DNA of 64,000 nt from Spirochaetia bacterium (GTDB lineage: Bacteria > Spirochaetota > Spirochaetia > UBA9216), in the NCBI GenBank assembly GCA_963675665.1, contig OY776510.1:3904001-3968000 (forward strand), in the 5' to 3' direction. This document shows, one piece after another, positions 1 through 64,000 of this stretch (positions are counted from its first letter, which is position 1; each line of letters begins with the position of its first letter). A program made the translations under genes and the position numbers. Under the pieces are notes generated by a model that worked only from the letters and a program-made list of their open reading frames with translations, was not told the origin of the DNA and did not search any database.

Positions 1-2
1 GG

Positions 3-878
3 ACCGGTTCGACATGGAAAGGCCCAATCGGATCATTTCTTCTGGCGGTCCCCGCAGATTGGGACGGTGAGACACCTGGTCTTGAAAAGCTTATCGGTAC
101 AGACGGATTCAATGTATTCGGGGCCCGCGACTATGAACCGGCCCGCATCGAAACCTTCAGGTTTTATTCCTGGGATATGGATTACATGAGTCTCTATATC
201 TTTCGTGAAGAAACTTTTCCCGCAATGAAAAAAATGTGGCAGACCGGTTCAAGAGAGGTCATGCAGGAAATCAGACCCGTACAGGAGTTTGTCCGGACTG
301 TTTCCGCGTCATCATTTATCCGTGATCGTATCAATGTATATTGCGCGGACGGCGTGGTAGATCGCGCCGGATTCGATCCTGTCGCCGCTTTTGACGGTCT
401 GGACGAAACCTCATGGTGCGAGGGGGCCCCGGACGACGGGATTGGCGAATACCTTGAGTGCGTATTGACTGAGCCTGTGTGGGCACTGACGATTAAAAAC
501 GGTTTTACCCGATTCGCGGCTGAAAACTGGATGTTCGAATACGGAGATTTCGATGAATATATAAAAGACGACAGTCTCGGCCTTAAGGATTACTACAGAA
601 TGAACAATCGCGTAAAAACCCTTGAGATATCATCTTCAGGCGGGGAACCCGTGTACACGCTCGAATTGGCCGACAGGCGGGATTCACAGACTTTCAGCGG
701 TATTTTTCTGGAACCGGGCACATGGCGTTTCACAATTCGTTCCGTATATCCGGGGTCGAAGTGGAAAGATACATGTCTTGCGGAATTACGCTTTGTCGAA
801 AAGCCCTCGGTAAAAACTTTCAAAACATACCTGGATGACACATTCTTTCGGAAACACCTTGCGGGTTTCAGATATTAA
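3..878 (+). CDS. 5'-truncated surface/secreted protein: DUF4424-like region plus C-terminal NADase-type glycan-binding (discoidin-like) domain
   Basis: The frame is open from nt 3 (TGSTWKGPIG, a DUF4424-like motif) through the tracked ORF 177-878. The C-terminus has AFDG..TSWCEG..DGIGE, NNRVK and SVYPGSKWKDTCLAE motifs. Confidence 0.6.
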   Translation, partial: TGSTWKGPIGSFLLAVPADWDGETPGLEKLIGTDGFNVFGARDYEPARIETFRFYSWDMDYMSLYIFREETFPAMKKMWQTGSREVMQEIRPVQEFVRTVSASSFIRDRINVYCADGVVDRAGFDPVAAFDGLDETSWCEGAPDDGIGEYLECVLTEPVWALTIKNGFTRFAAENWMFEYGDFDEYIKDDSLGLKDYYRMNNRVKTLEISSSGGEPVYTLELADRRDSQTFSGIFLEPGTWRFTIRSVYPGSKWKDTCLAELRFVEKPSVKTFKTYLDDTFFRKHLAGFRY

Positions 879-1011
879 AAGGACTCAGCATAAGGAAGCG
901 CCGCAGCTTGCGAGGATGCTCATCTTCAACATCAATTATGTAATGTTCTTTTGCCCCGTCATATGGAAAACCACATTCTGTAAAAGAAAAGGGACTCCTG
1001 GCGCGCCAGTA

Positions 1012-1133
1012 CTGCAGAGGCGGAAGCTGATGTTGTTGTCGCGATTCGACGGATTGTTGTTGTTCCGGTTGGCACAACGCAGGTTATTACCTGAATTGTT
1101 CCAGTTACCGCCACGGTTCAAACGGTTACTGCC
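1012..1133 (-). ncRNA. DGR template repeat (TR)
   Basis: AAC/AAT-rich 122-nt copy of the 3' end of the 1293-2498 gene, aligned without gaps. About 30 mismatches, 21 of them at TR adenines. The 3' 16 nt (GCTTCCGCCTCTGCAG) are identical, then the sequences diverge (IMH/IMH*-like). Confidence 0.9.
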
Positions 1134-1176
1134 GTTTATCGACACCTTCCCATAATCGCTAAATTTTTTAGAAAGC

Positions 1177-1245
1177 CAGGGGGTTTACCCCCTGAACCCC
1201 CTTACAATGCCGTTCTTGCGCTCCCTTCGGGGCGCAAAGAACGGC
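1177..1245 (-). promoter_or_regulatory. Two GC-rich hairpins downstream of the VR (DGR target-recognition cruciform-like)
   Basis: GCCGTTCTTTGCGCCCC-GAA-GGGAGCGCAAGAACGGC (1209-1245) and CAGGGGG-TAAA-CCCCCTG (1177-1194), between the VR stop codon and the TR. Confidence 0.6.
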
Positions 1246-1292
1246 CAGGACAAAATGTAAAAAGGTAAAAAATAAAAAGGTTACGCCGATTT

Positions 1293-2498
1293 TCAATCGG
1301 CTGTCCTGCAGAGGCGGAAGCCGACGTAGTTGCCGCGAAGCGACGGATTGAAGACTTCCCGGGAGGCACAACACAAATATTCACTTGAATCTTCCCAGTT
1401 ACAGCCACGGCCCACACGGTAACCGCCACTTTCTGGTCCCGACGGATCTGTTTCAGACCCGCCGCTGTAGGCAGCATGCCAATCATAACACCATTCATAC
1501 ACATTGCCGCTCATATCCCGCAATCCCAAAGCATTGGCGGTTTTCAAGCCTGCTTCTTTGGTGCCAAAAGTCGGATCTCCACTGCTTCCACTATTGTTGC
1601 CGGAGTACCAGGCATAGTCGCTTATTTTATCAGGGTCTGTTTCATCGGTGTACACAGGACCGCCGCTTACATGATCTCCGCCGTTCCAGTTTGTACCGTC
1701 AATGTACCTTGCTGCGTACTCCCATTCTGCTTCGGTGGGCAATCGGTAACCGTTCTTGCTCCAGTCCACATACACAGCAGCACTGCTTGCAGCATCGGCC
1801 TTGGTATAGTCTGTGGTCAATCCGGCATCGGAATAATAAACCTGTTCAGTATCGGTTATGCTGTCATCCGCCTGGGTCAGGAGATTGCAGAACGCCGCCG
1901 CGTCATACCAATTCACGTAGTAGGCTGGATACTCAGCTCCCGCACCATATCCACTTCCGTCCGGGTCCGTCCCCGGCCAGGTGGTCAACCATACATCTTC
2001 CCATAAGCCCTGGGTAACCTCGGTTTCACCCATCCAGAAGTTTTTGGTTAACGTAACTTCCTGAGTTGTGCTTTCCACATCCTCGCCCATGGTAAAAGTG
2101 CCTCCGGAAGGCACATAGTGCATGTTGAAGTTGGCTGCATTGGCGGTGTGTAATATGGCAGCCCCTGCAATATATGAAAAGGTTGCCGTAACTTCCACTG
2201 CCGATGCGGGCATGGTAAAGGTTGCCGTGCCGCCGTCGCTGCTTATCGTTGCCGGGCTGATGCTGACCCCTGATGCACTTAACGCAACCTGCCGGCCGCT
2301 GTTAAGCGATGCTGTCAGGGTTACAGTGGCCCCCTCTGCTGCCTCGGATACATCGGCATTTAAAGATTCTCCTGATTCCGCTCCACTGGGGCTTACTGTT
2401 ACCGCGTAGGTTGTGGGTGTAGGATCATTCGGTGTGGGACATCCTGCTAAAAGCAGGATTCCTGCAATTGCAATCGCTGCTAGAATAATTTTTTTCAT
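1293..2498 (-). CDS. DGR target lipoprotein: lipobox, InlB-B/Ig-like repeat, FGE-sulfatase/C-type-lectin-fold domain with C-terminal variable region
   Basis: MKKIIL..LLLAGC lipobox; GTFTMG, ETEVTQ, YRLPTEAEWEYAAR, NALGLRDMSGNVYEWC and GFRLCR motifs; the C-terminus matches the TR. Start placed at ATG 2498 after a GGAG RBS. Confidence 0.9.
   Translation of the reverse strand: MKKIILAAIAIAGILLLAGCPTPNDPTPTTYAVTVSPSGAESGESLNADVSEAAEGATVTLTASLNSGRQVALSASGVSISPATISSDGGTATFTMPASAVEVTATFSYIAGAAILHTANAANFNMHYVPSGGTFTMGEDVESTTQEVTLTKNFWMGETEVTQGLWEDVWLTTWPGTDPDGSGYGAGAEYPAYYVNWYDAAAFCNLLTQADDSITDTEQVYYSDAGLTTDYTKADAASSAAVYVDWSKNGYRLPTEAEWEYAARYIDGTNWNGGDHVSGGPVYTDETDPDKISDYAWYSGNNSGSSGDPTFGTKEAGLKTANALGLRDMSGNVYEWCYDWHAAYSGGSETDPSGPESGGYRVGRGCNWEDSSEYLCCASREVFNPSLRGNYVGFRLCRTAD
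1306..1427 (-). repeat. DGR variable region (VR)
   Basis: Ungapped homologue of TR 1012-1133 with AAY codons replaced (TAC, GGC, GAA, GAT, TCC, GTC, TTC, CTT and others). Confidence 0.88.
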
Positions 2499-2577
2499 CT
2501 CTTCCTCCAATTATTATTTCAATTGGCGGCCACGGATAGCCGCCTCTTTATGGACTGTTTTTAGGGCGTGGTATTTC

Positions 2578-2725
2578 CGCTAACGCGCCAGGAATATGCG
2601 AAGTTGAAGTGAAGCCAAAGGAGTGTTTTGCCAATGAGCAAAACCGACTGCCCCTGCTCTGCTTCTCAGCAAGCTTCAATTTGGGTGTAGGCCGTATGGC
2701 CGAGCCGCATATTTGCTTGTTAGAT
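2578..2725 (-). repeat. attC site 1 (family A)
   Basis: Minus strand ATCTAAC...GTTAGCG, inner stem AATATGCG/CGCATATT; clearly homologous to the copies at 6679/9138, 12384 and 14959. Confidence 0.85.
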
Positions 2726-2881
2726 GCCGTTTCTTTCATGGTTGATTTATAGTGTTTTTGTCAAATACATGGATGTATTTGACACCATAATTAGTTTCAA
2801 AACTTTTGTCCTTAGTCAGAACTTAATGCTCCCTTTATCTCAGATATAAGCTCACCAATCTTTGTCTTTTCCTCTTCTGAT

Positions 2882-4089
2882 TGTTTAGTGAGAGTATTTC
2901 CCTGACACTCACCCCGAAAAATATATAATTTCATTATGCGGCAGTGCCGCCATTGTCCTCGTCTTTTTCTACTTCCTCAAGGAATACCTGAAAGGGTATT
3001 CTACCCTTCATATTGCGTCCTTGATGTGCTCGTTCATTATTGTAGTACTCCAGAAACTTATCCAGATCTTCCTGCATCTCAGATAATGATTCGTAATATT
3101 TTTCACGACCTTTAATTCTAAAATGCTCATCAAGTAAAGTTCTGTGAAGCCGCTCAACAAATCCATTACTTTGCGGTCTGCAGACCTTTGTTGTCCTATG
3201 CTCTATATCTTCAAGCTGAAGGAATAATTCGAAAGGATGATGGTCCGGTCTTCCGCAGTACTCACGTCCATTGTCGGTAAGCACATTCTTAACCTTCACA
3301 TTATGTTCCTCGAAAAAAGGCAGAACATCATTATTTATTACCTGAACTGCAGTCACCGGCAGCTTATTTGTATACAGCCTTCCCCAGGCATGACGACTAT
3401 GACAATCAATCACTGTTTGTAAATATATTTTCCCTATTCCTTTCAGATGTCCGACCATAAAGGTATCTATCGAAACGAGATAACCAGTATGCTTTGTTTC
3501 GATGTGTCTCTCTCTGAACTCAGGATTAAATCTTTCAAGTAGTTTTATCTGGTCATCATTAAGCTTGAATTTTTTGTTCTTCAATTTTTCTTCCAAGCGT
3601 AAAAGTCGCTGGTGGCGGGTTTCCATTTTATGTCTAACCCATACTCCACGGACCCCGCCGGAGCTTACATTCACACCCTTCAAAGCAAGCTGCTGAGAAA
3701 CTCTCAGACAACCATGAGTTGGGAACTCCAAACTATAATCCAGAATCTCTTTTTCAATTTCAGGTGCTACTCGATTTGGATGTGGATTCCGTGGTCCTGG
3801 TAAGCTGTCGATTAATCCCTGAGATCCGTAGGTTTGATAATTACGTCTTATCTCATAAAATTGCTGCCGGGAATAACCCATAATTCGACATGCCTTACTT
3901 ACATTTCCTAAATCTTCTGCAAGCTCTAACATACTCATCTTTCGTCTCGCAGCTTTCTGTGCTACAGTCTTGTTGGTGGCCATTTGCTCCTCCTGATAAA
4001 TGTTTTTGTGGTGAAATCATTATATCTTTCGGAGGTGTTTTGGCCACCTATTTTTTAGCCAACTGTCAGGTTAATACGATCACTGTTCA
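2882..4089 (-). mobile_element. IS481-family insertion sequence
   Basis: Imperfect terminal IRs TGTTTAGTGAGAGTATTTCCCTGACACT / TGAACAGTGATCGTATTAACCTGACAGT; flanking direct repeat TTCTGAT (2875-2881, 4090-4096). Confidence 0.9.
2934..3983 (-). CDS. IS481-family DDE transposase
   Basis: HTH (GNVSKACRIMGYSRQQFY) plus integrase core (IDTF, LTDNGREY, PQSNGFVERLHRT, YNNERAH). Confidence 0.95.
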   Translation of the reverse strand: MATNKTVAQKAARRKMSMLELAEDLGNVSKACRIMGYSRQQFYEIRRNYQTYGSQGLIDSLPGPRNPHPNRVAPEIEKEILDYSLEFPTHGCLRVSQQLALKGVNVSSGGVRGVWVRHKMETRHQRLLRLEEKLKNKKFKLNDDQIKLLERFNPEFRERHIETKHTGYLVSIDTFMVGHLKGIGKIYLQTVIDCHSRHAWGRLYTNKLPVTAVQVINNDVLPFFEEHNVKVKNVLTDNGREYCGRPDHHPFELFLQLEDIEHRTTKVCRPQSNGFVERLHRTLLDEHFRIKGREKYYESLSEMQEDLDKFLEYYNNERAHQGRNMKGRIPFQVFLEEVEKDEDNGGTAA

Positions 4090-4251
4090 TTCTGATAAAG
4101 AATCATCTAGAATTACTCTAACAGAATCAATATCTGAATATAATTGATCAATAAACTTTATATAATCAAAATCATTTTGTTCTTGACCTTCTATAATGCT
4201 AACACTTAATTCATCTTCATCAGGTTTCCTATAAAATTTAATTTCCATTAT

Positions 4252-6570
4252 TTACCCCCTGAAACTTTTAAGATTATATTTTTTTACTCTTTTTTTTATA
4301 GATGGTTTGCCACCGTCTGTAATTTCTGCAATATAATCAACTACACTTTTTGAGTTTATTTTACCTTCTAGAGCTTCTGAACGAATTATTATTTTTTCTG
4401 CACTTTCACACAAAATAATATTCTGAGCATCTCCTAACATTGGAATTGTAGCATTATGAGATACAAGTATAATTTGTTTTTTACTTTTAATATTTTTTAT
4501 TGCTTTTATTAATCCAACATTAATGTAATTTGTTGCTAAATTATCTTCTGGTTGATCAATAATTAATGGTGCAGTGTCACCTAAATATCCCAATATGAGA
4601 TCCAAAATAACTGATGTTTTCCATCCTGCACTTAATTCTTCAAAATTTTTACCTGAAGCGGTAGTGATACGATATTTTATCTTATTAAGTTTATCAAATT
4701 CATGATATATCTTTGATTTGAAATCATCATATGATTGTATTTTAGGATTTTGTTTTCGAAATTTATCAATATATAAATTTTCTGGACTGATTTCTTTAAA
4801 AGAATTAATTCGATTATTTGCTTTCAAATATATATTTAAGACTTCTAAAAACTTATCTTTCGTAAGTTGAAAATCATTTTCAATGAATAATTCATGATCC
4901 ATAACTTTTTCTTTTTCAGTTTTACATTTTATAGAGTATTTGGATATTTTTTCTAATGTATTATAAAAAATATCTAGTTGCCTTTTGTATTCAGATACTT
5001 TATTTATTAATCTTTCAAAATCCAATTTTTTACTTTGGTGTTTTTGATTTTCTAAACTTAGATTTCTATCAAATTCTTCTTTATAATCATTTATCTTTCC
5101 TCGAATGATATTCTCACTTATAGATATATTATATGCTTTTAAAAGCTTCTCTTCTAACTCATTAAAAATTGATTCGTCAATTTCAATAAATGGATTTTCC
5201 TCAATAAAACTTTTTATAGAAGTAAGATTATTCAAATGCTTTTGGTAAGTTAATTCTGGATATTCAATCTTTCTGATTGTATTGGAACTTGGAAGTAAAA
5301 GGGAAAAAACATTATGTTTGATTTTTTCAGTTAATACCAACCTAGAAATTACTGGAATTTGTTTAAAATCATGCTGTATGCTTTCAATATTCTCAATAGA
5401 ATCTATTAATGAATCTAGATCCTGTTTTAATCCTATTAAAGCGTCTCTTACCTTAGCAATAATCTCAGTATTCCCTGGAAAAACTTTTTTTATTATTGGG
5501 ATATCATCAATATCTTTTTTGCTATTTTCATGTATTAATTGAATTATATAATTTTGATCAATATAATGAGGAACTAAGCCTGACGGGTTCCTAATCTCTA
5601 TATCATTAACAGAAAATTTTTCATAAATTATATTTATTTCACTATTATTAAGCTTTCTAAACACTGAATCAACAAATAATGTCTTTCCACTAGAAGAACC
5701 ACCAATAACAACATTTAAGCCAGGAGAAAGCATAACATCTATATCAATAAATTCATTATTTAGCTTCACTTCACTTATAAATTCAGACCAGTGTTGGGGA
5801 GGTTCTTTAGAATATACCATTCTTGAGGATTCTGACAAAGCTAATCTTAAACCACTAAATGTTGGTTGTGAATAAATCCACGTAGGAATAAATTCACTTG
5901 CATTTGGATCCTTAGCGCTAGGATAATTACTTGGATTATAATTATCTGTACAAGTAACTAAATTTATGAACTCTCTAATACCAAGCCTATCAAAATATTC
6001 CAATGTATCTTGTAAGCCCCTTTCATTTCTTGCAGTAAATCCATCGAATTGATTGTAATAGATATTTCTTTCTAATATTGAATCATATCTGACACCAGTT
6101 TCAGTTGATATAGACTTATGAAATTGTTTATGATTTTGACCACCATGTGGTAGTAGTATAAAATCATAATTATCAAAGTTTCTAATTATTGTTTCAATAT
6201 TTAATTTAAAATCATCATCACCATCAATTATCTTATTTGGATACAAATTATCCAATATTTCATTTATATCATCTATTTCTGCTTCTGTAATATTATCTAT
6301 ATTGAAAAATATATGGCAATGATATAGAGGCTTGTTATCATAATTAAAAATGTGCAATTCTACACCTAAAACAACGTTTTTTGTTTTTTCTAATAATTTC
6401 ATATATGCAAGCTTATTTATCGTATTATGATCTGTTAAAGATATTAGAAAATCCGAATTTGCTGACACTTCAGATATTTTTGATAAAAGTAAATCTACAT
6501 TATATTCTTCATTAAGCTGATTAGGATTCTCTGAAGTGTGAATATGTAAATCTGTATAAATAGGTTTCAC
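4252..6570 (-). CDS. PHP-domain + ABC/SMC-like ATPase fusion (Ppl/TrlF-like; candidate anti-phage)
   Basis: DLHIHT, LTDHN, GVE and TDNY PHP motifs; Walker A GGSSSGKT; LSAG signature; IIDQPEDNL; VSHN. GTG start. Confidence 0.8.
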   Translation of the reverse strand: MKPIYTDLHIHTSENPNQLNEEYNVDLLLSKISEVSANSDFLISLTDHNTINKLAYMKLLEKTKNVVLGVELHIFNYDNKPLYHCHIFFNIDNITEAEIDDINEILDNLYPNKIIDGDDDFKLNIETIIRNFDNYDFILLPHGGQNHKQFHKSISTETGVRYDSILERNIYYNQFDGFTARNERGLQDTLEYFDRLGIREFINLVTCTDNYNPSNYPSAKDPNASEFIPTWIYSQPTFSGLRLALSESSRMVYSKEPPQHWSEFISEVKLNNEFIDIDVMLSPGLNVVIGGSSSGKTLFVDSVFRKLNNSEINIIYEKFSVNDIEIRNPSGLVPHYIDQNYIIQLIHENSKKDIDDIPIIKKVFPGNTEIIAKVRDALIGLKQDLDSLIDSIENIESIQHDFKQIPVISRLVLTEKIKHNVFSLLLPSSNTIRKIEYPELTYQKHLNNLTSIKSFIEENPFIEIDESIFNELEEKLLKAYNISISENIIRGKINDYKEEFDRNLSLENQKHQSKKLDFERLINKVSEYKRQLDIFYNTLEKISKYSIKCKTEKEKVMDHELFIENDFQLTKDKFLEVLNIYLKANNRINSFKEISPENLYIDKFRKQNPKIQSYDDFKSKIYHEFDKLNKIKYRITTASGKNFEELSAGWKTSVILDLILGYLGDTAPLIIDQPEDNLATNYINVGLIKAIKNIKSKKQIILVSHNATIPMLGDAQNIILCESAEKIIIRSEALEGKINSKSVVDYIAEITDGGKPSIKKRVKKYNLKSFRG

Positions 6571-6752
6571 ATAAGACTCCTTTATACTATATTTTTAATA
6601 ATCTAATTCAAGCCTCTTTCTTGCACGCCATGGACGGCGGGCTCTTACTTAAACACTCCCAACCATTAAAGAAATTGCCTATAACGTTCCGGGCATATGC
6701 GAAGTTGAAGCGCAGCCAAAGGAGTGTTTTGCCGTAAGCGGTAATTCTTCCC

Positions 6753-8285
6753 CTATGACTTTATCTGTTCAGCGGTCAGGTTGAATGGTAGCAGTTTTTC
6801 ATAATCTGCGGGTTCTTCACAGTACGGTAACTTGCGAAAAACATAGTAGAAGTAATCATAGACCGATAGCTTCTGCAATTTAGCAGATTCAACAAGACTG
6901 TAGAGTACCGCCGAAGATTCGGCTCCATGTTCGGTGTCGGAAAACAACCAGTTCTTCCGTCCGATTACAAACGGCCGGATTGCATTTTCAGCAATGTTGT
7001 TCGACGGAGTAAGCAGCGGATCTTCCAGGTATAACTTTAACTGAACCCAGTTATCAAGCGTGTATGATATCGCCTTCCCGAAAGCCATTGTAGGCGGAGT
7101 CCCTGCTGCATGTTTAGTAAGCTGTTTGAATAAAGAATCAAGGATAGATCCGGCCTGGTTGGCTCGATGCTTCTGAAAGCCTTTTTTGGAATATTGCTCG
7201 CGCAGGGCTTCAAGCTCGAACAGGTCTTTAATCAATTCAAGTATATGTTTTACTTCCGGAGATTTAGACATCTCCCAGTATTTATAAAAATACCTTCTGG
7301 CATGCGCCCAACATAAAACATGACGAGGTCCATCATGTCCATCTTTTCGCAGCCTTTTCAAAGCAGTGTGATAGGCCTCATAATCATCAGTCTGCAACCA
7401 ACCGGTATAACCTTGCAGAAAATCATACGGTATTTCATGAGAACGGCCTGTTTCATACTGAAACACTACCGATTTTTTATCAGGTTTTCCGCCAAGAAAG
7501 ACCCACATCCAGGATTTATCCTGTGCTTTGCGACCTTTTTCTTTCAAAACCTGTACCCGGGTTTCATCGGCATTTATTATCGGCCCGTTTTTAATATTAT
7601 CTTTAAGCAACTCATAAATCGGTCTGCATTTATCAGCGCACTTTATTGCCAATGTGCTCAGTGTTGCCCTTGGAATATCTGCACCAATTGTATTCAGTCT
7701 CTTGCTCTGACGGTAGAACGGGAGAGCATATTCAAACTTCTCATTTATGATCCACGCGAGAAGGCTTTCATCGGCAATGCTCCCGGCGATCAGATGTTTA
7801 ATCCCTTCAGCAGTCTGCACCCCCGAAGTTTCATCGGTGGTTCCTTCACAATTTCTGCAAACATATTTTTTCTTTATCTCACGCCTGACTACTACTTTCG
7901 CAGGAACTATGCATAGCCGTTCGGAGACATCTTCACCAATACAAATCTTCTCAGTTCCGCAAGCGCATGTTTTATCTTCCTCATCAATATCGTATTCAAT
8001 AATTTCTCGGGGAAGATCTTCTGACAGAGCTTTTCTACCGACACCCTTACGAACAGTTTTCGTGTGAGCTTTTACTTCACGGGTCTCAGTTTCTATTTCT
8101 TCGTTCTGCTCAAATGCCGTATCCTCTGCCTCGTTGAAAAGTGACGCCTGTTTTTTATCTTCATTCGTGAGCTTCTCTGATTTTGTTCCGAAATGAAGAG
8201 ATTGCAAAAGCTGGACCTGCTCTTCTAATCGGGCAATTTTTATTTTTAATTTCTCATTCTCTTCAAGCAAAGCCTGGCTGTTCAT
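6753..8285 (-). CDS. tnpC: IS66 transposase TnpC
   Basis: FGTKSEK, zinc ribbon, ADET, CWAHARR, NNIAENAIRPFVIGRKNWLF. Confidence 0.95.
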   Translation of the reverse strand: MNSQALLEENEKLKIKIARLEEQVQLLQSLHFGTKSEKLTNEDKKQASLFNEAEDTAFEQNEEIETETREVKAHTKTVRKGVGRKALSEDLPREIIEYDIDEEDKTCACGTEKICIGEDVSERLCIVPAKVVVRREIKKKYVCRNCEGTTDETSGVQTAEGIKHLIAGSIADESLLAWIINEKFEYALPFYRQSKRLNTIGADIPRATLSTLAIKCADKCRPIYELLKDNIKNGPIINADETRVQVLKEKGRKAQDKSWMWVFLGGKPDKKSVVFQYETGRSHEIPYDFLQGYTGWLQTDDYEAYHTALKRLRKDGHDGPRHVLCWAHARRYFYKYWEMSKSPEVKHILELIKDLFELEALREQYSKKGFQKHRANQAGSILDSLFKQLTKHAAGTPPTMAFGKAISYTLDNWVQLKLYLEDPLLTPSNNIAENAIRPFVIGRKNWLFSDTEHGAESSAVLYSLVESAKLQKLSVYDYFYYVFRKLPYCEEPADYEKLLPFNLTAEQIKS

Positions 8286-8323
8286 AAATAAATTTTAACA
8301 TGATTAAATTCCGGTGTGAAGCA

Positions 8324-8668
8324 TTAAACGCGGGAATATGATAATTCTTTATGCGCGTTGAAGAAATCTATCCCGTCCAGCAGCATCTTAAGTTCCTCGA
8401 ATCTGATTTCTCTGGCCTCTTCTTCTGTTTCAGGCCAGGGAAACTTGTTCTTCTCCAACCGTTTCTGCCATAGGCAGAATCCGTTTCGATCCCAGTAGAC
8501 AATTTTCAAAAGTTTTTGTTGGCCGTTACAGAACAGAAACAAACTTTTCGAAAACGGGTCATTATGCATTACGTTCTGAATCTGAAGGCTCAATCCGTTT
8601 ACCCCTTTTCTTAAATCCGTTTTGCCGGGCCGTATAAAATATCGGTAATCTGTATAATCGAAAATCAT
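8324..8668 (-). CDS. tnpB: IS66 accessory protein TnpB
   Basis: TDLRKGVNGL, LKIVYWDRNGFCLWQKRLE. Confidence 0.93.
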   Translation of the reverse strand: MIFDYTDYRYFIRPGKTDLRKGVNGLSLQIQNVMHNDPFSKSLFLFCNGQQKLLKIVYWDRNGFCLWQKRLEKNKFPWPETEEEAREIRFEELKMLLDGIDFFNAHKELSYSRV

Positions 8669-9000
8669 TCAAGTTCTCCGATTATTCTCAGAACTGATTT
8701 CAGCTCGGCTTCATCAAACCCGGCAGTTATTGATATTAAAAACTTTTTGGACTTCAATACAATTGGTGCAGCTGCTACAGATTGAACGGGTTTTATTTCT
8801 ATTATCTCTGAGCTCTTTGACAGGTTCATACCGAACCGTTTTCTGTGCTTATAGAAAGTATTTGGATGAATTTCAATCTCTTTGCAAAACTCCGGAATTG
8901 ATTTTCCGCTCATCTGTTGTTGTTCAAATATTTCTTCCCAGTTTTTGATTATCTTCTTCATTTCATTCCTCCGTGATTCTTTTCCCGGAGGATAGTACAT
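8665..9000 (-). CDS. tnpA: IS66 accessory protein TnpA
   Basis: SGKSIPEFCKE...TFYKHRKR HTH; overlaps tnpB. The true start may be the internal MKKII. Confidence 0.85.
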   Translation of the reverse strand: MYYPPGKESRRNEMKKIIKNWEEIFEQQQMSGKSIPEFCKEIEIHPNTFYKHRKRFGMNLSKSSEIIEIKPVQSVAAAPIVLKSKKFLISITAGFDEAELKSVLRIIGELE

Positions 9001-9195
9001 TTTCAGATTTTCGCAAGAAGGAAAGAATTACCGCTTACGTTTTGCCAAAGAGCAAAACCGACTGTCTTGTTCAACTTCTTCGCAAGCTTCAATTTGGACG
9101 AAGGGCGAATGCCCGTAGTCGCATATGCCCTGTTATAAGCTGTGTTTCCGCTCTTCGACCAGGCCGCACGGCGGAGTCAAGGTCTGGTCTCTTCA

Positions 9196-12100
9196 TTATC
9201 GCTCCCCTTTTTTATCTACGCTTATATTTTCAATTCTATGTATTTCTAGCATTTCAATCCCAAATTCTTCACATATTTGCTGTTTATATTTGAAATCTTC
9301 AATTTCAAACATATATAAATATTTTCGAACTGTCTGTGATAACACATTTTTGGCTAAGGGATTGTGATCCAAATCTTTATTTAATCGTCTTAGTAAAGCT
9401 ATAGGAAATTTAATAAAATGATCTACTTTTATTACAGCATCAATTAATCTGTATGCTGTAGATTGATTAACCTTCAATAATCTTTCAAAAGTCACTGATA
9501 GATTTTCTGAACCAACAAATTGTGAAACTCTAGATATAAAAGTATAAGTAAGGATCGAGCAAATTCTTGAAAGATAAGCTATTGCATAAGCTTCAACAAT
9601 TTCACGATCTTCAGTATCGTATACGGGTTGAGTTTGCATGATCTTACTTATCTCAGTAGCTATCTTCTCAGGATTTTCCATAATTGATCTTAATATTAAA
9701 CCAAGAGGTTTTAATAGAAGAAGATAAGTATTTTCTACCAATTTTAATTTTTCATCTCCTTCTAATGATGCATAAGAATTTTTAACAACTTGTCCAATTA
9801 TTTCAGCCAACTTTATCGAATAGGATATTTTATCAACAATTGTAAGCTCTTCTTCAATATCAATACAACCATCACAATCCTCTTCCTTTTTTTCCTTATC
9901 TTCTATTTCATCTCTTTGCTTTAAGTCTGAGTTTCTAGCATCTTCAACATTAATATGATTTAAAACCAATTTAGGCATCTCATTGTAGATTTTATTTAGC
10001 TTTTTAATATCATCATCAAGTCTTATAGGCTCTTCTTCACTAAATAATAAAGTTGCGGCATTTAATAATGAATCAATAATAATTGGATCTTTACTCAAAT
10101 AAGACAGAAACATCAAAATATTTGAATAATTTTCATTGTGTGGTTTTGATGCCATATTTGAAATTGTCTCTTTGATTTTTGTCTTAGATATTTTATCTGA
10201 CATATATTTTGCTGTAAAAAAGAAGAACATATATTTATATGCAAAAAAGTAACGACCATCTTTATGTAATAATACTTCTGACTGAAGAGTTTCTTTCAAT
10301 ATTGTATCAATTCTATTTTGAATATCATGTCTCTCTGCATGGTCGTAACAGAAGCTCTCAAAATCAAGATCATCCAAATACTTATGGTCGTTATTAAACA
10401 TTGTAAACGCAAGAGAAGATAAAAAATTATTAAATGCATTAATTGCTTCTGGAGATGGATTACTATTTTTCAATGAATCTAAAATTAATGTCTGATAATA
10501 ATAACCATATGAACTCTGATGAAAATTAGTAGGATCGATTTCTGTGATATTTTGTAATAGTACTAGAATAATCAATGGATATGAAGGAGTTAAATTTTTA
10601 CCAACTATTTTATTTATAATATCTGTAACATTATCTAATTCTCTTAAATGTTCATTTATACTGTTATAAGGATCATTATTCAAGGAATACCATTTTTTAA
10701 TTAATAAGGATCGTCTAAAATTCCCAAATTCTTTAATTTGGAATAGTTTAAATCCATTGTATATAATTGAAGCCTCTGGCTCACTTCCTGTTAATTCTTC
10801 AATCTCTAATAGATCATGTGAAGTGAGTACGATATTTATAAAAATATCCTTAAGAGAATCCATATATTTCCTTCTGAATCTCCTAGGAATACTGGATTCA
10901 TCAAAATCATCAATCAATATAACTTTCTTATCATTATCGATTGTATCGAATTCACTTTCCTTTATATTTTTATATTGTAATAAAGCTTCTCTTCTAATTA
11001 GCGATTGGAGCTCTTTATTATTTGTAGATTTAATTTTAGCTCCATCTATCCAAATCGGCATATACCCATCATGCAACAATGTACGATAGAGCTTTTTTAA
11101 TACTGTGGTTCTACCACTTCGACCTTGCCCTAAAATTATGTATTTCGAACCTGTCTTTTTATTAAAATTGAGTGCATTCTCACTATTAATAACTGAAGAT
11201 TCATAAGATACTCTTTTTAGCGGATCTGGATTCAAATGATGAAAATCTGGATATACAAATATATCATCTAATTTTAAATTAGTTATTTGTGGATGATGTA
11301 AATTTGCCCCTATATCATTAATAAAATTCTTTATCTCTGCTTTTAAAGATAAATAACTTTCATTTTGTCTGGGAATAATAAGAGATATTTGTTCATCATC
11401 AACATTATTTTTAATAAGTTCGCCCTCTTTTATATCAAGTATATATTTTTCGAGCTTATAATTTCCTTCACTATTTTTCTCTATGAGATATGAATAAAAA
11501 GCATTATCTTTAGAATCTAAGAAACTGCTTCCATCAGAATAATATGTAATTTGAGATTTTTCATTGCTTCTCATACTACTTCCTAACCAATGCTCATGGC
11601 CAGTTAAAACAATATTTGAACAACTTTCAATATAATCTCTTAATCTCTTAGAACTCCAAGATTTAAACCAATTTAAAGGGTGATGCATTAAAGTTATTGA
11701 AATACCATTGCTAGGTTGCATATATTCTGATATCAGTTGCTCTGGCAGAATTATCTTTCCTTGTACCTCCGGGTTCGAAGTCATCCAAGCACTATTTATA
11801 GAAAATATATTTAATACATTATCATCAACATTAATGTTTTTTTTCCATATTATTTGGTTGTCTAGAAATGCTCCCGACATAGAATTAAATTCATTAATAA
11901 AGTCAAAAAAAGATCGTTGAGGTTCCGTACATATTTCAATTGTTTCATTATCAAGTTCTTCACTATCATCTTCATTACTTATAATATCACGTATCAATCT
12001 TTCTCTTAGTTTATTTTTTTTCTCAAAATAACAATCATGATTACCGGGAACAATAATTATTTCAGCTCTCGGTTTTCTTAGTTTATTATATTCGTCAAGT

Positions 12101-12309
12101 AAATCAGATAATAAAATATAGGCATTCAAATAACCATCAATATTACTTTGATTAGAAATATCACCAGTGATTAATAGAAGAACTAAATCACATGAATCTG
12201 CCAAATTTTTAGTAACTGTAAAAATATTGTTAAAATATGATTTCAATTCATCAGTTATTTCTCCGATATGCAAATCACTTAAATGCAAAATTAAATACTT
12301 CATATGCAC
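9196..12309 (-). CDS. Calcineurin-like metallophosphoesterase + STAND/NACHT-type NTPase (candidate anti-phage)
   Basis: HLSDLH, TGDI, PGNHD, MHHP, LTGHEH; P-loop GQGRSGRTT; Walker B VILIDDFD; helical C-terminus. Confidence 0.8.
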   Translation of the reverse strand: MHMKYLILHLSDLHIGEITDELKSYFNNIFTVTKNLADSCDLVLLLITGDISNQSNIDGYLNAYILLSDLLDEYNKLRKPRAEIIIVPGNHDCYFEKKNKLRERLIRDIISNEDDSEELDNETIEICTEPQRSFFDFINEFNSMSGAFLDNQIIWKKNINVDDNVLNIFSINSAWMTSNPEVQGKIILPEQLISEYMQPSNGISITLMHHPLNWFKSWSSKRLRDYIESCSNIVLTGHEHWLGSSMRSNEKSQITYYSDGSSFLDSKDNAFYSYLIEKNSEGNYKLEKYILDIKEGELIKNNVDDEQISLIIPRQNESYLSLKAEIKNFINDIGANLHHPQITNLKLDDIFVYPDFHHLNPDPLKRVSYESSVINSENALNFNKKTGSKYIILGQGRSGRTTVLKKLYRTLLHDGYMPIWIDGAKIKSTNNKELQSLIRREALLQYKNIKESEFDTIDNDKKVILIDDFDESSIPRRFRRKYMDSLKDIFINIVLTSHDLLEIEELTGSEPEASIIYNGFKLFQIKEFGNFRRSLLIKKWYSLNNDPYNSINEHLRELDNVTDIINKIVGKNLTPSYPLIILVLLQNITEIDPTNFHQSSYGYYYQTLILDSLKNSNPSPEAINAFNNFLSSLAFTMFNNDHKYLDDLDFESFCYDHAERHDIQNRIDTILKETLQSEVLLHKDGRYFFAYKYMFFFFTAKYMSDKISKTKIKETISNMASKPHNENYSNILMFLSYLSKDPIIIDSLLNAATLLFSEEEPIRLDDDIKKLNKIYNEMPKLVLNHINVEDARNSDLKQRDEIEDKEKKEEDCDGCIDIEEELTIVDKISYSIKLAEIIGQVVKNSYASLEGDEKLKLVENTYLLLLKPLGLILRSIMENPEKIATEISKIMQTQPVYDTEDREIVEAYAIAYLSRICSILTYTFISRVSQFVGSENLSVTFERLLKVNQSTAYRLIDAVIKVDHFIKFPIALLRRLNKDLDHNPLAKNVLSQTVRKYLYMFEIEDFKYKQQICEEFGIEMLEIHRIENISVDKKGER

Positions 12310-12383
12310 TCCATATACATTCTTTATTCTTCATCGCCCGTCGGCCGGAGGTCCGGGCGTCTTCCTCTTAGCGGAAACATTGC

Positions 12384-12532
12384 TTATAACGTTCCCAGCA
12401 TAACCGAAGTTGAAGCGCTACCAAAGGAGTGTTTTGCCATAGAGCAAAACCGACTGACCATGCTCTGCTACTTTCGCAAGCTTCAATTTGGGTGGAGGCC
12501 GAATGGCCGGAACCGGTTATGGTGTGTTAGAT
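12384..12532 (-). repeat. attC site 3 (family A)
   Basis: Minus strand ATCTAAC...GTTATAA; stem CATAACCG/CGGTTATG. Confidence 0.88.
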
Positions 12533-12659
12533 GCCGTTTCTGTCTTGGTTGGTTCTATGATGAATTTGTCAAATACAAGGATGTATTTGACAGAGCAATT
12601 GATTTCATAATTTTTTACTTTCTCCCCCTTTAAGGAATATGATACTAGGTCGTATCTCT

Positions 12660-14819
12660 TCAAGATGTTATAGCTTTTACATCATTATATAAAACACATA
12701 GGTGTTTATCTGACATGTCTATTATAGGTTCAAACATAAATGAATTAACATGGATATTCTCTGGAGTCATCAAATTAACTCTTTCTAATATCTTTGTATT
12801 CTCATTATCATCAACAAATTTTCTTTTAAATTCTTTAAATAGTTTACCAGTTTGGTTTTTTTTAATTCTACTAACAAAATCTCTATCATCTATTTTATTT
12901 ATCATAAAATCTTCAGCAAAAATGCGAATAGCCATGGATAAAACTATTTTTTTTTCTAAACAAAACCCAGATGAATCATCACTATTCACATATACTTCTG
13001 CAGTTTCACAAATAATATCTTGTATATTTTTATTATCATCTAAATCAAATTTGAATTCTATATCATTAAAAAATGATTCATAAATTTCTTTGATTTTACC
13101 AACAGTGATATTCTCACTATTTTCTTTTATATGTAATACTGAAGTTAAATCGCTAAAAATACTATTATTTCCAGTATATTCCGATAAATTCCTTGTAAAA
13201 GGTATTGATGCTATAAGCTTACTTGCATTGTCTAAATTCTTTTTCCAGAAAATAAACGGATTTGCAATATATGAATATTTTAATTTTTCAAGTTTGATAT
13301 TTCCTTCATCTCGCTCAGCAATATAAGAGCACATATATCGGTTCATTCCGATTCTGTCTTGTATCGTTCTAAAAAAATCATAATTATGCGTTAGAATAAT
13401 CATATAAAAATCATGATAATTACAAATATCTTTTAAGTATTCAATTATTGCGTATTTATTCTTATAATCAAATGAATCTGCAATATCATCTACAATAATT
13501 AAGTTTTCTGTACCTTTCTTTTTTCTTGATTCTATTTCAAAGATAATATTTAGCAGATATAGTGTTCTTCTTTCTCCTTGACTTAGTATTTTAATTAATA
13601 CGTCTTCATCAATTGGTTTATTTCCATGATAATTATATTTAATACTAGGGGCTACATCTTGAAGAACTGTTTCATCTTTATTCTCTATCTCTATATTATA
13701 GGGAACATAAAAGCGTCTATTAAATATATCTAATACTTTTTCCCAATCGGTTTTTTCTTCTTTTGCAGTTTCTACAACTTCTCTAATTTTTTCTTTATTC
13801 GTTCTGTATATATCAATTATTTCAGTATATTCAATTATCTTTTCAAAAATAAATGATAATACTACTTTTCTCTTAAATTCTTCAGGTTCACCTAATTCAG
13901 TAATTATTTCTTGATTTTCAAATAAGTATTCTCTAAGCGTTCTTAATTGTGCATTTGAAACTTTTTTATCAATTTTTTCAAATAGCTTTGAAATATCTTC
14001 ATCTTCTAATATTCTTTCTTTCTCTTCTTTAATAATCTCACTAAATGTCTCTTGATCGGAGATTTCTGTTTTATCACCATTATTATTTAAATTTATAGAA
14101 TGTTCTGCTTTAAAGAAACCATTGTCTGTTAATTGTTTATGGACTGTTGTTGCATTATAATGATTAAAATCTTTCTTCAAATATGTTGAATCTTGGATTA
14201 GCTGGTCATATCTATTTATATATTCACCTATTTCAGATTTAACAGATTTAATAAAATCAAAATTCTTTTGCTCGAATAAAATACCATAGTCGATAATGTC
14301 ATTATTGATTAAATTGTCTTTTTTGATTTCTGTTTCAAGTGTTAAAAGTAATTCTAAAAAATTATCATTATTAAACGTTTTCTCAATTTCATCAGTAATA
14401 TTTGCAGTTCTTTTTAATTTGAATAATGGTGTTATTGCTTCAATAAATTTTTCTTTCCCCTTATTGATATCCTCATATAATGCTTCATAAATTGATCTTA
14501 ATTCTTCATTAACAAGCAAGACTGTCATAGCATCTGATTTATAAGTTCTATCATAGGGATTAATTACAAAAACTTTATTAAAATCAATAATATTGTTTGA
14601 TTCATCTACAATAGTACGTAATGATTCCTTATCATTGTAAACTTCATCCTTACTATTATTACCTTTTGAAAAATCATCAAATGTTCTTGAAAAAGATGTT
14701 TTCATTACACCATTAGGAGCATATATAACATATACATTTTTATTATCGCTAAAATCAAATTCAAATTCTAAATCTTCAATTCCATAACAGTTCTTAAAAT
14801 CAATTTTTAATTTCTCCAC
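12660..14819 (-). CDS. SMC/ABC-type ATPase with coiled coil (AAA_13/RloC-like architecture; candidate defence)
   Basis: YAPNGVMKTS P-loop, LSQGERR signature, IVDDIADSFD Walker B, LTHN H-loop, C-terminal MTPENIH. GTG start. Confidence 0.7.
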   Translation of the reverse strand: MEKLKIDFKNCYGIEDLEFEFDFSDNKNVYVIYAPNGVMKTSFSRTFDDFSKGNNSKDEVYNDKESLRTIVDESNNIIDFNKVFVINPYDRTYKSDAMTVLLVNEELRSIYEALYEDINKGKEKFIEAITPLFKLKRTANITDEIEKTFNNDNFLELLLTLETEIKKDNLINNDIIDYGILFEQKNFDFIKSVKSEIGEYINRYDQLIQDSTYLKKDFNHYNATTVHKQLTDNGFFKAEHSINLNNNGDKTEISDQETFSEIIKEEKERILEDEDISKLFEKIDKKVSNAQLRTLREYLFENQEIITELGEPEEFKRKVVLSFIFEKIIEYTEIIDIYRTNKEKIREVVETAKEEKTDWEKVLDIFNRRFYVPYNIEIENKDETVLQDVAPSIKYNYHGNKPIDEDVLIKILSQGERRTLYLLNIIFEIESRKKKGTENLIIVDDIADSFDYKNKYAIIEYLKDICNYHDFYMIILTHNYDFFRTIQDRIGMNRYMCSYIAERDEGNIKLEKLKYSYIANPFIFWKKNLDNASKLIASIPFTRNLSEYTGNNSIFSDLTSVLHIKENSENITVGKIKEIYESFFNDIEFKFDLDDNKNIQDIICETAEVYVNSDDSSGFCLEKKIVLSMAIRIFAEDFMINKIDDRDFVSRIKKNQTGKLFKEFKRKFVDDNENTKILERVNLMTPENIHVNSFMFEPIIDMSDKHLCVLYNDVKAITS

Positions 14820-14958
14820 AGTTTCCTTCTCTTATAATTATTTTTCCTTAATATTTAAAAATCAGCAGATTTACCAATAATATTATTCAATCCTTCTTCA
14901 TACCCGCCACGGACGGCGGGCTCTTCCTTAAACAATCCCAACCAAGACAGAAATTGCC

Positions 14959-15105
14959 ATCTAACGGCCCGGGTTAAGCGAAGCTGATGCGCAACTTAAG
15001 GAGTGTTTTGCGAATGCGCAAAACCGACTGGCCCTGCTCTACTTCTTCGTCAGCTTCAGTTTGGGTGGAGGCCGAATGGCCGGAACCGCTTAACCATTGT
15101 TAGAT
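14959..15105 (-). repeat. attC site 4 (family A)
   Basis: Minus strand ATCTAAC...GTTAGAT; stem GGTTAAGCG/CGCTTAACC. Confidence 0.88.
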
Positions 15106-15336
15106 GCCGTTTCTTGGTTGGTTGAAGAATAAATTGGCAAAATACACGGATGTATTTTGCAACACAACCAATTTATTAATATTTCACTTCTCTTTCTCTA
15201 TCCAGAATCATGAATATAGATTTTGACTACTCCAAAACCTTTGTTAAATGTCTGTTTTACCTGACCGCACGGCGGAGCCAAGGTCTGGCTCTAATTTTAA
15301 AAATATATTTCTTATTGCTTTTTACAACACATAATA

Positions 15337-15540
15337 CTATAAGTTCTCAATTATTCGTTCAATTTCATAATCAATCAATCCTGATTTTAAATGAATATTG
15401 TTTTCTGATATATAATTCAAGATAGCATCTTCACTGATAGATTCTGGAATTAATGGCTCCATTTCCCTAATTGCTGAACTAGGAATACTAAATTCTGAGA
15501 GAATTGATGTATTTGTATTTTTGTATTTCATGGATAACAC
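15337..15540 (-). pseudogene. Probable gene remnant in a decayed cassette
   Basis: Short AT-rich ORF co-oriented with the cassettes, followed by a cassette-trailer hairpin (15262-15292) that resembles 9157-9192. Confidence 0.3.
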
Positions 15541-15736
15541 AAAGCCATTTTGGAACCTTATATTTAAACCATTTTTTTGATTACATTAAAAACAAATTGT
15601 ATTGATTCATTGATAATAACTATATAGAAATCCAAAATCAGATCAGGATTTTGGGTTATATCTTTGAACTTTTTGAGTTTAAAGAATCAATAAATCACCT
15701 GAAAGCAGAATCACCGACCGAAGAGCTGGCAATAAT

Positions 15737-15862
15737 GCTGAACGTACTCCTAATCTGGTGGCAGATGCTTATGTATGGACGGCACAATCATTAAAATGAT
15801 TCCATGAGCTGTTCACCTTATCAGCGTGATTCCTGCAAATCCTTCAGATAGAACCGTTAGAT
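15737..15862 (-). repeat. Candidate degenerate attC (different family)
   Basis: ATCTAAC about 24 nt after the beta-lactamase stop; plus strand GAAC-8nt-AATCTG...CAGATA-5nt-GTTA, a spacing like attC1. Confidence 0.35.
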
Positions 15863-15885
15863 CTCAAGCAATACTTAAAATTTTC

Positions 15886-16701
15886 CTACTCAACAATTTT
15901 TAATTCTTTTAATATTTGCAGCATTACTGTTTTTGCTTCACCATATTTACCCGGAAAATCAGATTTATTTTTTTCAAGATTTGTAGAAATAAAATAGACA
16001 TTGCTATTTGTCTCGATATATCCTACAAACCAGCTATAATAAACATTATCAAGCCTCATAACCGTTCCGGTTTTTCCTGATAATTTATAATTTTCATTTT
16101 CATCTAATGCTAAAAGCTCTTTTACTATATTCTGCGATCTCTTTGAAAATGGCAAATCCAATGAGTATAATTTCTTTATAAGTTCAATTTGCTCCATTGC
16201 AGATATTTTCATATTTCCTTCTAACCAGAAGATATCCACTCCGGAATCAATATTCTGATTACCGTAATTTAATTTATCCAGATATTCCTGCATTCGCTCA
16301 AACCCGATCCGCCTTGCAATTTCCTGATAATACCAGACTACAGAGCTTTTCATTGCACTTTCTAGGGTTTGATTTTTATTCCAGGATTTAAATTCATATT
16401 CTGTTCTATCCCATTCAATTTGATAATCTTTGTCAGAGGCAACTCCTGATTCCAAGGCAATGAGTGAATTATAAATTTTAAATGTGGAGGCCGGCAAAAT
16501 ACCCGATTCAGCCAAGTCTTCGTTATAAATAGAATATATTTTTTTATTTTGATCATAGATTATTATGCAACCCTGAGAATCAATTGCCTCAAAATATTCT
16601 CCAAAATCTTGAACCACAATTTTTTTTCCACTTTGACAACTTGTAGTCAGCATGATGAAGCCAAGTGAAATAATGATTAATATTGATTTATACTTTTTCA
16701 T
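15886..16701 (-). CDS. Putative class D (OXA-like) beta-lactamase, lipoprotein
   Basis: STFK, SVV, YGN, FWL and KTG motifs; signal peptide ending LTTSC. Confidence 0.85.
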   Translation of the reverse strand: MKKYKSILIIISLGFIMLTTSCQSGKKIVVQDFGEYFEAIDSQGCIIIYDQNKKIYSIYNEDLAESGILPASTFKIYNSLIALESGVASDKDYQIEWDRTEYEFKSWNKNQTLESAMKSSVVWYYQEIARRIGFERMQEYLDKLNYGNQNIDSGVDIFWLEGNMKISAMEQIELIKKLYSLDLPFSKRSQNIVKELLALDENENYKLSGKTGTVMRLDNVYYSWFVGYIETNSNVYFISTNLEKNKSDFPGKYGEAKTVMLQILKELKIVE

Positions 16702-17717
16702 TGTAATTCTCCTTTTATAGATATACCATGTATAGCCGGTCCTGTTACATCAATTCTATCAGTGATAATGTAAGCATCGTAGCGTTGAGGAATTAACTCC
16801 AAATCCTCTTTTGTATCGAATCCGCCTGACCAGTCACCTTTCATCATAACAAGCACAACACGACTGTTAACGCTCTCCATCCTATCAATAAATTTCATCG
16901 GCCAGCCCCATAAAAATCTTGCATACTTTAAAGGTATATGAACCCCCATATTCCTGATACTTTCCGGAATATATCCTGTCCAGCCTATCATCATATAATG
17001 AAGAAGCCCCTTTTGAAGTGTTTTTCTTGTAAAAGATTTCATTTCCGGGTAGACATTGGTAATCAACTCCAGCGCCTCATCATTACCGTATATCGAATAG
17101 TTTTCTCTCTCTTTTTCATCCATCTGCTGTAATTTCTTCAACAAGACATACCCAATCGGTTTTCCGCTATCTTTTATATGAATAAGAAACTTCTTTTCGG
17201 GAAACTCAGCCACAACCTTATCAAAAGATGGCATTAATCCTAAGGCCTTGTTTCTGAATGGAAATGTTTCTCCATTATCAAAGGTATATCCATAGCCTAT
17301 ATCCAATTCCTGCAACTCCGTTAGAGTATAGTCGATAACAAAACCTTTCCCGTTTGTTCTGTAATCCAGTAAATAATCATGAAAGACAGCCAGTTCTCCA
17401 TCCTTAGTCAGCCGCACATCAAATTCAACAACATCAGCACCGAAATCAAAAGCAGCCTGCATAGACTCTATTGTATTTTCAAGTTGATTGTGTTCAGGTT
17501 TGTATATGATTGATGCAGTATTTGTATTCCAGTTAACATTCTCAATATCAAAAGTCTGCCCCAAGCCTCGATGCGCAAGCAGCAGTGGCTTACCAGCAGG
17601 TTTGTTGTAAGTAAATATATTTGTATTATTAAAAAATATAAACAGTATAAGTCCGGCGAACGATATGAGTATAATTTTCTTTTTCAATTTTTTCTCCTCA
17701 ACTACTATCATTAGCAT
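16698..17717 (-). CDS. Glycerophosphodiester phosphodiesterase family protein
   Basis: AHRG, ENT, EFDVRLTKDG..VFHD, ITDR. Confidence 0.9.
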   Translation of the reverse strand: MLMIVVEEKKLKKKIILISFAGLILFIFFNNTNIFTYNKPAGKPLLLAHRGLGQTFDIENVNWNTNTASIIYKPEHNQLENTIESMQAAFDFGADVVEFDVRLTKDGELAVFHDYLLDYRTNGKGFVIDYTLTELQELDIGYGYTFDNGETFPFRNKALGLMPSFDKVVAEFPEKKFLIHIKDSGKPIGYVLLKKLQQMDEKERENYSIYGNDEALELITNVYPEMKSFTRKTLQKGLLHYMMIGWTGYIPESIRNMGVHIPLKYARFLWGWPMKFIDRMESVNSRVVLVMMKGDWSGGFDTKEDLELIPQRYDAYIITDRIDVTGPAIHGISIKGELQ

Positions 17718-17749
17718 GAAGACTGAATTTTCTATATAGATCTTCGGAT

Positions 17750-18673
17750 CTAATTTTTAGATTTCAACGCTGATATAAGTTCATACCGGCCTTGGCAGCT
17801 AGTTTTATGGAGAATACTGTGAACATGATGTTTGACTGTACTAATTGAGATAAATAATTCTTCTGCAATTTTTTTATTACTTAGACCGCCTCCCAACAAC
17901 ACAAGAACCTCCTGCTCTCTGTTGCTCAGCCTGAATTTCGTACAGAATTTAAGTATGCGAATCTTGTAATCATCATTAAACCGAAGAAGATTTACCATAT
18001 AAAAATTAAAAAAGAGGCCAAACAAAAATATCGAGACTGCGGACAGAGGGTAAGCCATACTCAGAGAAACTTCAGCTCTGTAAAGTTTGAACCGAATGAA
18101 GTATGCATCAATAACGCACATAACGGGTGTGGTCATTAGATAAATTGACATTAACTTATAAAATAAAGACGTAACCCCTCTTTTATTGGCTATCAAAACC
18201 AGACCAGAAACAAAAAGAATACAAAGAAAAGACAAACCAATAGAGTTCTTTAACCAAAAGAAAAGCGAATAATGTCGCCCAAATATATGATGGGAAAATT
18301 TTGACAATATAAATATCATAGTAAAAAAGCAGATAACAGGCAGAATCATTCCAGATTCGAAATCTTTCACCCCCCGATTCTCTTTTCTTGCCAATAGAGC
18401 AGTCAATAAGGAATTAACCACTAATATCGAAATTCCAATAATCGCTATTGAATCAAAACATGTATACAAAACAGAATCAATCGGGATTATATTTACAACC
18501 AGATAGCCGGAGAGAAACGAAAACAGGAGAAAAACCTCCAAACCGCAGAATGACATACATAAGTATCTGTAAAATAAATTCTGTGTTTTTATCCACCCGG
18601 CATAAAGATTACGGATATTAAGCGAGACTATCAGCATATTGATTATAAAAAATATTAGAATTATATGTTTCAT
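17750..18673 (-). CDS. Membrane-anchored LuxR-family HTH regulator
   Basis: Multiple TM segments; C-terminal [31 protein letters not shown]. Confidence 0.88.
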
Positions 18674-18819
18674 ATTAAAAGCTGTTATATGTCAATTACC
18701 ACTTTATAAATTTTATATTTCTCATAGCCCGTCGGCCGGAGGCCCGGGCTATTTCTTCCTTATTTTACACCCATCAACGCTATATTTCTAACATTTATAT
18801 TTTTTCTCTATTTTCGTGC

Positions 18820-18965
18820 ATTTAACGACGATTTCAGCTGCGCACTCGATCCTGGAGCAGAGCGGAAGGAATTGGCGCGGTTTTAGAGTGTAGCGAGATC
18901 AGCGCGAAACGTCTCTGCTAAAACCGAGACAATAGACGGCGACTGCTGCATTTGTCATGTCATAC
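18820..18965 (-). repeat. attC site of a second family (B)
   Basis: Minus strand GTATGAC...GTTAAAT; stems GACGATTTCAGC/GCTGCATTTGTC and CGGTTTTAG/CTAAAACCG. The end TCCGTATGAC matches the cassette start GTTATACGGA at 19789. Confidence 0.65.
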
Positions 18966-19022
18966 GGATTTTTTCTTTCTATCTTTATATCTCCTTAAAT
19001 TTGTGACTTTTCTATTATATAA

Positions 19023-19640
19023 TTATTTAATCTTTTTCACTATATAATCAATATATACTTGTCGGATAAATTCACCTTCAAACATTCTTTCCAGAATTCT
19101 TTTTTCTTTGATTATCAATTTCATATCTTTAAAATATCTATCTGCTTCTATATCTTCATGAAACACGTGTATCACTTTATCATTATCCTCTTCTTGTTCA
19201 AATTCCATATTCCCTAATTCAATTCCAATTCCACACATAAAATCATCGACCGATAAAAAGTTAAGAAAAAGTAATCCATTAGTCTTTAAAACTCTTTTTA
19301 TCTCTATTATTGATTCTTCAATATCTTCTTTTTTCATATGAAATATGGAATTATAGGAATAAACAGCATCAAATTCTTGATCAGAATAAGGTAACTTTTT
19401 CATATTCCCTTTTATAATATTTAGTTCTTGATCTCTCAATTTTGAAAATTCATATGCAGCGTCTATTTGTTTGTCATTATTTTCGATACCATAAGTATCA
19501 TATCCATATTCTTTAAACAAACTTAATGGCGGTTGATTGCCACCTGCACCACAATCTAATATTTTTTTGTCAGAACATTCACTATTACATATACTTAGAA
19601 ATCTATACAAAGGAATTTGTCTAAATACTTGTTTCATCAA
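19023..19640 (-). CDS. Class I SAM-dependent methyltransferase
   Basis: ILDCGAGG, GNMKKLPY..FDAV, RVLKTNG. Confidence 0.88.
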   Translation of the reverse strand: MMKQVFRQIPLYRFLSICNSECSDKKILDCGAGGNQPPLSLFKEYGYDTYGIENNDKQIDAAYEFSKLRDQELNIIKGNMKKLPYSDQEFDAVYSYNSIFHMKKEDIEESIIEIKRVLKTNGLLFLNFLSVDDFMCGIGIELGNMEFEQEEDNDKVIHVFHEDIEADRYFKDMKLIIKEKRILERMFEGEFIRQVYIDYIVKKIK

Positions 19641-19891
19641 TTAACCTCATTTTCTTATTACATATTTGAAATCATACATATATTTCATATTTATTAATTT
19701 TATCAACTATTTCACGAAGTCTGAATCACCCCTAAATGACCCACATATTTGTTACATTCCTTAAAGATGAATTTATAATTCCGTATAACATATTATGCTT
19801 AGTGTTTTACTTAAATACTATTAAATTCTTCTCCTGCCAGCCATGGATGGCAGGCTCTTCCTTAAAAAATCCCAACCAAGAAAGAAATTGC

Positions 19892-19910
19892 ATCTAACTC
19901 AGTTTTATAC
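19892..19910 (-). other. Candidate attI core
   Basis: GTATAAA-ACTGA-GTTAGAT resembles attI1 CCCTAAA-ACAAA-GTTRRRY. It is the first cassette start and has no attC hairpin upstream. Confidence 0.55.
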
Positions 19911-20033
19911 GCAATAGCGAACAATGTATCAGCAATAATGCCCAATTGCAGGTGATCTCCTATAAAACCCCATAACTGCATTATTTGCTTTTATTCTTCC
20001 GGCAGTATAACTCCTGCGTTTTTACCTTGCAAA

Positions 20034-20062
20034 ATTATACACCCGTAAAATGTATATATCAA
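20034..20062 (-). promoter_or_regulatory. Candidate Pc sigma70 promoter directed into the array
   Basis: TTGATA-17 nt-TATAAT on the minus strand, about 125 nt upstream of the attI-like site. Confidence 0.65.
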
Positions 20063-20100
20063 ATTAGCATTTAACTCATATTCCTTTGTAATACAATGAA

Positions 20101-20472
20101 TTACACCACGAACCGCCGCCATACAACACGCTGATTATGGAAATTTATTAAATACCCAACCCTGATGCCGGACAGCTTCAAATAATTAATTAACTGCGCT
20201 TCCATAGCCGGTGTAAACTGGGCTACAGATTTAAGCTCAAGAATGATTTTATTTTCCACAACCATGTCGGCAATATAAGCGCTGGCCAACTCATTACGGT
20301 AATAAACCGGGTAAACATGCTGCCTGCTTATTTGAAGCCCCATATGCCTGAATTCAATAACCAGGGCCCCCTCATACGCCGACTCAAGCAGCCCCGGGCC
20401 AAGTGAATTATGCACCGCAAACGCAGCACCCAGAACCATGTTTGATAAATCCTTTTCATAAATAGCTGACAT
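20101..20472 (-). CDS. GxxExxY protein (PD-(D/E)XK fold)
   Basis: LGPGLLESAYE, ADMVVENKIILELKS, QLINYLK...GYLINF. Confidence 0.92.
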   Translation of the reverse strand: MSAIYEKDLSNMVLGAAFAVHNSLGPGLLESAYEGALVIEFRHMGLQISRQHVYPVYYRNELASAYIADMVVENKIILELKSVAQFTPAMEAQLINYLKLSGIRVGYLINFHNQRVVWRRFVV

Positions 20473-20787
20473 ATACAGCCTCCTGTTTTTATAAAACAGT
20501 CACCTGCAAGCGATGAGCAGTCAAGGGTTCGGAGAACTTGCCTTGCCCTTGACGGCGAAGAGCGGAAGGTACAATGAAAAAACCTGGAGGAAGGAAAAGA
20601 TGTATAAACCACCGATGAAAAAGATAGCCACAGATAATCAAGAGACAGATAAAAATTACAGTTTTATAAAACTTCAGCTTTCGAAGCCTTCCCTGGATGT
20701 GCCGAACGTTTAGTTATTCGCCGACAGGGGAATAACTAATCCCCAAATTATCAAGGGAAATTGCTTCGGTAATTTTTCATGATGATA

Positions 20788-20830
20788 ATCTTCTTAATCC
20801 GTGAAATCAGTGGTTCAATAACTCTCTTCA
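20788..20830. repeat. 43-bp direct repeat, copy 1
   Basis: ATCTTCTTAATCCGTGAAATCAGTGGTTCAATAACTCTCTTCA, identical at 21927-21969. Confidence 0.9.
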
Positions 20831-20854
20831 TCATCATCTTCAATAAAGAAAAAA

Positions 20855-21202
20855 CTATTCACTGGCAGGATCAAGAAGCTTAACATAATCTTCACGCGGA
20901 TAAGTAAAAACCTCAATTGCAACAGAATCTTCCAGGATCTCAGCCCTGTGTTCAATTCCCTTGTTTATACACCAGCTGTCTCCGGGTTTCATCTCCCAGG
21001 GCCTGCCCCCGATATGAACAATAATATTGCCCGAAACAAGAAAACCGATCTGCTCATAATCAGCATGGGCATGGGGCGGAAGAACAGCCCCCTTCTTCAT
21101 CCGGAACTCGCTCATCAGGGAATCCTCGCCAATTACCGAAGTCTTCACATCGACCCCCTCAAGAGCAGATACAAAATTGTCATCGTTGTGTCTGTTAACC
21201 AT
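20855..21202 (-). CDS. Cupin domain protein
   Basis: PPHAHADYEQIG...PGDSWCI...EHRA. Confidence 0.9.
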   Translation of the reverse strand: MVNRHNDDNFVSALEGVDVKTSVIGEDSLMSEFRMKKGAVLPPHAHADYEQIGFLVSGNIIVHIGGRPWEMKPGDSWCINKGIEHRAEILEDSVAIEVFTYPREDYVKLLDPASE

Positions 21203-21255
21203 AAAATCCTCATTAATAAAATATTTGTCTTGCCTACCGGTCCCGGTCTTTCTTA

Positions 21256-21924
21256 TTAATCCAGGTAGGCCCTTACAGCTATTGAAAACTCAACCTGGGA
21301 CGGCCCCGTTTTTTTCTCTTTTGCAGGGAACTGCCTGTCGAAGTTCTCAACATCAGCCGGATCCAAATCATAAACCGGGCTGCAGAAAAACCTGCGCCTT
21401 CGCCCGTCGAATGCACTCTTATCAAGCTCGCATGCCAGCTGCCCGAACGGAAACCTGCCTTCAGAATTGCTGATATTAAAATCCCGTGAATTAATAAAAC
21501 CGTGCCTGCAGTAGTTGTACGGATGCCCAAGGATAATAATTCCCTTCTCCCCCATAGACTTCGCAAGCTCCATGGTTTTTCCGATCAATGCGGAACCCAC
21601 ACCCCTGTGCTGGAATTCAGGCAGAACGCAGACCGGCCCGAACGTAAGCGTATCAAGCCGGTTGCTCTCATCATCAAGAACAAACGACCTGGTGTACATA
21701 ATATTACCGATTACCCTGCCGTCAAGTTCGGCGACATAGTCCAGTTCAGGAATAAAATCGCCGTGGTTTCTAAGCACATGCACAAGGTAGTGCTCCTCGC
21801 ATCCAGGGAAATAAAGGTTCCAGAACGCCTCGCGTGTAACCTCTTCTACCGTGCGGAAATCTTCCGGCTTTTCTCTTCTTATACTAACATTCATATCAGT
21901 CCCCGATTTTGATGATTTTATCAT
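21256..21924 (-). CDS. GNAT acetyltransferase (YhbS-like)
   Basis: FGPVCVLPEFQHRGVGSALI, GHPYNYCRHGF. Confidence 0.9.
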   Translation of the reverse strand: MIKSSKSGTDMNVSIRREKPEDFRTVEEVTREAFWNLYFPGCEEHYLVHVLRNHGDFIPELDYVAELDGRVIGNIMYTRSFVLDDESNRLDTLTFGPVCVLPEFQHRGVGSALIGKTMELAKSMGEKGIIILGHPYNYCRHGFINSRDFNISNSEGRFPFGQLACELDKSAFDGRRRRFFCSPVYDLDPADVENFDRQFPAKEKKTGPSQVEFSIAVRAYLD

Positions 21925-21926
21925 AC

Positions 21927-21969
21927 ATCTTCTTAATCCGTGAAATCAGTGGTTCAATAACTCTCTTCA
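21927..21969. repeat. 43-bp direct repeat, copy 2
   Basis: Identical to 20788-20830. Confidence 0.9.
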
Positions 21970-21983
21970 GCAATCATTCAGTC

Positions 21984-22205
21984 CTAGAAATTTGTAATAT
22001 AAAGACCAACCAGCTTTTCGTTTATAACCCCTGCAATTCGTACCGCATCATCGTAATCAGCGCTTTTGTCGAGAATCATACCAATGCTCGCCTTTTCAAG
22101 GCCCGGAAAATTCGGCTCGCCAGTTACCTCGAAAACGATAAAGGGATTGCCCTTAGCCGTCTCCTTAACAACAGCCCTGTGCCTTCCTGTAAAAGTATTA
22201 GCCAT
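21984..22205 (-). CDS. Small hypothetical protein
   Basis: MANTF... start preceded by a G-rich RBS; co-oriented with its neighbours. Confidence 0.55.
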   Translation of the reverse strand: MANTFTGRHRAVVKETAKGNPFIVFEVTGEPNFPGLEKASIGMILDKSADYDDAVRIAGVINEKLVGLYITNF

Positions 22206-22653
22206 AAACACCCCCCGCTTATTAAAAAATATCATATATCTACTTTATTTTCTTAACCAGTGTTTCAATAAACCTCTTCATCTCAGAAATTTGAAATATA
22301 AACCTCGGAAGCGGTTTAAGAATTATTTGATCCTAAAATTATTATAAAATCTTTTTCTACTCATTCAAAAAAAACCAAAATATCGCTTCCGAAATGTCAG
22401 TAAGGTTAAATTTAATAGTGCTGTCTTCATCAAGTATTTCTTGCACGATCAGACAATCAATAGTATTATATTTTCAAGCCGGATCAGCCGGCAAATCGGC
22501 CGTCCCGAACAACCGGGGGTTTACGGAGGTGAGAACTAAAAAAAATAACTCGATAATTCAAATCGGAGTTGTTTTGACAGTTTCACCGGCTAAATAACAT
22601 TACATTGTCAACATCACTCCAAACACACCAAAAACCCAAAAGGAAGGATAACC

Positions 22654-23880
22654 ATGAAACGAGTAATGATATTGGGAACCGGCGCCCAGGGAAGCGCAAT
22701 AGCAAAACTACTGGATAAGGAATCGAATGTAGCAGAAATAATCTGCGCTGATTACGATCTGAAAGCGGCGGAAACCCTCATCAAAAGCCTGTCCAGGGCA
22801 AAAGCGGTTCAAGTAAACGCAAAAAAAGTTGAAGACATCGTCAGGGCAGGCAGAGGCGCCGACATAATAGTCAACGGTCTGCCGATCAGCTTCAACCTCA
22901 CGGTAATGGAAGCAGCTCTTGAACTGAAAGCACACTACCAGGATTTATGCATGACCGAACTGGAAGGGCTTGATTCAATAGAATCAACAAAATACATGTT
23001 CACCGAAATGAACCGGCGCTTTAAAGAAGCCGGAGTTCTAGCGCTGACAAATACCGGATCGGCGCCCGGCCTTGCAAATGTTGTAGTCAGGGAAACCGCC
23101 GAAAAATTCGATTCGGTTGATACAATTGAAATAAACGTATACGAAGGCGTTTGGTCAAAAAGGTTTGTGCCGTTCTGGTGGTCGCCCGATGTGGCCTTTT
23201 CCGATATGACTGAAAACCCGATACGCTTTGAAAACGGCAGACATGTCTTTACAAAGCAGTTTGATAATCCCGTCATGATGGAATTCCCGGGAATAGCCAA
23301 ACCCGTTAGAATGGTCGACCACTCTCACGAAGAACCCGTAACAATGGGGCTTAATGCTCAAAAATACCTTAAAGGCGCAAAGAATATTATATTCCGGTAC
23401 GGGGGGCCGCATATTGAGCTGTCAGAGGCGCTGTTTAAAATGGGATTTCTGTCGCATAAAAAACGCAGTTTTAAGGGAATTGAATATGTCCCGTTCGACC
23501 TTGTTATAGAACACGCGCCTCCCGCTCCAAAATACAGGGAAGAAATAAAGGAAATAATCGACGAGGGATTGATTAGCGAAGAAGGCTCATTTCAGATTAT
23601 TGTCGATGGGATTAAAGACGGCAAACCGCGCAAGGCAACGGTCTATGTAAATTCTCCTGGGCTGCTTGAAGCTTTCGAAAAATCCGGAATAAGCCATGAA
23701 GCTTATCTTACCGGACAAAGCGCGTTTATCTTCACAAAAATGATGGTTACTGATGCGGTAAAACAGACGGGATTAATCTCTCCTGAGGTTCTTGAAACTG
23801 ACGCGCGGAGGTTCTTCTTTGATGAAGCGGCAAAACTGGAAATAACCTTCGACGAGATAACCGAACAGAAGGTTAATTAA
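22654..23880 (+). CDS. Saccharopine dehydrogenase / carboxynorspermidine synthase family oxidoreductase
   Basis: ILGTGAQG Rossmann fold, HYQDL, GSAPG, HSHEE; AGGA RBS. Confidence 0.85.
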   Translation: MKRVMILGTGAQGSAIAKLLDKESNVAEIICADYDLKAAETLIKSLSRAKAVQVNAKKVEDIVRAGRGADIIVNGLPISFNLTVMEAALELKAHYQDLCMTELEGLDSIESTKYMFTEMNRRFKEAGVLALTNTGSAPGLANVVVRETAEKFDSVDTIEINVYEGVWSKRFVPFWWSPDVAFSDMTENPIRFENGRHVFTKQFDNPVMMEFPGIAKPVRMVDHSHEEPVTMGLNAQKYLKGAKNIIFRYGGPHIELSEALFKMGFLSHKKRSFKGIEYVPFDLVIEHAPPAPKYREEIKEIIDEGLISEEGSFQIIVDGIKDGKPRKATVYVNSPGLLEAFEKSGISHEAYLTGQSAFIFTKMMVTDAVKQTGLISPEVLETDARRFFFDEAAKLEITFDEITEQKVN

Positions 23881-23888
23881 AACGGCTG

Positions 23889-25871
23889 TCAGACTGCCCC
23901 GGTAATTGTAAAAACTGTCTGCCTGGAATCAGACTCATAGTTAAAATCACCTTTCAGCTGCGCCGCCAGGATTCCGACAAGTCTAAAGCCGAAACCCCTG
24001 ATTCCTTCTTTTTTATAATCCGAGGGCAGCAGCAGGCCGTTGTTCCAAACCTTCATCTCGTACTGAGATTCTTTTTCCAGAAAGGAAATTCCGAGCTGAT
24101 AGTTGCCGCCCTTTTTAAAAGCATATTTATATGCATTTGTCAAAAGTTCGTTCAGGATCAGGCCCCAGCATACAGCCTGATGCGAAGAGAGAGAAATATC
24201 ATTGAGCTCGGTCTTTAAATCAACGAAATATTCATCCGTCTGAAAAAAGTCTTTTATGGATTCAATTACATTCTCAAGAAAATCATTCATTCTGATTTTA
24301 TCGCTGTTAAACCTGGAGTATTCAAACATTGAATACAGGTCCGCAAAAGTTGTAATACGGTTTTGTACCGAAACAAGGACTTCTTTTACATCGCTGCTGT
24401 CAGCCACCATATGTTCCAGCTTAATAATCGACTGAATCATTGCAATTGAGTCTTTTATCTGGTGTTCCAGCTCGTCAAACATTGCATTCTGCTTATTCAG
24501 AGAATTGTTTAAATGCCTGCTTGTTTCTATATATTCCGTAATCTCCGAAAATGTAAGAACGGCCTGTTCAACCTTGCCTGTTCCGCCTGTAACCACTGGT
24601 TGGGCGCTGATTTTCAGCCAGTGATCAATATTCTTTCTGTTTGTAATCTTGAGAATAAAGTTGTTTACGTCCCTGCCGGTTGAAAAAACCAGGCTGCCGG
24701 GCAGGAGCTTTTCATCTGCGGGCTGATCATCTATATAACATTTGCTGAAAAGCAAATCCTTCTGTTTTCCGATAATTTCAATTGCACTGATCCCGAATAT
24801 TTTTTCAGCACCCTTGTTGCATGCCAGAACAACCTTGTCGCTGTTCAGCAGGATTATTCCGTCGTTTGATGAATTAAGAACTGAATCAAGAATTTTCTGG
24901 TTTTCCAGTAGCTTGTCTTCAACCAGTCTTCTTTTAATTGCGTCAGAAACAATATTTGTCAGTGATTCCATAAAATCATTGGACGGCAGCACTTCTTTAT
25001 CTTTATAGGCGAGTAAAACGGTTCCCAGAAGAATATCAGCCAGAGGGTCAACAATAGCCAGCACGATATACTGTTCAAAGCCCAATAACTTCTGCAGAAC
25101 TGCACTTATTTTGCCCGGAGCTGCCGTACCGTACGAGATATCATCAAAACTGTCGGCATACAAAACGGTTTTTTTCATCATCTCATTTTTAATATCATCA
25201 TTAATAGTAATGAGTCTTTTCATTTTATTGTTTATCAATTCAAGAAAGAAGTTTTTTCTTAAAGCCTGATGACCGCTCATTTGTGTCATATTCAAATACA
25301 CATTTTCGTTTTCTTTATAATATTCAGCATATCCGGTAAAATCCGCCCCTGTAATTTCCAGCATATTATCAAGAATAAACTGAATCAGATCATTCTGGGG
25401 CGGCAGAACGGATATTTTATGCGTAAAATCTGCCAGTTCCCTGTTGTACCGGTTCTGAACAAGAATTGCGTGTTCGGAATTCTTGCGCTGCGTAATATCA
25501 AGTAATGTGCTTAAATATCCTGCAGGTTCATTCGATTCGTTATAGATAAGTTTTGTCTCTATAACCGCGTAAATCTTTTTATTATTCTCTCCGGTAAAGG
25601 ATTGTTCGATCTGCAGCAGCTCTTTTTTACCGTCCATCAACAGCTTTAACTGCTTTTTTAAGTTATTGGCCCCGGTTACAGATATAATATCTTCAACAGA
25701 TTTGCCGCTGATATCTTCAACCGAATAGCCCAGAACACGTGCGAATTTTACATTGGCATAAACAAGCCTGAAGTCAAGAGACAAAACTGCCAGACCGATA
25801 TGAGTATTCCTGAAAAAACTCTGGAAAACACCCTCGCTGTCTGCATGAAAACTTTTAAGCAAATTTTCCAT
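23889..25871 (-). CDS. PAS-domain sensor histidine kinase (HisKA_2 type)
   Basis: Two PAS domains, ELEHQIK, LILNELLTNAYKYAF, NNG and GFG boxes. Confidence 0.85.
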   Translation of the reverse strand: MENLLKSFHADSEGVFQSFFRNTHIGLAVLSLDFRLVYANVKFARVLGYSVEDISGKSVEDIISVTGANNLKKQLKLLMDGKKELLQIEQSFTGENNKKIYAVIETKLIYNESNEPAGYLSTLLDITQRKNSEHAILVQNRYNRELADFTHKISVLPPQNDLIQFILDNMLEITGADFTGYAEYYKENENVYLNMTQMSGHQALRKNFFLELINNKMKRLITINDDIKNEMMKKTVLYADSFDDISYGTAAPGKISAVLQKLLGFEQYIVLAIVDPLADILLGTVLLAYKDKEVLPSNDFMESLTNIVSDAIKRRLVEDKLLENQKILDSVLNSSNDGIILLNSDKVVLACNKGAEKIFGISAIEIIGKQKDLLFSKCYIDDQPADEKLLPGSLVFSTGRDVNNFILKITNRKNIDHWLKISAQPVVTGGTGKVEQAVLTFSEITEYIETSRHLNNSLNKQNAMFDELEHQIKDSIAMIQSIIKLEHMVADSSDVKEVLVSVQNRITTFADLYSMFEYSRFNSDKIRMNDFLENVIESIKDFFQTDEYFVDLKTELNDISLSSHQAVCWGLILNELLTNAYKYAFKKGGNYQLGISFLEKESQYEMKVWNNGLLLPSDYKKEGIRGFGFRLVGILAAQLKGDFNYESDSRQTVFTITGAV

Positions 25872-25886
25872 CTGAAATAAACCCTT

Positions 25887-26792
25887 CTATATTCGGGACT
25901 GCCTGGTAAACAGATTTACTCCCAACCCTGCAGCCGGCCATAAAAATGTAGTCCATAATCCTACCAGAGCATACCGGAAAAAATCAAACAGGTAATGTTC
26001 CGGAAGAATCAGTTTGACTCCCGCCATAATTCCGATGGCCCCCGCAAGACCGATAATGAATCGAATAACTTTTATTACCCACATTGAATCTGTTTCAGAA
26101 AAATAAATATAGCGCTCTTCAATAAAAAACCCGTAAACAGCACCTGCAGAAATACCCGATATCTTGAAAAAATCTTCAATCTTCATTGAGCCTTTGAACA
26201 ATGTTAAATCCAGGATCAAAACAATAATTGTAAGCAGAATAAAAACCGCCTGGATTCTCATAAATATTCTTTTCAGTTTTACATGATCATCATAATGATT
26301 ATCAATCAGGGAACAGAAAATATAGGCAACCGCTATCCCGATTATTACTGCCGCAACAACATCAACAGGCCAGTGAACGCCGAGATATACCCTTGATATA
26401 CCTACGAGCAGCAGAATTATTATTGCAATAATTGTAAACAGTCTCTTTCTGATAATCTGCGACAGCGTAATAAAAAAAGTGGTTGCTCCCTGGGTATGCC
26501 CGCTTGGAAATGAATACCCGGTAGCTGTTTCAATTCTTTTCCCGCTAATCGAACCCAGTTTTTCAAATGGCCTTGATGTGTGAAAAGTTATTTTAAGCAC
26601 AGCATTCACCATTGATGAAAAAATAAAGGCTGAAGCCAGTTTAAAACCTTCTTTCTTGGAGACATTCCAGTATATAAACGATATCACGATTATAAAGAAA
26701 TACTGCTCTCCCAGCATTGTAATCATCTCTGCCGCTTTATCGAGAACGGGCGTAGATATCTCCTGAAAGAATAGAAGAATCTGAGTCTGCAT
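25887..26792 (-). CDS. PAP2 family membrane phosphatase
   Basis: KxxxxxxRP, FPSGH, SRVYLGVHW. Confidence 0.92.
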   Translation of the reverse strand: MQTQILLFFQEISTPVLDKAAEMITMLGEQYFFIIVISFIYWNVSKKEGFKLASAFIFSSMVNAVLKITFHTSRPFEKLGSISGKRIETATGYSFPSGHTQGATTFFITLSQIIRKRLFTIIAIIILLLVGISRVYLGVHWPVDVVAAVIIGIAVAYIFCSLIDNHYDDHVKLKRIFMRIQAVFILLTIIVLILDLTLFKGSMKIEDFFKISGISAGAVYGFFIEERYIYFSETDSMWVIKVIRFIIGLAGAIGIMAGVKLILPEHYLFDFFRYALVGLWTTFLWPAAGLGVNLFTRQSRI

Positions 26793-26879
26793 TATTACCT
26801 CGTTTCTGTTATTTATATTTTGTCCTCATTTTACCATAAAATAAACATTTTTGTATTAATATTGTAAATGATCATCAAA

Positions 26880-27938
26880 TTAACTGTATCCGGCCTTAAC
26901 ACCAAAAAGGCCTGCCCGGGGTGCCGTAAAATCGAAATCTTCCAGTTCCGGCAGTTTCAGGGCCGTTTCCTGTCTTGTAACAACAGGAAACCCGTAAAAC
27001 TGATTAGTATATTTTACCGCGCCTTTCTGGTCCTGATATTTTTTAATAAAACCGGTATGAGCCTGAAGCCTGTTCGCGTTATATTCGTCTGCTTCGGCAG
27101 CAGCTGTTGCTGCGGATTCTTTTATTATAACAGATAATTCCGCCTCAGTTTCATAACCGCAACATTCGCGACCGTTTACAACAGCGGCGGCAAGCGTTGT
27201 TCCGGTTCCCATGAACGGATCAATAACCTTGTCGCCCTGCAGCGAATACATATTTATCAACCGGTGAGGCAGCTCGAATGCAAAAGCGCCGCTGCGGTTT
27301 CTGCCTTCCCCGCCCGTCCCTTTTCGGGCTGCAAGCGGCTGCGAAACACCTTTGAGGTTCCATACATCGGAAAACCAAAGGTTGCGTTCTTCCCAGAAAA
27401 AAGCGCTTCTGCGTCGCAGCTTCTGCCCGGCGTCATTAAAAACACGCTTGCCGCCCTTTCGGAATATCAGAATATATTCATGTTCGAGCGTTACATAGGC
27501 TCCTGCAGGCAGCATTCCGGAACCCATATATTTTGTCGGAGAGTTGGTCGGTTTGAACCAGTGAATAATCGGCAGGCATTCAAACCCAAGCCCAATCATC
27601 TTCATGGTTATCCGTGAATGGTTCGGATACAGCCTGAAACCTTCACCCATCGTCCTTGTTGCGTCGCCCACGTTGATGCAGGCGAAAGAACCCGGTTTCA
27701 ATACCCGAAAACATTCGCTCCAGACCGAATCCAGAACCCGGTGCATGCTTTCAAAGGCGGCGTTTCCGTCATTCTGCTGTAATGCCCTGCCCGTTTCGAC
27801 AGACACACTGCTGAAACTGTTGTCCCACATTTCAATCATCGGATACGGAGGGGAAGTAACAACAAGATCCATGCTTCCGCTTTCAATCTCATCCATTGAT
27901 GTCGCACTTTTGAAAAAGACTCTGTTTTCAAGCTGCAT
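26880..27938 (-). CDS. Orphan DNA methyltransferase (N4-cytosine/N6-adenine family, beta order)
   Basis: VTSPPY before DPFMGTGTT. Confidence 0.88.
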   Translation of the reverse strand: MQLENRVFFKSATSMDEIESGSMDLVVTSPPYPMIEMWDNSFSSVSVETGRALQQNDGNAAFESMHRVLDSVWSECFRVLKPGSFACINVGDATRTMGEGFRLYPNHSRITMKMIGLGFECLPIIHWFKPTNSPTKYMGSGMLPAGAYVTLEHEYILIFRKGGKRVFNDAGQKLRRRSAFFWEERNLWFSDVWNLKGVSQPLAARKGTGGEGRNRSGAFAFELPHRLINMYSLQGDKVIDPFMGTGTTLAAAVVNGRECCGYETEAELSVIIKESAATAAAEADEYNANRLQAHTGFIKKYQDQKGAVKYTNQFYGFPVVTRQETALKLPELEDFDFTAPRAGLFGVKAGYS

Positions 27939-28020
27939 GGTTCAGATTACCAGTTAAGCTGAATATTGTCACTCGAATATTGCCTGCATGCAGTTTCTAT
28001 TGTATAAATAAACACCTGAT

Positions 28021-29685
28021 ATGATTGTTTACCGATTTCTTACAGTACTGATTATTCTTTGCCTGCTGCCGCTGACAGTTTTCGCCGCCCCTGATTTCTT
28101 TTCCGATACAGATGACGAGTTACTGCTTAAGCAGCTTTTATCCGAAATGTCCGATGAACAGCTTCTTGCCCAGATGATGCTTCTGGGTTATATGGGAGAC
28201 GCTCCGACCGCTGAAATACTGGACTGGATTTCAGAAAAAGAAATCGGCGGCATCAAGATTTTCGGCTGGAACGTCAGCAGCACCGCCAATCTTGCGTCTA
28301 ACATAGCCAGAATGCAGCGCCAGAGCCAGCAGACCGGGATGAAAATTCCATTGTTCATTGCAACCGACCAGGAAGGCGGCTGGGTCAGACACATCCATAC
28401 CGGAACATCCGAAACCTCGGGCAACATGTCTCTTGCGGCCAGCCGGATTCCCGCCGATTCGTTTAAGACCGGTTACTATATAGGCATGGAACTTCATGCG
28501 CTCGGAATAAACATGAATTTTGCCCCGACTGTGGATGTCTATTCCAATCCCGAAGCTCATGTTATCGGACCCCGCGCATTCAGCGATGATCCCCGGCTTG
28601 CGGCGCTTCTGGCCTCGGCATGGTACAAGGGAATGGACAGCGCGGGCATCATCTGCACGGCGAAACATTTTCCGGGGCATGGAGACGCCGACAAGGACTC
28701 TCACGGTGCCCTTCCGATTATCAGCGCTGATATCGAAACCCTCTGGGAAAGGGACCTTCTGCCGTACAGATACCTCGTCAAGGAAAACATTCCCGCTATC
28801 ATGTCGGGCCATCTCGCGTTTCCGAATGTAACCGGCAGCGAAATTCCGGCCAGCCTTTCGCCGATATTTCTTGGCGATGTCCTTCGTGAACGGATTGGTT
28901 TTAAAGGTCTGATAATTACTGACGATCTTATGATGAACGGCGTTCAGCTTCTTCCCATTAATACCGCCGAAATCTGTAAAGCTGCCATTGATGCCGGAAA
29001 CGATATTATCCTTATTTCGAGAACAGCGGAAATACAGCAGAAAGTCTGGATTTACCTGACCGAACAGCTGAGAATCGATTCCGAATTCAGGCAAAGAGTC
29101 AGGGAATCCGCAGAGAGGGTTCTCAGGGCAAAATTAAAATATCTTAAACCTGAAACCGCAGTTCCGCTTTTTCCGGATCCCGAAGCTGTCAGGAAACTTG
29201 TACCTGACCAGGACGGCGAATCGTTCTTCTTTGATCAGGCGCTGCGAAGTACAACCGTTATTCGAAACTCCGGCGACGACGGGCTTACTCCGTCGGGCAG
29301 GATTCTTCTGGCCGGTCAGCTTGAACGTTTTTTCAGCGCTGGTCTGAAAGAATTTCCTGAAGCCGATACATTCAGGTTTGACTACAGCCCTTTTTATTCA
29401 GCATCCGATTCTGTAAAAAACCGGCTTGCGCGAACCGTTGAAAATTACGATACGGTTATTTACTGCCTTGCAAATCCCAACAGCGCTGAAGTCCTTGAAT
29501 CAATAAGCGGCACAGACACCAAAATAATCGTTTTATCTGTCCTGACGCCCGTTTACCTGAGAGAAATGCCCTGGATCGAGAATGCTGTAGCCGTTTACGG
29601 AGTTTCAACCGATTCGTTCACTGCAGGATTTGCAGCCCTCGGCGGAAAAATACAGCCGCAGGGCAGTCTTCCAATAAAATTCTGA
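28021..29685 (+). CDS. GH3 beta-N-acetylhexosaminidase (NagZ-like)
   Basis: DQEGG, KHFPGHGDADKDSH, ITDDL. Confidence 0.9.
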   Translation: MIVYRFLTVLIILCLLPLTVFAAPDFFSDTDDELLLKQLLSEMSDEQLLAQMMLLGYMGDAPTAEILDWISEKEIGGIKIFGWNVSSTANLASNIARMQRQSQQTGMKIPLFIATDQEGGWVRHIHTGTSETSGNMSLAASRIPADSFKTGYYIGMELHALGINMNFAPTVDVYSNPEAHVIGPRAFSDDPRLAALLASAWYKGMDSAGIICTAKHFPGHGDADKDSHGALPIISADIETLWERDLLPYRYLVKENIPAIMSGHLAFPNVTGSEIPASLSPIFLGDVLRERIGFKGLIITDDLMMNGVQLLPINTAEICKAAIDAGNDIILISRTAEIQQKVWIYLTEQLRIDSEFRQRVRESAERVLRAKLKYLKPETAVPLFPDPEAVRKLVPDQDGESFFFDQALRSTTVIRNSGDDGLTPSGRILLAGQLERFFSAGLKEFPEADTFRFDYSPFYSASDSVKNRLARTVENYDTVIYCLANPNSAEVLESISGTDTKIIVLSVLTPVYLREMPWIENAVAVYGVSTDSFTAGFAALGGKIQPQGSLPIKF

Positions 29686-29706
29686 TTAACAGTATGGAGA
29701 AAGCCG

Positions 29707-30627
29707 TTGTTAAATTTCATATTAAAAAACAGAAGTCCCGGGAGATGGCGGAGGGTCAGTTCTTCAGGCATAGATGAGCTTGTTACGTTTCTTTCGGATT
29801 ATGAATATTCCTGCGTGCCTTTTACTTCTCGATTGGGAATTAAGGGAACAGAAGCGGCGTCCCGTCAATTCAACAGCAATATAATTTATTCCGAATACGT
29901 AAACGGCCGGATTGCAAGCGCTTTGCTTTTGGCGCCGGACGGTATAACGTGCCCGGTTTTTTCAGACTCCAGCTCAACGGATGAGCTGCCCGGGATAATC
30001 TCGGGTTTGTCATATTCCAAAAAACAGTACATTACTCTTATGGGATTATCGGAAAACGTTAAAAGAATTGAAAAACTTTTCGGCGGCAGAAACCGTATTT
30101 CGGTAGATTATGATTTGCTCACTGCTGAAGCGTCTGAAGTTGCTTTAACGGTAGATGCATATCTTGAAAAAAAGGACAGAAAATACCTGAAAAACTTCAG
30201 TATCCGCAAGGCTGAAATTACGGATCTTGATTATCTTATGCCGCTTCGAAAAGCTTATGAAATTGAAGAGGTAATTCTCAAACCTGAAAATTTCAACGAA
30301 ACTGCATGCAGGCAGCGTTTCAGCCGGACCATTAAAAAACAGACGGTTTTTTACGCTGAAACAGACAATTCGGCTGCGGCAACCTGCTGTATAAATGCCG
30401 AAGGAGTCAACTGGTCGCAAATTGGCGGTGTATTTACAAAACCCGAATACCGTGGAAAAGGTCTTTCTGCCGTTCTCATGTCCGGCATTGCCGAATCATG
30501 CGCTGAAAGAAAAAAAGACGTAACACTATTCGTAAAAAAGAATAACCTGCCGGCATTAAAACTTTATTCCAACTGCGGGTTTGTGAAAAAAGGCGAATTC
30601 AGGATAAGCTACCTGGAAAGCAGGTAA
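29707..30627 (+). CDS. GNAT family acetyltransferase
   Basis: IGGVFTKPEYRGKG, NLPALKLYSNCGF. Confidence 0.85.
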   Translation: MLNFILKNRSPGRWRRVSSSGIDELVTFLSDYEYSCVPFTSRLGIKGTEAASRQFNSNIIYSEYVNGRIASALLLAPDGITCPVFSDSSSTDELPGIISGLSYSKKQYITLMGLSENVKRIEKLFGGRNRISVDYDLLTAEASEVALTVDAYLEKKDRKYLKNFSIRKAEITDLDYLMPLRKAYEIEEVILKPENFNETACRQRFSRTIKKQTVFYAETDNSAAATCCINAEGVNWSQIGGVFTKPEYRGKGLSAVLMSGIAESCAERKKDVTLFVKKNNLPALKLYSNCGFVKKGEFRISYLESR

Positions 30628-30989
30628 TCTACTATTATCCTGTCTGATTTCGGAAATTCTAATGAGCCAAGCATTGAAATATCTACCCATTTTATTTCCT
30701 GGTGTTCGGTTAATGTGTAATCTTCATTATCAAGCAGGATACTGTAAGCGAAAAGTCTGTATTTCTTTAAACCGTTACTGAAGGTACCTTCGCACAGCTT
30801 GTCTTTCACCGAAACAGACAACCCCAGCTCTTCCTCGTATTCACGTTTCAGAGCTTCCTCAGGGCTTTCGCCGGCTTCAAGCTTGCCTCCGGGAAATTCC
30901 CATTTTACGCCTATGCTTGTTCCCGGCTTTCTCAGCCCTATAAGTACTTTTCCAGCCTTTTCAGCAACGCCGGCTACAGAAATATTCAT
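30609..30989 (-). CDS. NUDIX hydrolase (MutT-like)
   Basis: WEFPGGKLEAGESPEEALKREYEEELG Nudix box. Confidence 0.92.
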   Translation of the reverse strand: MNISVAGVAEKAGKVLIGLRKPGTSIGVKWEFPGGKLEAGESPEEALKREYEEELGLSVSVKDKLCEGTFSNGLKKYRLFAYSILLDNEDYTLTEHQEIKWVDISMLGSLEFPKSDRIIVDYLLSR

Positions 30990-30998
30990 ACAAGTCTG

Positions 30999-31400
30999 TC
31001 AGAGAAGAAGAACCCTCGGAAAAATAAAATGAAGAACACCGAAGATAACCGCGGCGACGCCTATAAACGAGCTGTTCCGTGCAAAGAAATCATTCAATTT
31101 CTCGCTGGCGCCTGCTTCCGAACGATCTTTGTAATAATCAAGAGTCAGTGCAATACCGACAGCGATATTTGCCAGAGCAGGAATAAGATCTCCTGCAACG
31201 GGAACATCCATCGAAGATAGAAGTTTCAAAATACCGACGATAAAGGACAGTATGCCGACGACGATTTTTAAAGTTGTTCGGCCTTCGAAAAATTCGGTAA
31301 AAATTCTGAAACCGCTAATTCGTTCTACCATGGTTTCAGAAGCAAGTCCGAAACCGCCGAGAAGATTCAATAAAATCGACAGAAAATAAATTTGTACCAT
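30999..31400 (-). CDS. Conserved spirochaete membrane protein
   Basis: About four TM segments, ending HFIFPRVLLL. Confidence 0.7.
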   Translation of the reverse strand: MVQIYFLSILLNLLGGFGLASETMVERISGFRIFTEFFEGRTTLKIVVGILSFIVGILKLLSSMDVPVAGDLIPALANIAVGIALTLDYYKDRSEAGASEKLNDFFARNSSFIGVAAVIFGVLHFIFPRVLLL

Positions 31401-31518
31401 AAAATGCCTCTACCTCCTTTGAATTCTCTACATTTAAAGATTATATCAAACCTTCTTTATGGTCAACTCAAATATCTCTTTTTATAAATATGATGCCTGA
31501 TTGTTATTTTTTCTGTTC

Positions 31519-31574
31519 TTGACAATTTAAAGTTTATCATTTAGGATTACAAGGTAAATACACACGTGTGTATT
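31519..31574 (+). promoter_or_regulatory. Sigma70 promoter plus LacI-type operator
   Basis: TTGACA-17-TAGGAT (31519-31547) followed by the perfect 18-bp palindrome AATACACACGTGTGTATT (31557-31574). Confidence 0.75.
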
Positions 31575-31597
31575 GCTCTATGAACTGGAGACGGACA

Positions 31598-32707
31598 ATG
31601 GGAAAAAGAATGACAATAAAAGATCTCGCCGAAATTGCAGGAGTTGATCATTCCACCGTTTCCAGGGCGCTGAACAACAGCCCGAGGGTGCAGGAAGCAA
31701 CCAGGCTTAAAATCATGGAACTGGCCCGGAAGCATAATTTCCAGTTTAACGCAAGTGCGCGCTCGCTCAGCAGCAGAAGAACAGGCGTAATCGGAATTAT
31801 ATACCCGGCCGGCATGGAAGATTTTTACAGCTCGCTTTATACCAACAGGCTTTTCATGGACCTGCGGAAAGAGCTCGAAAACTATCAGCTGGACGGAATT
31901 CTCCTGTCTGCGCTTCATCCTGTAAACGGCGAAAGCAATATCGAGCGGTTGATAAGACAGAATAAAGTCGACGGGTTTCTTATTTTTCACGGCAGCATAT
32001 CTTCTGAAAATTACATACTCATCAACAAATGGGAACTTCCGGTAGTGCAGATTCATCTTGCTCCCGATGACTACCCGGAGGAAAAACTCGATTTCTTCTC
32101 CACAGATAACAGGTGCGGAGGAAAACTTGCAGCTGAACATCTTATAAATATCGGCTGCCGACGGTTTTTCGACATTTCCATTCCCTTCTGCAAAGATACC
32201 CGGACAACAAAGTCTATTAATAATATCAGCAGCGAGACATGGCAGAGAACAGCCGGTTTTACCGGAGAGCTTAATGCCTCGGGAATAAAAGATAGTCTGA
32301 TAATAAGATATGCACTTTCAGGGACTTTTCAGACTGCACGGGATTTTATTCTGGAAAACAGGGAAAACTTCAAACCCGGGGACGGACTCTTTTTTCACTC
32401 GGATCTGCTTGCATTCGGTGCGCTGACGGCCTGCCGGGAAGCCGGGATAAGGGTTCCTGAAGACATCAGAATTATCGGATTTGATGATTCGCCTATCGCT
32501 GTATTGATGGATGTCGGAATTACAACAATCCATCAACCCCGGGAAATAATCGCGGCTCATGCAGCCGAACGAATATTTAATCTTCTTGAAGAAAAATATA
32601 ACGGAAAGCAGAAAGAAGCCGGCAAAAAAGGGCCTTCCGCCGGGCCTGAAAACGCCAAGGTTCAGGAGCTTGTGCCCCCGCTGCTTGTCAAAAGAGAAAC
32701 AACCTGA
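31598..32707 (+). CDS. LacI-family transcriptional regulator
   Basis: TIKDLAEIAGVDHSTVSRALN; IIGFDD, ITTIHQP. Confidence 0.93.
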   Translation: MGKRMTIKDLAEIAGVDHSTVSRALNNSPRVQEATRLKIMELARKHNFQFNASARSLSSRRTGVIGIIYPAGMEDFYSSLYTNRLFMDLRKELENYQLDGILLSALHPVNGESNIERLIRQNKVDGFLIFHGSISSENYILINKWELPVVQIHLAPDDYPEEKLDFFSTDNRCGGKLAAEHLINIGCRRFFDISIPFCKDTRTTKSINNISSETWQRTAGFTGELNASGIKDSLIIRYALSGTFQTARDFILENRENFKPGDGLFFHSDLLAFGALTACREAGIRVPEDIRIIGFDDSPIAVLMDVGITTIHQPREIIAAHAAERIFNLLEEKYNGKQKEAGKKGPSAGPENAKVQELVPPLLVKRETT

Positions 32708-32716
32708 GGAGGAACT

Positions 32717-34078
32717 ATGAAAATTACATTAATCGGAGCCGGAAGCTCACAGTTCGGTATGGGCATGATGGGCGATATTTTTCTCTGCAAAGAGCTGAAT
32801 GGGGCCGAGATTTGCCTTATGGATATCAACCCGGCCGCGCTTGCCAAAACAGCAGCCAAAGGCCTTGACCATGTAAAGGAGAAAAACCTGCCCTATACGG
32901 TAACCTCAACCACCGACAGGCAGGCTGCCGTTAAAGATTCAGATTTTATTATAATTTCCATCGAGGTCGGCAACCGTTTTGAACTCTGGGACATGGACTG
33001 GACTGTTCCGCATCAGTTCGGGATAGACCAGCTGTACGGTGAAAACGGCGGTCCGGGGGGCCTGTTTCACGCGCTCAGAATTATCCCGCCTATTCTCGAT
33101 ATTTGTGAAGATATTATGTCTCTTGCTCCTGATGCTTACGTGTTCTGCTACTCAAACCCCATGACCTCCATTACAACCGCGGTAAAGCGTAAATATCCGG
33201 GGCTGCGTTTTATCGGTATGTGCCACGAGATAGCATCGCTTACCCGTTATCTTCCGGCAATAATGGAAACACCGATTGAAAACATCAGCTTCAGGGCGGC
33301 GGGGCTTAATCATTTCAGCGTTATGCTTGATGTTACTTATAATGATTCCGGCGAAAGCGCTTATGACGATGTTATGAAAAACGCGCCGGCCTTTTTTGAG
33401 ACGGAGCCCGGATTCAGCGAGTTTCTGAAATATTATGAGCAGACCGGAAAAATACTGAATACCGAAGGTTCTATCGAACGCTTCATCATTGATTCCGGAA
33501 TAGCAGTGCGGCCGTGGTGCGAAAGGTACCTGTTCAGGTTTATTATGGATAATTTTCATCTTTTTCCGATAACCGTTGACAGCCACCTGGGCGAATATAT
33601 TCAGTGGGCGCACAGGGTTGCAGATCACAAGGGTATCCTTGATTTCTATAACTATTACCGGATTATGATGGCTGCTGCCGGAGACGCCGTTTTTAACGAT
33701 AAGATCCACGAAAGAGTCGTATATATCATGGCCGGTATTGTTTCTGATACGGAATATGAAGAACCTGCCGTAAATATTCTGAACGACGGGTACATCCCGA
33801 CCCTTCCCGCCGACATCACAGTTGAGGTTCCGGCCGTTGTTGACGGAAAAGGGATAAAAGGAATCAGTTTTCCTGATTATCCCAGGGGATTCGCGGCGCT
33901 GCTTAGAAACTATTGCGGTGTTTATGATCTGACAGCCGAGGCTGTGCTGGAAAAAAGCCGCGACCTTGCAGTACAGGCATTACTAGTTAATCCGGTTGTT
34001 CATGACTGCACAAGGGTCGGAGAACTGGTTGATCATATGATTGATCGGCAGAAAAAATGGCTTTCGTACCTGAAATAA
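32717..34078 (+). CDS. GH4 alpha-galactosidase/alpha-glucosidase (MelA-like)
   Basis: KITLIGAGS, GENGGPGG, SNP, GMCH, AGLNH. Confidence 0.9.
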   Translation: MKITLIGAGSSQFGMGMMGDIFLCKELNGAEICLMDINPAALAKTAAKGLDHVKEKNLPYTVTSTTDRQAAVKDSDFIIISIEVGNRFELWDMDWTVPHQFGIDQLYGENGGPGGLFHALRIIPPILDICEDIMSLAPDAYVFCYSNPMTSITTAVKRKYPGLRFIGMCHEIASLTRYLPAIMETPIENISFRAAGLNHFSVMLDVTYNDSGESAYDDVMKNAPAFFETEPGFSEFLKYYEQTGKILNTEGSIERFIIDSGIAVRPWCERYLFRFIMDNFHLFPITVDSHLGEYIQWAHRVADHKGILDFYNYYRIMMAAAGDAVFNDKIHERVVYIMAGIVSDTEYEEPAVNILNDGYIPTLPADITVEVPAVVDGKGIKGISFPDYPRGFAALLRNYCGVYDLTAEAVLEKSRDLAVQALLVNPVVHDCTRVGELVDHMIDRQKKWLSYLK

Positions 34079-34615
34079 CTATTCCTGCTTGATTTTAGCG
34101 GAAAGTTTTCGTGTTTTTTCATTTATCTCAACCTGAACAGAAACCCGGTCGCCGGTATTATCGTCGGCCGGGATTTCCGCCCTCAGTATTCTTGGAGAAT
34201 CAATCTCCGACGGCAGGAGGTCTATTACTTCAACAGTCTCTTCAATTCCGTCTACTGAAAATTCAGCCGTAACAAGCCGCGATTCCTGCCTGTTGTCCTT
34301 TGACGCTTCAACCCTGAGACTGACCAGTATGCTGCCGTCGTATTCATACGCTTTCAGATTTGATCTGAACCCGTCGATTTTTACATTGCTTTTTCCGACC
34401 AGCACAATGGGAGCAAAGATCATTGTAAACAGCAGAATTACAGCGATATCCGCAAGTATAATCATATTGCGTTTGTTCATCGTGAAGATCTTTGTTTTGG
34501 TCAATACCCGCTTTGTTTCTTCCGAGAGCATAGCCTCCCGATCTTCCCTGTTGTAATGAAAATTTAAATCGCCCGGTTCATACGACTCAGGCTGTCTTCC
34601 GCCTTTTGAAGCCAT
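34079..34615 (-). CDS. Hypothetical single-TM protein
   Basis: In an operon with nnr; one TM segment. Confidence 0.65.
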   Translation of the reverse strand: MASKGGRQPESYEPGDLNFHYNREDREAMLSEETKRVLTKTKIFTMNKRNMIILADIAVILLFTMIFAPIVLVGKSNVKIDGFRSNLKAYEYDGSILVSLRVEASKDNRQESRLVTAEFSVDGIEETVEVIDLLPSEIDSPRILRAEIPADDNTGDRVSVQVEINEKTRKLSAKIKQE

Positions 34616-34635
34616 TTTAATGCTCCTGCCTTTTT

Positions 34636-36132
34636 TTAGAGATACTCAATGATATCCTCGGCTGCGAACCATTCCCGTTTGCGGCCGCATCGTTTTCCGG
34701 CACGCAGATGGACAGCAGCAGCCAGCACCGCCGCTTCCCATGCGGCAAGCCCCGACGCCATGTAGCCGCCGATCAGACCGCAAAGCAGATCTCCGCTGCC
34801 CGCTGTTCCCAGTTTCGGAAAACACCCGTCCAGCACAGCACACCGGCCGCCGCCGGGTTCCGCAATAAATGTAACCGCGCCTTTTAACAGAATAACACAG
34901 TTAAGCTTATCCGATGCAGAAACTACAGCCGAATACGGATCAGAAAACGGATCTGTACCGGGAAACAGGCGCCTGAACTCACCGGCATGCGGGGTTAACA
35001 CCCATCCGCCGCCCAGATCCGGCAGCCGGCCGTCTTCGTTTACAATATCGGCCAGAACATTTATTCCGTCGGCATCAAGAACACCGCGGCTTTTTTCCAG
35101 AAAATACCTGAGCGGTTCCTTCCTGTCTTGTGTCCCCCAGCCCGGCCCTACCGCAAGCGCGGTAAACTTTTCCAAACCGGGAAAACCTTCCGCTTCAGGG
35201 CCGGGATTAACAGGTTTAACCATTACAGATTTGTGTTTTGCAGCAAGAATGTCATATATATCGGAATCGGCAAAAAGACTTACCAGCCCGGCGGATGTAT
35301 GTATTGCCGCATCCGCACAGAGTGACGCTGCGCCTGCAGTTCCCCGGGTCCCGGCAAAAACCGCAAGATGGCCCCGTGAGTTTTTATAATCGGCGGGGTT
35401 TAAATCAGGCATAAGCCGTGATATGTCGTCGTCGGAGATCAGCTGCCAGCAGCGCCCGTCGTCTTCGCCGTTCCGTGCTTCAGTCAGTTTTTCAGGAAAA
35501 CCAATTGCAACCGTATGGATCTCACCGCACAGCGGGCGGGCGTCGGGCAGGTAAAGGCAGCGCTTGGGAAGCTCCACCGTAAGCGTATAGTCAGCCCTTA
35601 CTGCCGGGTAATCTTTCCGGTATGAATCGCCGATGCCGCTTGGAACATCAACAGCAATTTTAACCGCAGATGAATTGTTTATAAGCTCTGCAAGCCCGGA
35701 GCCGGGTGCCCTTAATGCACCCCTGATGCCGGTGCCGGACAGCCCGTCGAAAATCATTCCGGCGGCATCCAGAGTGAGCCTCGTTTCATCGGCAGTGATA
35801 TCATCATACCTGATTATTTTGATGCCGAGGTTCCGGCAAAGATTCAAATGAAAATTAAAAGCTTCCGTTCCGCTGTCAGCTGCGGTTATTACCGTTACAT
35901 CGGCCGAAATACGCGAAAATATCTGCCTGGCAATTACCAGCGCGTCGCCGCCGTTGTTACCTCCTCCGGCGACACAGGCAAAAGGCGTTTTTGCCGTGAG
36001 ATCATAAAGCTCTCCGGCTTTTTCAAGAATCCGTATACCGGCGTTCTCCATAAGAACAAGATTTCCGAATCCGGTCTCTTCAATCGATACCCGATCAATT
36101 TCTTTCATTCTGGATGAACTTACTATATTCAC
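34636..36132 (-). CDS. nnr: Bifunctional NAD(P)H-hydrate epimerase/dehydratase
   Basis: GGGNNGGD, DVPSG, VGPGWG, LDADG, LTPHAGEF, TAGSGDLL. Confidence 0.92.
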   Translation of the reverse strand: MNIVSSSRMKEIDRVSIEETGFGNLVLMENAGIRILEKAGELYDLTAKTPFACVAGGGNNGGDALVIARQIFSRISADVTVITAADSGTEAFNFHLNLCRNLGIKIIRYDDITADETRLTLDAAGMIFDGLSGTGIRGALRAPGSGLAELINNSSAVKIAVDVPSGIGDSYRKDYPAVRADYTLTVELPKRCLYLPDARPLCGEIHTVAIGFPEKLTEARNGEDDGRCWQLISDDDISRLMPDLNPADYKNSRGHLAVFAGTRGTAGAASLCADAAIHTSAGLVSLFADSDIYDILAAKHKSVMVKPVNPGPEAEGFPGLEKFTALAVGPGWGTQDRKEPLRYFLEKSRGVLDADGINVLADIVNEDGRLPDLGGGWVLTPHAGEFRRLFPGTDPFSDPYSAVVSASDKLNCVILLKGAVTFIAEPGGGRCAVLDGCFPKLGTAGSGDLLCGLIGGYMASGLAAWEAAVLAAAVHLRAGKRCGRKREWFAAEDIIEYL

Positions 36133-37330
36133 TCTGCGGCTCCTCTATAAATCTGTCGCTCCGCCACCAGACAATCTCGGCCTCGAATTCACCGCATACA
36201 ATTGCCGAGAAAATTCCATCCGGATTAACATAATAATTTCTGAAAAAAATCTCCTTGTCGGAAAACTCTATAAGGCCGCGGTCTTTAACCGCTCCGTCTT
36301 CGCCTACCACGGTCAGGCGGTAAACAGTATCATCATAGGGACTGATCAGAAAAAAAGACGGCCCCCTGGCCACGCCTGCAAATTCATAAAGATATTCATG
36401 TTCCTTCTGTTCGAAAATTACAGGCTGTTCAGATTTTACTATATTCTTCGGAAGATCAATATTCAGATCATATTTCTGAAGCTCGAGGTTGTATCCCAGC
36501 ATAACGGATTTATTATACTTGATCTTTCGCGCTTCGTTCTCGGTATAATAATCTATCTTCAGATACAGCTCCCGTTTTTCAATATCGGGAACTATATTTT
36601 CGATTGAAAGCGTTACGGAATCTTTATCCATGGGAACAAGTTCATTTTTAAATTCAATTTTATACAGGGGGTCTCCCTTGTGAGTAAACCAGAAAGCCTC
36701 CCAGCCGGAGGGGTTCCTTGTAATAACGATTATTTCATTACCTGCATTTGCATATAATCCATGGATATATGGAAAAGGTGTTCCTCCGGGGCCTTCCTGT
36801 CCAAGATACGAGGTAAATTCACCGTTTTCTGAAAAACTGAGAACAATACGATCCAGCCGTACATCGCGCTCTTCATCATATTCCCACCGCTGTTCATTAA
36901 TCTGATCGTCGACAAGCAGGGCCCCGTTGCCGGTTTTTACAATCTCGCCCGGATCTCTCAGCGGATATTCAAACGCAGCTCTGGTAATATCACCCTGAAG
37001 ATTATCTACAGCCTTGAGAATAACCGGTTTCGGGTTTTTATCTCCGTTGTAGAAAAGATTAATCAGATCTCCAAAAGAGGAGAATTCCATAACCTTTGAA
37101 GCCTCGCCGTTTGATATGAAAAAGAATCCGTCTTTCATCATTATCCTTGTCTTTGCAAGGGTGTTGACTCCGTCGAACTGCTGAACAAACAGCTGGTCTT
37201 CCATCTTTCCTATAGGCATGGTAAAGAGCAGCTCGCGATCAAGCATCGACTCTTCCTGCTCACATGAAGAAAATAAAGCAGCAGCAAGAACAACCGCGGT
37301 TATGATGAAAAATCTCGGTGTAAATCTCAT
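36095..37330 (-). CDS. Conserved spirochaete lipoprotein
   Basis: LFSSC lipobox, LGQEGPGGTPFP motif. Confidence 0.7.
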   Translation of the reverse strand: MRFTPRFFIITAVVLAAALFSSCEQEESMLDRELLFTMPIGKMEDQLFVQQFDGVNTLAKTRIMMKDGFFFISNGEASKVMEFSSFGDLINLFYNGDKNPKPVILKAVDNLQGDITRAAFEYPLRDPGEIVKTGNGALLVDDQINEQRWEYDEERDVRLDRIVLSFSENGEFTSYLGQEGPGGTPFPYIHGLYANAGNEIIVITRNPSGWEAFWFTHKGDPLYKIEFKNELVPMDKDSVTLSIENIVPDIEKRELYLKIDYYTENEARKIKYNKSVMLGYNLELQKYDLNIDLPKNIVKSEQPVIFEQKEHEYLYEFAGVARGPSFFLISPYDDTVYRLTVVGEDGAVKDRGLIEFSDKEIFFRNYYVNPDGIFSAIVCGEFEAEIVWWRSDRFIEEPQSEYSKFIQNERN

Positions 37331-37469
37331 AATCTGATAGTACTATCAGTAAAGGACTTAGTCAAACCACCATTTGCCGGATTTTCCAAATCCAAAGTTA
37401 CTACCCTTTAGCGGCAAAATATATTATATTAATCTGGATATTCGTTCCATTTTTTTACAGGAGAAGAGG

Positions 37470-40205
37470 ATGTTACAAAAAATAGTCACTTCGATAGTAG
37501 GTTCAAAGCATGAACGTGATCTTAAGGAACTGCTGCCGATTTTACATAAAATAAACGAAAAAGAAACCTGGGCAATGTCGCTTCCGAATGAACAGTTTTC
37601 GGAAATTACCGACGGGTTCAAAAAAAGGATAAAAGACGGTGAATCGCTGAACGCCCTTTTGCCGGAGGCCTATGCGCTTGCCCGGGAGGCGGCAAGACGG
37701 GCACTCGGCGAACGTGCTTATGATGTTCAGCTGATAGGCGGTATTGTACTTCATCAAGGCAAGATAATGGAAATGAAAACAGGCGAAGGCAAAACGCTTT
37801 CGAGTGTTTCTTCCGCCTATTTGAATGCCCTAACCGGCAAGGGAGTTCATATTGTAACGGTCAACGACTACCTTGCCGAACGTGACGCCAACTGGATGAA
37901 ACCGGTATATTCGCTGCTCGGACTCTCGGTCGGCTCAATTCTTTCAAACATGGATACCGATGCCCGGAAAAAGGCGTACGCATGCGACATAACATACGGA
38001 ACCAATAACGAGTTCGGTTTCGATTACCTTCGCGACAACATGAAATGGGGAGCGGACGACAAGGTCCAGCGCCCGCATAATTACTGTATTATCGATGAAA
38101 TAGATTCTATCCTGATTGATGAAGCCAGGACCCCCCTGATAATCTCGGGAGCGGCTGAAGACGACACATCGAAATTCACGCAGGTTAACGCACTTATTTC
38201 ACAGCTGAGCGAATGTTCAAAAGATCCCGAAACCGGGGATTATCCGGAAGAAGATCCCGTCGGCGATTACAAACTCGACGAGAAATCCAAAAAGGTAACT
38301 TTCACCGAACAGGGAATTAATACAATAGAAAATGCGCTTTTGAAGTCCGGAGCAATCAAGGATTCTCTCTACAGTGATGAAAATTTCGAATATATACACT
38401 ATTTCACCCAGGCAGTAAGGGCGCATACGCTATATGCAAAAGATGTAGATTATGTTGTAGAAGACAAACAGGTCCAGATAGTTGACGAGTTTACAGGCCG
38501 AATACTTCACGGCCGGCGATATTCCGACGGACTTCACCAGGCAATCGAAGCAAAAGAGCGAATAAAGGTTGCCCGCCGGAACCGGACGCTTGCGACAATC
38601 ACATTCCAGAACTACTTCAGAATGTACGACAAGATTTCCGGCATGACGGGTACTGCCGATACCGAAGCCAAGGAATTCGGCAGTATTTACGATCTTGACG
38701 TAGTAGTTGTACCGACAAACCGTCCTGTAATGCGTTTTGATGATGATGATGTAATCTACTTCAACGAGGAACTGAAAAACAACGCTATCTGTGATGAAAT
38801 TGAACGGGTCAATAAGAAAGGTCAGCCCATTCTTGTCGGAACGGTATCAATTGAAAAATCCGAAAAAATTTCCAGGCTGCTTATGAAGCGCGGAATAAGA
38901 CATGAGGTTCTTAACGCCAAAAACCATTCTCGCGAAGCCATGATAATTGCGGAAGCGGGCGCTGAAGGTTCCGTCACAATAGCCACCAACATGGCCGGCC
39001 GCGGTACCGACATCAAACTTGGCGGAAATCCTGAATTCAGGGCCCGTAAAAAGGTCGGAACGGACGCCGCCGACGAAGAATACAGAAAGGCATACGCAAG
39101 CGAATATGAAAAGTGGAAATCGGATTACTCCCGCGTAAAAAGTTTCGGCGGTTTGTATATTCTGGGAACTGAGCGGCATGAATCAAGGCGTATCGACAAC
39201 CAGCTTCGCGGACGCTCCGGCCGTCAGGGAGATCCCGGCGAATCACGGTTTTTCCTGAGTCTTGACGATGATCTTATGCGTCTTTTTGCCCGCGACAGCC
39301 TGCGTTCCATAATGGGCCGCGCCGGGATGCAGGACGGCGAACCCCTTTATCATCCGCTTATTAACCGCGCCATTGAAAAGGCACAGTCCAAGGTTGAAGA
39401 AAGAAACTTTGAGATCCGCAAGCACCTGCTGGAATTTGATGATGTTCTTAATGAACAGCGAAAATTTATATATTCACAGCGTGATGATATAACGCAGAAT
39501 TCTGATTTAACACCGCGAATAATCGACACGGCTTCAGAGATGATTGACGATATGCTTGATACATATAATGAAGAAGGTTCAAAAGACAGTCATGCTGCAT
39601 TAAGCCGTCTGCTTGAAAGCCTGAAGCTGAACTTTTTTATTGAACCTGACTCTGTAGAAGATTTCAGCAGCATGGGGCTAAATAACAAAAAGGAATATCT
39701 TCTTAAGCTTATAACGGATGATATTCGCGAGAAAGAGCAGATGCTTGGCGCGGAAAACTTCAGCCGTTTCATCAGATATGAATATCTCAAGCGCATAGAC
39801 AGCAAATGGCAGGAACATCTTGAACAGCTTGAGGCCCTTCGCGAAGCTGTATATTTGCGATCATACGCACAGAAAAATCCGCTTCTTGAATATAAACTGG
39901 AAGGTTTCGATATCTTTGACAGGCTTATTGTTGATATTAAATCCAATATTGCACAGAAGGTCATCAAGGTCAGGATTCGGCAGCGTGAAAATGTTGCCCG
40001 GAAGCGTGAACCTGCAGCTGTTATGCATGCTCAGCATTCGGCAATAGGCGCATTCGCAGGCGGTGCAGCACCGGCCACAGCAGAACGCCCTGAAGCTTCC
40101 GGCGGCGCCGGTGTCCAGGTTACCAGAAGCTCTCCCAAGGTAGGCCGCAATGATCCCTGCCCCTGCGGCAGCGGTAAAAAGTATAAACACTGTTGCGGAG
40201 CGTAG
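37470..40205 (+). CDS. secA: Preprotein translocase ATPase SecA
   Basis: [36 protein letters not shown]-terminal [18 protein letters not shown]. Confidence 0.98.
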
Positions 40206-40363
40206 CGCAGCAACAGTGTTACATTGTCTGCGGAGCGTAGCGCAGCAACAGTGTTACATTGTCTGCGGAGCGTAGCGCAGCAACAGTGTTACATTGTCTG
40301 CGGAGCGTAGCGCAGCAACAGTGTTACATTGTCTGCGGAGCGTAGCGCAGCAACAGTGTTACA
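40194..40363. repeat. 35-bp tandem repeat (~4.9 copies) overlapping the secA stop codon
   Basis: Unit TGCGGAGCGTAGCGCAGCAACAGTGTTACATTGTC at 40194, 40229, 40264, 40299 and 40334; no spacers. Confidence 0.95.
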
Positions 40364-40396
40364 CAGCCGCGCCGGTTCCTGCCGCAGCTGTGTTTA

Positions 40397-41656
40397 TTAC
40401 CATAAATATGTATTCGGATTAACGGGAATATTGTTCTTATAGATTGAGAAGTGCAGATGTGGTCCCGTGCTTCTGCCCGTATTGCCCATTTCGCCTATCT
40501 TTTCATTCTGATATATATACTGCCCTTCGCGGACTGTAATCCTGCTGAGATGTCCGTACAGACTCTGGTAACCGTTGGCATGCTTTATAATTACATACTT
40601 ACCGTAGCCGCTGGGCCTGTCTCCGACATCGGCGACGACTCCGGACATTGTGGCTATAATTTTCGTGCCGACAGCATTCGCAAGATCAATTCCGTTATGG
40701 AACCTGCGCTGGCCGGTAAACGGATCAGCCCTGTAGCCGAATCCGGACGACAGCCTTCCGCGTGTGGGATAGATGAACAGCGTCCCCATGGCCTTTTTAT
40801 AATCAAATTCATTCATGGCGGCGCCGGGAATAAACAGAACGTCGCCGGGTTGAATTATATCTGAAGCCATATCGTTTGCATCAAGCAGACTGTTTACGGA
40901 AATATTGTATTTTTTTGATATACCCTCAAGCGAATCTCCGGCTTTTACTTCATAAGGTACTCCGTCATAACCGGGAATTTTTAATTCCATGCCCACCTGG
41001 AGCCGTCTGACATCGGTGATTTTATTAAAACTGATTAGAGTTCCGATTTTAATGTTATTCTTTTTGGAAATTTCAGACAGTGTATCTCCGGGTTTAACGG
41101 TATAACTGACGGGTTCTCCGACAGTCAGCAGCACCGGTTCTATTCCGGCAATTTCACCTGAACCCTGACCATAATAATCAGAAGGCAGGCTTTCATATAA
41201 AACGTCTGAAATGTCCAAATCATTGAAAAGAGACAATTCGTCAAAAAGATTCCGGTTTTCGATATAACCGTAAATAAAGAAGGCTGCTGCTGTGCCGAGT
41301 ACAAGAACAGTGCACACGCCTATTAGTACCATGGTATTCACGGCGGAAACTCTGGTTTGTATTAATAAAATCAGTTTTTTGATTTTTTCAGTAAAAACAA
41401 ACCGCTTTTTCACATTCTGTTTAACACTGCTGTTATCAGAATTCCGTTTTGCCGGCCGTCGCACCTTTCTGTTCTTCAGACTTTTCAACAGAGATTTTTT
41501 TAATCCGCCGGAGGCAAACCGGTTGCGGTTTGTCTGCAGCCGCCCTGTTTCCCTGAAAACAGAAGCTGTCTGAACCAACGATTTGGAGGATTTCGAATGC
41601 CGTTTCGCTATCTTTTGTCTGCTAATTAATTCAGTCATAATACTTACAATATTCAT
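40397..41656 (-). CDS. LysM + M23 peptidase
   Basis: Two LysM repeats; HNGID, YGHL, STGPHLHF. Confidence 0.92.
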   Translation of the reverse strand: MNIVSIMTELISRQKIAKRHSKSSKSLVQTASVFRETGRLQTNRNRFASGGLKKSLLKSLKNRKVRRPAKRNSDNSSVKQNVKKRFVFTEKIKKLILLIQTRVSAVNTMVLIGVCTVLVLGTAAAFFIYGYIENRNLFDELSLFNDLDISDVLYESLPSDYYGQGSGEIAGIEPVLLTVGEPVSYTVKPGDTLSEISKKNNIKIGTLISFNKITDVRRLQVGMELKIPGYDGVPYEVKAGDSLEGISKKYNISVNSLLDANDMASDIIQPGDVLFIPGAAMNEFDYKKAMGTLFIYPTRGRLSSGFGYRADPFTGQRRFHNGIDLANAVGTKIIATMSGVVADVGDRPSGYGKYVIIKHANGYQSLYGHLSRITVREGQYIYQNEKIGEMGNTGRSTGPHLHFSIYKNNIPVNPNTYLW

Positions 41657-41700
41657 ATCGACAATTTCTTAATGACATATTACTATAAGATCGCTTAATT

Positions 41701-42039
41701 ATGTGGAAGTTTTTGTTGCCTTTATGTATTATTCTTATTGTTCTTTCATTCACTGTTGATGTTATGCGTGTTGACGGGAATTCAATGGAGCCCGAACTTG
41801 AAAACGGCAGCGTTATAATCGTTATTAATAACATTTTTGGATTTTTTACTCCAAAAAAGGGTGATTTTGTTGTTTTCACCAGTCCGGTAACGGGAGAATT
41901 GAATATAAAATGCTGTTCGACTGTCGAAAACGACGAGGTTTTTGTAACGGGAACAAATCTTTCCGAATCCACAGATTCAAGACATTTCGGCAGAATAGCC
42001 GTAACAGATATTGAAGGATGGGCATGGATAAAAATATAA
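41701..42039 (+). CDS. Short S26 signal peptidase-like protein
   Basis: GNSMEP, STDSRHFG. Confidence 0.7.
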   Translation: MWKFLLPLCIILIVLSFTVDVMRVDGNSMEPELENGSVIIVINNIFGFFTPKKGDFVVFTSPVTGELNIKCCSTVENDEVFVTGTNLSESTDSRHFGRIAVTDIEGWAWIKI

Positions 42040-43883
42040 GAAACCGCTTCATCTTTTTCTGTGGAATTACTGCCGTGATTGCAGTCATAATACTATGGAA
42101 ATTCTTTTCCCTTATGATACTTCAGAAATCTCCGATTCCGGAGTCTTCAAATGAAACCGTTGTGGAACGCGGCCCAATACTTGACCGCAACGGGCGCATA
42201 CTTGCAATACAGAACCAGCTTGATTCGGTCGAGACTTGGATTCCTTATATAGAAAATGTTGAAGAAACAGTCAGTCTTCTTTCCGCCATACTCGATATCG
42301 ACCATGACAAGCTTCTTGCAGACATTGAAAACCGACGCGGCAGCATGTGGATAAAACGAAAAATTACGCCCACCGAGAGTTCCGAAATTCAGAAGCTTAT
42401 GGATCAGGGAAAACTTGCCGGAATCTATCTAAGAAAAGAATACGGGCGGAATTATCCCAAACAGAGACTTGCTTCACATATTCTCGGGTACACCGGTACG
42501 GATAATATTGGACTGGACGGAATTGAATACACAATGAATGATGTTCTTTCGCCTGATCCGTCCACATCAAACCAGGAAGAATTATACGGCAACCAGCTTT
42601 TTCTTACGATTGATTCAAATATTGAATTTTTTGCTGAAAAATATGCCGCAGAAGCAATTAAGGAACATGATGCCGAATCCGTTATGATTATCGTCATGGA
42701 TGCTCTGAACGGCGATCTTCTTGCTTGCGCTTCAATGCCCGATTTTGATCCGAATACCTTTTACGAATTTACAGATGAAGAAAGAAGAAACCGGGCCTTT
42801 TCGGTTGCATATGAACCCGGCTCGGTAATGAAGGTTTTCAGCATTGCGTCTTTTCTTGAACTCGGTGGGATTGGAATAAATTCACATTTTTACTGCGGCG
42901 AACGTTATGAAAACGACGACATCCCCGAACCTATCGGCGATCTGGGCGTTTACGGTAATCTTACGCCGGCGGGCATTATCAAATATTCGAGCAATGTCGG
43001 GGCAGCCTACGCCTCGGAAACGGTAAGCAAAGACGATTTCTACCAGATGCTGATTGCTCTCGGTTTCGGAAACCAGACACAGCTGCCCGTTCCCGGTGAA
43101 TCATCCGGCCTGCTGCGGAGTCCCGATAAATGGTCCATAAGATCAAAACCCACAATCGCATTCGGACAGGAACTGCTTGTCTCCGCTGTTCAGCTGGCTA
43201 CAGCTGCAACTGTTTTTTCAAACGACGGCGTCCTGCTTAAACCCCATATAATCGACAGGATACTCACACCGGACGGGCAAACTATTGAAGAATCGATTCG
43301 TGAACCGATCCAGAGGGTTTTCAGCCCTGAAACCGCACGCGCAATGCTTCTGATGATGGAAACGGCCACCGAAGAGGGCGGAACAGCTCACAGGATGAAA
43401 ACCGAAGGCCTCCGTATTTCAGCCAAAACGGGTACCAGCCAGGTAATCGATCCTGAAACAGGAACATATTCCGATGAAAATTTTGTTGCATCGGCACTAG
43501 CCATATTTCCTACCGATAATCCTCAGCTGATCATCTATGTCGTTATTCAGAATCCAAAAGGGGCATCCTACTACGGAGGAAGAATAGCGTCTCCAATAGT
43601 GAAAAAGATGATCGATGAAACAATCCCCTATCTTGGAATCAGACGTTCCACCGACAAGGTTCTCGAACACAGCGGCAAGATTACCGTTCCGGTTAATTCC
43701 GGGCTTGTTATCGGCGACACCATTCCGGACTTTACAGGAATGCCGAAGCGCAGCCTGCTTGCCCTTTTCAATGACGACAGACTCTTCATAAAGATGTCCG
43801 GCGAGGGCTGGGTTGTAAGGCAGTCGCCCCCGCCCGGAACAGCCGTGGCAGGTAAAACGGAGATCACCCTTGAGTTTGAATAA
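42018..43883 (+). CDS. ftsI: Class B penicillin-binding protein with PASTA domain (FtsI-like)
   Basis: RGPILDRNG, EPGSVMK, SSN, KTGT, C-terminal PASTA. Confidence 0.85.
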   Translation: MGMDKNIRNRFIFFCGITAVIAVIILWKFFSLMILQKSPIPESSNETVVERGPILDRNGRILAIQNQLDSVETWIPYIENVEETVSLLSAILDIDHDKLLADIENRRGSMWIKRKITPTESSEIQKLMDQGKLAGIYLRKEYGRNYPKQRLASHILGYTGTDNIGLDGIEYTMNDVLSPDPSTSNQEELYGNQLFLTIDSNIEFFAEKYAAEAIKEHDAESVMIIVMDALNGDLLACASMPDFDPNTFYEFTDEERRNRAFSVAYEPGSVMKVFSIASFLELGGIGINSHFYCGERYENDDIPEPIGDLGVYGNLTPAGIIKYSSNVGAAYASETVSKDDFYQMLIALGFGNQTQLPVPGESSGLLRSPDKWSIRSKPTIAFGQELLVSAVQLATAATVFSNDGVLLKPHIIDRILTPDGQTIEESIREPIQRVFSPETARAMLLMMETATEEGGTAHRMKTEGLRISAKTGTSQVIDPETGTYSDENFVASALAIFPTDNPQLIIYVVIQNPKGASYYGGRIASPIVKKMIDETIPYLGIRRSTDKVLEHSGKITVPVNSGLVIGDTIPDFTGMPKRSLLALFNDDRLFIKMSGEGWVVRQSPPPGTAVAGKTEITLEFE

Positions 43884-45702
43884 ACCGGATTTATATCATC
43901 AGAATACCGGTTTACTAACGCATATGTATCCCTCTTTTAACATGGATATTCTGTCTAAATATTTACCATCAGAGGAATTATTCGTCTCAGAGGCTGCTGA
44001 CGGGCTGCTGACGGCCCGAATAGACGATATATGGATACATTCATCACGCGCACCTTTCAGGGAAGCACAGAAGCTTGTACGCAATGGTATAAAAAAGCAT
44101 ACAGGGCTTTGTCTTGTCTACGGTTTCGGGCTCGGCTACCAGGTTGAAGCGATTATCGAACATTTCCCGGAACTTATGGTACTTATAATAGAACCGGAGC
44201 CCGGACTTTTTCTTAAAGCGCTGGAATATATCGACCTTTCTCCGATAATCAAATCCGGACGCGTCGGCTTTCTTTTCGATACGCCTGCCGATGTAATAAC
44301 CTCGGTAATGGATACTTACAGGACTTCCGAAATTCAAAGTCTTAAACTGCGTTCCGTTTACAGCCGCAACTGCGATTACTACAGGACAGTAGACGAAGCT
44401 GTTTCTTCATTCATCAGACGCAAAGAAACAAACATGAATACGCTCAACCGTTTCGGCAAAACATGGGTTAAAAATCTTTTCAGAAATATAGAGGTTTTCG
44501 GTCATGCGCGCGATTCAGGTTTGTGGTACGGCGCTTTTTCCGATATCCCCGCCGTTGTTATTGCGGCCGGCCCCAGCCTCGATACTTTTCTGCCGGTTCT
44601 TGATGAAATTCACAGACGGTGCGTAATCATTTGTGTGGACACCGCACTGAGGGCCGTGCTTTTGACCGGTACAATTCCGGATTTCATTGTTGTAGTTGAT
44701 CCGCAGTATCTTAACACCCGGCACCTTGATAATCTTCTTTGCCCGGAGAAAATCGAAGCCGGAGCAGTCCTCATCTCGGAAAGCTCAACGCATCCGGCGG
44801 TTTTCAGAAACAACAATCTGCCGGTATTCTTCTTTAAATCGGTTTTTCCGCTCGGGAAAATGATTGAACGCAGCGCCGGTATCAGTTCGGAACTCGGGGC
44901 GGGAGGTTCGGTTGCAACTACAGCCTGGGATTTTGCCCGCAAAATCGGCTGCCCGCAGATTTTCACCGCCGGTCTTGACCTTGGATATCCTCATCAGAAT
45001 ACGCACTGCCGCACAAGTCTTTCGTCTCTGTACACTTCATTTAAATCAAACAGATTGACGACTGCAGATTCAATCAGCTTCTGCGGAGTGCAGAACGCTG
45101 AACCGCACCCCTTGCCGAACAATGCAGGCGGAGAAACACTTACCGATATGCGCCTTATTGTTTATAAATGGTGGTTTGAAGGCCAGCTTCGTTCAGACAG
45201 CTCATCAGGACGCTATTTCAATCTTTCCGAAAACGGAATAAAAATAGACGGGATGGAATATTGCAGCCAGGAAAAAGTTCTTGAATTACCTGAAAAACGG
45301 AAGCAAATCGACACTATCAGGCGGGAAACTTGTGCAAACCGTACAACTTCTGAACCTGAGACTGTTTTTAGCCGGATCAGACTAATTATTGAATCAATTA
45401 TTACCGAATGTGCAAGGCTTGAAAACATCTGCCGTGACGCACTTGGAATACTTGAAGAAACCGGAAAGGCGGCAGATGATAACACCATAGCTGAAGGCAT
45501 GAAAAAGCTTTCAGAACTTGATATAAGGATATCCGAATCTCCGACAAAAGAGCTCACAGGCTTTATCATTCAGCCTGTTTTAAACGAAATAATCAACAGC
45601 GACAATTCGGTCTTTGACAACTCTGAAAATCTTTACAGCAATATCCTTGAGGCCTGTACTTTTCACAGACTTCACGCAGAACGGGCGTTAAAAAGGATAT
45701 AA
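43870..45702 (+). CDS. Motility-associated factor (Maf/DUF115) glycosyltransferase family protein
   Basis: YGFGLGY, AAGPSL, VDTA, GGSVAT, GLDLGY. Confidence 0.82.
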   Translation: MSLNKPDLYHQNTGLLTHMYPSFNMDILSKYLPSEELFVSEAADGLLTARIDDIWIHSSRAPFREAQKLVRNGIKKHTGLCLVYGFGLGYQVEAIIEHFPELMVLIIEPEPGLFLKALEYIDLSPIIKSGRVGFLFDTPADVITSVMDTYRTSEIQSLKLRSVYSRNCDYYRTVDEAVSSFIRRKETNMNTLNRFGKTWVKNLFRNIEVFGHARDSGLWYGAFSDIPAVVIAAGPSLDTFLPVLDEIHRRCVIICVDTALRAVLLTGTIPDFIVVVDPQYLNTRHLDNLLCPEKIEAGAVLISESSTHPAVFRNNNLPVFFFKSVFPLGKMIERSAGISSELGAGGSVATTAWDFARKIGCPQIFTAGLDLGYPHQNTHCRTSLSSLYTSFKSNRLTTADSISFCGVQNAEPHPLPNNAGGETLTDMRLIVYKWWFEGQLRSDSSSGRYFNLSENGIKIDGMEYCSQEKVLELPEKRKQIDTIRRETCANRTTSEPETVFSRIRLIIESIITECARLENICRDALGILEETGKAADDNTIAEGMKKLSELDIRISESPTKELTGFIIQPVLNEIINSDNSVFDNSENLYSNILEACTFHRLHAERALKRI

Positions 45703-45824
45703 AAAAACGGTATGCCTGGACGTTTGCGCATACCGTTAATTATCTAATCGGGTTATTTCCCTTAATTTATATTCGGCTTTTCGGTTCGATTCTTTAACCT
45801 ATTTGGTCATATTTTACTTAAATT

Positions 45825-47612
45825 TCAGTTATTTACAATTTCGGGCGAAAGATACATATATTCGGCTTCCTTTCCGTCAATTATCATCTTTTTCAGGAAT
45901 TTGTCTGTTGAATCACCCTCGGACCAATGCTGTTTTTCATGCGATACCTCAAAAAGAGAGTCTTCAAAAAGCAGAATTCCTGATTTTCCCATATAATTCA
46001 GACGCACAGCCTGAAAAGAGTCCCTATTGCCGGCCGGTTTTTCCTTTAAACGACCGAATATTGAAAAAACCGGAAGGCCTGAATAGATAATGCTTCCGTT
46101 TGCATATTCCAGTTCCTGAGAACTGATATTATACACCTCCGCACCTGAAGGGACGGCAACGGCAAACGCTGTTCCTGCCGATTCGGCAACAAGAAAATGT
46201 GAATTATCCGTTCTGGCCGGAAAACACATCCTGAAAACACAACCTTTACCTGGGTTGTTATCCAGTTCCAGATGTCCTCCGCGTTTCATCAGCCTGTCGG
46301 TGACAAGATCAAGTCCGACGCCTCTGCCGGCAAAATGACCGGATTCTGCAAGAGTGGTAAATCCCGGCTTTGAGATCATACCCAGAAGGTTTCCTTCGGA
46401 ATTGTCGGAAGACATAAGTTCCGGATTAATACCTGATCCGTCGTCACGAATACTTATTTCCATGGATTCCTTGTTCTTTTCAAGACTTACGGTAATGGTT
46501 CCGGACTCCGCCTTTCCCGCCGATTTTCTGATTTCGGGCATCTCAATTCCGTGAACAACAGCATTACGGATAATCTGAAGCATCGGTTCGGCAATATAAT
46601 CCGCGAAATCCCGCTGGACCCTGTTTTGTTCCCCGTTAAAAATCAACCCGGCCTTTTTACCCAGTTTTGAAGCGAGATCTCTCACGGTTCTTTTATAGCC
46701 GGCAAAATGCGTGTTAAAATCTACCGTTTTTATATTGGACATCATTTTCTCAATACTGTCCGAAATATTCTCTATCCCTGCCAGATCGTATCCAAGCGAT
46801 TCATCCCCGCCGAGTTTCCTGTAAGCATCAGTTATACCTGCAAGTCGTTGCTTTATTTCGCTTACATATTCGCTTATGGCATCTATTTCTTCAGCTTCAA
46901 CACTGATAACCCTTTCATCTTTCGATTTACTCTCGATTTTTACCGTATTTGTTTTTACTCCGGTATTTTCCAGTTCTTCGCTATAAGATAATTCATCAAT
47001 ACTGATATCAAATATCTGATCGATATCGATTGTTTCCGATATTTTTGATCCGTTTTCTGCCGTAGTCAGTATTATTGTCAGACGACCGTCGGCTGTATCT
47101 CCGAGGTTCTCCGGTTCGGGTTCAACCTTCACAACATTAAAAATCTTTTCAAGGTTGCTTAAAGCAAGATACGCTCTCGGGTATTTCATATTTTCATCAT
47201 CGCCGATTCTGAAAGACAGACGATAAAGGCTTTCAGCCCTGGAACGAGCCTCTTTCATCAGCATAAGCTCAAATTCAGAATACAATGGAACAAGTTTTGC
47301 CTCATCCGCCAACTTTCCTATTTTATCAACTGTTGAAAAACAGAAACTTAGCAGAGCAGGATCAACCTCAACCTCTGCCCCTGCATTACGCAGCGGTTCA
47401 ATAGCTGATTCCATATTATGCGCCAAATCTGCAATATCAGCATACCCAAGATAAGCCGCTTCAGATTTTATTGAATGTACGGCCCTGAAAATATGATTTA
47501 TAATTTCACTTGAATAGCCGTCGTTCTCAAGCTTTATCAGCCCTGTATTGATTTCATTTATGAATTTTTTTGTATCCTGTTCGAAGGTGTCGTTTAATGT
47601 GCTTTCTCCCAT
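45825..47612 (-). CDS. cheA: CheA-like histidine kinase
   Basis: HPt FRAVHSIKS, RNAVVHGIE, DDGSG, GRGVGLD. Confidence 0.8.
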   Translation of the reverse strand: MGESTLNDTFEQDTKKFINEINTGLIKLENDGYSSEIINHIFRAVHSIKSEAAYLGYADIADLAHNMESAIEPLRNAGAEVEVDPALLSFCFSTVDKIGKLADEAKLVPLYSEFELMLMKEARSRAESLYRLSFRIGDDENMKYPRAYLALSNLEKIFNVVKVEPEPENLGDTADGRLTIILTTAENGSKISETIDIDQIFDISIDELSYSEELENTGVKTNTVKIESKSKDERVISVEAEEIDAISEYVSEIKQRLAGITDAYRKLGGDESLGYDLAGIENISDSIEKMMSNIKTVDFNTHFAGYKRTVRDLASKLGKKAGLIFNGEQNRVQRDFADYIAEPMLQIIRNAVVHGIEMPEIRKSAGKAESGTITVSLEKNKESMEISIRDDGSGINPELMSSDNSEGNLLGMISKPGFTTLAESGHFAGRGVGLDLVTDRLMKRGGHLELDNNPGKGCVFRMCFPARTDNSHFLVAESAGTAFAVAVPSGAEVYNISSQELEYANGSIIYSGLPVFSIFGRLKEKPAGNRDSFQAVRLNYMGKSGILLFEDSLFEVSHEKQHWSEGDSTDKFLKKMIIDGKEAEYMYLSPEIVNN

Positions 47613-47613
47613 A

Positions 47614-48195
47614 TCAGTCCTGCCCGCTGTTGGTTTGTTTATAAAGGGAAATTATCAACTCAACTTCGCCCCGGTTAACTCCCACACTTGATGCTATTAT
47701 TGCAGCATCAATGCCGTTTCGGTAGAGCGACAGAATTTTATCTTTTACAGTTTCACGATTCTCCGGAATTTTCTCTTTGATTGCAAGAGGCGTAACCAGT
47801 CCGGACATTATGTTCATTTTATTAAGATGAGAGTATGTCAATTCGCCGGGTTCCGTTTCCGGTTCTCTTATTTTATCCTGTTTCCTGTTCTCACGGTCTT
47901 TGACAGCAGCTCTTTCTGCCGTATCTGCATCACTGTGTACAATTTTGTTTAAAAGAGTGATTCGCTTTTCTGCTTTATCTATTAAGGTTTCAAGTGCAGC
48001 TATTTTATCTTCAATTATCAATACATTCCGATCCGTGGCCTGATTTATCTCTGAAAGGATCACATCGAGATTTTTCGCCAATTCATCCGACACCATATCG
48101 GTATCAGTCAGCTTATCAATTCGTCTTCTTAACAGTATATAGATGACTGCAAGAATCATTATGCTGATTAAAAAAAATATTATATTAAGGATCAT
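47614..48195 (-). CDS. Flagellar-operon membrane protein (DUF6115-like)
   Basis: N-terminal TM, coiled coil, C-terminal HTH-like GEVELI. Confidence 0.65.
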   Translation of the reverse strand: MILNIIFFLISIMILAVIYILLRRRIDKLTDTDMVSDELAKNLDVILSEINQATDRNVLIIEDKIAALETLIDKAEKRITLLNKIVHSDADTAERAAVKDRENRKQDKIREPETEPGELTYSHLNKMNIMSGLVTPLAIKEKIPENRETVKDKILSLYRNGIDAAIIASSVGVNRGEVELIISLYKQTNSGQD

Positions 48196-48200
48196 ACTTC

Positions 48201-48533
48201 CTATCCTGAAATGTCTATGTGATGTCCGATATCCGGGTCTTCAAAATATTTTTTTTCTGCCGGAACCGGCTCCTTGTTGTCCTTTTTTTCCTGATCGTTT
48301 TTGGAGGATCCTTCACGCCTCTGATTATGTTCATCCTCGTTGATCTTCTCAGTTCCGGTTTCGACATCTTTAGTCTGGCCTACTTTATGATCATTTTCAT
48401 CCGCTTTTCGCACAGCCTCATCAGCTTTTTTATCCTGCTGGGCAATCTCAGCGCTTCTTTCAGCGGCCTGCTGCTGCCCGACATTTTTGAGGTTGCTGTA
48501 TAAAATTTGAAGATCCAGTGGCGATACCGACAT
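48201..48533 (-). CDS. Conserved hypothetical protein in the flagellar operon
   Basis: PLDLQ...GHHIDI ends; coupled to fapA. Confidence 0.65.
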   Translation of the reverse strand: MSVSPLDLQILYSNLKNVGQQQAAERSAEIAQQDKKADEAVRKADENDHKVGQTKDVETGTEKINEDEHNQRREGSSKNDQEKKDNKEPVPAEKKYFEDPDIGHHIDISG

Positions 48534-50485
48534 TATCCCTTTTTTGTCAAATCTTCGTCAAGCTGCTCGTATTTTATTGCTTTGACATCTCCATCTTCGT
48601 TTACAAATGTAACGCTGTTAAAATCATTTCTGACCCTCAGCGGTGCATCTTTTATCATTATCCTTACCCCGGGAAAAACCTTTGAAGCTGCAGAAATTTT
48701 TCCTACATATTTTAAAGAAGCAAGATACTCCTTGATGCTTTTAATTTCATCTTCAAGCTTAAGCATCTCATTGTGTATCTCAAGCTTCTGGTTTTTCAGT
48801 TCTTCAAGGTACTCTTCTTTATCATCGGGCAGTTTCTTCTTTTTCTTCTTGAAATTCTCCAATGTAAGGATATTTCTTTCGATATCATCCAACTGCTTTG
48901 TCTGTTTCTCCAGCTCAGATTCAAGATTCTGCAGTTTTTCCTTGCTTCTGGGGTCCCAGCCGACTTCAAGTATAGTCTCTGAACCGGAAACCGAACCCAG
49001 GGTTTTTGCATGGATCTCTTCCGTAGCCCGAAGTCGGCCTCCAACTATCGTTGCCCTTTTGCCCATACACACAATCAGGCGATTTGACACTACATTGGAA
49101 TTTATTATTCCGTCGGTAGCTATTACCGCATCTCCACAGTCTACATTTGCATTCTCAATAAATTTAGCCCAGACTGTTTTCCCGGCACGAACCTTGCCTT
49201 CAGTCCTGCCGTTAATTCCCTGATGAACAATAACTTCACCCTCGGCATCCAGTTCAGACTTTCCGACATTACCCATTACTTCTATATTTCCCGAAGCCTT
49301 TACCTTGAATCCGTCTTCAACGCTTCCCTTAACCATAACGGATCCGAGGAAAATAATATTTCCGCCTGATTTCAGGTTGACATCGCCGTTAACCAGATAG
49401 ACCGGTTCAACAGACATCTTTCCGCCGCTTTGCAGCATTACCTGCCCGTTTATCTCCGCGATTGCCGTAATTTTATCATCAGAAAGCTTAACGTTCTTTC
49501 CGAGATTGAAATCAATATCATTTCCTGATTTGGCGGGAAGCAGCTTGCCGGTTACGGTTCTGCCGGGTTTTCCTTCTTCAAAAGGCACTTTTCTGGCAAG
49601 AATCTGACCTTCAACAACGTTCTGAATCTGATTCATTTCCTTGAAATCGACCTTTCCCCGCTTTTCCTTATAACTCACCTGAGATTCCTGAGCCTCAAAA
49701 TTATAGACAATCTTTGCATCATTGCCGTTTACGGGTTTTGTTCCTTCCGCAACAATCACCGGTTTATCATATACAGGATGATCTTCCAAATCGGATATTT
49801 CATCTTCCTTCAGGCCGTGAATAATTCCGTTCGCTTTCAATAAGCCGATAATACTGTCGGCGGTAATATCCGCACCTCCGGCGCCCGGCGGCTTGATAAC
49901 GACAGTTGCTTTCATATCCAAATCCATTGTCTGAACAGACATAACTGCGTCATTCATTGGATTATATGCATAATCTCCTATCCGGACCTGTTCACCGTCT
50001 GCATTTTTTACGACTGTAGCCATTATATTTTTATCGTAATTATCAATACCCCGGCCTTTTATCCGCATAGCCGCTTCTCTTTCAGTTATTTTCTTGCCTG
50101 CTCCTACGGGAGGATAAACTTTAAGAAAAACTCCTTCCTGTCTGAAAGTAATAATAACCTCTCCATCACGATCCCTGGGAATATCAGTTCCCATATCTGC
50201 GACACCGAAGTCAAGATCGAAACTTTCGTCTCCAAAATCTTCTGTTTTCTGGCTGATTACTTCATAGGCAATAAGCAGACACTCTTTTTTTCCATAACCC
50301 AAAAAACCCTGCGCAGGTTTTTCAAGAACCTCATATTCAATCCTGGAAAGCGGGATGTTTAATTCTATTGATGCCTGTTCGAGCGCTTCGTCTATGGTTG
50401 AGCCGCTGACCTGTACAGTTCGTCGTGAACGATCCTCTTCGGCCTGCTTGCGCATAAACTCTCTTAACTCAGACAATTGTACCAT
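48533..50485 (-). CDS. FapA/DUF342 family protein with Jag_N domain
   Basis: Jag_N-like N-terminus; VDFKE, GDVNLKSGGNI. Confidence 0.85.
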   Translation of the reverse strand: MVQLSELREFMRKQAEEDRSRRTVQVSGSTIDEALEQASIELNIPLSRIEYEVLEKPAQGFLGYGKKECLLIAYEVISQKTEDFGDESFDLDFGVADMGTDIPRDRDGEVIITFRQEGVFLKVYPPVGAGKKITEREAAMRIKGRGIDNYDKNIMATVVKNADGEQVRIGDYAYNPMNDAVMSVQTMDLDMKATVVIKPPGAGGADITADSIIGLLKANGIIHGLKEDEISDLEDHPVYDKPVIVAEGTKPVNGNDAKIVYNFEAQESQVSYKEKRGKVDFKEMNQIQNVVEGQILARKVPFEEGKPGRTVTGKLLPAKSGNDIDFNLGKNVKLSDDKITAIAEINGQVMLQSGGKMSVEPVYLVNGDVNLKSGGNIIFLGSVMVKGSVEDGFKVKASGNIEVMGNVGKSELDAEGEVIVHQGINGRTEGKVRAGKTVWAKFIENANVDCGDAVIATDGIINSNVVSNRLIVCMGKRATIVGGRLRATEEIHAKTLGSVSGSETILEVGWDPRSKEKLQNLESELEKQTKQLDDIERNILTLENFKKKKKKLPDDKEEYLEELKNQKLEIHNEMLKLEDEIKSIKEYLASLKYVGKISAASKVFPGVRIMIKDAPLRVRNDFNSVTFVNEDGDVKAIKYEQLDEDLTKKG

Positions 50486-50490
50486 ATATT

Positions 50491-51279
50491 CTATAATATC
50501 CCTTTTTTCAGATTTGTAAGTTTCGCACGCAGACGCATTATCGCTTTTGTGTGCAGCTGCGAAACCCTTGATTCCGTTACCTCAAGAACCTTTCCAATTT
50601 CTTTTAAAGTGAGATCTTCGTAATAATAAAGTACAAGAACCTTTTTTTCTTTTTCAGGAAGTTCATTAATTGCTTCTATGATGACTCTTTTTATTTCGTC
50701 TTTTTCTACTATTATATCGGGATTCAAACCTTGCGGCGACTCAATGCTGTCGACAATTGAAACCTTGTCGTTATCTTCACCTGTATACCAGACATCATTA
50801 AGCGAAAGGATGGATGTTCCGCTTATTTTTAAAATTGTTTTCTGGTATTCCTGAAGATTCATCCCCATTTCACTGGCAATCTCGTTATCTGAAACAGAAC
50901 GGCCCAATGAAGCCTCCAGCCTGTGTACTGCATCTTCCACTTCGCGCGATTTCTGCCGTACTGAACGCGGGACCCAGTCAATTGATCTTAGCTCATCGAA
51001 AATGGCACCACGGATTCTGGTAACTGCATAGGTTTTAAATTTTACATGCTTGTCGGGATCAAATTTTTCAATGGCATCAAACAGGCCGAATACTCCATAT
51101 CCTACCAGATCGTCGAATTCGATATTATGCGGCATGCCTACAGCCACTTTCCCGGCTACATATTTAACTAATGGAGCATACTGTTTTACAAAAGCATCTC
51201 TGATAGCTGGGTCTTTGGACTTTTTGTACATCGCCCATAATTCTTCTTCTGACTTATTCTTAAGCAGTTTACCATCCAT
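50491..51279 (-). CDS. fliA: Flagellar sigma factor FliA/WhiG
   Basis: [34 protein letters not shown]. Confidence 0.95.
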
Positions 51280-51282
51280 CTG

Positions 51283-51954
51283 TTAACCTTCCTGGTCCTT
51301 TTTTAAAACTGTTTTTACAGCCTTGACTATTTCGCTGGTCTCATGCATACCGCCCAAAATCTCTGCACCTCCGGAAGCTTCGCCAAATCCGTCTATATTG
51401 CTAAGGCCTTCATTATTTCCGCCGTCATTTGCTTCCGAGAAGCTGTCCGAAAAGACTCCTACATCGGGTAAAACATTCTCTTTGCCGTTTTCAGCTGAAT
51501 CATCGTCTGTATGCTCCGAATCCAAAGTGTTTACAGTCTCTGCAACAGCTGCATCTTCGAGCTCGCTGTCATCATCAACTGTTTCCAGCAATTCCTCTGT
51601 TTCCAATTCTTCAACCTCAGCAGTATTGCTGTCCATTTCATCTTCTATTGTAATGTCCAGGTTACTGCCGCTGATTTTCGCAGCTTCTGCTGAATCATCC
51701 AAATCTTCTGCCTCAATATCAACAATATCCTCATCGGATGAAGGGCTTATAAGCAGCTCCGGGATAAACGATTCAACAAGCTTCATAACTAAAATACTGA
51801 TTCCGGCAAACAGAACGCTGAAGAGCAGCGCACGGAGGAAAACTGCACCTGCCGCAACGTCCCCGAACAACCCGACAATAAATGAGAGGACAAATCCGAA
51901 TATTCCGAATCCGGCTGTTATTTTTTTCCAGTTACCCAGTTTTTCATCAAACAT
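51283..51954 (-). CDS. Hypothetical membrane protein with acidic tail
   Basis: Two TMs plus a D/E-rich region, between flhG and fliA. Confidence 0.65.
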   Translation of the reverse strand: MFDEKLGNWKKITAGFGIFGFVLSFIVGLFGDVAAGAVFLRALLFSVLFAGISILVMKLVESFIPELLISPSSDEDIVDIEAEDLDDSAEAAKISGSNLDITIEDEMDSNTAEVEELETEELLETVDDDSELEDAAVAETVNTLDSEHTDDDSAENGKENVLPDVGVFSDSFSEANDGGNNEGLSNIDGFGEASGGAEILGGMHETSEIVKAVKTVLKKDQEG

Positions 51955-52066
51955 TATAATCAGCTTATTTCAAAAAACTTCCGCAGTCAAGGACGGCTTT
52001 TAAATTGACTTATTGACTGTAAAATCAACCATTCAGTTAAAACATTCAGCAATACAAGTCAGCCGT

Positions 52067-52936
52067 TTAAATTCCCCCGAAAAGTTTCTTTAAAAATCTC
52101 GAAACTCCTCCTCCCTCTTTATATTCAACCTTTTCGAGCCTGCCTGCAATATGTTTCAGGCAAATTGCAGCTTTACAGCCCGGATCTGCTATCATGAAAG
52201 GTTTCTGCTTTATTACAGCGGCTGAAACCGAAGGATCATCATAGACATAGCCAAGATAATCCACCTTCAGGTTTAGAAACTGTCCGGCTATGCTTATTAC
52301 ACGTTCCGACACCTTTTTACCCTCTGTAACGCTTTTAACCCTGTTAACGACCAGCTTCAACGAAAGATTCATATTGTCAATTTCTGTTGCAATTATCTTG
52401 ATTATACCGTAAGCATCGGTTATAGCTGTTGGTTCGGGAGTTGTTACAATTATTGCATCATCTGCAGCAGCTATAAACGAAAGCACATTATTTGAAACGC
52501 CAGCGCTTGTATCAATAATAATTACGTCTGCCGAAGACAATTCGGTCATTTCATTAATAAAACCGGTTCTCTCTTCATCTGTCAGGTTTGCGATCTTTGA
52601 GAAACCTGAAGCGCCGGCAACTATCTGAATACCGTAACTGGTATTCAGAATTATATCACGCATCGATTTCTGTTTACGAATAACGTGATAAAGATTGTAT
52701 TTGGGAATAATGCCCAGGGCGACATTGACATTCGCCAGCCCGAGATCTGCGTCCAGAACGATAACTTTTTTCCCAAGCTGAGCATAGGCGATTGCAAGAT
52801 TTACAGATATGTTTGTTTTTCCTACTCCGCCTTTTCCGCTTGATACAGCGATTATTCTGGTCTTGTTCTCTTCCTTACCGGCGGTCTCCTGCCTGCCTTT
52901 CATCATTTCCCTTAACTGTTCTGCCTGGTCCGTCAT
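52067..52936 (-). CDS. flhG: MinD-like flagellar number regulator FlhG
   Basis: MTDQA, SGKGGVGKT, DADLGLAN, PEPTAITDAY. Confidence 0.93.
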   Translation of the reverse strand: MTDQAEQLREMMKGRQETAGKEENKTRIIAVSSGKGGVGKTNISVNLAIAYAQLGKKVIVLDADLGLANVNVALGIIPKYNLYHVIRKQKSMRDIILNTSYGIQIVAGASGFSKIANLTDEERTGFINEMTELSSADVIIIDTSAGVSNNVLSFIAAADDAIIVTTPEPTAITDAYGIIKIIATEIDNMNLSLKLVVNRVKSVTEGKKVSERVISIAGQFLNLKVDYLGYVYDDPSVSAAVIKQKPFMIADPGCKAAICLKHIAGRLEKVEYKEGGGVSRFLKKLFGGI

Positions 52937-52958
52937 CTAAAACTCCGTTTTTTACCCG

Positions 52959-54104
52959 TTACTGAATAATGGCCGCTTCTCTGCGACTGAAACCTTCAAG
53001 CCGTCTTAATAACCGGTCGGCATCAGCCCGCTCGATATCCTGCGGAACGCCCTGGCCGTCGGTGACAAATGCAACGGGGGTTCTGCGTTCCGTAAGAACT
53101 GAAATAACATTACCCAGTTTCAGCGTCTCATCAAGCTTTGTCAGTATTACCGCATTATAATTAAAAGACGAAAACTCATCAAATATTTCAATCAAATCTC
53201 CTGCTTTGGTTGTAGAGCTTACCGTCAGAAAGATTTCCGAATCTCTGCCGCAGGCTTCGAGCAGCTCCCTCATCTGCGCCAGATTCTGATAGTCTCTCGG
53301 CGAACGTCCCATTGTATCAATAAGGATCATATCGGCTTCCTGATAAAGCAGAAGCTTGTTCTTCAGTTCCTCGATTGATTCTACGCAGGAAACCGGAATA
53401 TTCATCAGATCGCCGTAGGTCTGTATCTGCCCCTTGGCACCTATTCGGTAATTATCAATTGTAATCATCCTGACGCTTTTCTGCATTTCGCCTTTTATTC
53501 CAAGACCGTTCAATGCCGCCAGTTTGGCTATTGTTGTTGTTTTACCTACGCCTGTAGGCCCGACCAGAATAATAATCTTTCCTTTCCTTTGCGGTTTATC
53601 TTTATAGATGAATATATTTTCTTCCATCCATTCAAGAGTTTTGTTCATAACATATTCAAAATTTCCCAACTCTTCCAAAGACAGTTCGGCACGAAGTCTT
53701 GAACATATTATTTTGACGGCTGAATATGAAAAATCATTCTTTACAAGAAGTTCTTCGATTTTTTCGATTGATTCAGGTTCGGAAGATGAGCCCATCGCTC
53801 CCGCTTCTATTTTCTCATCTATGGATTTTACCATATCAAGAACCTTTGTCAGCGTATCATCACGTTTTGTACCGGCTGCCGCGATAATTTTCTTCTTTTC
53901 TTCATCAAGGTTTCGCCTTGCAGTCATTACAGGTTCGACATTGATATAGCCTTCAACCTCTACACCTTCTTTGGAAAACATGCCCAGGAAACCTCCGTAC
54001 TTGATGCTTCGGTGATTAAGAATTTTCGCACTTTCACCATAACGGGTTTTCACCTTTGTCACTGCTTCCATATAGGAAGTTCCCTGTTCCTTAAAATATT
54101 CCAT
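52959..54104 (-). CDS. flhF: Flagellar SRP-like GTPase FlhF
   Basis: GPTGVGKTTTIAKLA, DTMGRS, TKLDE, GQGVP. Confidence 0.93.
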   Translation of the reverse strand: MEYFKEQGTSYMEAVTKVKTRYGESAKILNHRSIKYGGFLGMFSKEGVEVEGYINVEPVMTARRNLDEEKKKIIAAAGTKRDDTLTKVLDMVKSIDEKIEAGAMGSSSEPESIEKIEELLVKNDFSYSAVKIICSRLRAELSLEELGNFEYVMNKTLEWMEENIFIYKDKPQRKGKIIILVGPTGVGKTTTIAKLAALNGLGIKGEMQKSVRMITIDNYRIGAKGQIQTYGDLMNIPVSCVESIEELKNKLLLYQEADMILIDTMGRSPRDYQNLAQMRELLEACGRDSEIFLTVSSTTKAGDLIEIFDEFSSFNYNAVILTKLDETLKLGNVISVLTERRTPVAFVTDGQGVPQDIERADADRLLRRLEGFSRREAAIIQ

Positions 54105-56231
54105 TTATTGATTAACCTCTTGTTCAATATTACTTTCTTCCAGTGAAATCTCACCTAACTGTTCAATATTAACGTTTGATACTACTTCGGGAACCGATAA
54201 TACAACAATACCCGGGAAATCCCGCTTAAGGCTCGACTTGACAAGTGCGCGGACAGCTTCAGAGCATAGTATTATCGGAAAAACTCCCATCTGTTCAATA
54301 CTTCTTACTGAATTAGCCACACTATTAATCCATTTACGCTGTATTTCCGGTTCCAGGGCCGCCATCACGCCTGTTGCCGTTTCAATTCTGGATTCGCCGA
54401 TAATTTTTTCAAGTCCCGGCGCAACAGTAAGCACCCGCATGGTTTTATCTTCGTCGGAATATTGCAGACAAATCTGGCGCGACAATGTCTGCCTGACCTT
54501 TTCAATAAGAAAAGTAGTGTCCTTAGTCACCGTTACATAGTCGGCAAGGGTTTCAAGTATCGGAATCATGTTCCTTATTGAAACCTGTTCGACAAGCAGC
54601 CCCTGAAGAACTTTCTGTATTTCTCCGGCGCTCATTGACTTTGTTACCTCATCAACCACAGCTGAATAATCGCTTCTCAGACTTTCAATAATCTTCTGAA
54701 CTTCCTGTCTGCCGAGCATTTCGTGAGCATGCTTTTTGATTATCTCGGTCAGATGGGTAGCGATAATCGACGGAGAATCAACAACCGTATATCCCATACG
54801 CTCGGCGCGGTCCCTGTCATCTTCAGTTATCCATTTTGCAGGAAGCCCGAAGGTCGGGTCTACAGCTGCTTCTCCCTGGATTTCATCATCAGCGTGTCCG
54901 GGATTTATCGCAAGGTAAAGACCTGTCCGTATGACAGCCTTGCCTACTTCAACGCCCTTAATCTTTATACAGTATTCGGCAGGTTCAAGTCTCATATTAT
55001 CCACAATACGTATTTTCGGGACAACAAGACCAAGCTCCAGCGCCGACTCGCGTCTTATCCGGGTTATTCTGTCAAGAAGCTCGGCGCCGTGGTCCTTGTC
55101 TACCAGCGGTATAAGCCCGTAGCCGAGTTCAATTGAAAGCTGATCAACCGGAACAACCGGAGACATCTCTGCAGGTTCGCTCCTGACGCTTTCTTTGGCT
55201 TCTGCCTCCATGGCTTCAAAACTTTTTACCTTCTGTTCCCGTTTTCTCAGTCTCCAGCCTATATAGAACAGAAGCGCTGCCATCGGGAAAAGTACATACC
55301 ACGGAAATCCCGGAAGGATTCCGAGCACAAAAAGGAAACCGGCGCCGACCCAGTAGATCTGGCCCTGGGCGGCAAACTGTTTCGAAACATCCTCGCCGAA
55401 AGTCCCGTCCGAGATAGCACGGGTAACAATGAAACCAGTGGCGGTTGAAATAAACAGCGAAGGAATCTGGCTGACAAGTCCGTCGCCAATAGCAAATGTA
55501 ATGTAAGTGGATACAGCCGAACCGGCGGATTCGCCGTGGAGCATCATTCCTACTATCAGTCCGCCTACTATATTGATGACTGTCATCAGAATACCGATCT
55601 TTACGTTTCCGGACACAAACTTTGATGCTCCGTCCATAGCTCCGTAAAAGTCCGCTTCTTTCTGCAAATCGGATTTTTTTCTGGTGGCTTCCTCTTCGGT
55701 GATTGCTCCGGAATTATACTCAGCCTCTATTGCCATCTGTTTTCCCGGAAGAGAATCAAGGGTAAACCTTGCCGCTACCTCGGCAACCCTTGTAGCACCT
55801 TTGGTAATTACTATAAACTGAACAGCAATCAGGATAATGAATATTATAAGACCGATTACCAGGCCTTCGTTTCCGGTTGTGCCGACAACGAAGGTCGCAA
55901 ATCCCTTAACAATTTTTCCGTCGAACATCTCGCCTTTGGAAAGAATCAGCCTTGTTGATGAAACATTCAGCGCAAGGCTGAACAGGGTCGTTACAAGTAG
56001 AAGCGTCGGGAAAATTGAGAAATCCAGCGCTCTCCGGGTATAGAGCGTTATCAGTATTATCATAACGCTCAAAACAAGGTTCGCCGACATAAGCAGATCA
56101 AGCACAATGGTCGGCAACGGTATCAGAAGCATCATCACGACGGAAATTACGCCGACGGCAACAAAGACATCGGTTTTGTTACCTGCGAATGCCCTTATAA
56201 CTGCACCGCGCAGTCCTTGAGTATCAGACAT
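54105..56231 (-). CDS. flhA: Flagellar export protein FlhA
   Basis: RVAEVAARFTLD, FYGAMDGASKFV. Confidence 0.97.
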   Translation of the reverse strand: MSDTQGLRGAVIRAFAGNKTDVFVAVGVISVVMMLLIPLPTIVLDLLMSANLVLSVMIILITLYTRRALDFSIFPTLLLVTTLFSLALNVSSTRLILSKGEMFDGKIVKGFATFVVGTTGNEGLVIGLIIFIILIAVQFIVITKGATRVAEVAARFTLDSLPGKQMAIEAEYNSGAITEEEATRKKSDLQKEADFYGAMDGASKFVSGNVKIGILMTVINIVGGLIVGMMLHGESAGSAVSTYITFAIGDGLVSQIPSLFISTATGFIVTRAISDGTFGEDVSKQFAAQGQIYWVGAGFLFVLGILPGFPWYVLFPMAALLFYIGWRLRKREQKVKSFEAMEAEAKESVRSEPAEMSPVVPVDQLSIELGYGLIPLVDKDHGAELLDRITRIRRESALELGLVVPKIRIVDNMRLEPAEYCIKIKGVEVGKAVIRTGLYLAINPGHADDEIQGEAAVDPTFGLPAKWITEDDRDRAERMGYTVVDSPSIIATHLTEIIKKHAHEMLGRQEVQKIIESLRSDYSAVVDEVTKSMSAGEIQKVLQGLLVEQVSIRNMIPILETLADYVTVTKDTTFLIEKVRQTLSRQICLQYSDEDKTMRVLTVAPGLEKIIGESRIETATGVMAALEPEIQRKWINSVANSVRSIEQMGVFPIILCSEAVRALVKSSLKRDFPGIVVLSVPEVVSNVNIEQLGEISLEESNIEQEVNQ

Positions 56232-57396
56232 TTACAGCCTCCTCAAACCTTTCTCCGCGGAGTCTGTAAACCTCGGCCAGTATTACCGCCATGGCCTGGT
56301 AATACTGTTCGGGGATTACATCTCCTATCTCAACCTCTGCGTAGAGTGCGCGCGCAAGAGGTTTGTTCTCCATTATCGGAACATCGTTGTCTCCCGCAAT
56401 TGCCCGAATTCTGAAAGCCATATTGTCCTGTCCTTTTGCCGTAACCACCGGGGCAATAGCTTTCTCTCGGTCCCATTGCATGACAACAGCAAAATGGGTC
56501 GGGTTTGTAATAACCACATCAGCTTCCGGAATTTTCCGCATCATGTCGCGCGTCATAATGTCTCTCATCCGCTCGCGAAGTCTGCTCTTTATCAGCGGGT
56601 CACCTTCCGTCATCTTCCGCTCTTCCTTGACTTCCTGCTTTGACATTTTTAACGAATCAATATGCTGTTTTTTCTGAAACCTGTAATCAGCTATGGCAAA
56701 AATAAGCATGGCAATTGCAGCTTCAAGCATAATTCTGAATGCTATGCCTGCCAGCGTAGAAAAAGCTTCAAGGAAATTTATTGAAATGAATCCAACAATC
56801 CGGTCGAATTCCATTCTGATATTAAAAAAAGCTATTCCGCCTATAATAGCAACCTTCACTATCGATTTCATCAGATTAAAGCCTGCTTCCGCCGACATAA
56901 ATGATCTTTGAAACCATTTTCCGAACCTCGGCAGTATCTTGCTTGGATCCGGCGTTATGGGCTTGGCTGAAAATTTAAGACCTACCTGGAAAACATTGCC
57001 TGCAAATGCGGCTACAAATGCAACAGCAGCAAGAGGCAGAGCAGTACGAAGGAAAAACTTCAGGGCGGCCATTCCGGCTTCAGGCGAACTGGACGGATCC
57101 ATTTTTGTCGCATTCGAATAAAAGAAAACCATCATGTCGGACAGGCCTTCAATCATTGACGACCCGAAGGCTGCAAGTCCGGTTATGCAGAAAATCAGGA
57201 CTATCGCGGATGTCAAATCCGCCGATTTTGCAACCTTCCCCTCTTCCCTGGCTTTTCGAAGCTTGTACTCGGTAGGATCTTCAGTCCTTCCCTCGTCTTC
57301 AGGCGCAAACCATTGCAGATCAATATTTATTCCGCTTTCAAATGCAAAGCGTTCAAGACAGATTTTCTTAATGTCTGCATCTTCGGGGCAAAACAC
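56224..57396 (-). CDS. flhB: Flagellar export protein FlhB
   Basis: TNPTH cleavage motif, LARALY. Confidence 0.96.
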   Translation of the reverse strand: MFCPEDADIKKICLERFAFESGINIDLQWFAPEDEGRTEDPTEYKLRKAREEGKVAKSADLTSAIVLIFCITGLAAFGSSMIEGLSDMMVFFYSNATKMDPSSSPEAGMAALKFFLRTALPLAAVAFVAAFAGNVFQVGLKFSAKPITPDPSKILPRFGKWFQRSFMSAEAGFNLMKSIVKVAIIGGIAFFNIRMEFDRIVGFISINFLEAFSTLAGIAFRIMLEAAIAMLIFAIADYRFQKKQHIDSLKMSKQEVKEERKMTEGDPLIKSRLRERMRDIMTRDMMRKIPEADVVITNPTHFAVVMQWDREKAIAPVVTAKGQDNMAFRIRAIAGDNDVPIMENKPLARALYAEVEIGDVIPEQYYQAMAVILAEVYRLRGERFEEAVNV

Positions 57397-58193
57397 TAAT
57401 TAAACCTCCCTGCCATGGCTTTCATCAGTTCATATAGCCCGGTAAATCCGTTGTCTATTACATGGCTGAATGACTCGATCATTAACGGCATAACAGCTAC
57501 GAGCACGAGAAAAGCCATAAATATGTTAAGCGGAAAAGACAGCATAAGCAGATTCATCTGCGGAGCAGCTTTTGCAAGCAGTCCCATGGTGATCTGCATA
57601 AGAAGAAGAACTCCCATAACAGGCAGCGCAATAACCAGGGCCTGACCGAACAGGCCGCTCATTCCGGACAGCAGCATCGGTATGATACTGTCTCGTCCTG
57701 AAATCACCTGGCTGACCGTTACTGCCCTGAAACTGTTGTAAATACCGCCGAGAAAAAGTTTCTGAAACCCGTTAACGGACAGGAATACCAGCATTGCCGT
57801 AAGATTCAGAAACTGGCCCATGAGCGGTATCTGTATCTGGGCCAACGGATCGTAAACCTGGGAGGAAGCAAAACCCATCTGGGTTGAAAAGAACTGACCG
57901 GCAAGCTGAAAAACAGCCATTATTAAAACAAGGAAAAAACCCATTATTACGCCGATCAGCGCTTCTCCGACCAGCAGAAAAGCATACTGAAGTCCTGTTT
58001 CGGGAATATTATAAACCTGGCTTCTGACAATACCGGGAAGAACAGCAGTTGAAACAAAAAACGCCAGCCCTATTTTGCCTATCTGGGGGATAGCGCTTGA
58101 ATTCAGTAACGGAGCGATTTCTATAAACACCAGCACTCTTACAAGAACAATGAGAAAGATCTGTGCTTCGGCGACAAGAAAATCCAGTGTCAT
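57396..58193 (-). CDS. fliR: FliR
   Basis: QMGF, KAAPQMN; gene order. Confidence 0.93.
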   Translation of the reverse strand: MTLDFLVAEAQIFLIVLVRVLVFIEIAPLLNSSAIPQIGKIGLAFFVSTAVLPGIVRSQVYNIPETGLQYAFLLVGEALIGVIMGFFLVLIMAVFQLAGQFFSTQMGFASSQVYDPLAQIQIPLMGQFLNLTAMLVFLSVNGFQKLFLGGIYNSFRAVTVSQVISGRDSIIPMLLSGMSGLFGQALVIALPVMGVLLLMQITMGLLAKAAPQMNLLMLSFPLNIFMAFLVLVAVMPLMIESFSHVIDNGFTGLYELMKAMAGRFN

Positions 58194-58208
58194 ATTCTGC
58201 TCAACTTC

Positions 58209-58475
58209 CTATAATTTTGATATCATCTGGAATAGCTCCATTGTATATTCACGCAGCGATGTAAAAATCCACTCTGCCGAAAATACAAGCACCAGAAGAA
58301 TTGCAGCAATTTTCGGGACAAAAGTCAGGGTCTGTTCCTGTATCGATGTTGTTGCCTGAAAAATTGATACAAGAAGACCTACAATAAGTCCGGCAAAAAG
58401 CATCGGGGCAGATAGCGTTAATACAAGAAACACTGCCGATCTAATCATTTCTACAACAAATCCCGTAGTTACCAT
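58209..58475 (-). CDS. fliQ: FliQ
   Basis: QATTSIQEQTLTFVPK. Confidence 0.95.
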   Translation of the reverse strand: MVTTGFVVEMIRSAVFLVLTLSAPMLFAGLIVGLLVSIFQATTSIQEQTLTFVPKIAAILLVLVFSAEWIFTSLREYTMELFQMISKL

Positions 58476-58482
58476 TACAACC

Positions 58483-59271
58483 TCACATGAAACTCAGCAC
58501 AACCTGCTGCGTTATCAGGCTCCATCCGTCTACAAGTACGAAAAGTATAAGTTTAAAGGGCAGTGATATCATTGCGGGGGGAAGCATGATCATACCCATG
58601 GACATTAATGTAGACGCAACTATCATATCTATAATAATGAACGGAATAAAAAGAAATATTCCGATCTTGAATGCAACGGTCAGTTCATTCAGAATAAAAG
58701 CCGGTATTAATATGTATGTAGGAACATCTGCCGCTGTCTGCGGTTTTTCCATATCAGCCATTTTCATAAACAGCTGGATGTTTTCATAATTTCCGTCCAT
58801 CTGTTTATACATAAAAAGCCGCATTGGTTTTTCAGTCTCTGAGTACAATTCTTCAAGACCTATTTCTCCGTCTGAAAAGGGTTTAAACCCGTTTTCATAT
58901 ACAGTAGAAAGAGTCGGCCACATTATAAAGATTGTAAGGAATAATGCTATTCCGTTCAGCACGGTATTCGGGGGGACTTGCTGAAGCGAAAGCGAACGTC
59001 TTATAAAATCGAATATAATGGATATTCTGAGAAAACTCGTCATGAGAATAATGATTGAGGGAGACAAAGAAATTACAGCCAGCAATAGTATTAACTGTAC
59101 TGACAGGGCCACTTCCTGATTGGATTCCGGCTGAGTAATTGTGAGATCAATAAACGGTATTTGAAGACCCGCCCCGGCGTCGGGATCAACAGCCTCCTGT
59201 GAAAAGGCAGCTCCCGCAGCCGTCAGCATGATCACTGCCGACAGGCACAGAACAATTAATAACTTTCTCAT
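58483..59271 (-). CDS. fliP: FliP
   Basis: MTSFLRI, PPN, SLPFKLILFVLVDGW. Confidence 0.96.
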   Translation of the reverse strand: MRKLLIVLCLSAVIMLTAAGAAFSQEAVDPDAGAGLQIPFIDLTITQPESNQEVALSVQLILLLAVISLSPSIIILMTSFLRISIIFDFIRRSLSLQQVPPNTVLNGIALFLTIFIMWPTLSTVYENGFKPFSDGEIGLEELYSETEKPMRLFMYKQMDGNYENIQLFMKMADMEKPQTAADVPTYILIPAFILNELTVAFKIGIFLFIPFIIIDMIVASTLMSMGMIMLPPAMISLPFKLILFVLVDGWSLITQQVVLSFM

Positions 59272-59323
59272 TCCCCCCCCAGAAAATGACACTTAAATTC
59301 TATCACATTTTTATATGTTTTTG

Positions 59324-59926
59324 CTACATTTTTTTTAATCTTTCTGCCTGATTATGCATAAATTTGCTGTTATTCCTTATTTTGGACTGAAGTTCACTTT
59401 TCCCGCTTCCGGAACGCCCGGTTTTAAGGCTGAAGAAATCGGCGAAAGTTTTTTTGCCTTCAACCGGAGGCGGATTTTTAAGTATTATTTCGTCGATAGT
59501 TTCCTTGTCTTCTATATCAGCTATATGTGACACAGTGTCTTCGCCGCATCCGACCAGATAATATTTCTGCCCGACTTCTATCAGGTGAACTGATGCATTC
59601 TGTTTAAGGCTCCGGGAACCTAAAAGTCGTATCAAATCTTCATTCTGAAATTTCGCCCCGCCGGCCTTTTTAAGAGCGAAAAAGATAGCATAGACGATTA
59701 GAATTACGGCGGCAAGAATCAATATAACCTTGACAAAATCCCAGGTAGTAAAAAACTGCGTGCGGGTTTCCTCATTATCTTCAGCAGTTCCAGCCGTATC
59801 ATCAAGGATAATTGTAGTTTCATCCGTAAAATCAGGTGCCGGCAGCTCGGATGCAGCCTGCTGTCCAAAAACAGAAATGCCTGCAGCAAGCAAAAACACC
59901 AGTGCAGGCAGTATTATTTTATTCAT
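59324..59926 (-). CDS. fliO: FliO/FliZ
   Basis: TM plus VHLIEVG..YLVG; position between fliY and fliP. Confidence 0.8.
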   Translation of the reverse strand: MNKIILPALVFLLAAGISVFGQQAASELPAPDFTDETTIILDDTAGTAEDNEETRTQFFTTWDFVKVILILAAVILIVYAIFFALKKAGGAKFQNEDLIRLLGSRSLKQNASVHLIEVGQKYYLVGCGEDTVSHIADIEDKETIDEIILKNPPPVEGKKTFADFFSLKTGRSGSGKSELQSKIRNNSKFMHNQAERLKKM

Positions 59927-60024
59927 CGTCCCCTCCCGATTTTTCAAATCCGTCCATACCGTATCCCAGTCCGGTATGGGCTTCTAAAATATTTTTATAC
60001 TGGCTTCAGCCCTGTTTAACTGCA

Positions 60025-61176
60025 TCAGCCAAGGCTGTCAACCCTGTCAATCGGCGAAACTATTTCTGTAACGCGTACGCCGAAGTTTTCATCAATAACA
60101 ACAACCTCACCCTTTGCAATAAGCTTATGATTCACAAGAATATCTACCGGCTCACCGGCGAGTTTATCCAGTTCAATAATGGTACCTTCGCCCATTCCGA
60201 GGATCTCTTTTATAAGCTTTTTCGTCCTTCCCAGTTCAACGGTCATCTCCATATAGACATCCATCAGAAGACCGATATTTCCCTGTTCACCCGAAGAGCT
60301 TTGAGGATTCAGACTTGGAAATTGCAGACCCTGAACATTGGGAACAGGCTGTCCTGAGCCGAACATATCCATACCGCCCATTGCCGAGCCCATTGAAGAC
60401 TGTCCCATTGCTGCACCCAAATTTGCCATTCCACCCATTCCTCCGCTTGCCGGCGGCTTTCCGCCCCCCATTGCAGGCTGATTCATACCGCCCATATCCA
60501 GTCCTGCCATGGCGTCCAACTCATCCATTGCATCAATACCCACTATGGCTTTTACCAGGTCCAGTGCAAATACCTCGACAAATTCGGAAGGCTCTTTTCC
60601 GTCTATCTTTGTCTGGTAGCTCACCTTAACCAGAGTATCTTCAAAAAATCCTATTTCGTTTTTCTCAACATTTTTTGTTTCGCCCGGAGAAGTCATTGCC
60701 GATTTGCCGCTTTTTTCACCGAAAGTTGTAGCAGCGGTGCCGGCCAGCGTATTTGCAGCCTCTTCAATCGCTGAAAGAGCCGCTTCATTCAAATCAACTT
60801 CTTCCTGCCCCATCATCAACCCGGCTATTGTAGTTGCTGCCTCGGGCCCAATAAGATATGAATGGTTTCCGCTAACCTGGTCCTGAAAATTCAGGCTGAC
60901 TTCTACAACATTTTCCGGTAAATCAGCAATCAGATCATCCCTGCTGACCACCTCAACTTGCGGTGATGTCATCTCGACTGTATCACCCACCATATTTGAA
61001 AGGTTCTGTGCCTGAGACGGAAGGAGCTCCTTTATTACGTCTGTAAAATCAGCAATTTCCTGAGCGCTTAAACCGCCGTTTCCTCCGGCAGCCGATGACG
61101 GAGCTGATGAGCCCCCCATATCTCCACCCTGCAGCAAAGCATCTATTTCGTCTTGAGACAGTGATCCGTCGCTCAT
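60025..61176 (-). CDS. fliY: Flagellar switch protein FliY/FliN
   Basis: LSQDEIDALL, CheC-like domain, FliN C-terminus (GEVVVIDENFGVR). Confidence 0.9.
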   Translation of the reverse strand: MSDGSLSQDEIDALLQGGDMGGSSAPSSAAGGNGGLSAQEIADFTDVIKELLPSQAQNLSNMVGDTVEMTSPQVEVVSRDDLIADLPENVVEVSLNFQDQVSGNHSYLIGPEAATTIAGLMMGQEEVDLNEAALSAIEEAANTLAGTAATTFGEKSGKSAMTSPGETKNVEKNEIGFFEDTLVKVSYQTKIDGKEPSEFVEVFALDLVKAIVGIDAMDELDAMAGLDMGGMNQPAMGGGKPPASGGMGGMANLGAAMGQSSMGSAMGGMDMFGSGQPVPNVQGLQFPSLNPQSSSGEQGNIGLLMDVYMEMTVELGRTKKLIKEILGMGEGTIIELDKLAGEPVDILVNHKLIAKGEVVVIDENFGVRVTEIVSPIDRVDSLG

Positions 61177-62201
61177 AATTCATCTCCTTCAGCAATAAGT
61201 TCTTCAAACTCATCCTTTTCAATATCTTCAAGTTTGGTTGTCACCTGAACTGCAATCTTTTTTCCGACAACACCGGGTTTACAGAGGAATTTTTCCTTGT
61301 TGCCTACTTTTAAAACCATTTCGTCCGTGATACGCGTATTCGGAAGCCTGATAAGATCTCCGGGTGTTAATGAAAGAACTTCACGCATTGTCAGTTCCAT
61401 AACACCTATTTCAGCTTTAATCGGTATTTCAATTGCAGCAAGCCGTTCTTTCAGTATATTCAGGTTTTCCGTAGTAGCTCCGCTTCTCACGGATGAATAC
61501 ATATACTGGGCAGACAGCTTTGAAATTATTGGTTCGATCGTCAGGTAAGGAATACAGAAGTTCATCATTCCTTCAACTTCACCGACCTTTGTTTCAAGTG
61601 TAACAAGGATAACCATTTCAGTTGGCGGTACAATTTGTGCAAATTGCGGATTTGTTTCAATCTGACCGAGTCTCGGCCTTAAATCAATAACCTGGCTCCA
61701 TGCTTCGCGCAGATTTCCCAGTATCCTTACAATTATTCCTTCCATTACAGCCTGTTCGATATCGGAAAGATCACGCGATATTTTGCTTCCCTCTCCCTGC
61801 CCGCCGAACTGACGGTCGATAATCGAATATGTAATGGCAGGGTCTATTTCCAGAACTGCCGACCCCTTCAGCGGGTCCATATTTATAATGCCGAGCGTTG
61901 TAGGATTCGGTATTGAACGTATGAATTCCTCATACGTCAGCTGATCAACAGATGCAACATGAACATGTACAAGGCTGCGAAGCTGTGCTGAAAGCGCAGT
62001 AGTCGTCAGACGTGCAAAAGTTTCATGCATGATTGAAACTGTACGAATCTGGTCCTTTGAAAATTTATCCGGACGCTTAAAATCGTAAATCTTAATCTTG
62101 CGCTGATCCGCGGCTTGAGTAACTTCTTCAGTTTCAATGTCTCCGGTTGAAATAGCCGTTAACAGCTGGTCTATTTCATCCTGTGATAAAACTTCATTCA
62201 T
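61173..62201 (-). CDS. fliM: FliM
   Basis: LSQDEIDQLL, YDFKRPDKFSKDQ. Confidence 0.96.
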   Translation of the reverse strand: MNEVLSQDEIDQLLTAISTGDIETEEVTQAADQRKIKIYDFKRPDKFSKDQIRTVSIMHETFARLTTTALSAQLRSLVHVHVASVDQLTYEEFIRSIPNPTTLGIINMDPLKGSAVLEIDPAITYSIIDRQFGGQGEGSKISRDLSDIEQAVMEGIIVRILGNLREAWSQVIDLRPRLGQIETNPQFAQIVPPTEMVILVTLETKVGEVEGMMNFCIPYLTIEPIISKLSAQYMYSSVRSGATTENLNILKERLAAIEIPIKAEIGVMELTMREVLSLTPGDLIRLPNTRITDEMVLKVGNKEKFLCKPGVVGKKIAVQVTTKLEDIEKDEFEELIAEGDEL

Positions 62202-62219
62202 CTGATTCGCATCCGCCTT

Positions 62220-62768
62220 CTAATACTGGAATATATTATACTCCATAAATACTATTTCCTGAATTTTACCGGCTGATAAAAGTCTGTTTATCTTTTCCTT
62301 CATCTCCTGCTTTATCTGCATCTCTGTCTGCGGCGTCAGCTCAGCTGCTGTCTTCGAACTTAGATGCTGTCTCATCGCATCGTAAATAATCTCGGAACGC
62401 TGGATTAGATCCGTCTGGATATCCGCATTTTCCCATTCGTAACCCAGCTTTGCCTTGATTATTACAGTTGAAGGATTTTTATCAGCTGTTCTGGTTCTGA
62501 TTTCATCCAGTGCATACCACCACATAACTTCCGGTTCTGTTGCATATTCCGGAGACTGAACAGCATACGACTGGTTGGTTGTCCCCTGAGTCATAATCTT
62601 CATGGTAAAAAATACAACAGTAACGATAAAGATGACTGCGACCACAACAATTGCAACCCACCGAAGAATCTTGGGCAGCAGCTCTTTGATTGCACTCGAT
62701 TTTTCACCTACTTCCAGCTCTTCCCCGCCGGCTACTTCTTCTTCAGCATAAATATCTTCATCACCCAT
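62220..62768 (-). CDS. fliL: FliL
   Basis: N-terminal TM; position between motB and fliM. Confidence 0.85.
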   Translation of the reverse strand: MGDEDIYAEEEVAGGEELEVGEKSSAIKELLPKILRWVAIVVVAVIFIVTVVFFTMKIMTQGTTNQSYAVQSPEYATEPEVMWWYALDEIRTRTADKNPSTVIIKAKLGYEWENADIQTDLIQRSEIIYDAMRQHLSSKTAAELTPQTEMQIKQEMKEKINRLLSAGKIQEIVFMEYNIFQY

Positions 62769-62925
62769 AAAATATCCCCTGTAAAATTCTAACAGAAAAA
62801 ATCTGCTATGAATAGTATTTTATCATGCAAGGAAAATCAATAATCAGGGATTATTGATTTTCCAACATTAAATACCAGTTACTGTATATCAGCAACGTGA
62901 AGTATTTTTTTAAAAAAATACTCCC

Positions 62926-62962
62926 GAGATATACGCAAGATTAATAATCTTGCGTATATCTC
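62926..62962. terminator. Long near-perfect palindrome immediately after the motB stop
   Basis: GAGATATACGCAAGATTA-A-TAATCTTGCGTATATCTC; a second IR lies at 62831-62863. Confidence 0.5.
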
Positions 62963-63691
62963 CTAATACTGCCCTTCGGCAAGTATTACAATATCAACCC
63001 TTCTGTTATACGCCCGTCCTTCAGACGTCGCATTATCTGCCAGAGGACGAGTGTCTGCACATCCCGCAATCTGAAATTTTTCCTCATCCACGCCGAAGTC
63101 AACAAGATAATGCAGAACATTTGCAGAACGTTCAGCAGACAGTTCCCAGTTTGTTTCCCAGGGCCCGTCGGGATCTGTCGGCAATGAATCGGTATGGCCT
63201 TCAATCCTGAAACGTCGCTCATCTTCAAGCGAATTAACCAGACCCGCAACGTTTCTGAGTGTTTCGCGTGCTGCTTCAATATCTACATCCGCCGTGGCGG
63301 GCCTGAAAAAGGAATCGGCTGCAAGACTTATAATCAGTCCCCTTTCATCAACCGTAACACGCACCTTGTTTGATTTTATCTCCGACTGAAACTGGCTGAC
63401 AGCCTTTTTACGTGCCTGGTCAAGCGCGCGCCCCGCCTGCATGGACGGAAGCGATTCGATTGTATTGCCCAGTTCCGCCAGATGACCCGACTCAAGGGTA
63501 TTACCGCCTTCAAGAAGTCCAAGCCCGCTGAATGCAGCAATGACGAGCTTCATTTCATGCCCGTCGACTGTTGCGGTAGTAAAAAGCATAACGAAAAAGC
63601 ACAGGAGAAGGGTAACCATGTCACCGTAGGTGTTCATCCATTCAGGGGCGCCCCCCGACGGACATTTAACCTTTTTAGGCGGTCTTGCCAT
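62963..63691 (-). CDS. motB: MotB
   Basis: WMNTYGDMVTLLLCFF, EGHTD, NWELS, NRRVDI. Confidence 0.96.
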   Translation of the reverse strand: MARPPKKVKCPSGGAPEWMNTYGDMVTLLLCFFVMLFTTATVDGHEMKLVIAAFSGLGLLEGGNTLESGHLAELGNTIESLPSMQAGRALDQARKKAVSQFQSEIKSNKVRVTVDERGLIISLAADSFFRPATADVDIEAARETLRNVAGLVNSLEDERRFRIEGHTDSLPTDPDGPWETNWELSAERSANVLHYLVDFGVDEEKFQIAGCADTRPLADNATSEGRAYNRRVDIVILAEGQY

Positions 63692-63702
63692 CTTTTCCTC
63701 CG

Positions 63703-64000
63703 TTACTCCGCATTAATCTCGGCCAGAACAGCCTCTCTCTTGTCCGGCGGGAGAAATGATACCAGCTTTGCTTCGAGTATTCTCGGGTTATCACCGGACT
63801 GAATTGAAAGGATGCCTTCTATCAGAATTTCTTTAACAAGAGTCTCTTCCTTGTCACGATCCATGAGTTTGTTCTTGATCGGAATAAAGAAAAGGTTTGC
63901 AAAGATTGAACCGTACATTGTTGTAATAAGCGCAAGCGCCATACCTGAACCGATTGAATCCGGGTCGTCAAGGTTTGCAAGCATTCCGATAAGTCCGGCC
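63703..64000 (-). CDS. motA: MotA (5'-truncated)
   Basis: MALALITTMYG, GILSIQSGDNPR. Confidence 0.93.
   Translation of the reverse strand, partial: AGLIGMLANLDDPDSIGSGMALALITTMYGSIFANLFFIPIKNKLMDRDKEETLVKEILIEGILSIQSGDNPRILEAKLVSFLPPDKREAVLAEINAE

Follow-up and report, generated by a model that had tools for sequence, protein, structure and literature searches.

Among bacterial systems that generate adaptive variation on demand, the two known best are integrons, which shuffle whole genes, and DGRs, which rewrite a few codons of a binding site. Two or more attC sites lying close together without an integron integrase nearby form a CALIN, an integrase-less cluster reportedly described by Cury et al. 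in 2016, and the IntegronFinder literature also records single attC sites without arrays. Retroelements have been tied to integron attC sites in the form of group IIC-attC introns, which home into attC as their targets (PMC4424553). Parts of the published record describe DGRs as cargo of Bacteroides ICEs (bioRxiv 10.1101/2024.11.15.621889) and a DGR of Vibrio sp. RC586 that adjoins Tn7 (PMC3521204), and the sections on the DGR of Treponema denticola mention no integron link (PMC4891356). In the literature searched, we found no published report of a DGR carried as an integron cassette.

The locus described here lies in a 64-kb window (the whole stretch of DNA that was analysed) of contig OY776510.1; the corresponding genome, G000, is a single 5.15-Mb contig that is 96% complete. 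The original prediction was that a DGR module occupies the position of an integron cassette at this locus. The cassette position and the 5' boundary held up, but the module lacks an RT, an accessory gene, and an attC of its own, and its TR/VR pair has decayed. The element in the window is a dead, cut-off DGR copy in the position of the last cassette of an integron-type array. Positions 976-2583 (minus strand) are probably the 5' two-thirds of a DGR that arrived as an integron cassette and was later truncated and inactivated. Because an intact unit exists in another genome (G263) and its boundary agrees with that of the window copy, which is itself dead, the notion of a DGR as an integron cassette is supported at the level of the lineage and not as a working system at this locus. 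The unit and its edges comprise the following features.

868..975, minus strand: 3' fragment of a TfoX_N-family gene, about 35 codons plus stop, 5' part missing
975..976: truncation junction, where the DGR spacer is joined to the TfoX_N gene fragment
976..1011, minus strand: first 36 nt of the post-TR spacer, conserved with G263:C70 and G162:C193
1012..1136, minus strand: TR core, rich in AAC codons; with the 5' flank (1137-1153), TR spans 1012..1153
1177..1246, minus strand: two G+C-rich hairpins (1209-1246 and 1177-1194) within the 169-nt VR-TR spacer
1285..1301, minus strand: 17-nt hairpin that immediately follows VR and overlaps the stop codon
1306..1430, minus strand: VR, 125 nt at the 3' end of the coding sequence, followed only by the final codons
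1293..2498, minus strand: target lipoprotein gene, intact, 401 aa, likely ATG at 2498
2499..2583, minus strand: leader, with a hairpin (2525-2544) and then a ribosome-binding site
2583..2584: point where the DGR unit starts (5' boundary), at the G/TT crossover of R'

The protein encoded by the target gene carries a signal peptide whose lipobox ends in Cys, a region resembling InlB-B repeats, and a domain of the FGE-sulfatase type (C-type-lectin fold), with Pfam matches to FGE-sulfatase (1e-37, residues 135-401 of a 405-aa frame) and Flg_new_2 (3.5e-5). Its best solved relative is the T. denticola variable protein TvpA (PDB 2y3c, E = 9.5e-30). As in DGRs, VR lies at the C-terminus of this C-lectin/FGE-fold target, and the alignment of TR with VR is gap-free, the two being offset by 294 nt. 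The 125-nt core contains 32 TR/VR mismatches, 22 of which fall at TR adenines (binomial p = 9e-6; adenines make up 30% of TR), essentially equal to the 21 of 30 counted earlier, and the hairpins and TR that had been placed after VR are present. With its conserved 5' flank included, TR shares 75% identity with its counterpart in the intact G263 DGR. The hairpin at 1285-1301 occupies the position of the DGR target-recognition hairpin known from the BPP-1 literature and may have had that role; a similar stretch follows VR in G263, and the ends of VR and TR in the window diverge as expected. The window copy therefore resembles the T. denticola DGR in its lipoprotein target, FGE-type C-lectin fold, C-terminal VR, and AAC-rich TR; unlike that DGR, it has neither RT nor accessory gene, is truncated after TR, and starts at an attC crossover. 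A further point of resemblance is that the intact relatives of the window DGR have an HRDC accessory gene and an RT.

In those intact relatives, the post-TR spacer leads to an HRDC gene and then to the RT, and HRDC genes are present in G263 and G009. In the window, homology of the spacer to G263 and G162 ends at 976, exactly where homology to a TfoX_N paralogue starts; the fragment is 84% identical at the DNA level to G000:3751439-3751496 (Pfam TfoX_N 4e-7). No accessory gene of the Avd or HRDC type is present, there being no ORF between VR and TR or after TR, and no RT was found in the window or within 20 kb to its left. Nor was a DGR-type RT found anywhere in G000: PF00078 gave only six identical RVT_1+GIIM group II intron ORFs, whose copies lie outside the arrays, tblastn with the DGR RT of a relative from the same family returned only these six ORFs (28% identity), and a search with the G263 DGR RT at 1e-40 returned nothing. 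TR and VR differ at 10 of 87 non-adenine positions in the window, compared with none in G263, whose 20 core mismatches all fall at A. These 10 differences, the absence of an RT, and the end of the unit 36 nt past TR had been missed in the earlier reading. No part is missing from the target gene, VR, the stop-codon hairpin, or TR and its 5' flank, which might suggest that an RT acting in trans still diversifies the TR/VR pair, but the lack of a DGR-type RT in a 5.15-Mb contig of 96% completeness, the cut in the conserved spacer after 36 nt, and the 10 non-adenine mismatches bring this idea close to refutation. A contig from run X1 carries a single VR form, identical to that in the window; contigs drop rare variants, so it is uninformative on activity. 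We infer that the lipoprotein, though intact, is no longer diversified and that its sequence is now fixed, as in any ordinary surface protein.

The unit lies at the end of an array of six attC sites between 2578 and 18960, with a degenerate site near 19900, in which the following features were located.

2578..2725, minus strand: terminal attC, 148 nt, repeat family, nhmmer E = 4.7e-53; boxes R'' ATCTAAC at 2725-2719, L at 2705-2716 and 2593-2600, and R' GTTAGCG at 2584-2578
2934..3983, minus strand: IS481-family transposase gene (NF033577, 256.6 bits, cut-off 224)
6671..9143, minus strand: split attC, halves at 9039-9143 and 6671-6734, with IS66 genes (Pfam families) at 6753-9000
12371..12541, minus strand: attC of the same family as the terminal one, R'' ATCTAAC, R' GTTATAA
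14950..15115, minus strand: attC of the same family as the terminal one, R'' ATCTAAC, R' GTTAGAT
18812..18960, minus strand: attC of the family of the main chromosomal integron, nhmmer E = 9.8e-28

DNA folding of the terminal attC gives paired R boxes and an L stem. In G000 its family comprises, by nhmmer, four full copies and one split by an IS66-family element; inside the window there are three full copies and the split one (five copies by another count), plus one attC of the second family. The halves of the split site match positions 6-111 and 103-166 of the attC HMM, and the IS481 gene sits within the preceding cassette, between an ATPase gene (4252-6570) and the attC of that cassette. The cargo is typical, including anti-phage genes and a class D beta-lactamase. 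The only IntI above the cut-off in G000 (4525383-4526315, 392 bits, cut-off 265) is 0.6 Mb away, with no integron integrase any nearer to the array, which is thus a CALIN-type cluster. The array and the DGR lie in a 65.7-kb block that is lacking in G004, a genome of the same genus, where the flanks are joined within 650 bp. In the main integron of G000, which has the IntI and carries 52 attC sites of the second family by nhmmer, R'' is the perfect complement of the 5' TTNNNN of the cassette in 44 of 51 successive attC pairs. In the window array, this R''/R' complementarity holds in two of three testable pairs; the third and last pair breaks the rule, so a rearrangement near the end of the array is likely, a point that weighs against the cassette reading.

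Like sedentary chromosomal integrons and CALIN, the window array has co-oriented cassettes and imperfect-palindrome attC sites with R''/L''/L'/R' boxes. It differs from them in that its last unit, where a single promoterless gene would be usual, is a multi-part retroelement that lacks its own attC, and in that attC sites of the window family are long (about 150 nt), with conserved flanks bearing extra hairpins. No further attC was detected to the left of the terminal one with two nhmmer profiles (E <= 0.01) and a fold scan against background, covering window positions -43080 to 2500, and the expected R'' (CGCTAAC) does not occur in the 45.7 kb to the left of the unit. The window thus has no 3' attC, and this copy can at most be presumed to have had one, which also counts against the cassette reading. 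These attC calls were made with our own HMMs (nhmmer) and whole-site fold scans, a further point against the cassette reading; a scan by arm-duplex energy was too insensitive and missed known window sites. RNAalifold run on both attC families aligned together gave only seven pairs because the families were misaligned, and this result was set aside. An Rfam scan of window 1-24000 (E <= 1) returned zero matches, so the repeats and hairpins of the window lie outside any described RNA family, and a promoter and terminator scan gave counts not above those of shuffled sequences.

The 5' end of the unit is that of a cassette: it starts exactly where the attC before it has its G/TTRRRY crossover and shares the strand of the other cassette genes, as the original prediction of a target gene at a cassette position implied. 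The gene had been placed about 85 nt past the GTT of the last attC, and we measured 86 nt from the G of R', in the cassette orientation. Homology to the intact G263 unit begins at 2583/2584, and the sequence upstream is unrelated. The leader is also of cassette type. Its hairpin at 2525-2544, 40 nt past R', has a 6-bp G+C stem and a loop with TCCGTG on the coding strand, and, in agreement with the earlier claim that other cassettes share it, hairpins of the same kind occur in three other cassette leaders at offsets of 39, 43, and 40. A variant with a CCTCCGG loop is found in two more leaders of the window and, in the main integron of G000, in 10 of its 52 cassettes; the background is 108 of 5000 random 140-nt windows, and one window leader whose hairpin has an imperfect stem was left out of the scoring. 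The leader hairpin is identical at 19 of 20 positions to that in the leader of the intact G263 DGR.

The intact attC-target-TR-RT-attC unit that the original prediction proposed to look for in relatives was found in G263, which belongs to another Spirochaetia family. Contig C70 carries, in order, an R'-like GTTATAG, a hairpin leader, target, VR, TR, HRDC gene, RT, and attC (FGE target 1.8e-30, HRDC 7e-18, RVT_1 7e-22). The attC (4213-4311) is 99 nt long, with R'' CGCTAAC, a 12-bp L stem, R' GTTAGGC, and a fold z of -3.3, and its R'' is the exact 7/7 complement of GTTAGCG at the 5' boundary of the window unit; an own 3' attC with such a complementary R'', missing from the window, was seen only here. 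Homologues of this attC with other flanks occur in three further genomes and in G000, and compensatory double changes affect 6 of 27 predicted pairs in a covariation fold of four sequences (G263, two of the three further genomes, and the G000 site). G263 encodes an IntI, on a contig other than C70; at the 5' site of its DGR unit, GTTATAG, only five of seven positions agree with the complement of the unit's R'', and no attC lies upstream. These features of G263, and the fact that it is the single intact example found, again tell against the cassette reading. Among 21 genomes of the G263 family, no relative was found with the two flanks joined as an empty site. When 22 DGR RT loci in the class were examined, a hairpin leader together with a clear attC was present only in G263; a tandem palindrome after the G221 RT was rejected as an attC, being too short and too ambiguous. 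Taken with the window copy, G263 suggests that such elements are able to move as integron cassettes.

Independent sequences bear on the same boundaries. In metagenome run X5, from a different study and an unrelated metagenome, contigs (depth 3.1-3.7, with 30-letter consensus ends) cover TR at about 90% identity, plus the leader, and lose alignability in the VR body, at 2585 exactly, and at 976. A contig alignable up to 2585 then continues unlike the window, and at 976 the 30-letter loose end continues the conserved spacer instead of TfoX; in the same relative, 128 other letters replace 1170-1252 of the VR-TR spacer. That homology to G263 and homology to the X5 contig both begin or end precisely at the G/TT crossover is hard to reconcile with the idea that the array merely ends beside a DGR remnant that was never a cassette and was brought there otherwise, for example by an IS-mediated rearrangement, and the same is true of the leader hairpin at its cassette-typical offset and of the intact relative that ends in an attC whose R'' is complementary at seven of seven positions to the window boundary. 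Such chance adjacency is unlikely but keeps some weight: there are IS481 and IS66 elements no more than 7 kb away, R''/R' complementarity fails in the last cassette pair, neither a 3' attC nor the expected R'' is present in the 45.7 kb to the left, 21 of the 22 DGR RT loci of the class have no clear cassette features (G221 being ambiguous), and in G005 and G010 the closest homologues of the target occupy ordinary positions in the backbone, with no attC.

The wider distribution of the target points in the same direction as these last observations. None of the 10 closest protein homologues that could be located in genomes (47-68% identity, tblastn) has a TR or a DGR RT nearby, or an attC of either G000 family at its locus; for G005 and G010, which are among them, the locus was checked by TR self-search only, and RTs were sought genome-wide. 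Eight closer class relatives (49-68% identity, tblastn) likewise have no TR and no DGR RT within 10 kb, and TR searches of five near genomes (E <= 10) gave chance-level matches only. An RT fragment in G005 was rejected as a DGR RT, being of the group II intron type. Searching genome and metagenome contigs with the target gave only relatives of <=40% identity (80 and 75 loci, respectively); no attC of either G000 family was found at the loci scanned for it, namely the 80 from genome contigs and those of the relatives, and a search at the level of the order yielded no genomes beyond the same 11. The target gene family is thus mostly ordinary chromosomal cargo. The original prediction would have been undermined by homologous loci at the same chromosomal position without attC; the closest homologues in relatives lie instead at other, non-syntenic places.

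G452:C227 bears on another reading. It has the leader, the hairpin, a target homologue, and a degenerate R' (ATT for GTT), with no matched TR or RT, as might be expected if a deletion had brought the leader of an empty cassette up to the target gene of a resident DGR, the fusion had spread by descent, and the G263 attC were a stray; single attC sites without arrays do exist. We regard this as improbable. The leader-target junction is common to G000, G263, G452, and X5, which come from different families or samples, so the fusion would be old and horizontally transferred anyway, and the match between the G263 R'' and the 5' end of the window unit would be left unexplained.

In our preferred reading, arrival as a cassette followed by truncation, the ancestor would have been a complete cassette of about 3.4 kb comprising leader, target, VR, TR, HRDC gene, RT, and attC, which the integron integrase would have inserted behind the attC at 2578-2725. 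Illegitimate recombination may later have removed everything from the remainder of the spacer onward, namely the HRDC gene, the RT, and the attC of the cassette. VR would then have frozen because without an RT no new cDNA is made, and the TR/VR pair would have drifted after freezing, giving the 10 non-adenine differences. The coupling of cassette shuffling to mutagenic retrohoming put forward in the original prediction does not operate at the window locus, where the copy does not work; it may apply to the lineage, for which one intact example speaks. The retroelement of the window differs from group IIC-attC introns in being cargo bounded by cassette sites, not an element homing into attC. It is mobile cargo like the DGRs borne by phages, ICEs, and transposons, but here the cassette boundaries themselves are identified; the parts of those accounts that concern DGR mobility describe no attC-bounded DGR.

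An attC-bounded DGR would be a new route of DGR mobility beside phages, ICEs, and transposons, and an unusually large, multi-gene, partly non-coding integron cassette. For annotation, RT-anchored DGR finders miss frozen TR/VR remnants such as this one, which can be dated by their non-adenine mismatches. The identity of TvpA-like lipoproteins is higher between Spirochaetia families (66-68% by tblastn, 70-71% by other scoring) than within the genus (61% and 64%, respectively), which DGR cassette mobility would explain. That Spirochaetia of marine and sediment habitats exchange complete DGRs of about 3.4 kb as true integron cassettes, open to excision and insertion by IntI, is a serious possibility that falls a little short of probable. 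If it is true, a complete module for targeted hypermutation could be gained, shuffled, or lost by an integron, the hairpin leader common to these DGRs and to unrelated cassettes would belong to an extended end module of cassettes, and arrays would keep frozen variable-protein genes after deletion of the RT half, as in the window.

The window (G000:C1:3904001-3968000; G000 is the host genome) lies on a single 5.15-Mb contig, and the named relatives of its proteins belong to the Spirochaetia, e.g., Marispirochaeta, Spirochaeta, and Treponema. A repeat search, together with two nhmmer profiles trained on window and genome sequences, revealed two families of attC site. The features of the cassette array and of the DGR all lie on the minus strand and are read from high to low coordinates.

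attC sites and cargo of the window array, and the integrase of the main integron
2565-2735, minus strand: attC family 2 (~150 nt), full copy (nhmmer, repeats)
12371-12541, minus strand: attC family 2, full copy (nhmmer, repeats)
14950-15115, minus strand: attC family 2, full copy (nhmmer, repeats)
9039-9143 and 6671-6734, minus strand: halves of a fourth attC family 2 copy, split by an IS66-family element (nhmmer)
6671-9143, minus strand: attC with inserted IS66-family element (TnpA, TnpB, third ORF)
18812-18960, minus strand: attC family 1, one copy (nhmmer)
near 19900: degenerate attC site
4252-6570, minus strand: TrlF/Ppl-like ATPase cassette
9196-12309, minus strand: DS8 anti-phage protein cassette (882 bits, cut-off 790)
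12660-14819, minus strand: PDC-S46 candidate defence protein cassette (E = 9.5e-246)
15886-16701: class D beta-lactamase family gene, 271 aa, in the array region (NF012161, 266 bits, cut-off 250)
G000 4525383-4526315: integron integrase, IntI (TIGR02249, 392 bits, cut-off 265)

The cargo of the array is typical of cassettes: three cassettes between 4252 and 14819 carry anti-phage or candidate defence genes, and small enzymes and IS481 and IS66 elements make up further cargo. The beta-lactamase gene precedes a GDPD gene and a LuxR-type gene. The halves of the split attC share 9 profile positions, as expected from a target-site duplication. Because no integron integrase was found in or near the window, the array is an integrase-less attC cluster. 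Family 2 sites have conserved flanks on both sides (2735-2812, 12543-12620, and 15112-15189; leaders 6597-6679, 14876-14958, and 19810-19892), with a TCC(A/T)TG-loop hairpin ~30 nt before R'' and a TCC(R)TG-loop hairpin ~40 nt after R'. On the outer side of each R box, the adjoining ~20 nt are complementary to those of the other box, so the palindrome reaches past the canonical attC.

Family 1 is the attC of the main chromosomal integron of G000, a large sedentary integron (G000:C1:4417886-4526315) in which nhmmer placed 52 sites of ~138 nt on the minus strand at 4417886-4524336, over 108 kb with one 29-kb attC-free gap. In 44 of 51 successive pairs there, the R'' of a cassette's own attC perfectly complements the TTNNNN immediately after the G of the R' before it, which is exactly what site-specific cassette recombination predicts; the same complementarity was found in 2 of the 3 testable pairs of the window. 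A second cluster, with both attC families, lies outside the window at G000:C1:3511450-3523000 and adjoins a 355-aa tyrosine recombinase matched by the IntI model in two pieces (4-169 and 235-314); the stretch it lacks, between model positions 169 and 235, is where the IntI-specific insertion is located.

The original prediction had placed a DGR module at an integron-cassette position (990 to 2725), and every element of its description was confirmed, from the attC-to-gene layout and leader hairpin to the VR, hairpins, and TR. The R' of the last attC (GTTAGCG, 2584-2578) is followed in cassette orientation, on the minus strand, by the ATG of the target at 2498, 86 nt beyond (predicted, ~85 nt). 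The product of the 401-codon gene has a lipoprotein signal peptide, a stretch resembling InlB-B repeats, and an FGE-sulfatase domain (1e-37), and its best solved relative is a Treponema denticola DGR variable protein (2y3c, E = 9.5e-30). The GGA-loop leader hairpin (2525-2544) begins 40 nt after R', and, as predicted, hairpins with the same kind of loop occur in three other cassette leaders, at offsets of 39, 43, and 40 nt. Two further leaders of the window and 10 of the 52 main-integron cassettes have a variant, against a background of 108 in 5,000 random 140-nt windows. The VR (1306-1430, the last 125 nt of the gene) aligns without gaps to the TR (1012-1136); of the 32 mismatches, 22 fall on adenines in the TR, which is AAC-rich and 30% adenine (P = 9e-6). 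The prediction had counted 21 of 30. A 17-nt hairpin overlaps the stop codon of the target, and the VR-TR spacer contains two G+C-rich hairpins.

The rest of a DGR is missing. No ORF for an RT or an accessory domain was found in the window or the 20 kb to its left, and a PF00078 search detected no DGR-type RT genome-wide, only six identical group II intron maturase ORFs (RVT_1 plus GIIM). These six, at 0.83, 0.96, 1.09, 3.29, 4.21, and 4.88 Mb of G000:C1, have identical Pfam scores and all lie outside attC arrays. They were also the only matches (28% identity) to the DGR RT of the family relative G009, and the RT of the intact DGR in G263 had no match in G000 at 1e-40. No second copy of the TR or VR exists elsewhere in G000. 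TR and VR differ at 10 of 87 non-adenine positions, differences that would be overwritten if the DGR were active. When the TR region was compared at the DNA level with 401 genomes of the class, related TRs were found, and a conserved spacer follows the TR in G263 (contig C70) and G162 (contig C193). The window keeps this spacer for 36 nt (1011-976) and then continues into the last ~35 codons of a TfoX_N gene, a full paralogue of which lies at G000 3751351-3751731 (84% DNA identity; Pfam TfoX_N, 4e-7). At the junction the two partners agree for a few bases, suggesting that it arose by illegitimate recombination. The locus is an RT-less, 3'-truncated, drifting DGR remnant at the terminal cassette position of an attC array that lacks an integrase, and the remnant itself is ordinary decay.

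An intact relative is found in G263, a genome of a different family of the same class, on contig C70 (locus L272). Its order is GTTATAG site, leader, target (a 349-aa FGE lipoprotein gene), VR, TR, spacer, HRDC gene (7e-18), RT (RVT_1, 7e-22), and palindrome, and all 20 core VR/TR mismatches are at adenines. The five bases after GTTATAG are the same as in the window, and the leader hairpin, beginning 39 nt after the G of that site, is identical to the window's at 19 of 20 positions; the sequences that precede the GTTA in the two loci are unrelated. The 99-nt imperfect palindrome, ~130 nt past the RT stop, comprises R'' CGCTAAC, a 12-bp L stem, and R' GTTAGGC (fold z = -3.3). It belongs to a real attC family: homologues with differing flanks occur in G328 (88%), G364 (83%), G419 (partial), and G000 (3512689-3512786), and 6 of 27 predicted pairs stay paired through changes on both sides among four of these sequences. 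Its R'' complements the window's GTTAGCG at 7 of 7 positions, which, with the 44-of-51 rule, implies that the attC lost from the window's unit would be expected to have resembled a site with a CGCTAAC R''. The 5' site of G263 itself agrees with the complement of its own R'' in only 5 of 7 positions. There is no attC upstream of that site, and no empty site was found among the 21 genomes of the family. G263 carries two integron integrases, on a contig other than C70.

Further copies are partial. G162:C193 (locus L273) is a second DGR wreck, with a degenerate target, a TR end, the conserved spacer, and a 59-nt attC-like site (z = -4.1), and no RT; in its first 830 positions, an FGE fragment that contains an in-frame stop is fused to an IS3-like ORF, and a VR-like body is joined to a TR-type end before the spacer and attC-like site. 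G452:C227 has leader, hairpin, and target, with a degenerate R'. Contigs from metagenome run X5 (depth 3.1-3.7), from a study other than that of the source-like run X1, match the TR and 36 nt of spacer at ~90% identity and also cover the VR end, gene parts, and leader; their VR body cannot be aligned to the window, and their VR-TR spacer holds 128 other letters. They diverge from the window upward of 2585 and downward of 976. At 976 their 30-letter end carries on the conserved spacer of G263 and G162, and at 2585 we read 30 letters as having the layout of another attC arm. A related DGR in G221 (L309, G221:C1:2207070-2215181) has a 627-aa target and an RT whose reading frame seems to be in two pieces, and beyond the RT lies a tandem 48-nt palindromic repeat; the T-rich post-VR motif of this DGR occurs twice in the genome and may mark a second target.

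The ten closest target homologues located in genomes (47-68% identity by tblastn; 50-71% by another scoring) have neither a TR nor a DGR RT in their vicinity and no attC of either G000 family, and those in G005 and G010 occupy backbone regions whose syntenic counterparts lie elsewhere in G000. Among 22 DGR RT loci examined, drawn from 24 loci in 20 of 401 genomes, only that of G263 combines a hairpin leader with a clear attC. If DGR cassettes are real, they therefore form only a small lineage. The target is closer to homologues from other families (G056, G102, and G145; 66-68% by tblastn, 70-71% by the other scoring) than to that of the same-genus G005 (61% and 64%), and this sequence comparison suggests that the lipoprotein gene was horizontally transferred. 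In G004, of the same genus, the two backbone flanks are joined within 650 bp, so the intervening 65.7-kb block (window -43080 to 22594; G000:3860920-3926594), which contains the array and the DGR, is specific to G000 among the genomes compared. Transporter, regulator, and enzyme genes occupy the left 44 kb of the block, where no attC was detected.

That DGRs could co-opt the integron system was raised as a speculation by Schillinger et al. (2012; PMC3521204). Our full-text search of freely accessible articles on DGRs together with integrons, attC sites, or cassettes returned no description of a DGR bounded by attC sites. The ancestor of the window locus was most likely a complete DGR that travelled as an integron cassette. 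The point of interest is not the remnant but the cassette-borne DGR lineage behind it, which rests on one intact example and three partial ones.
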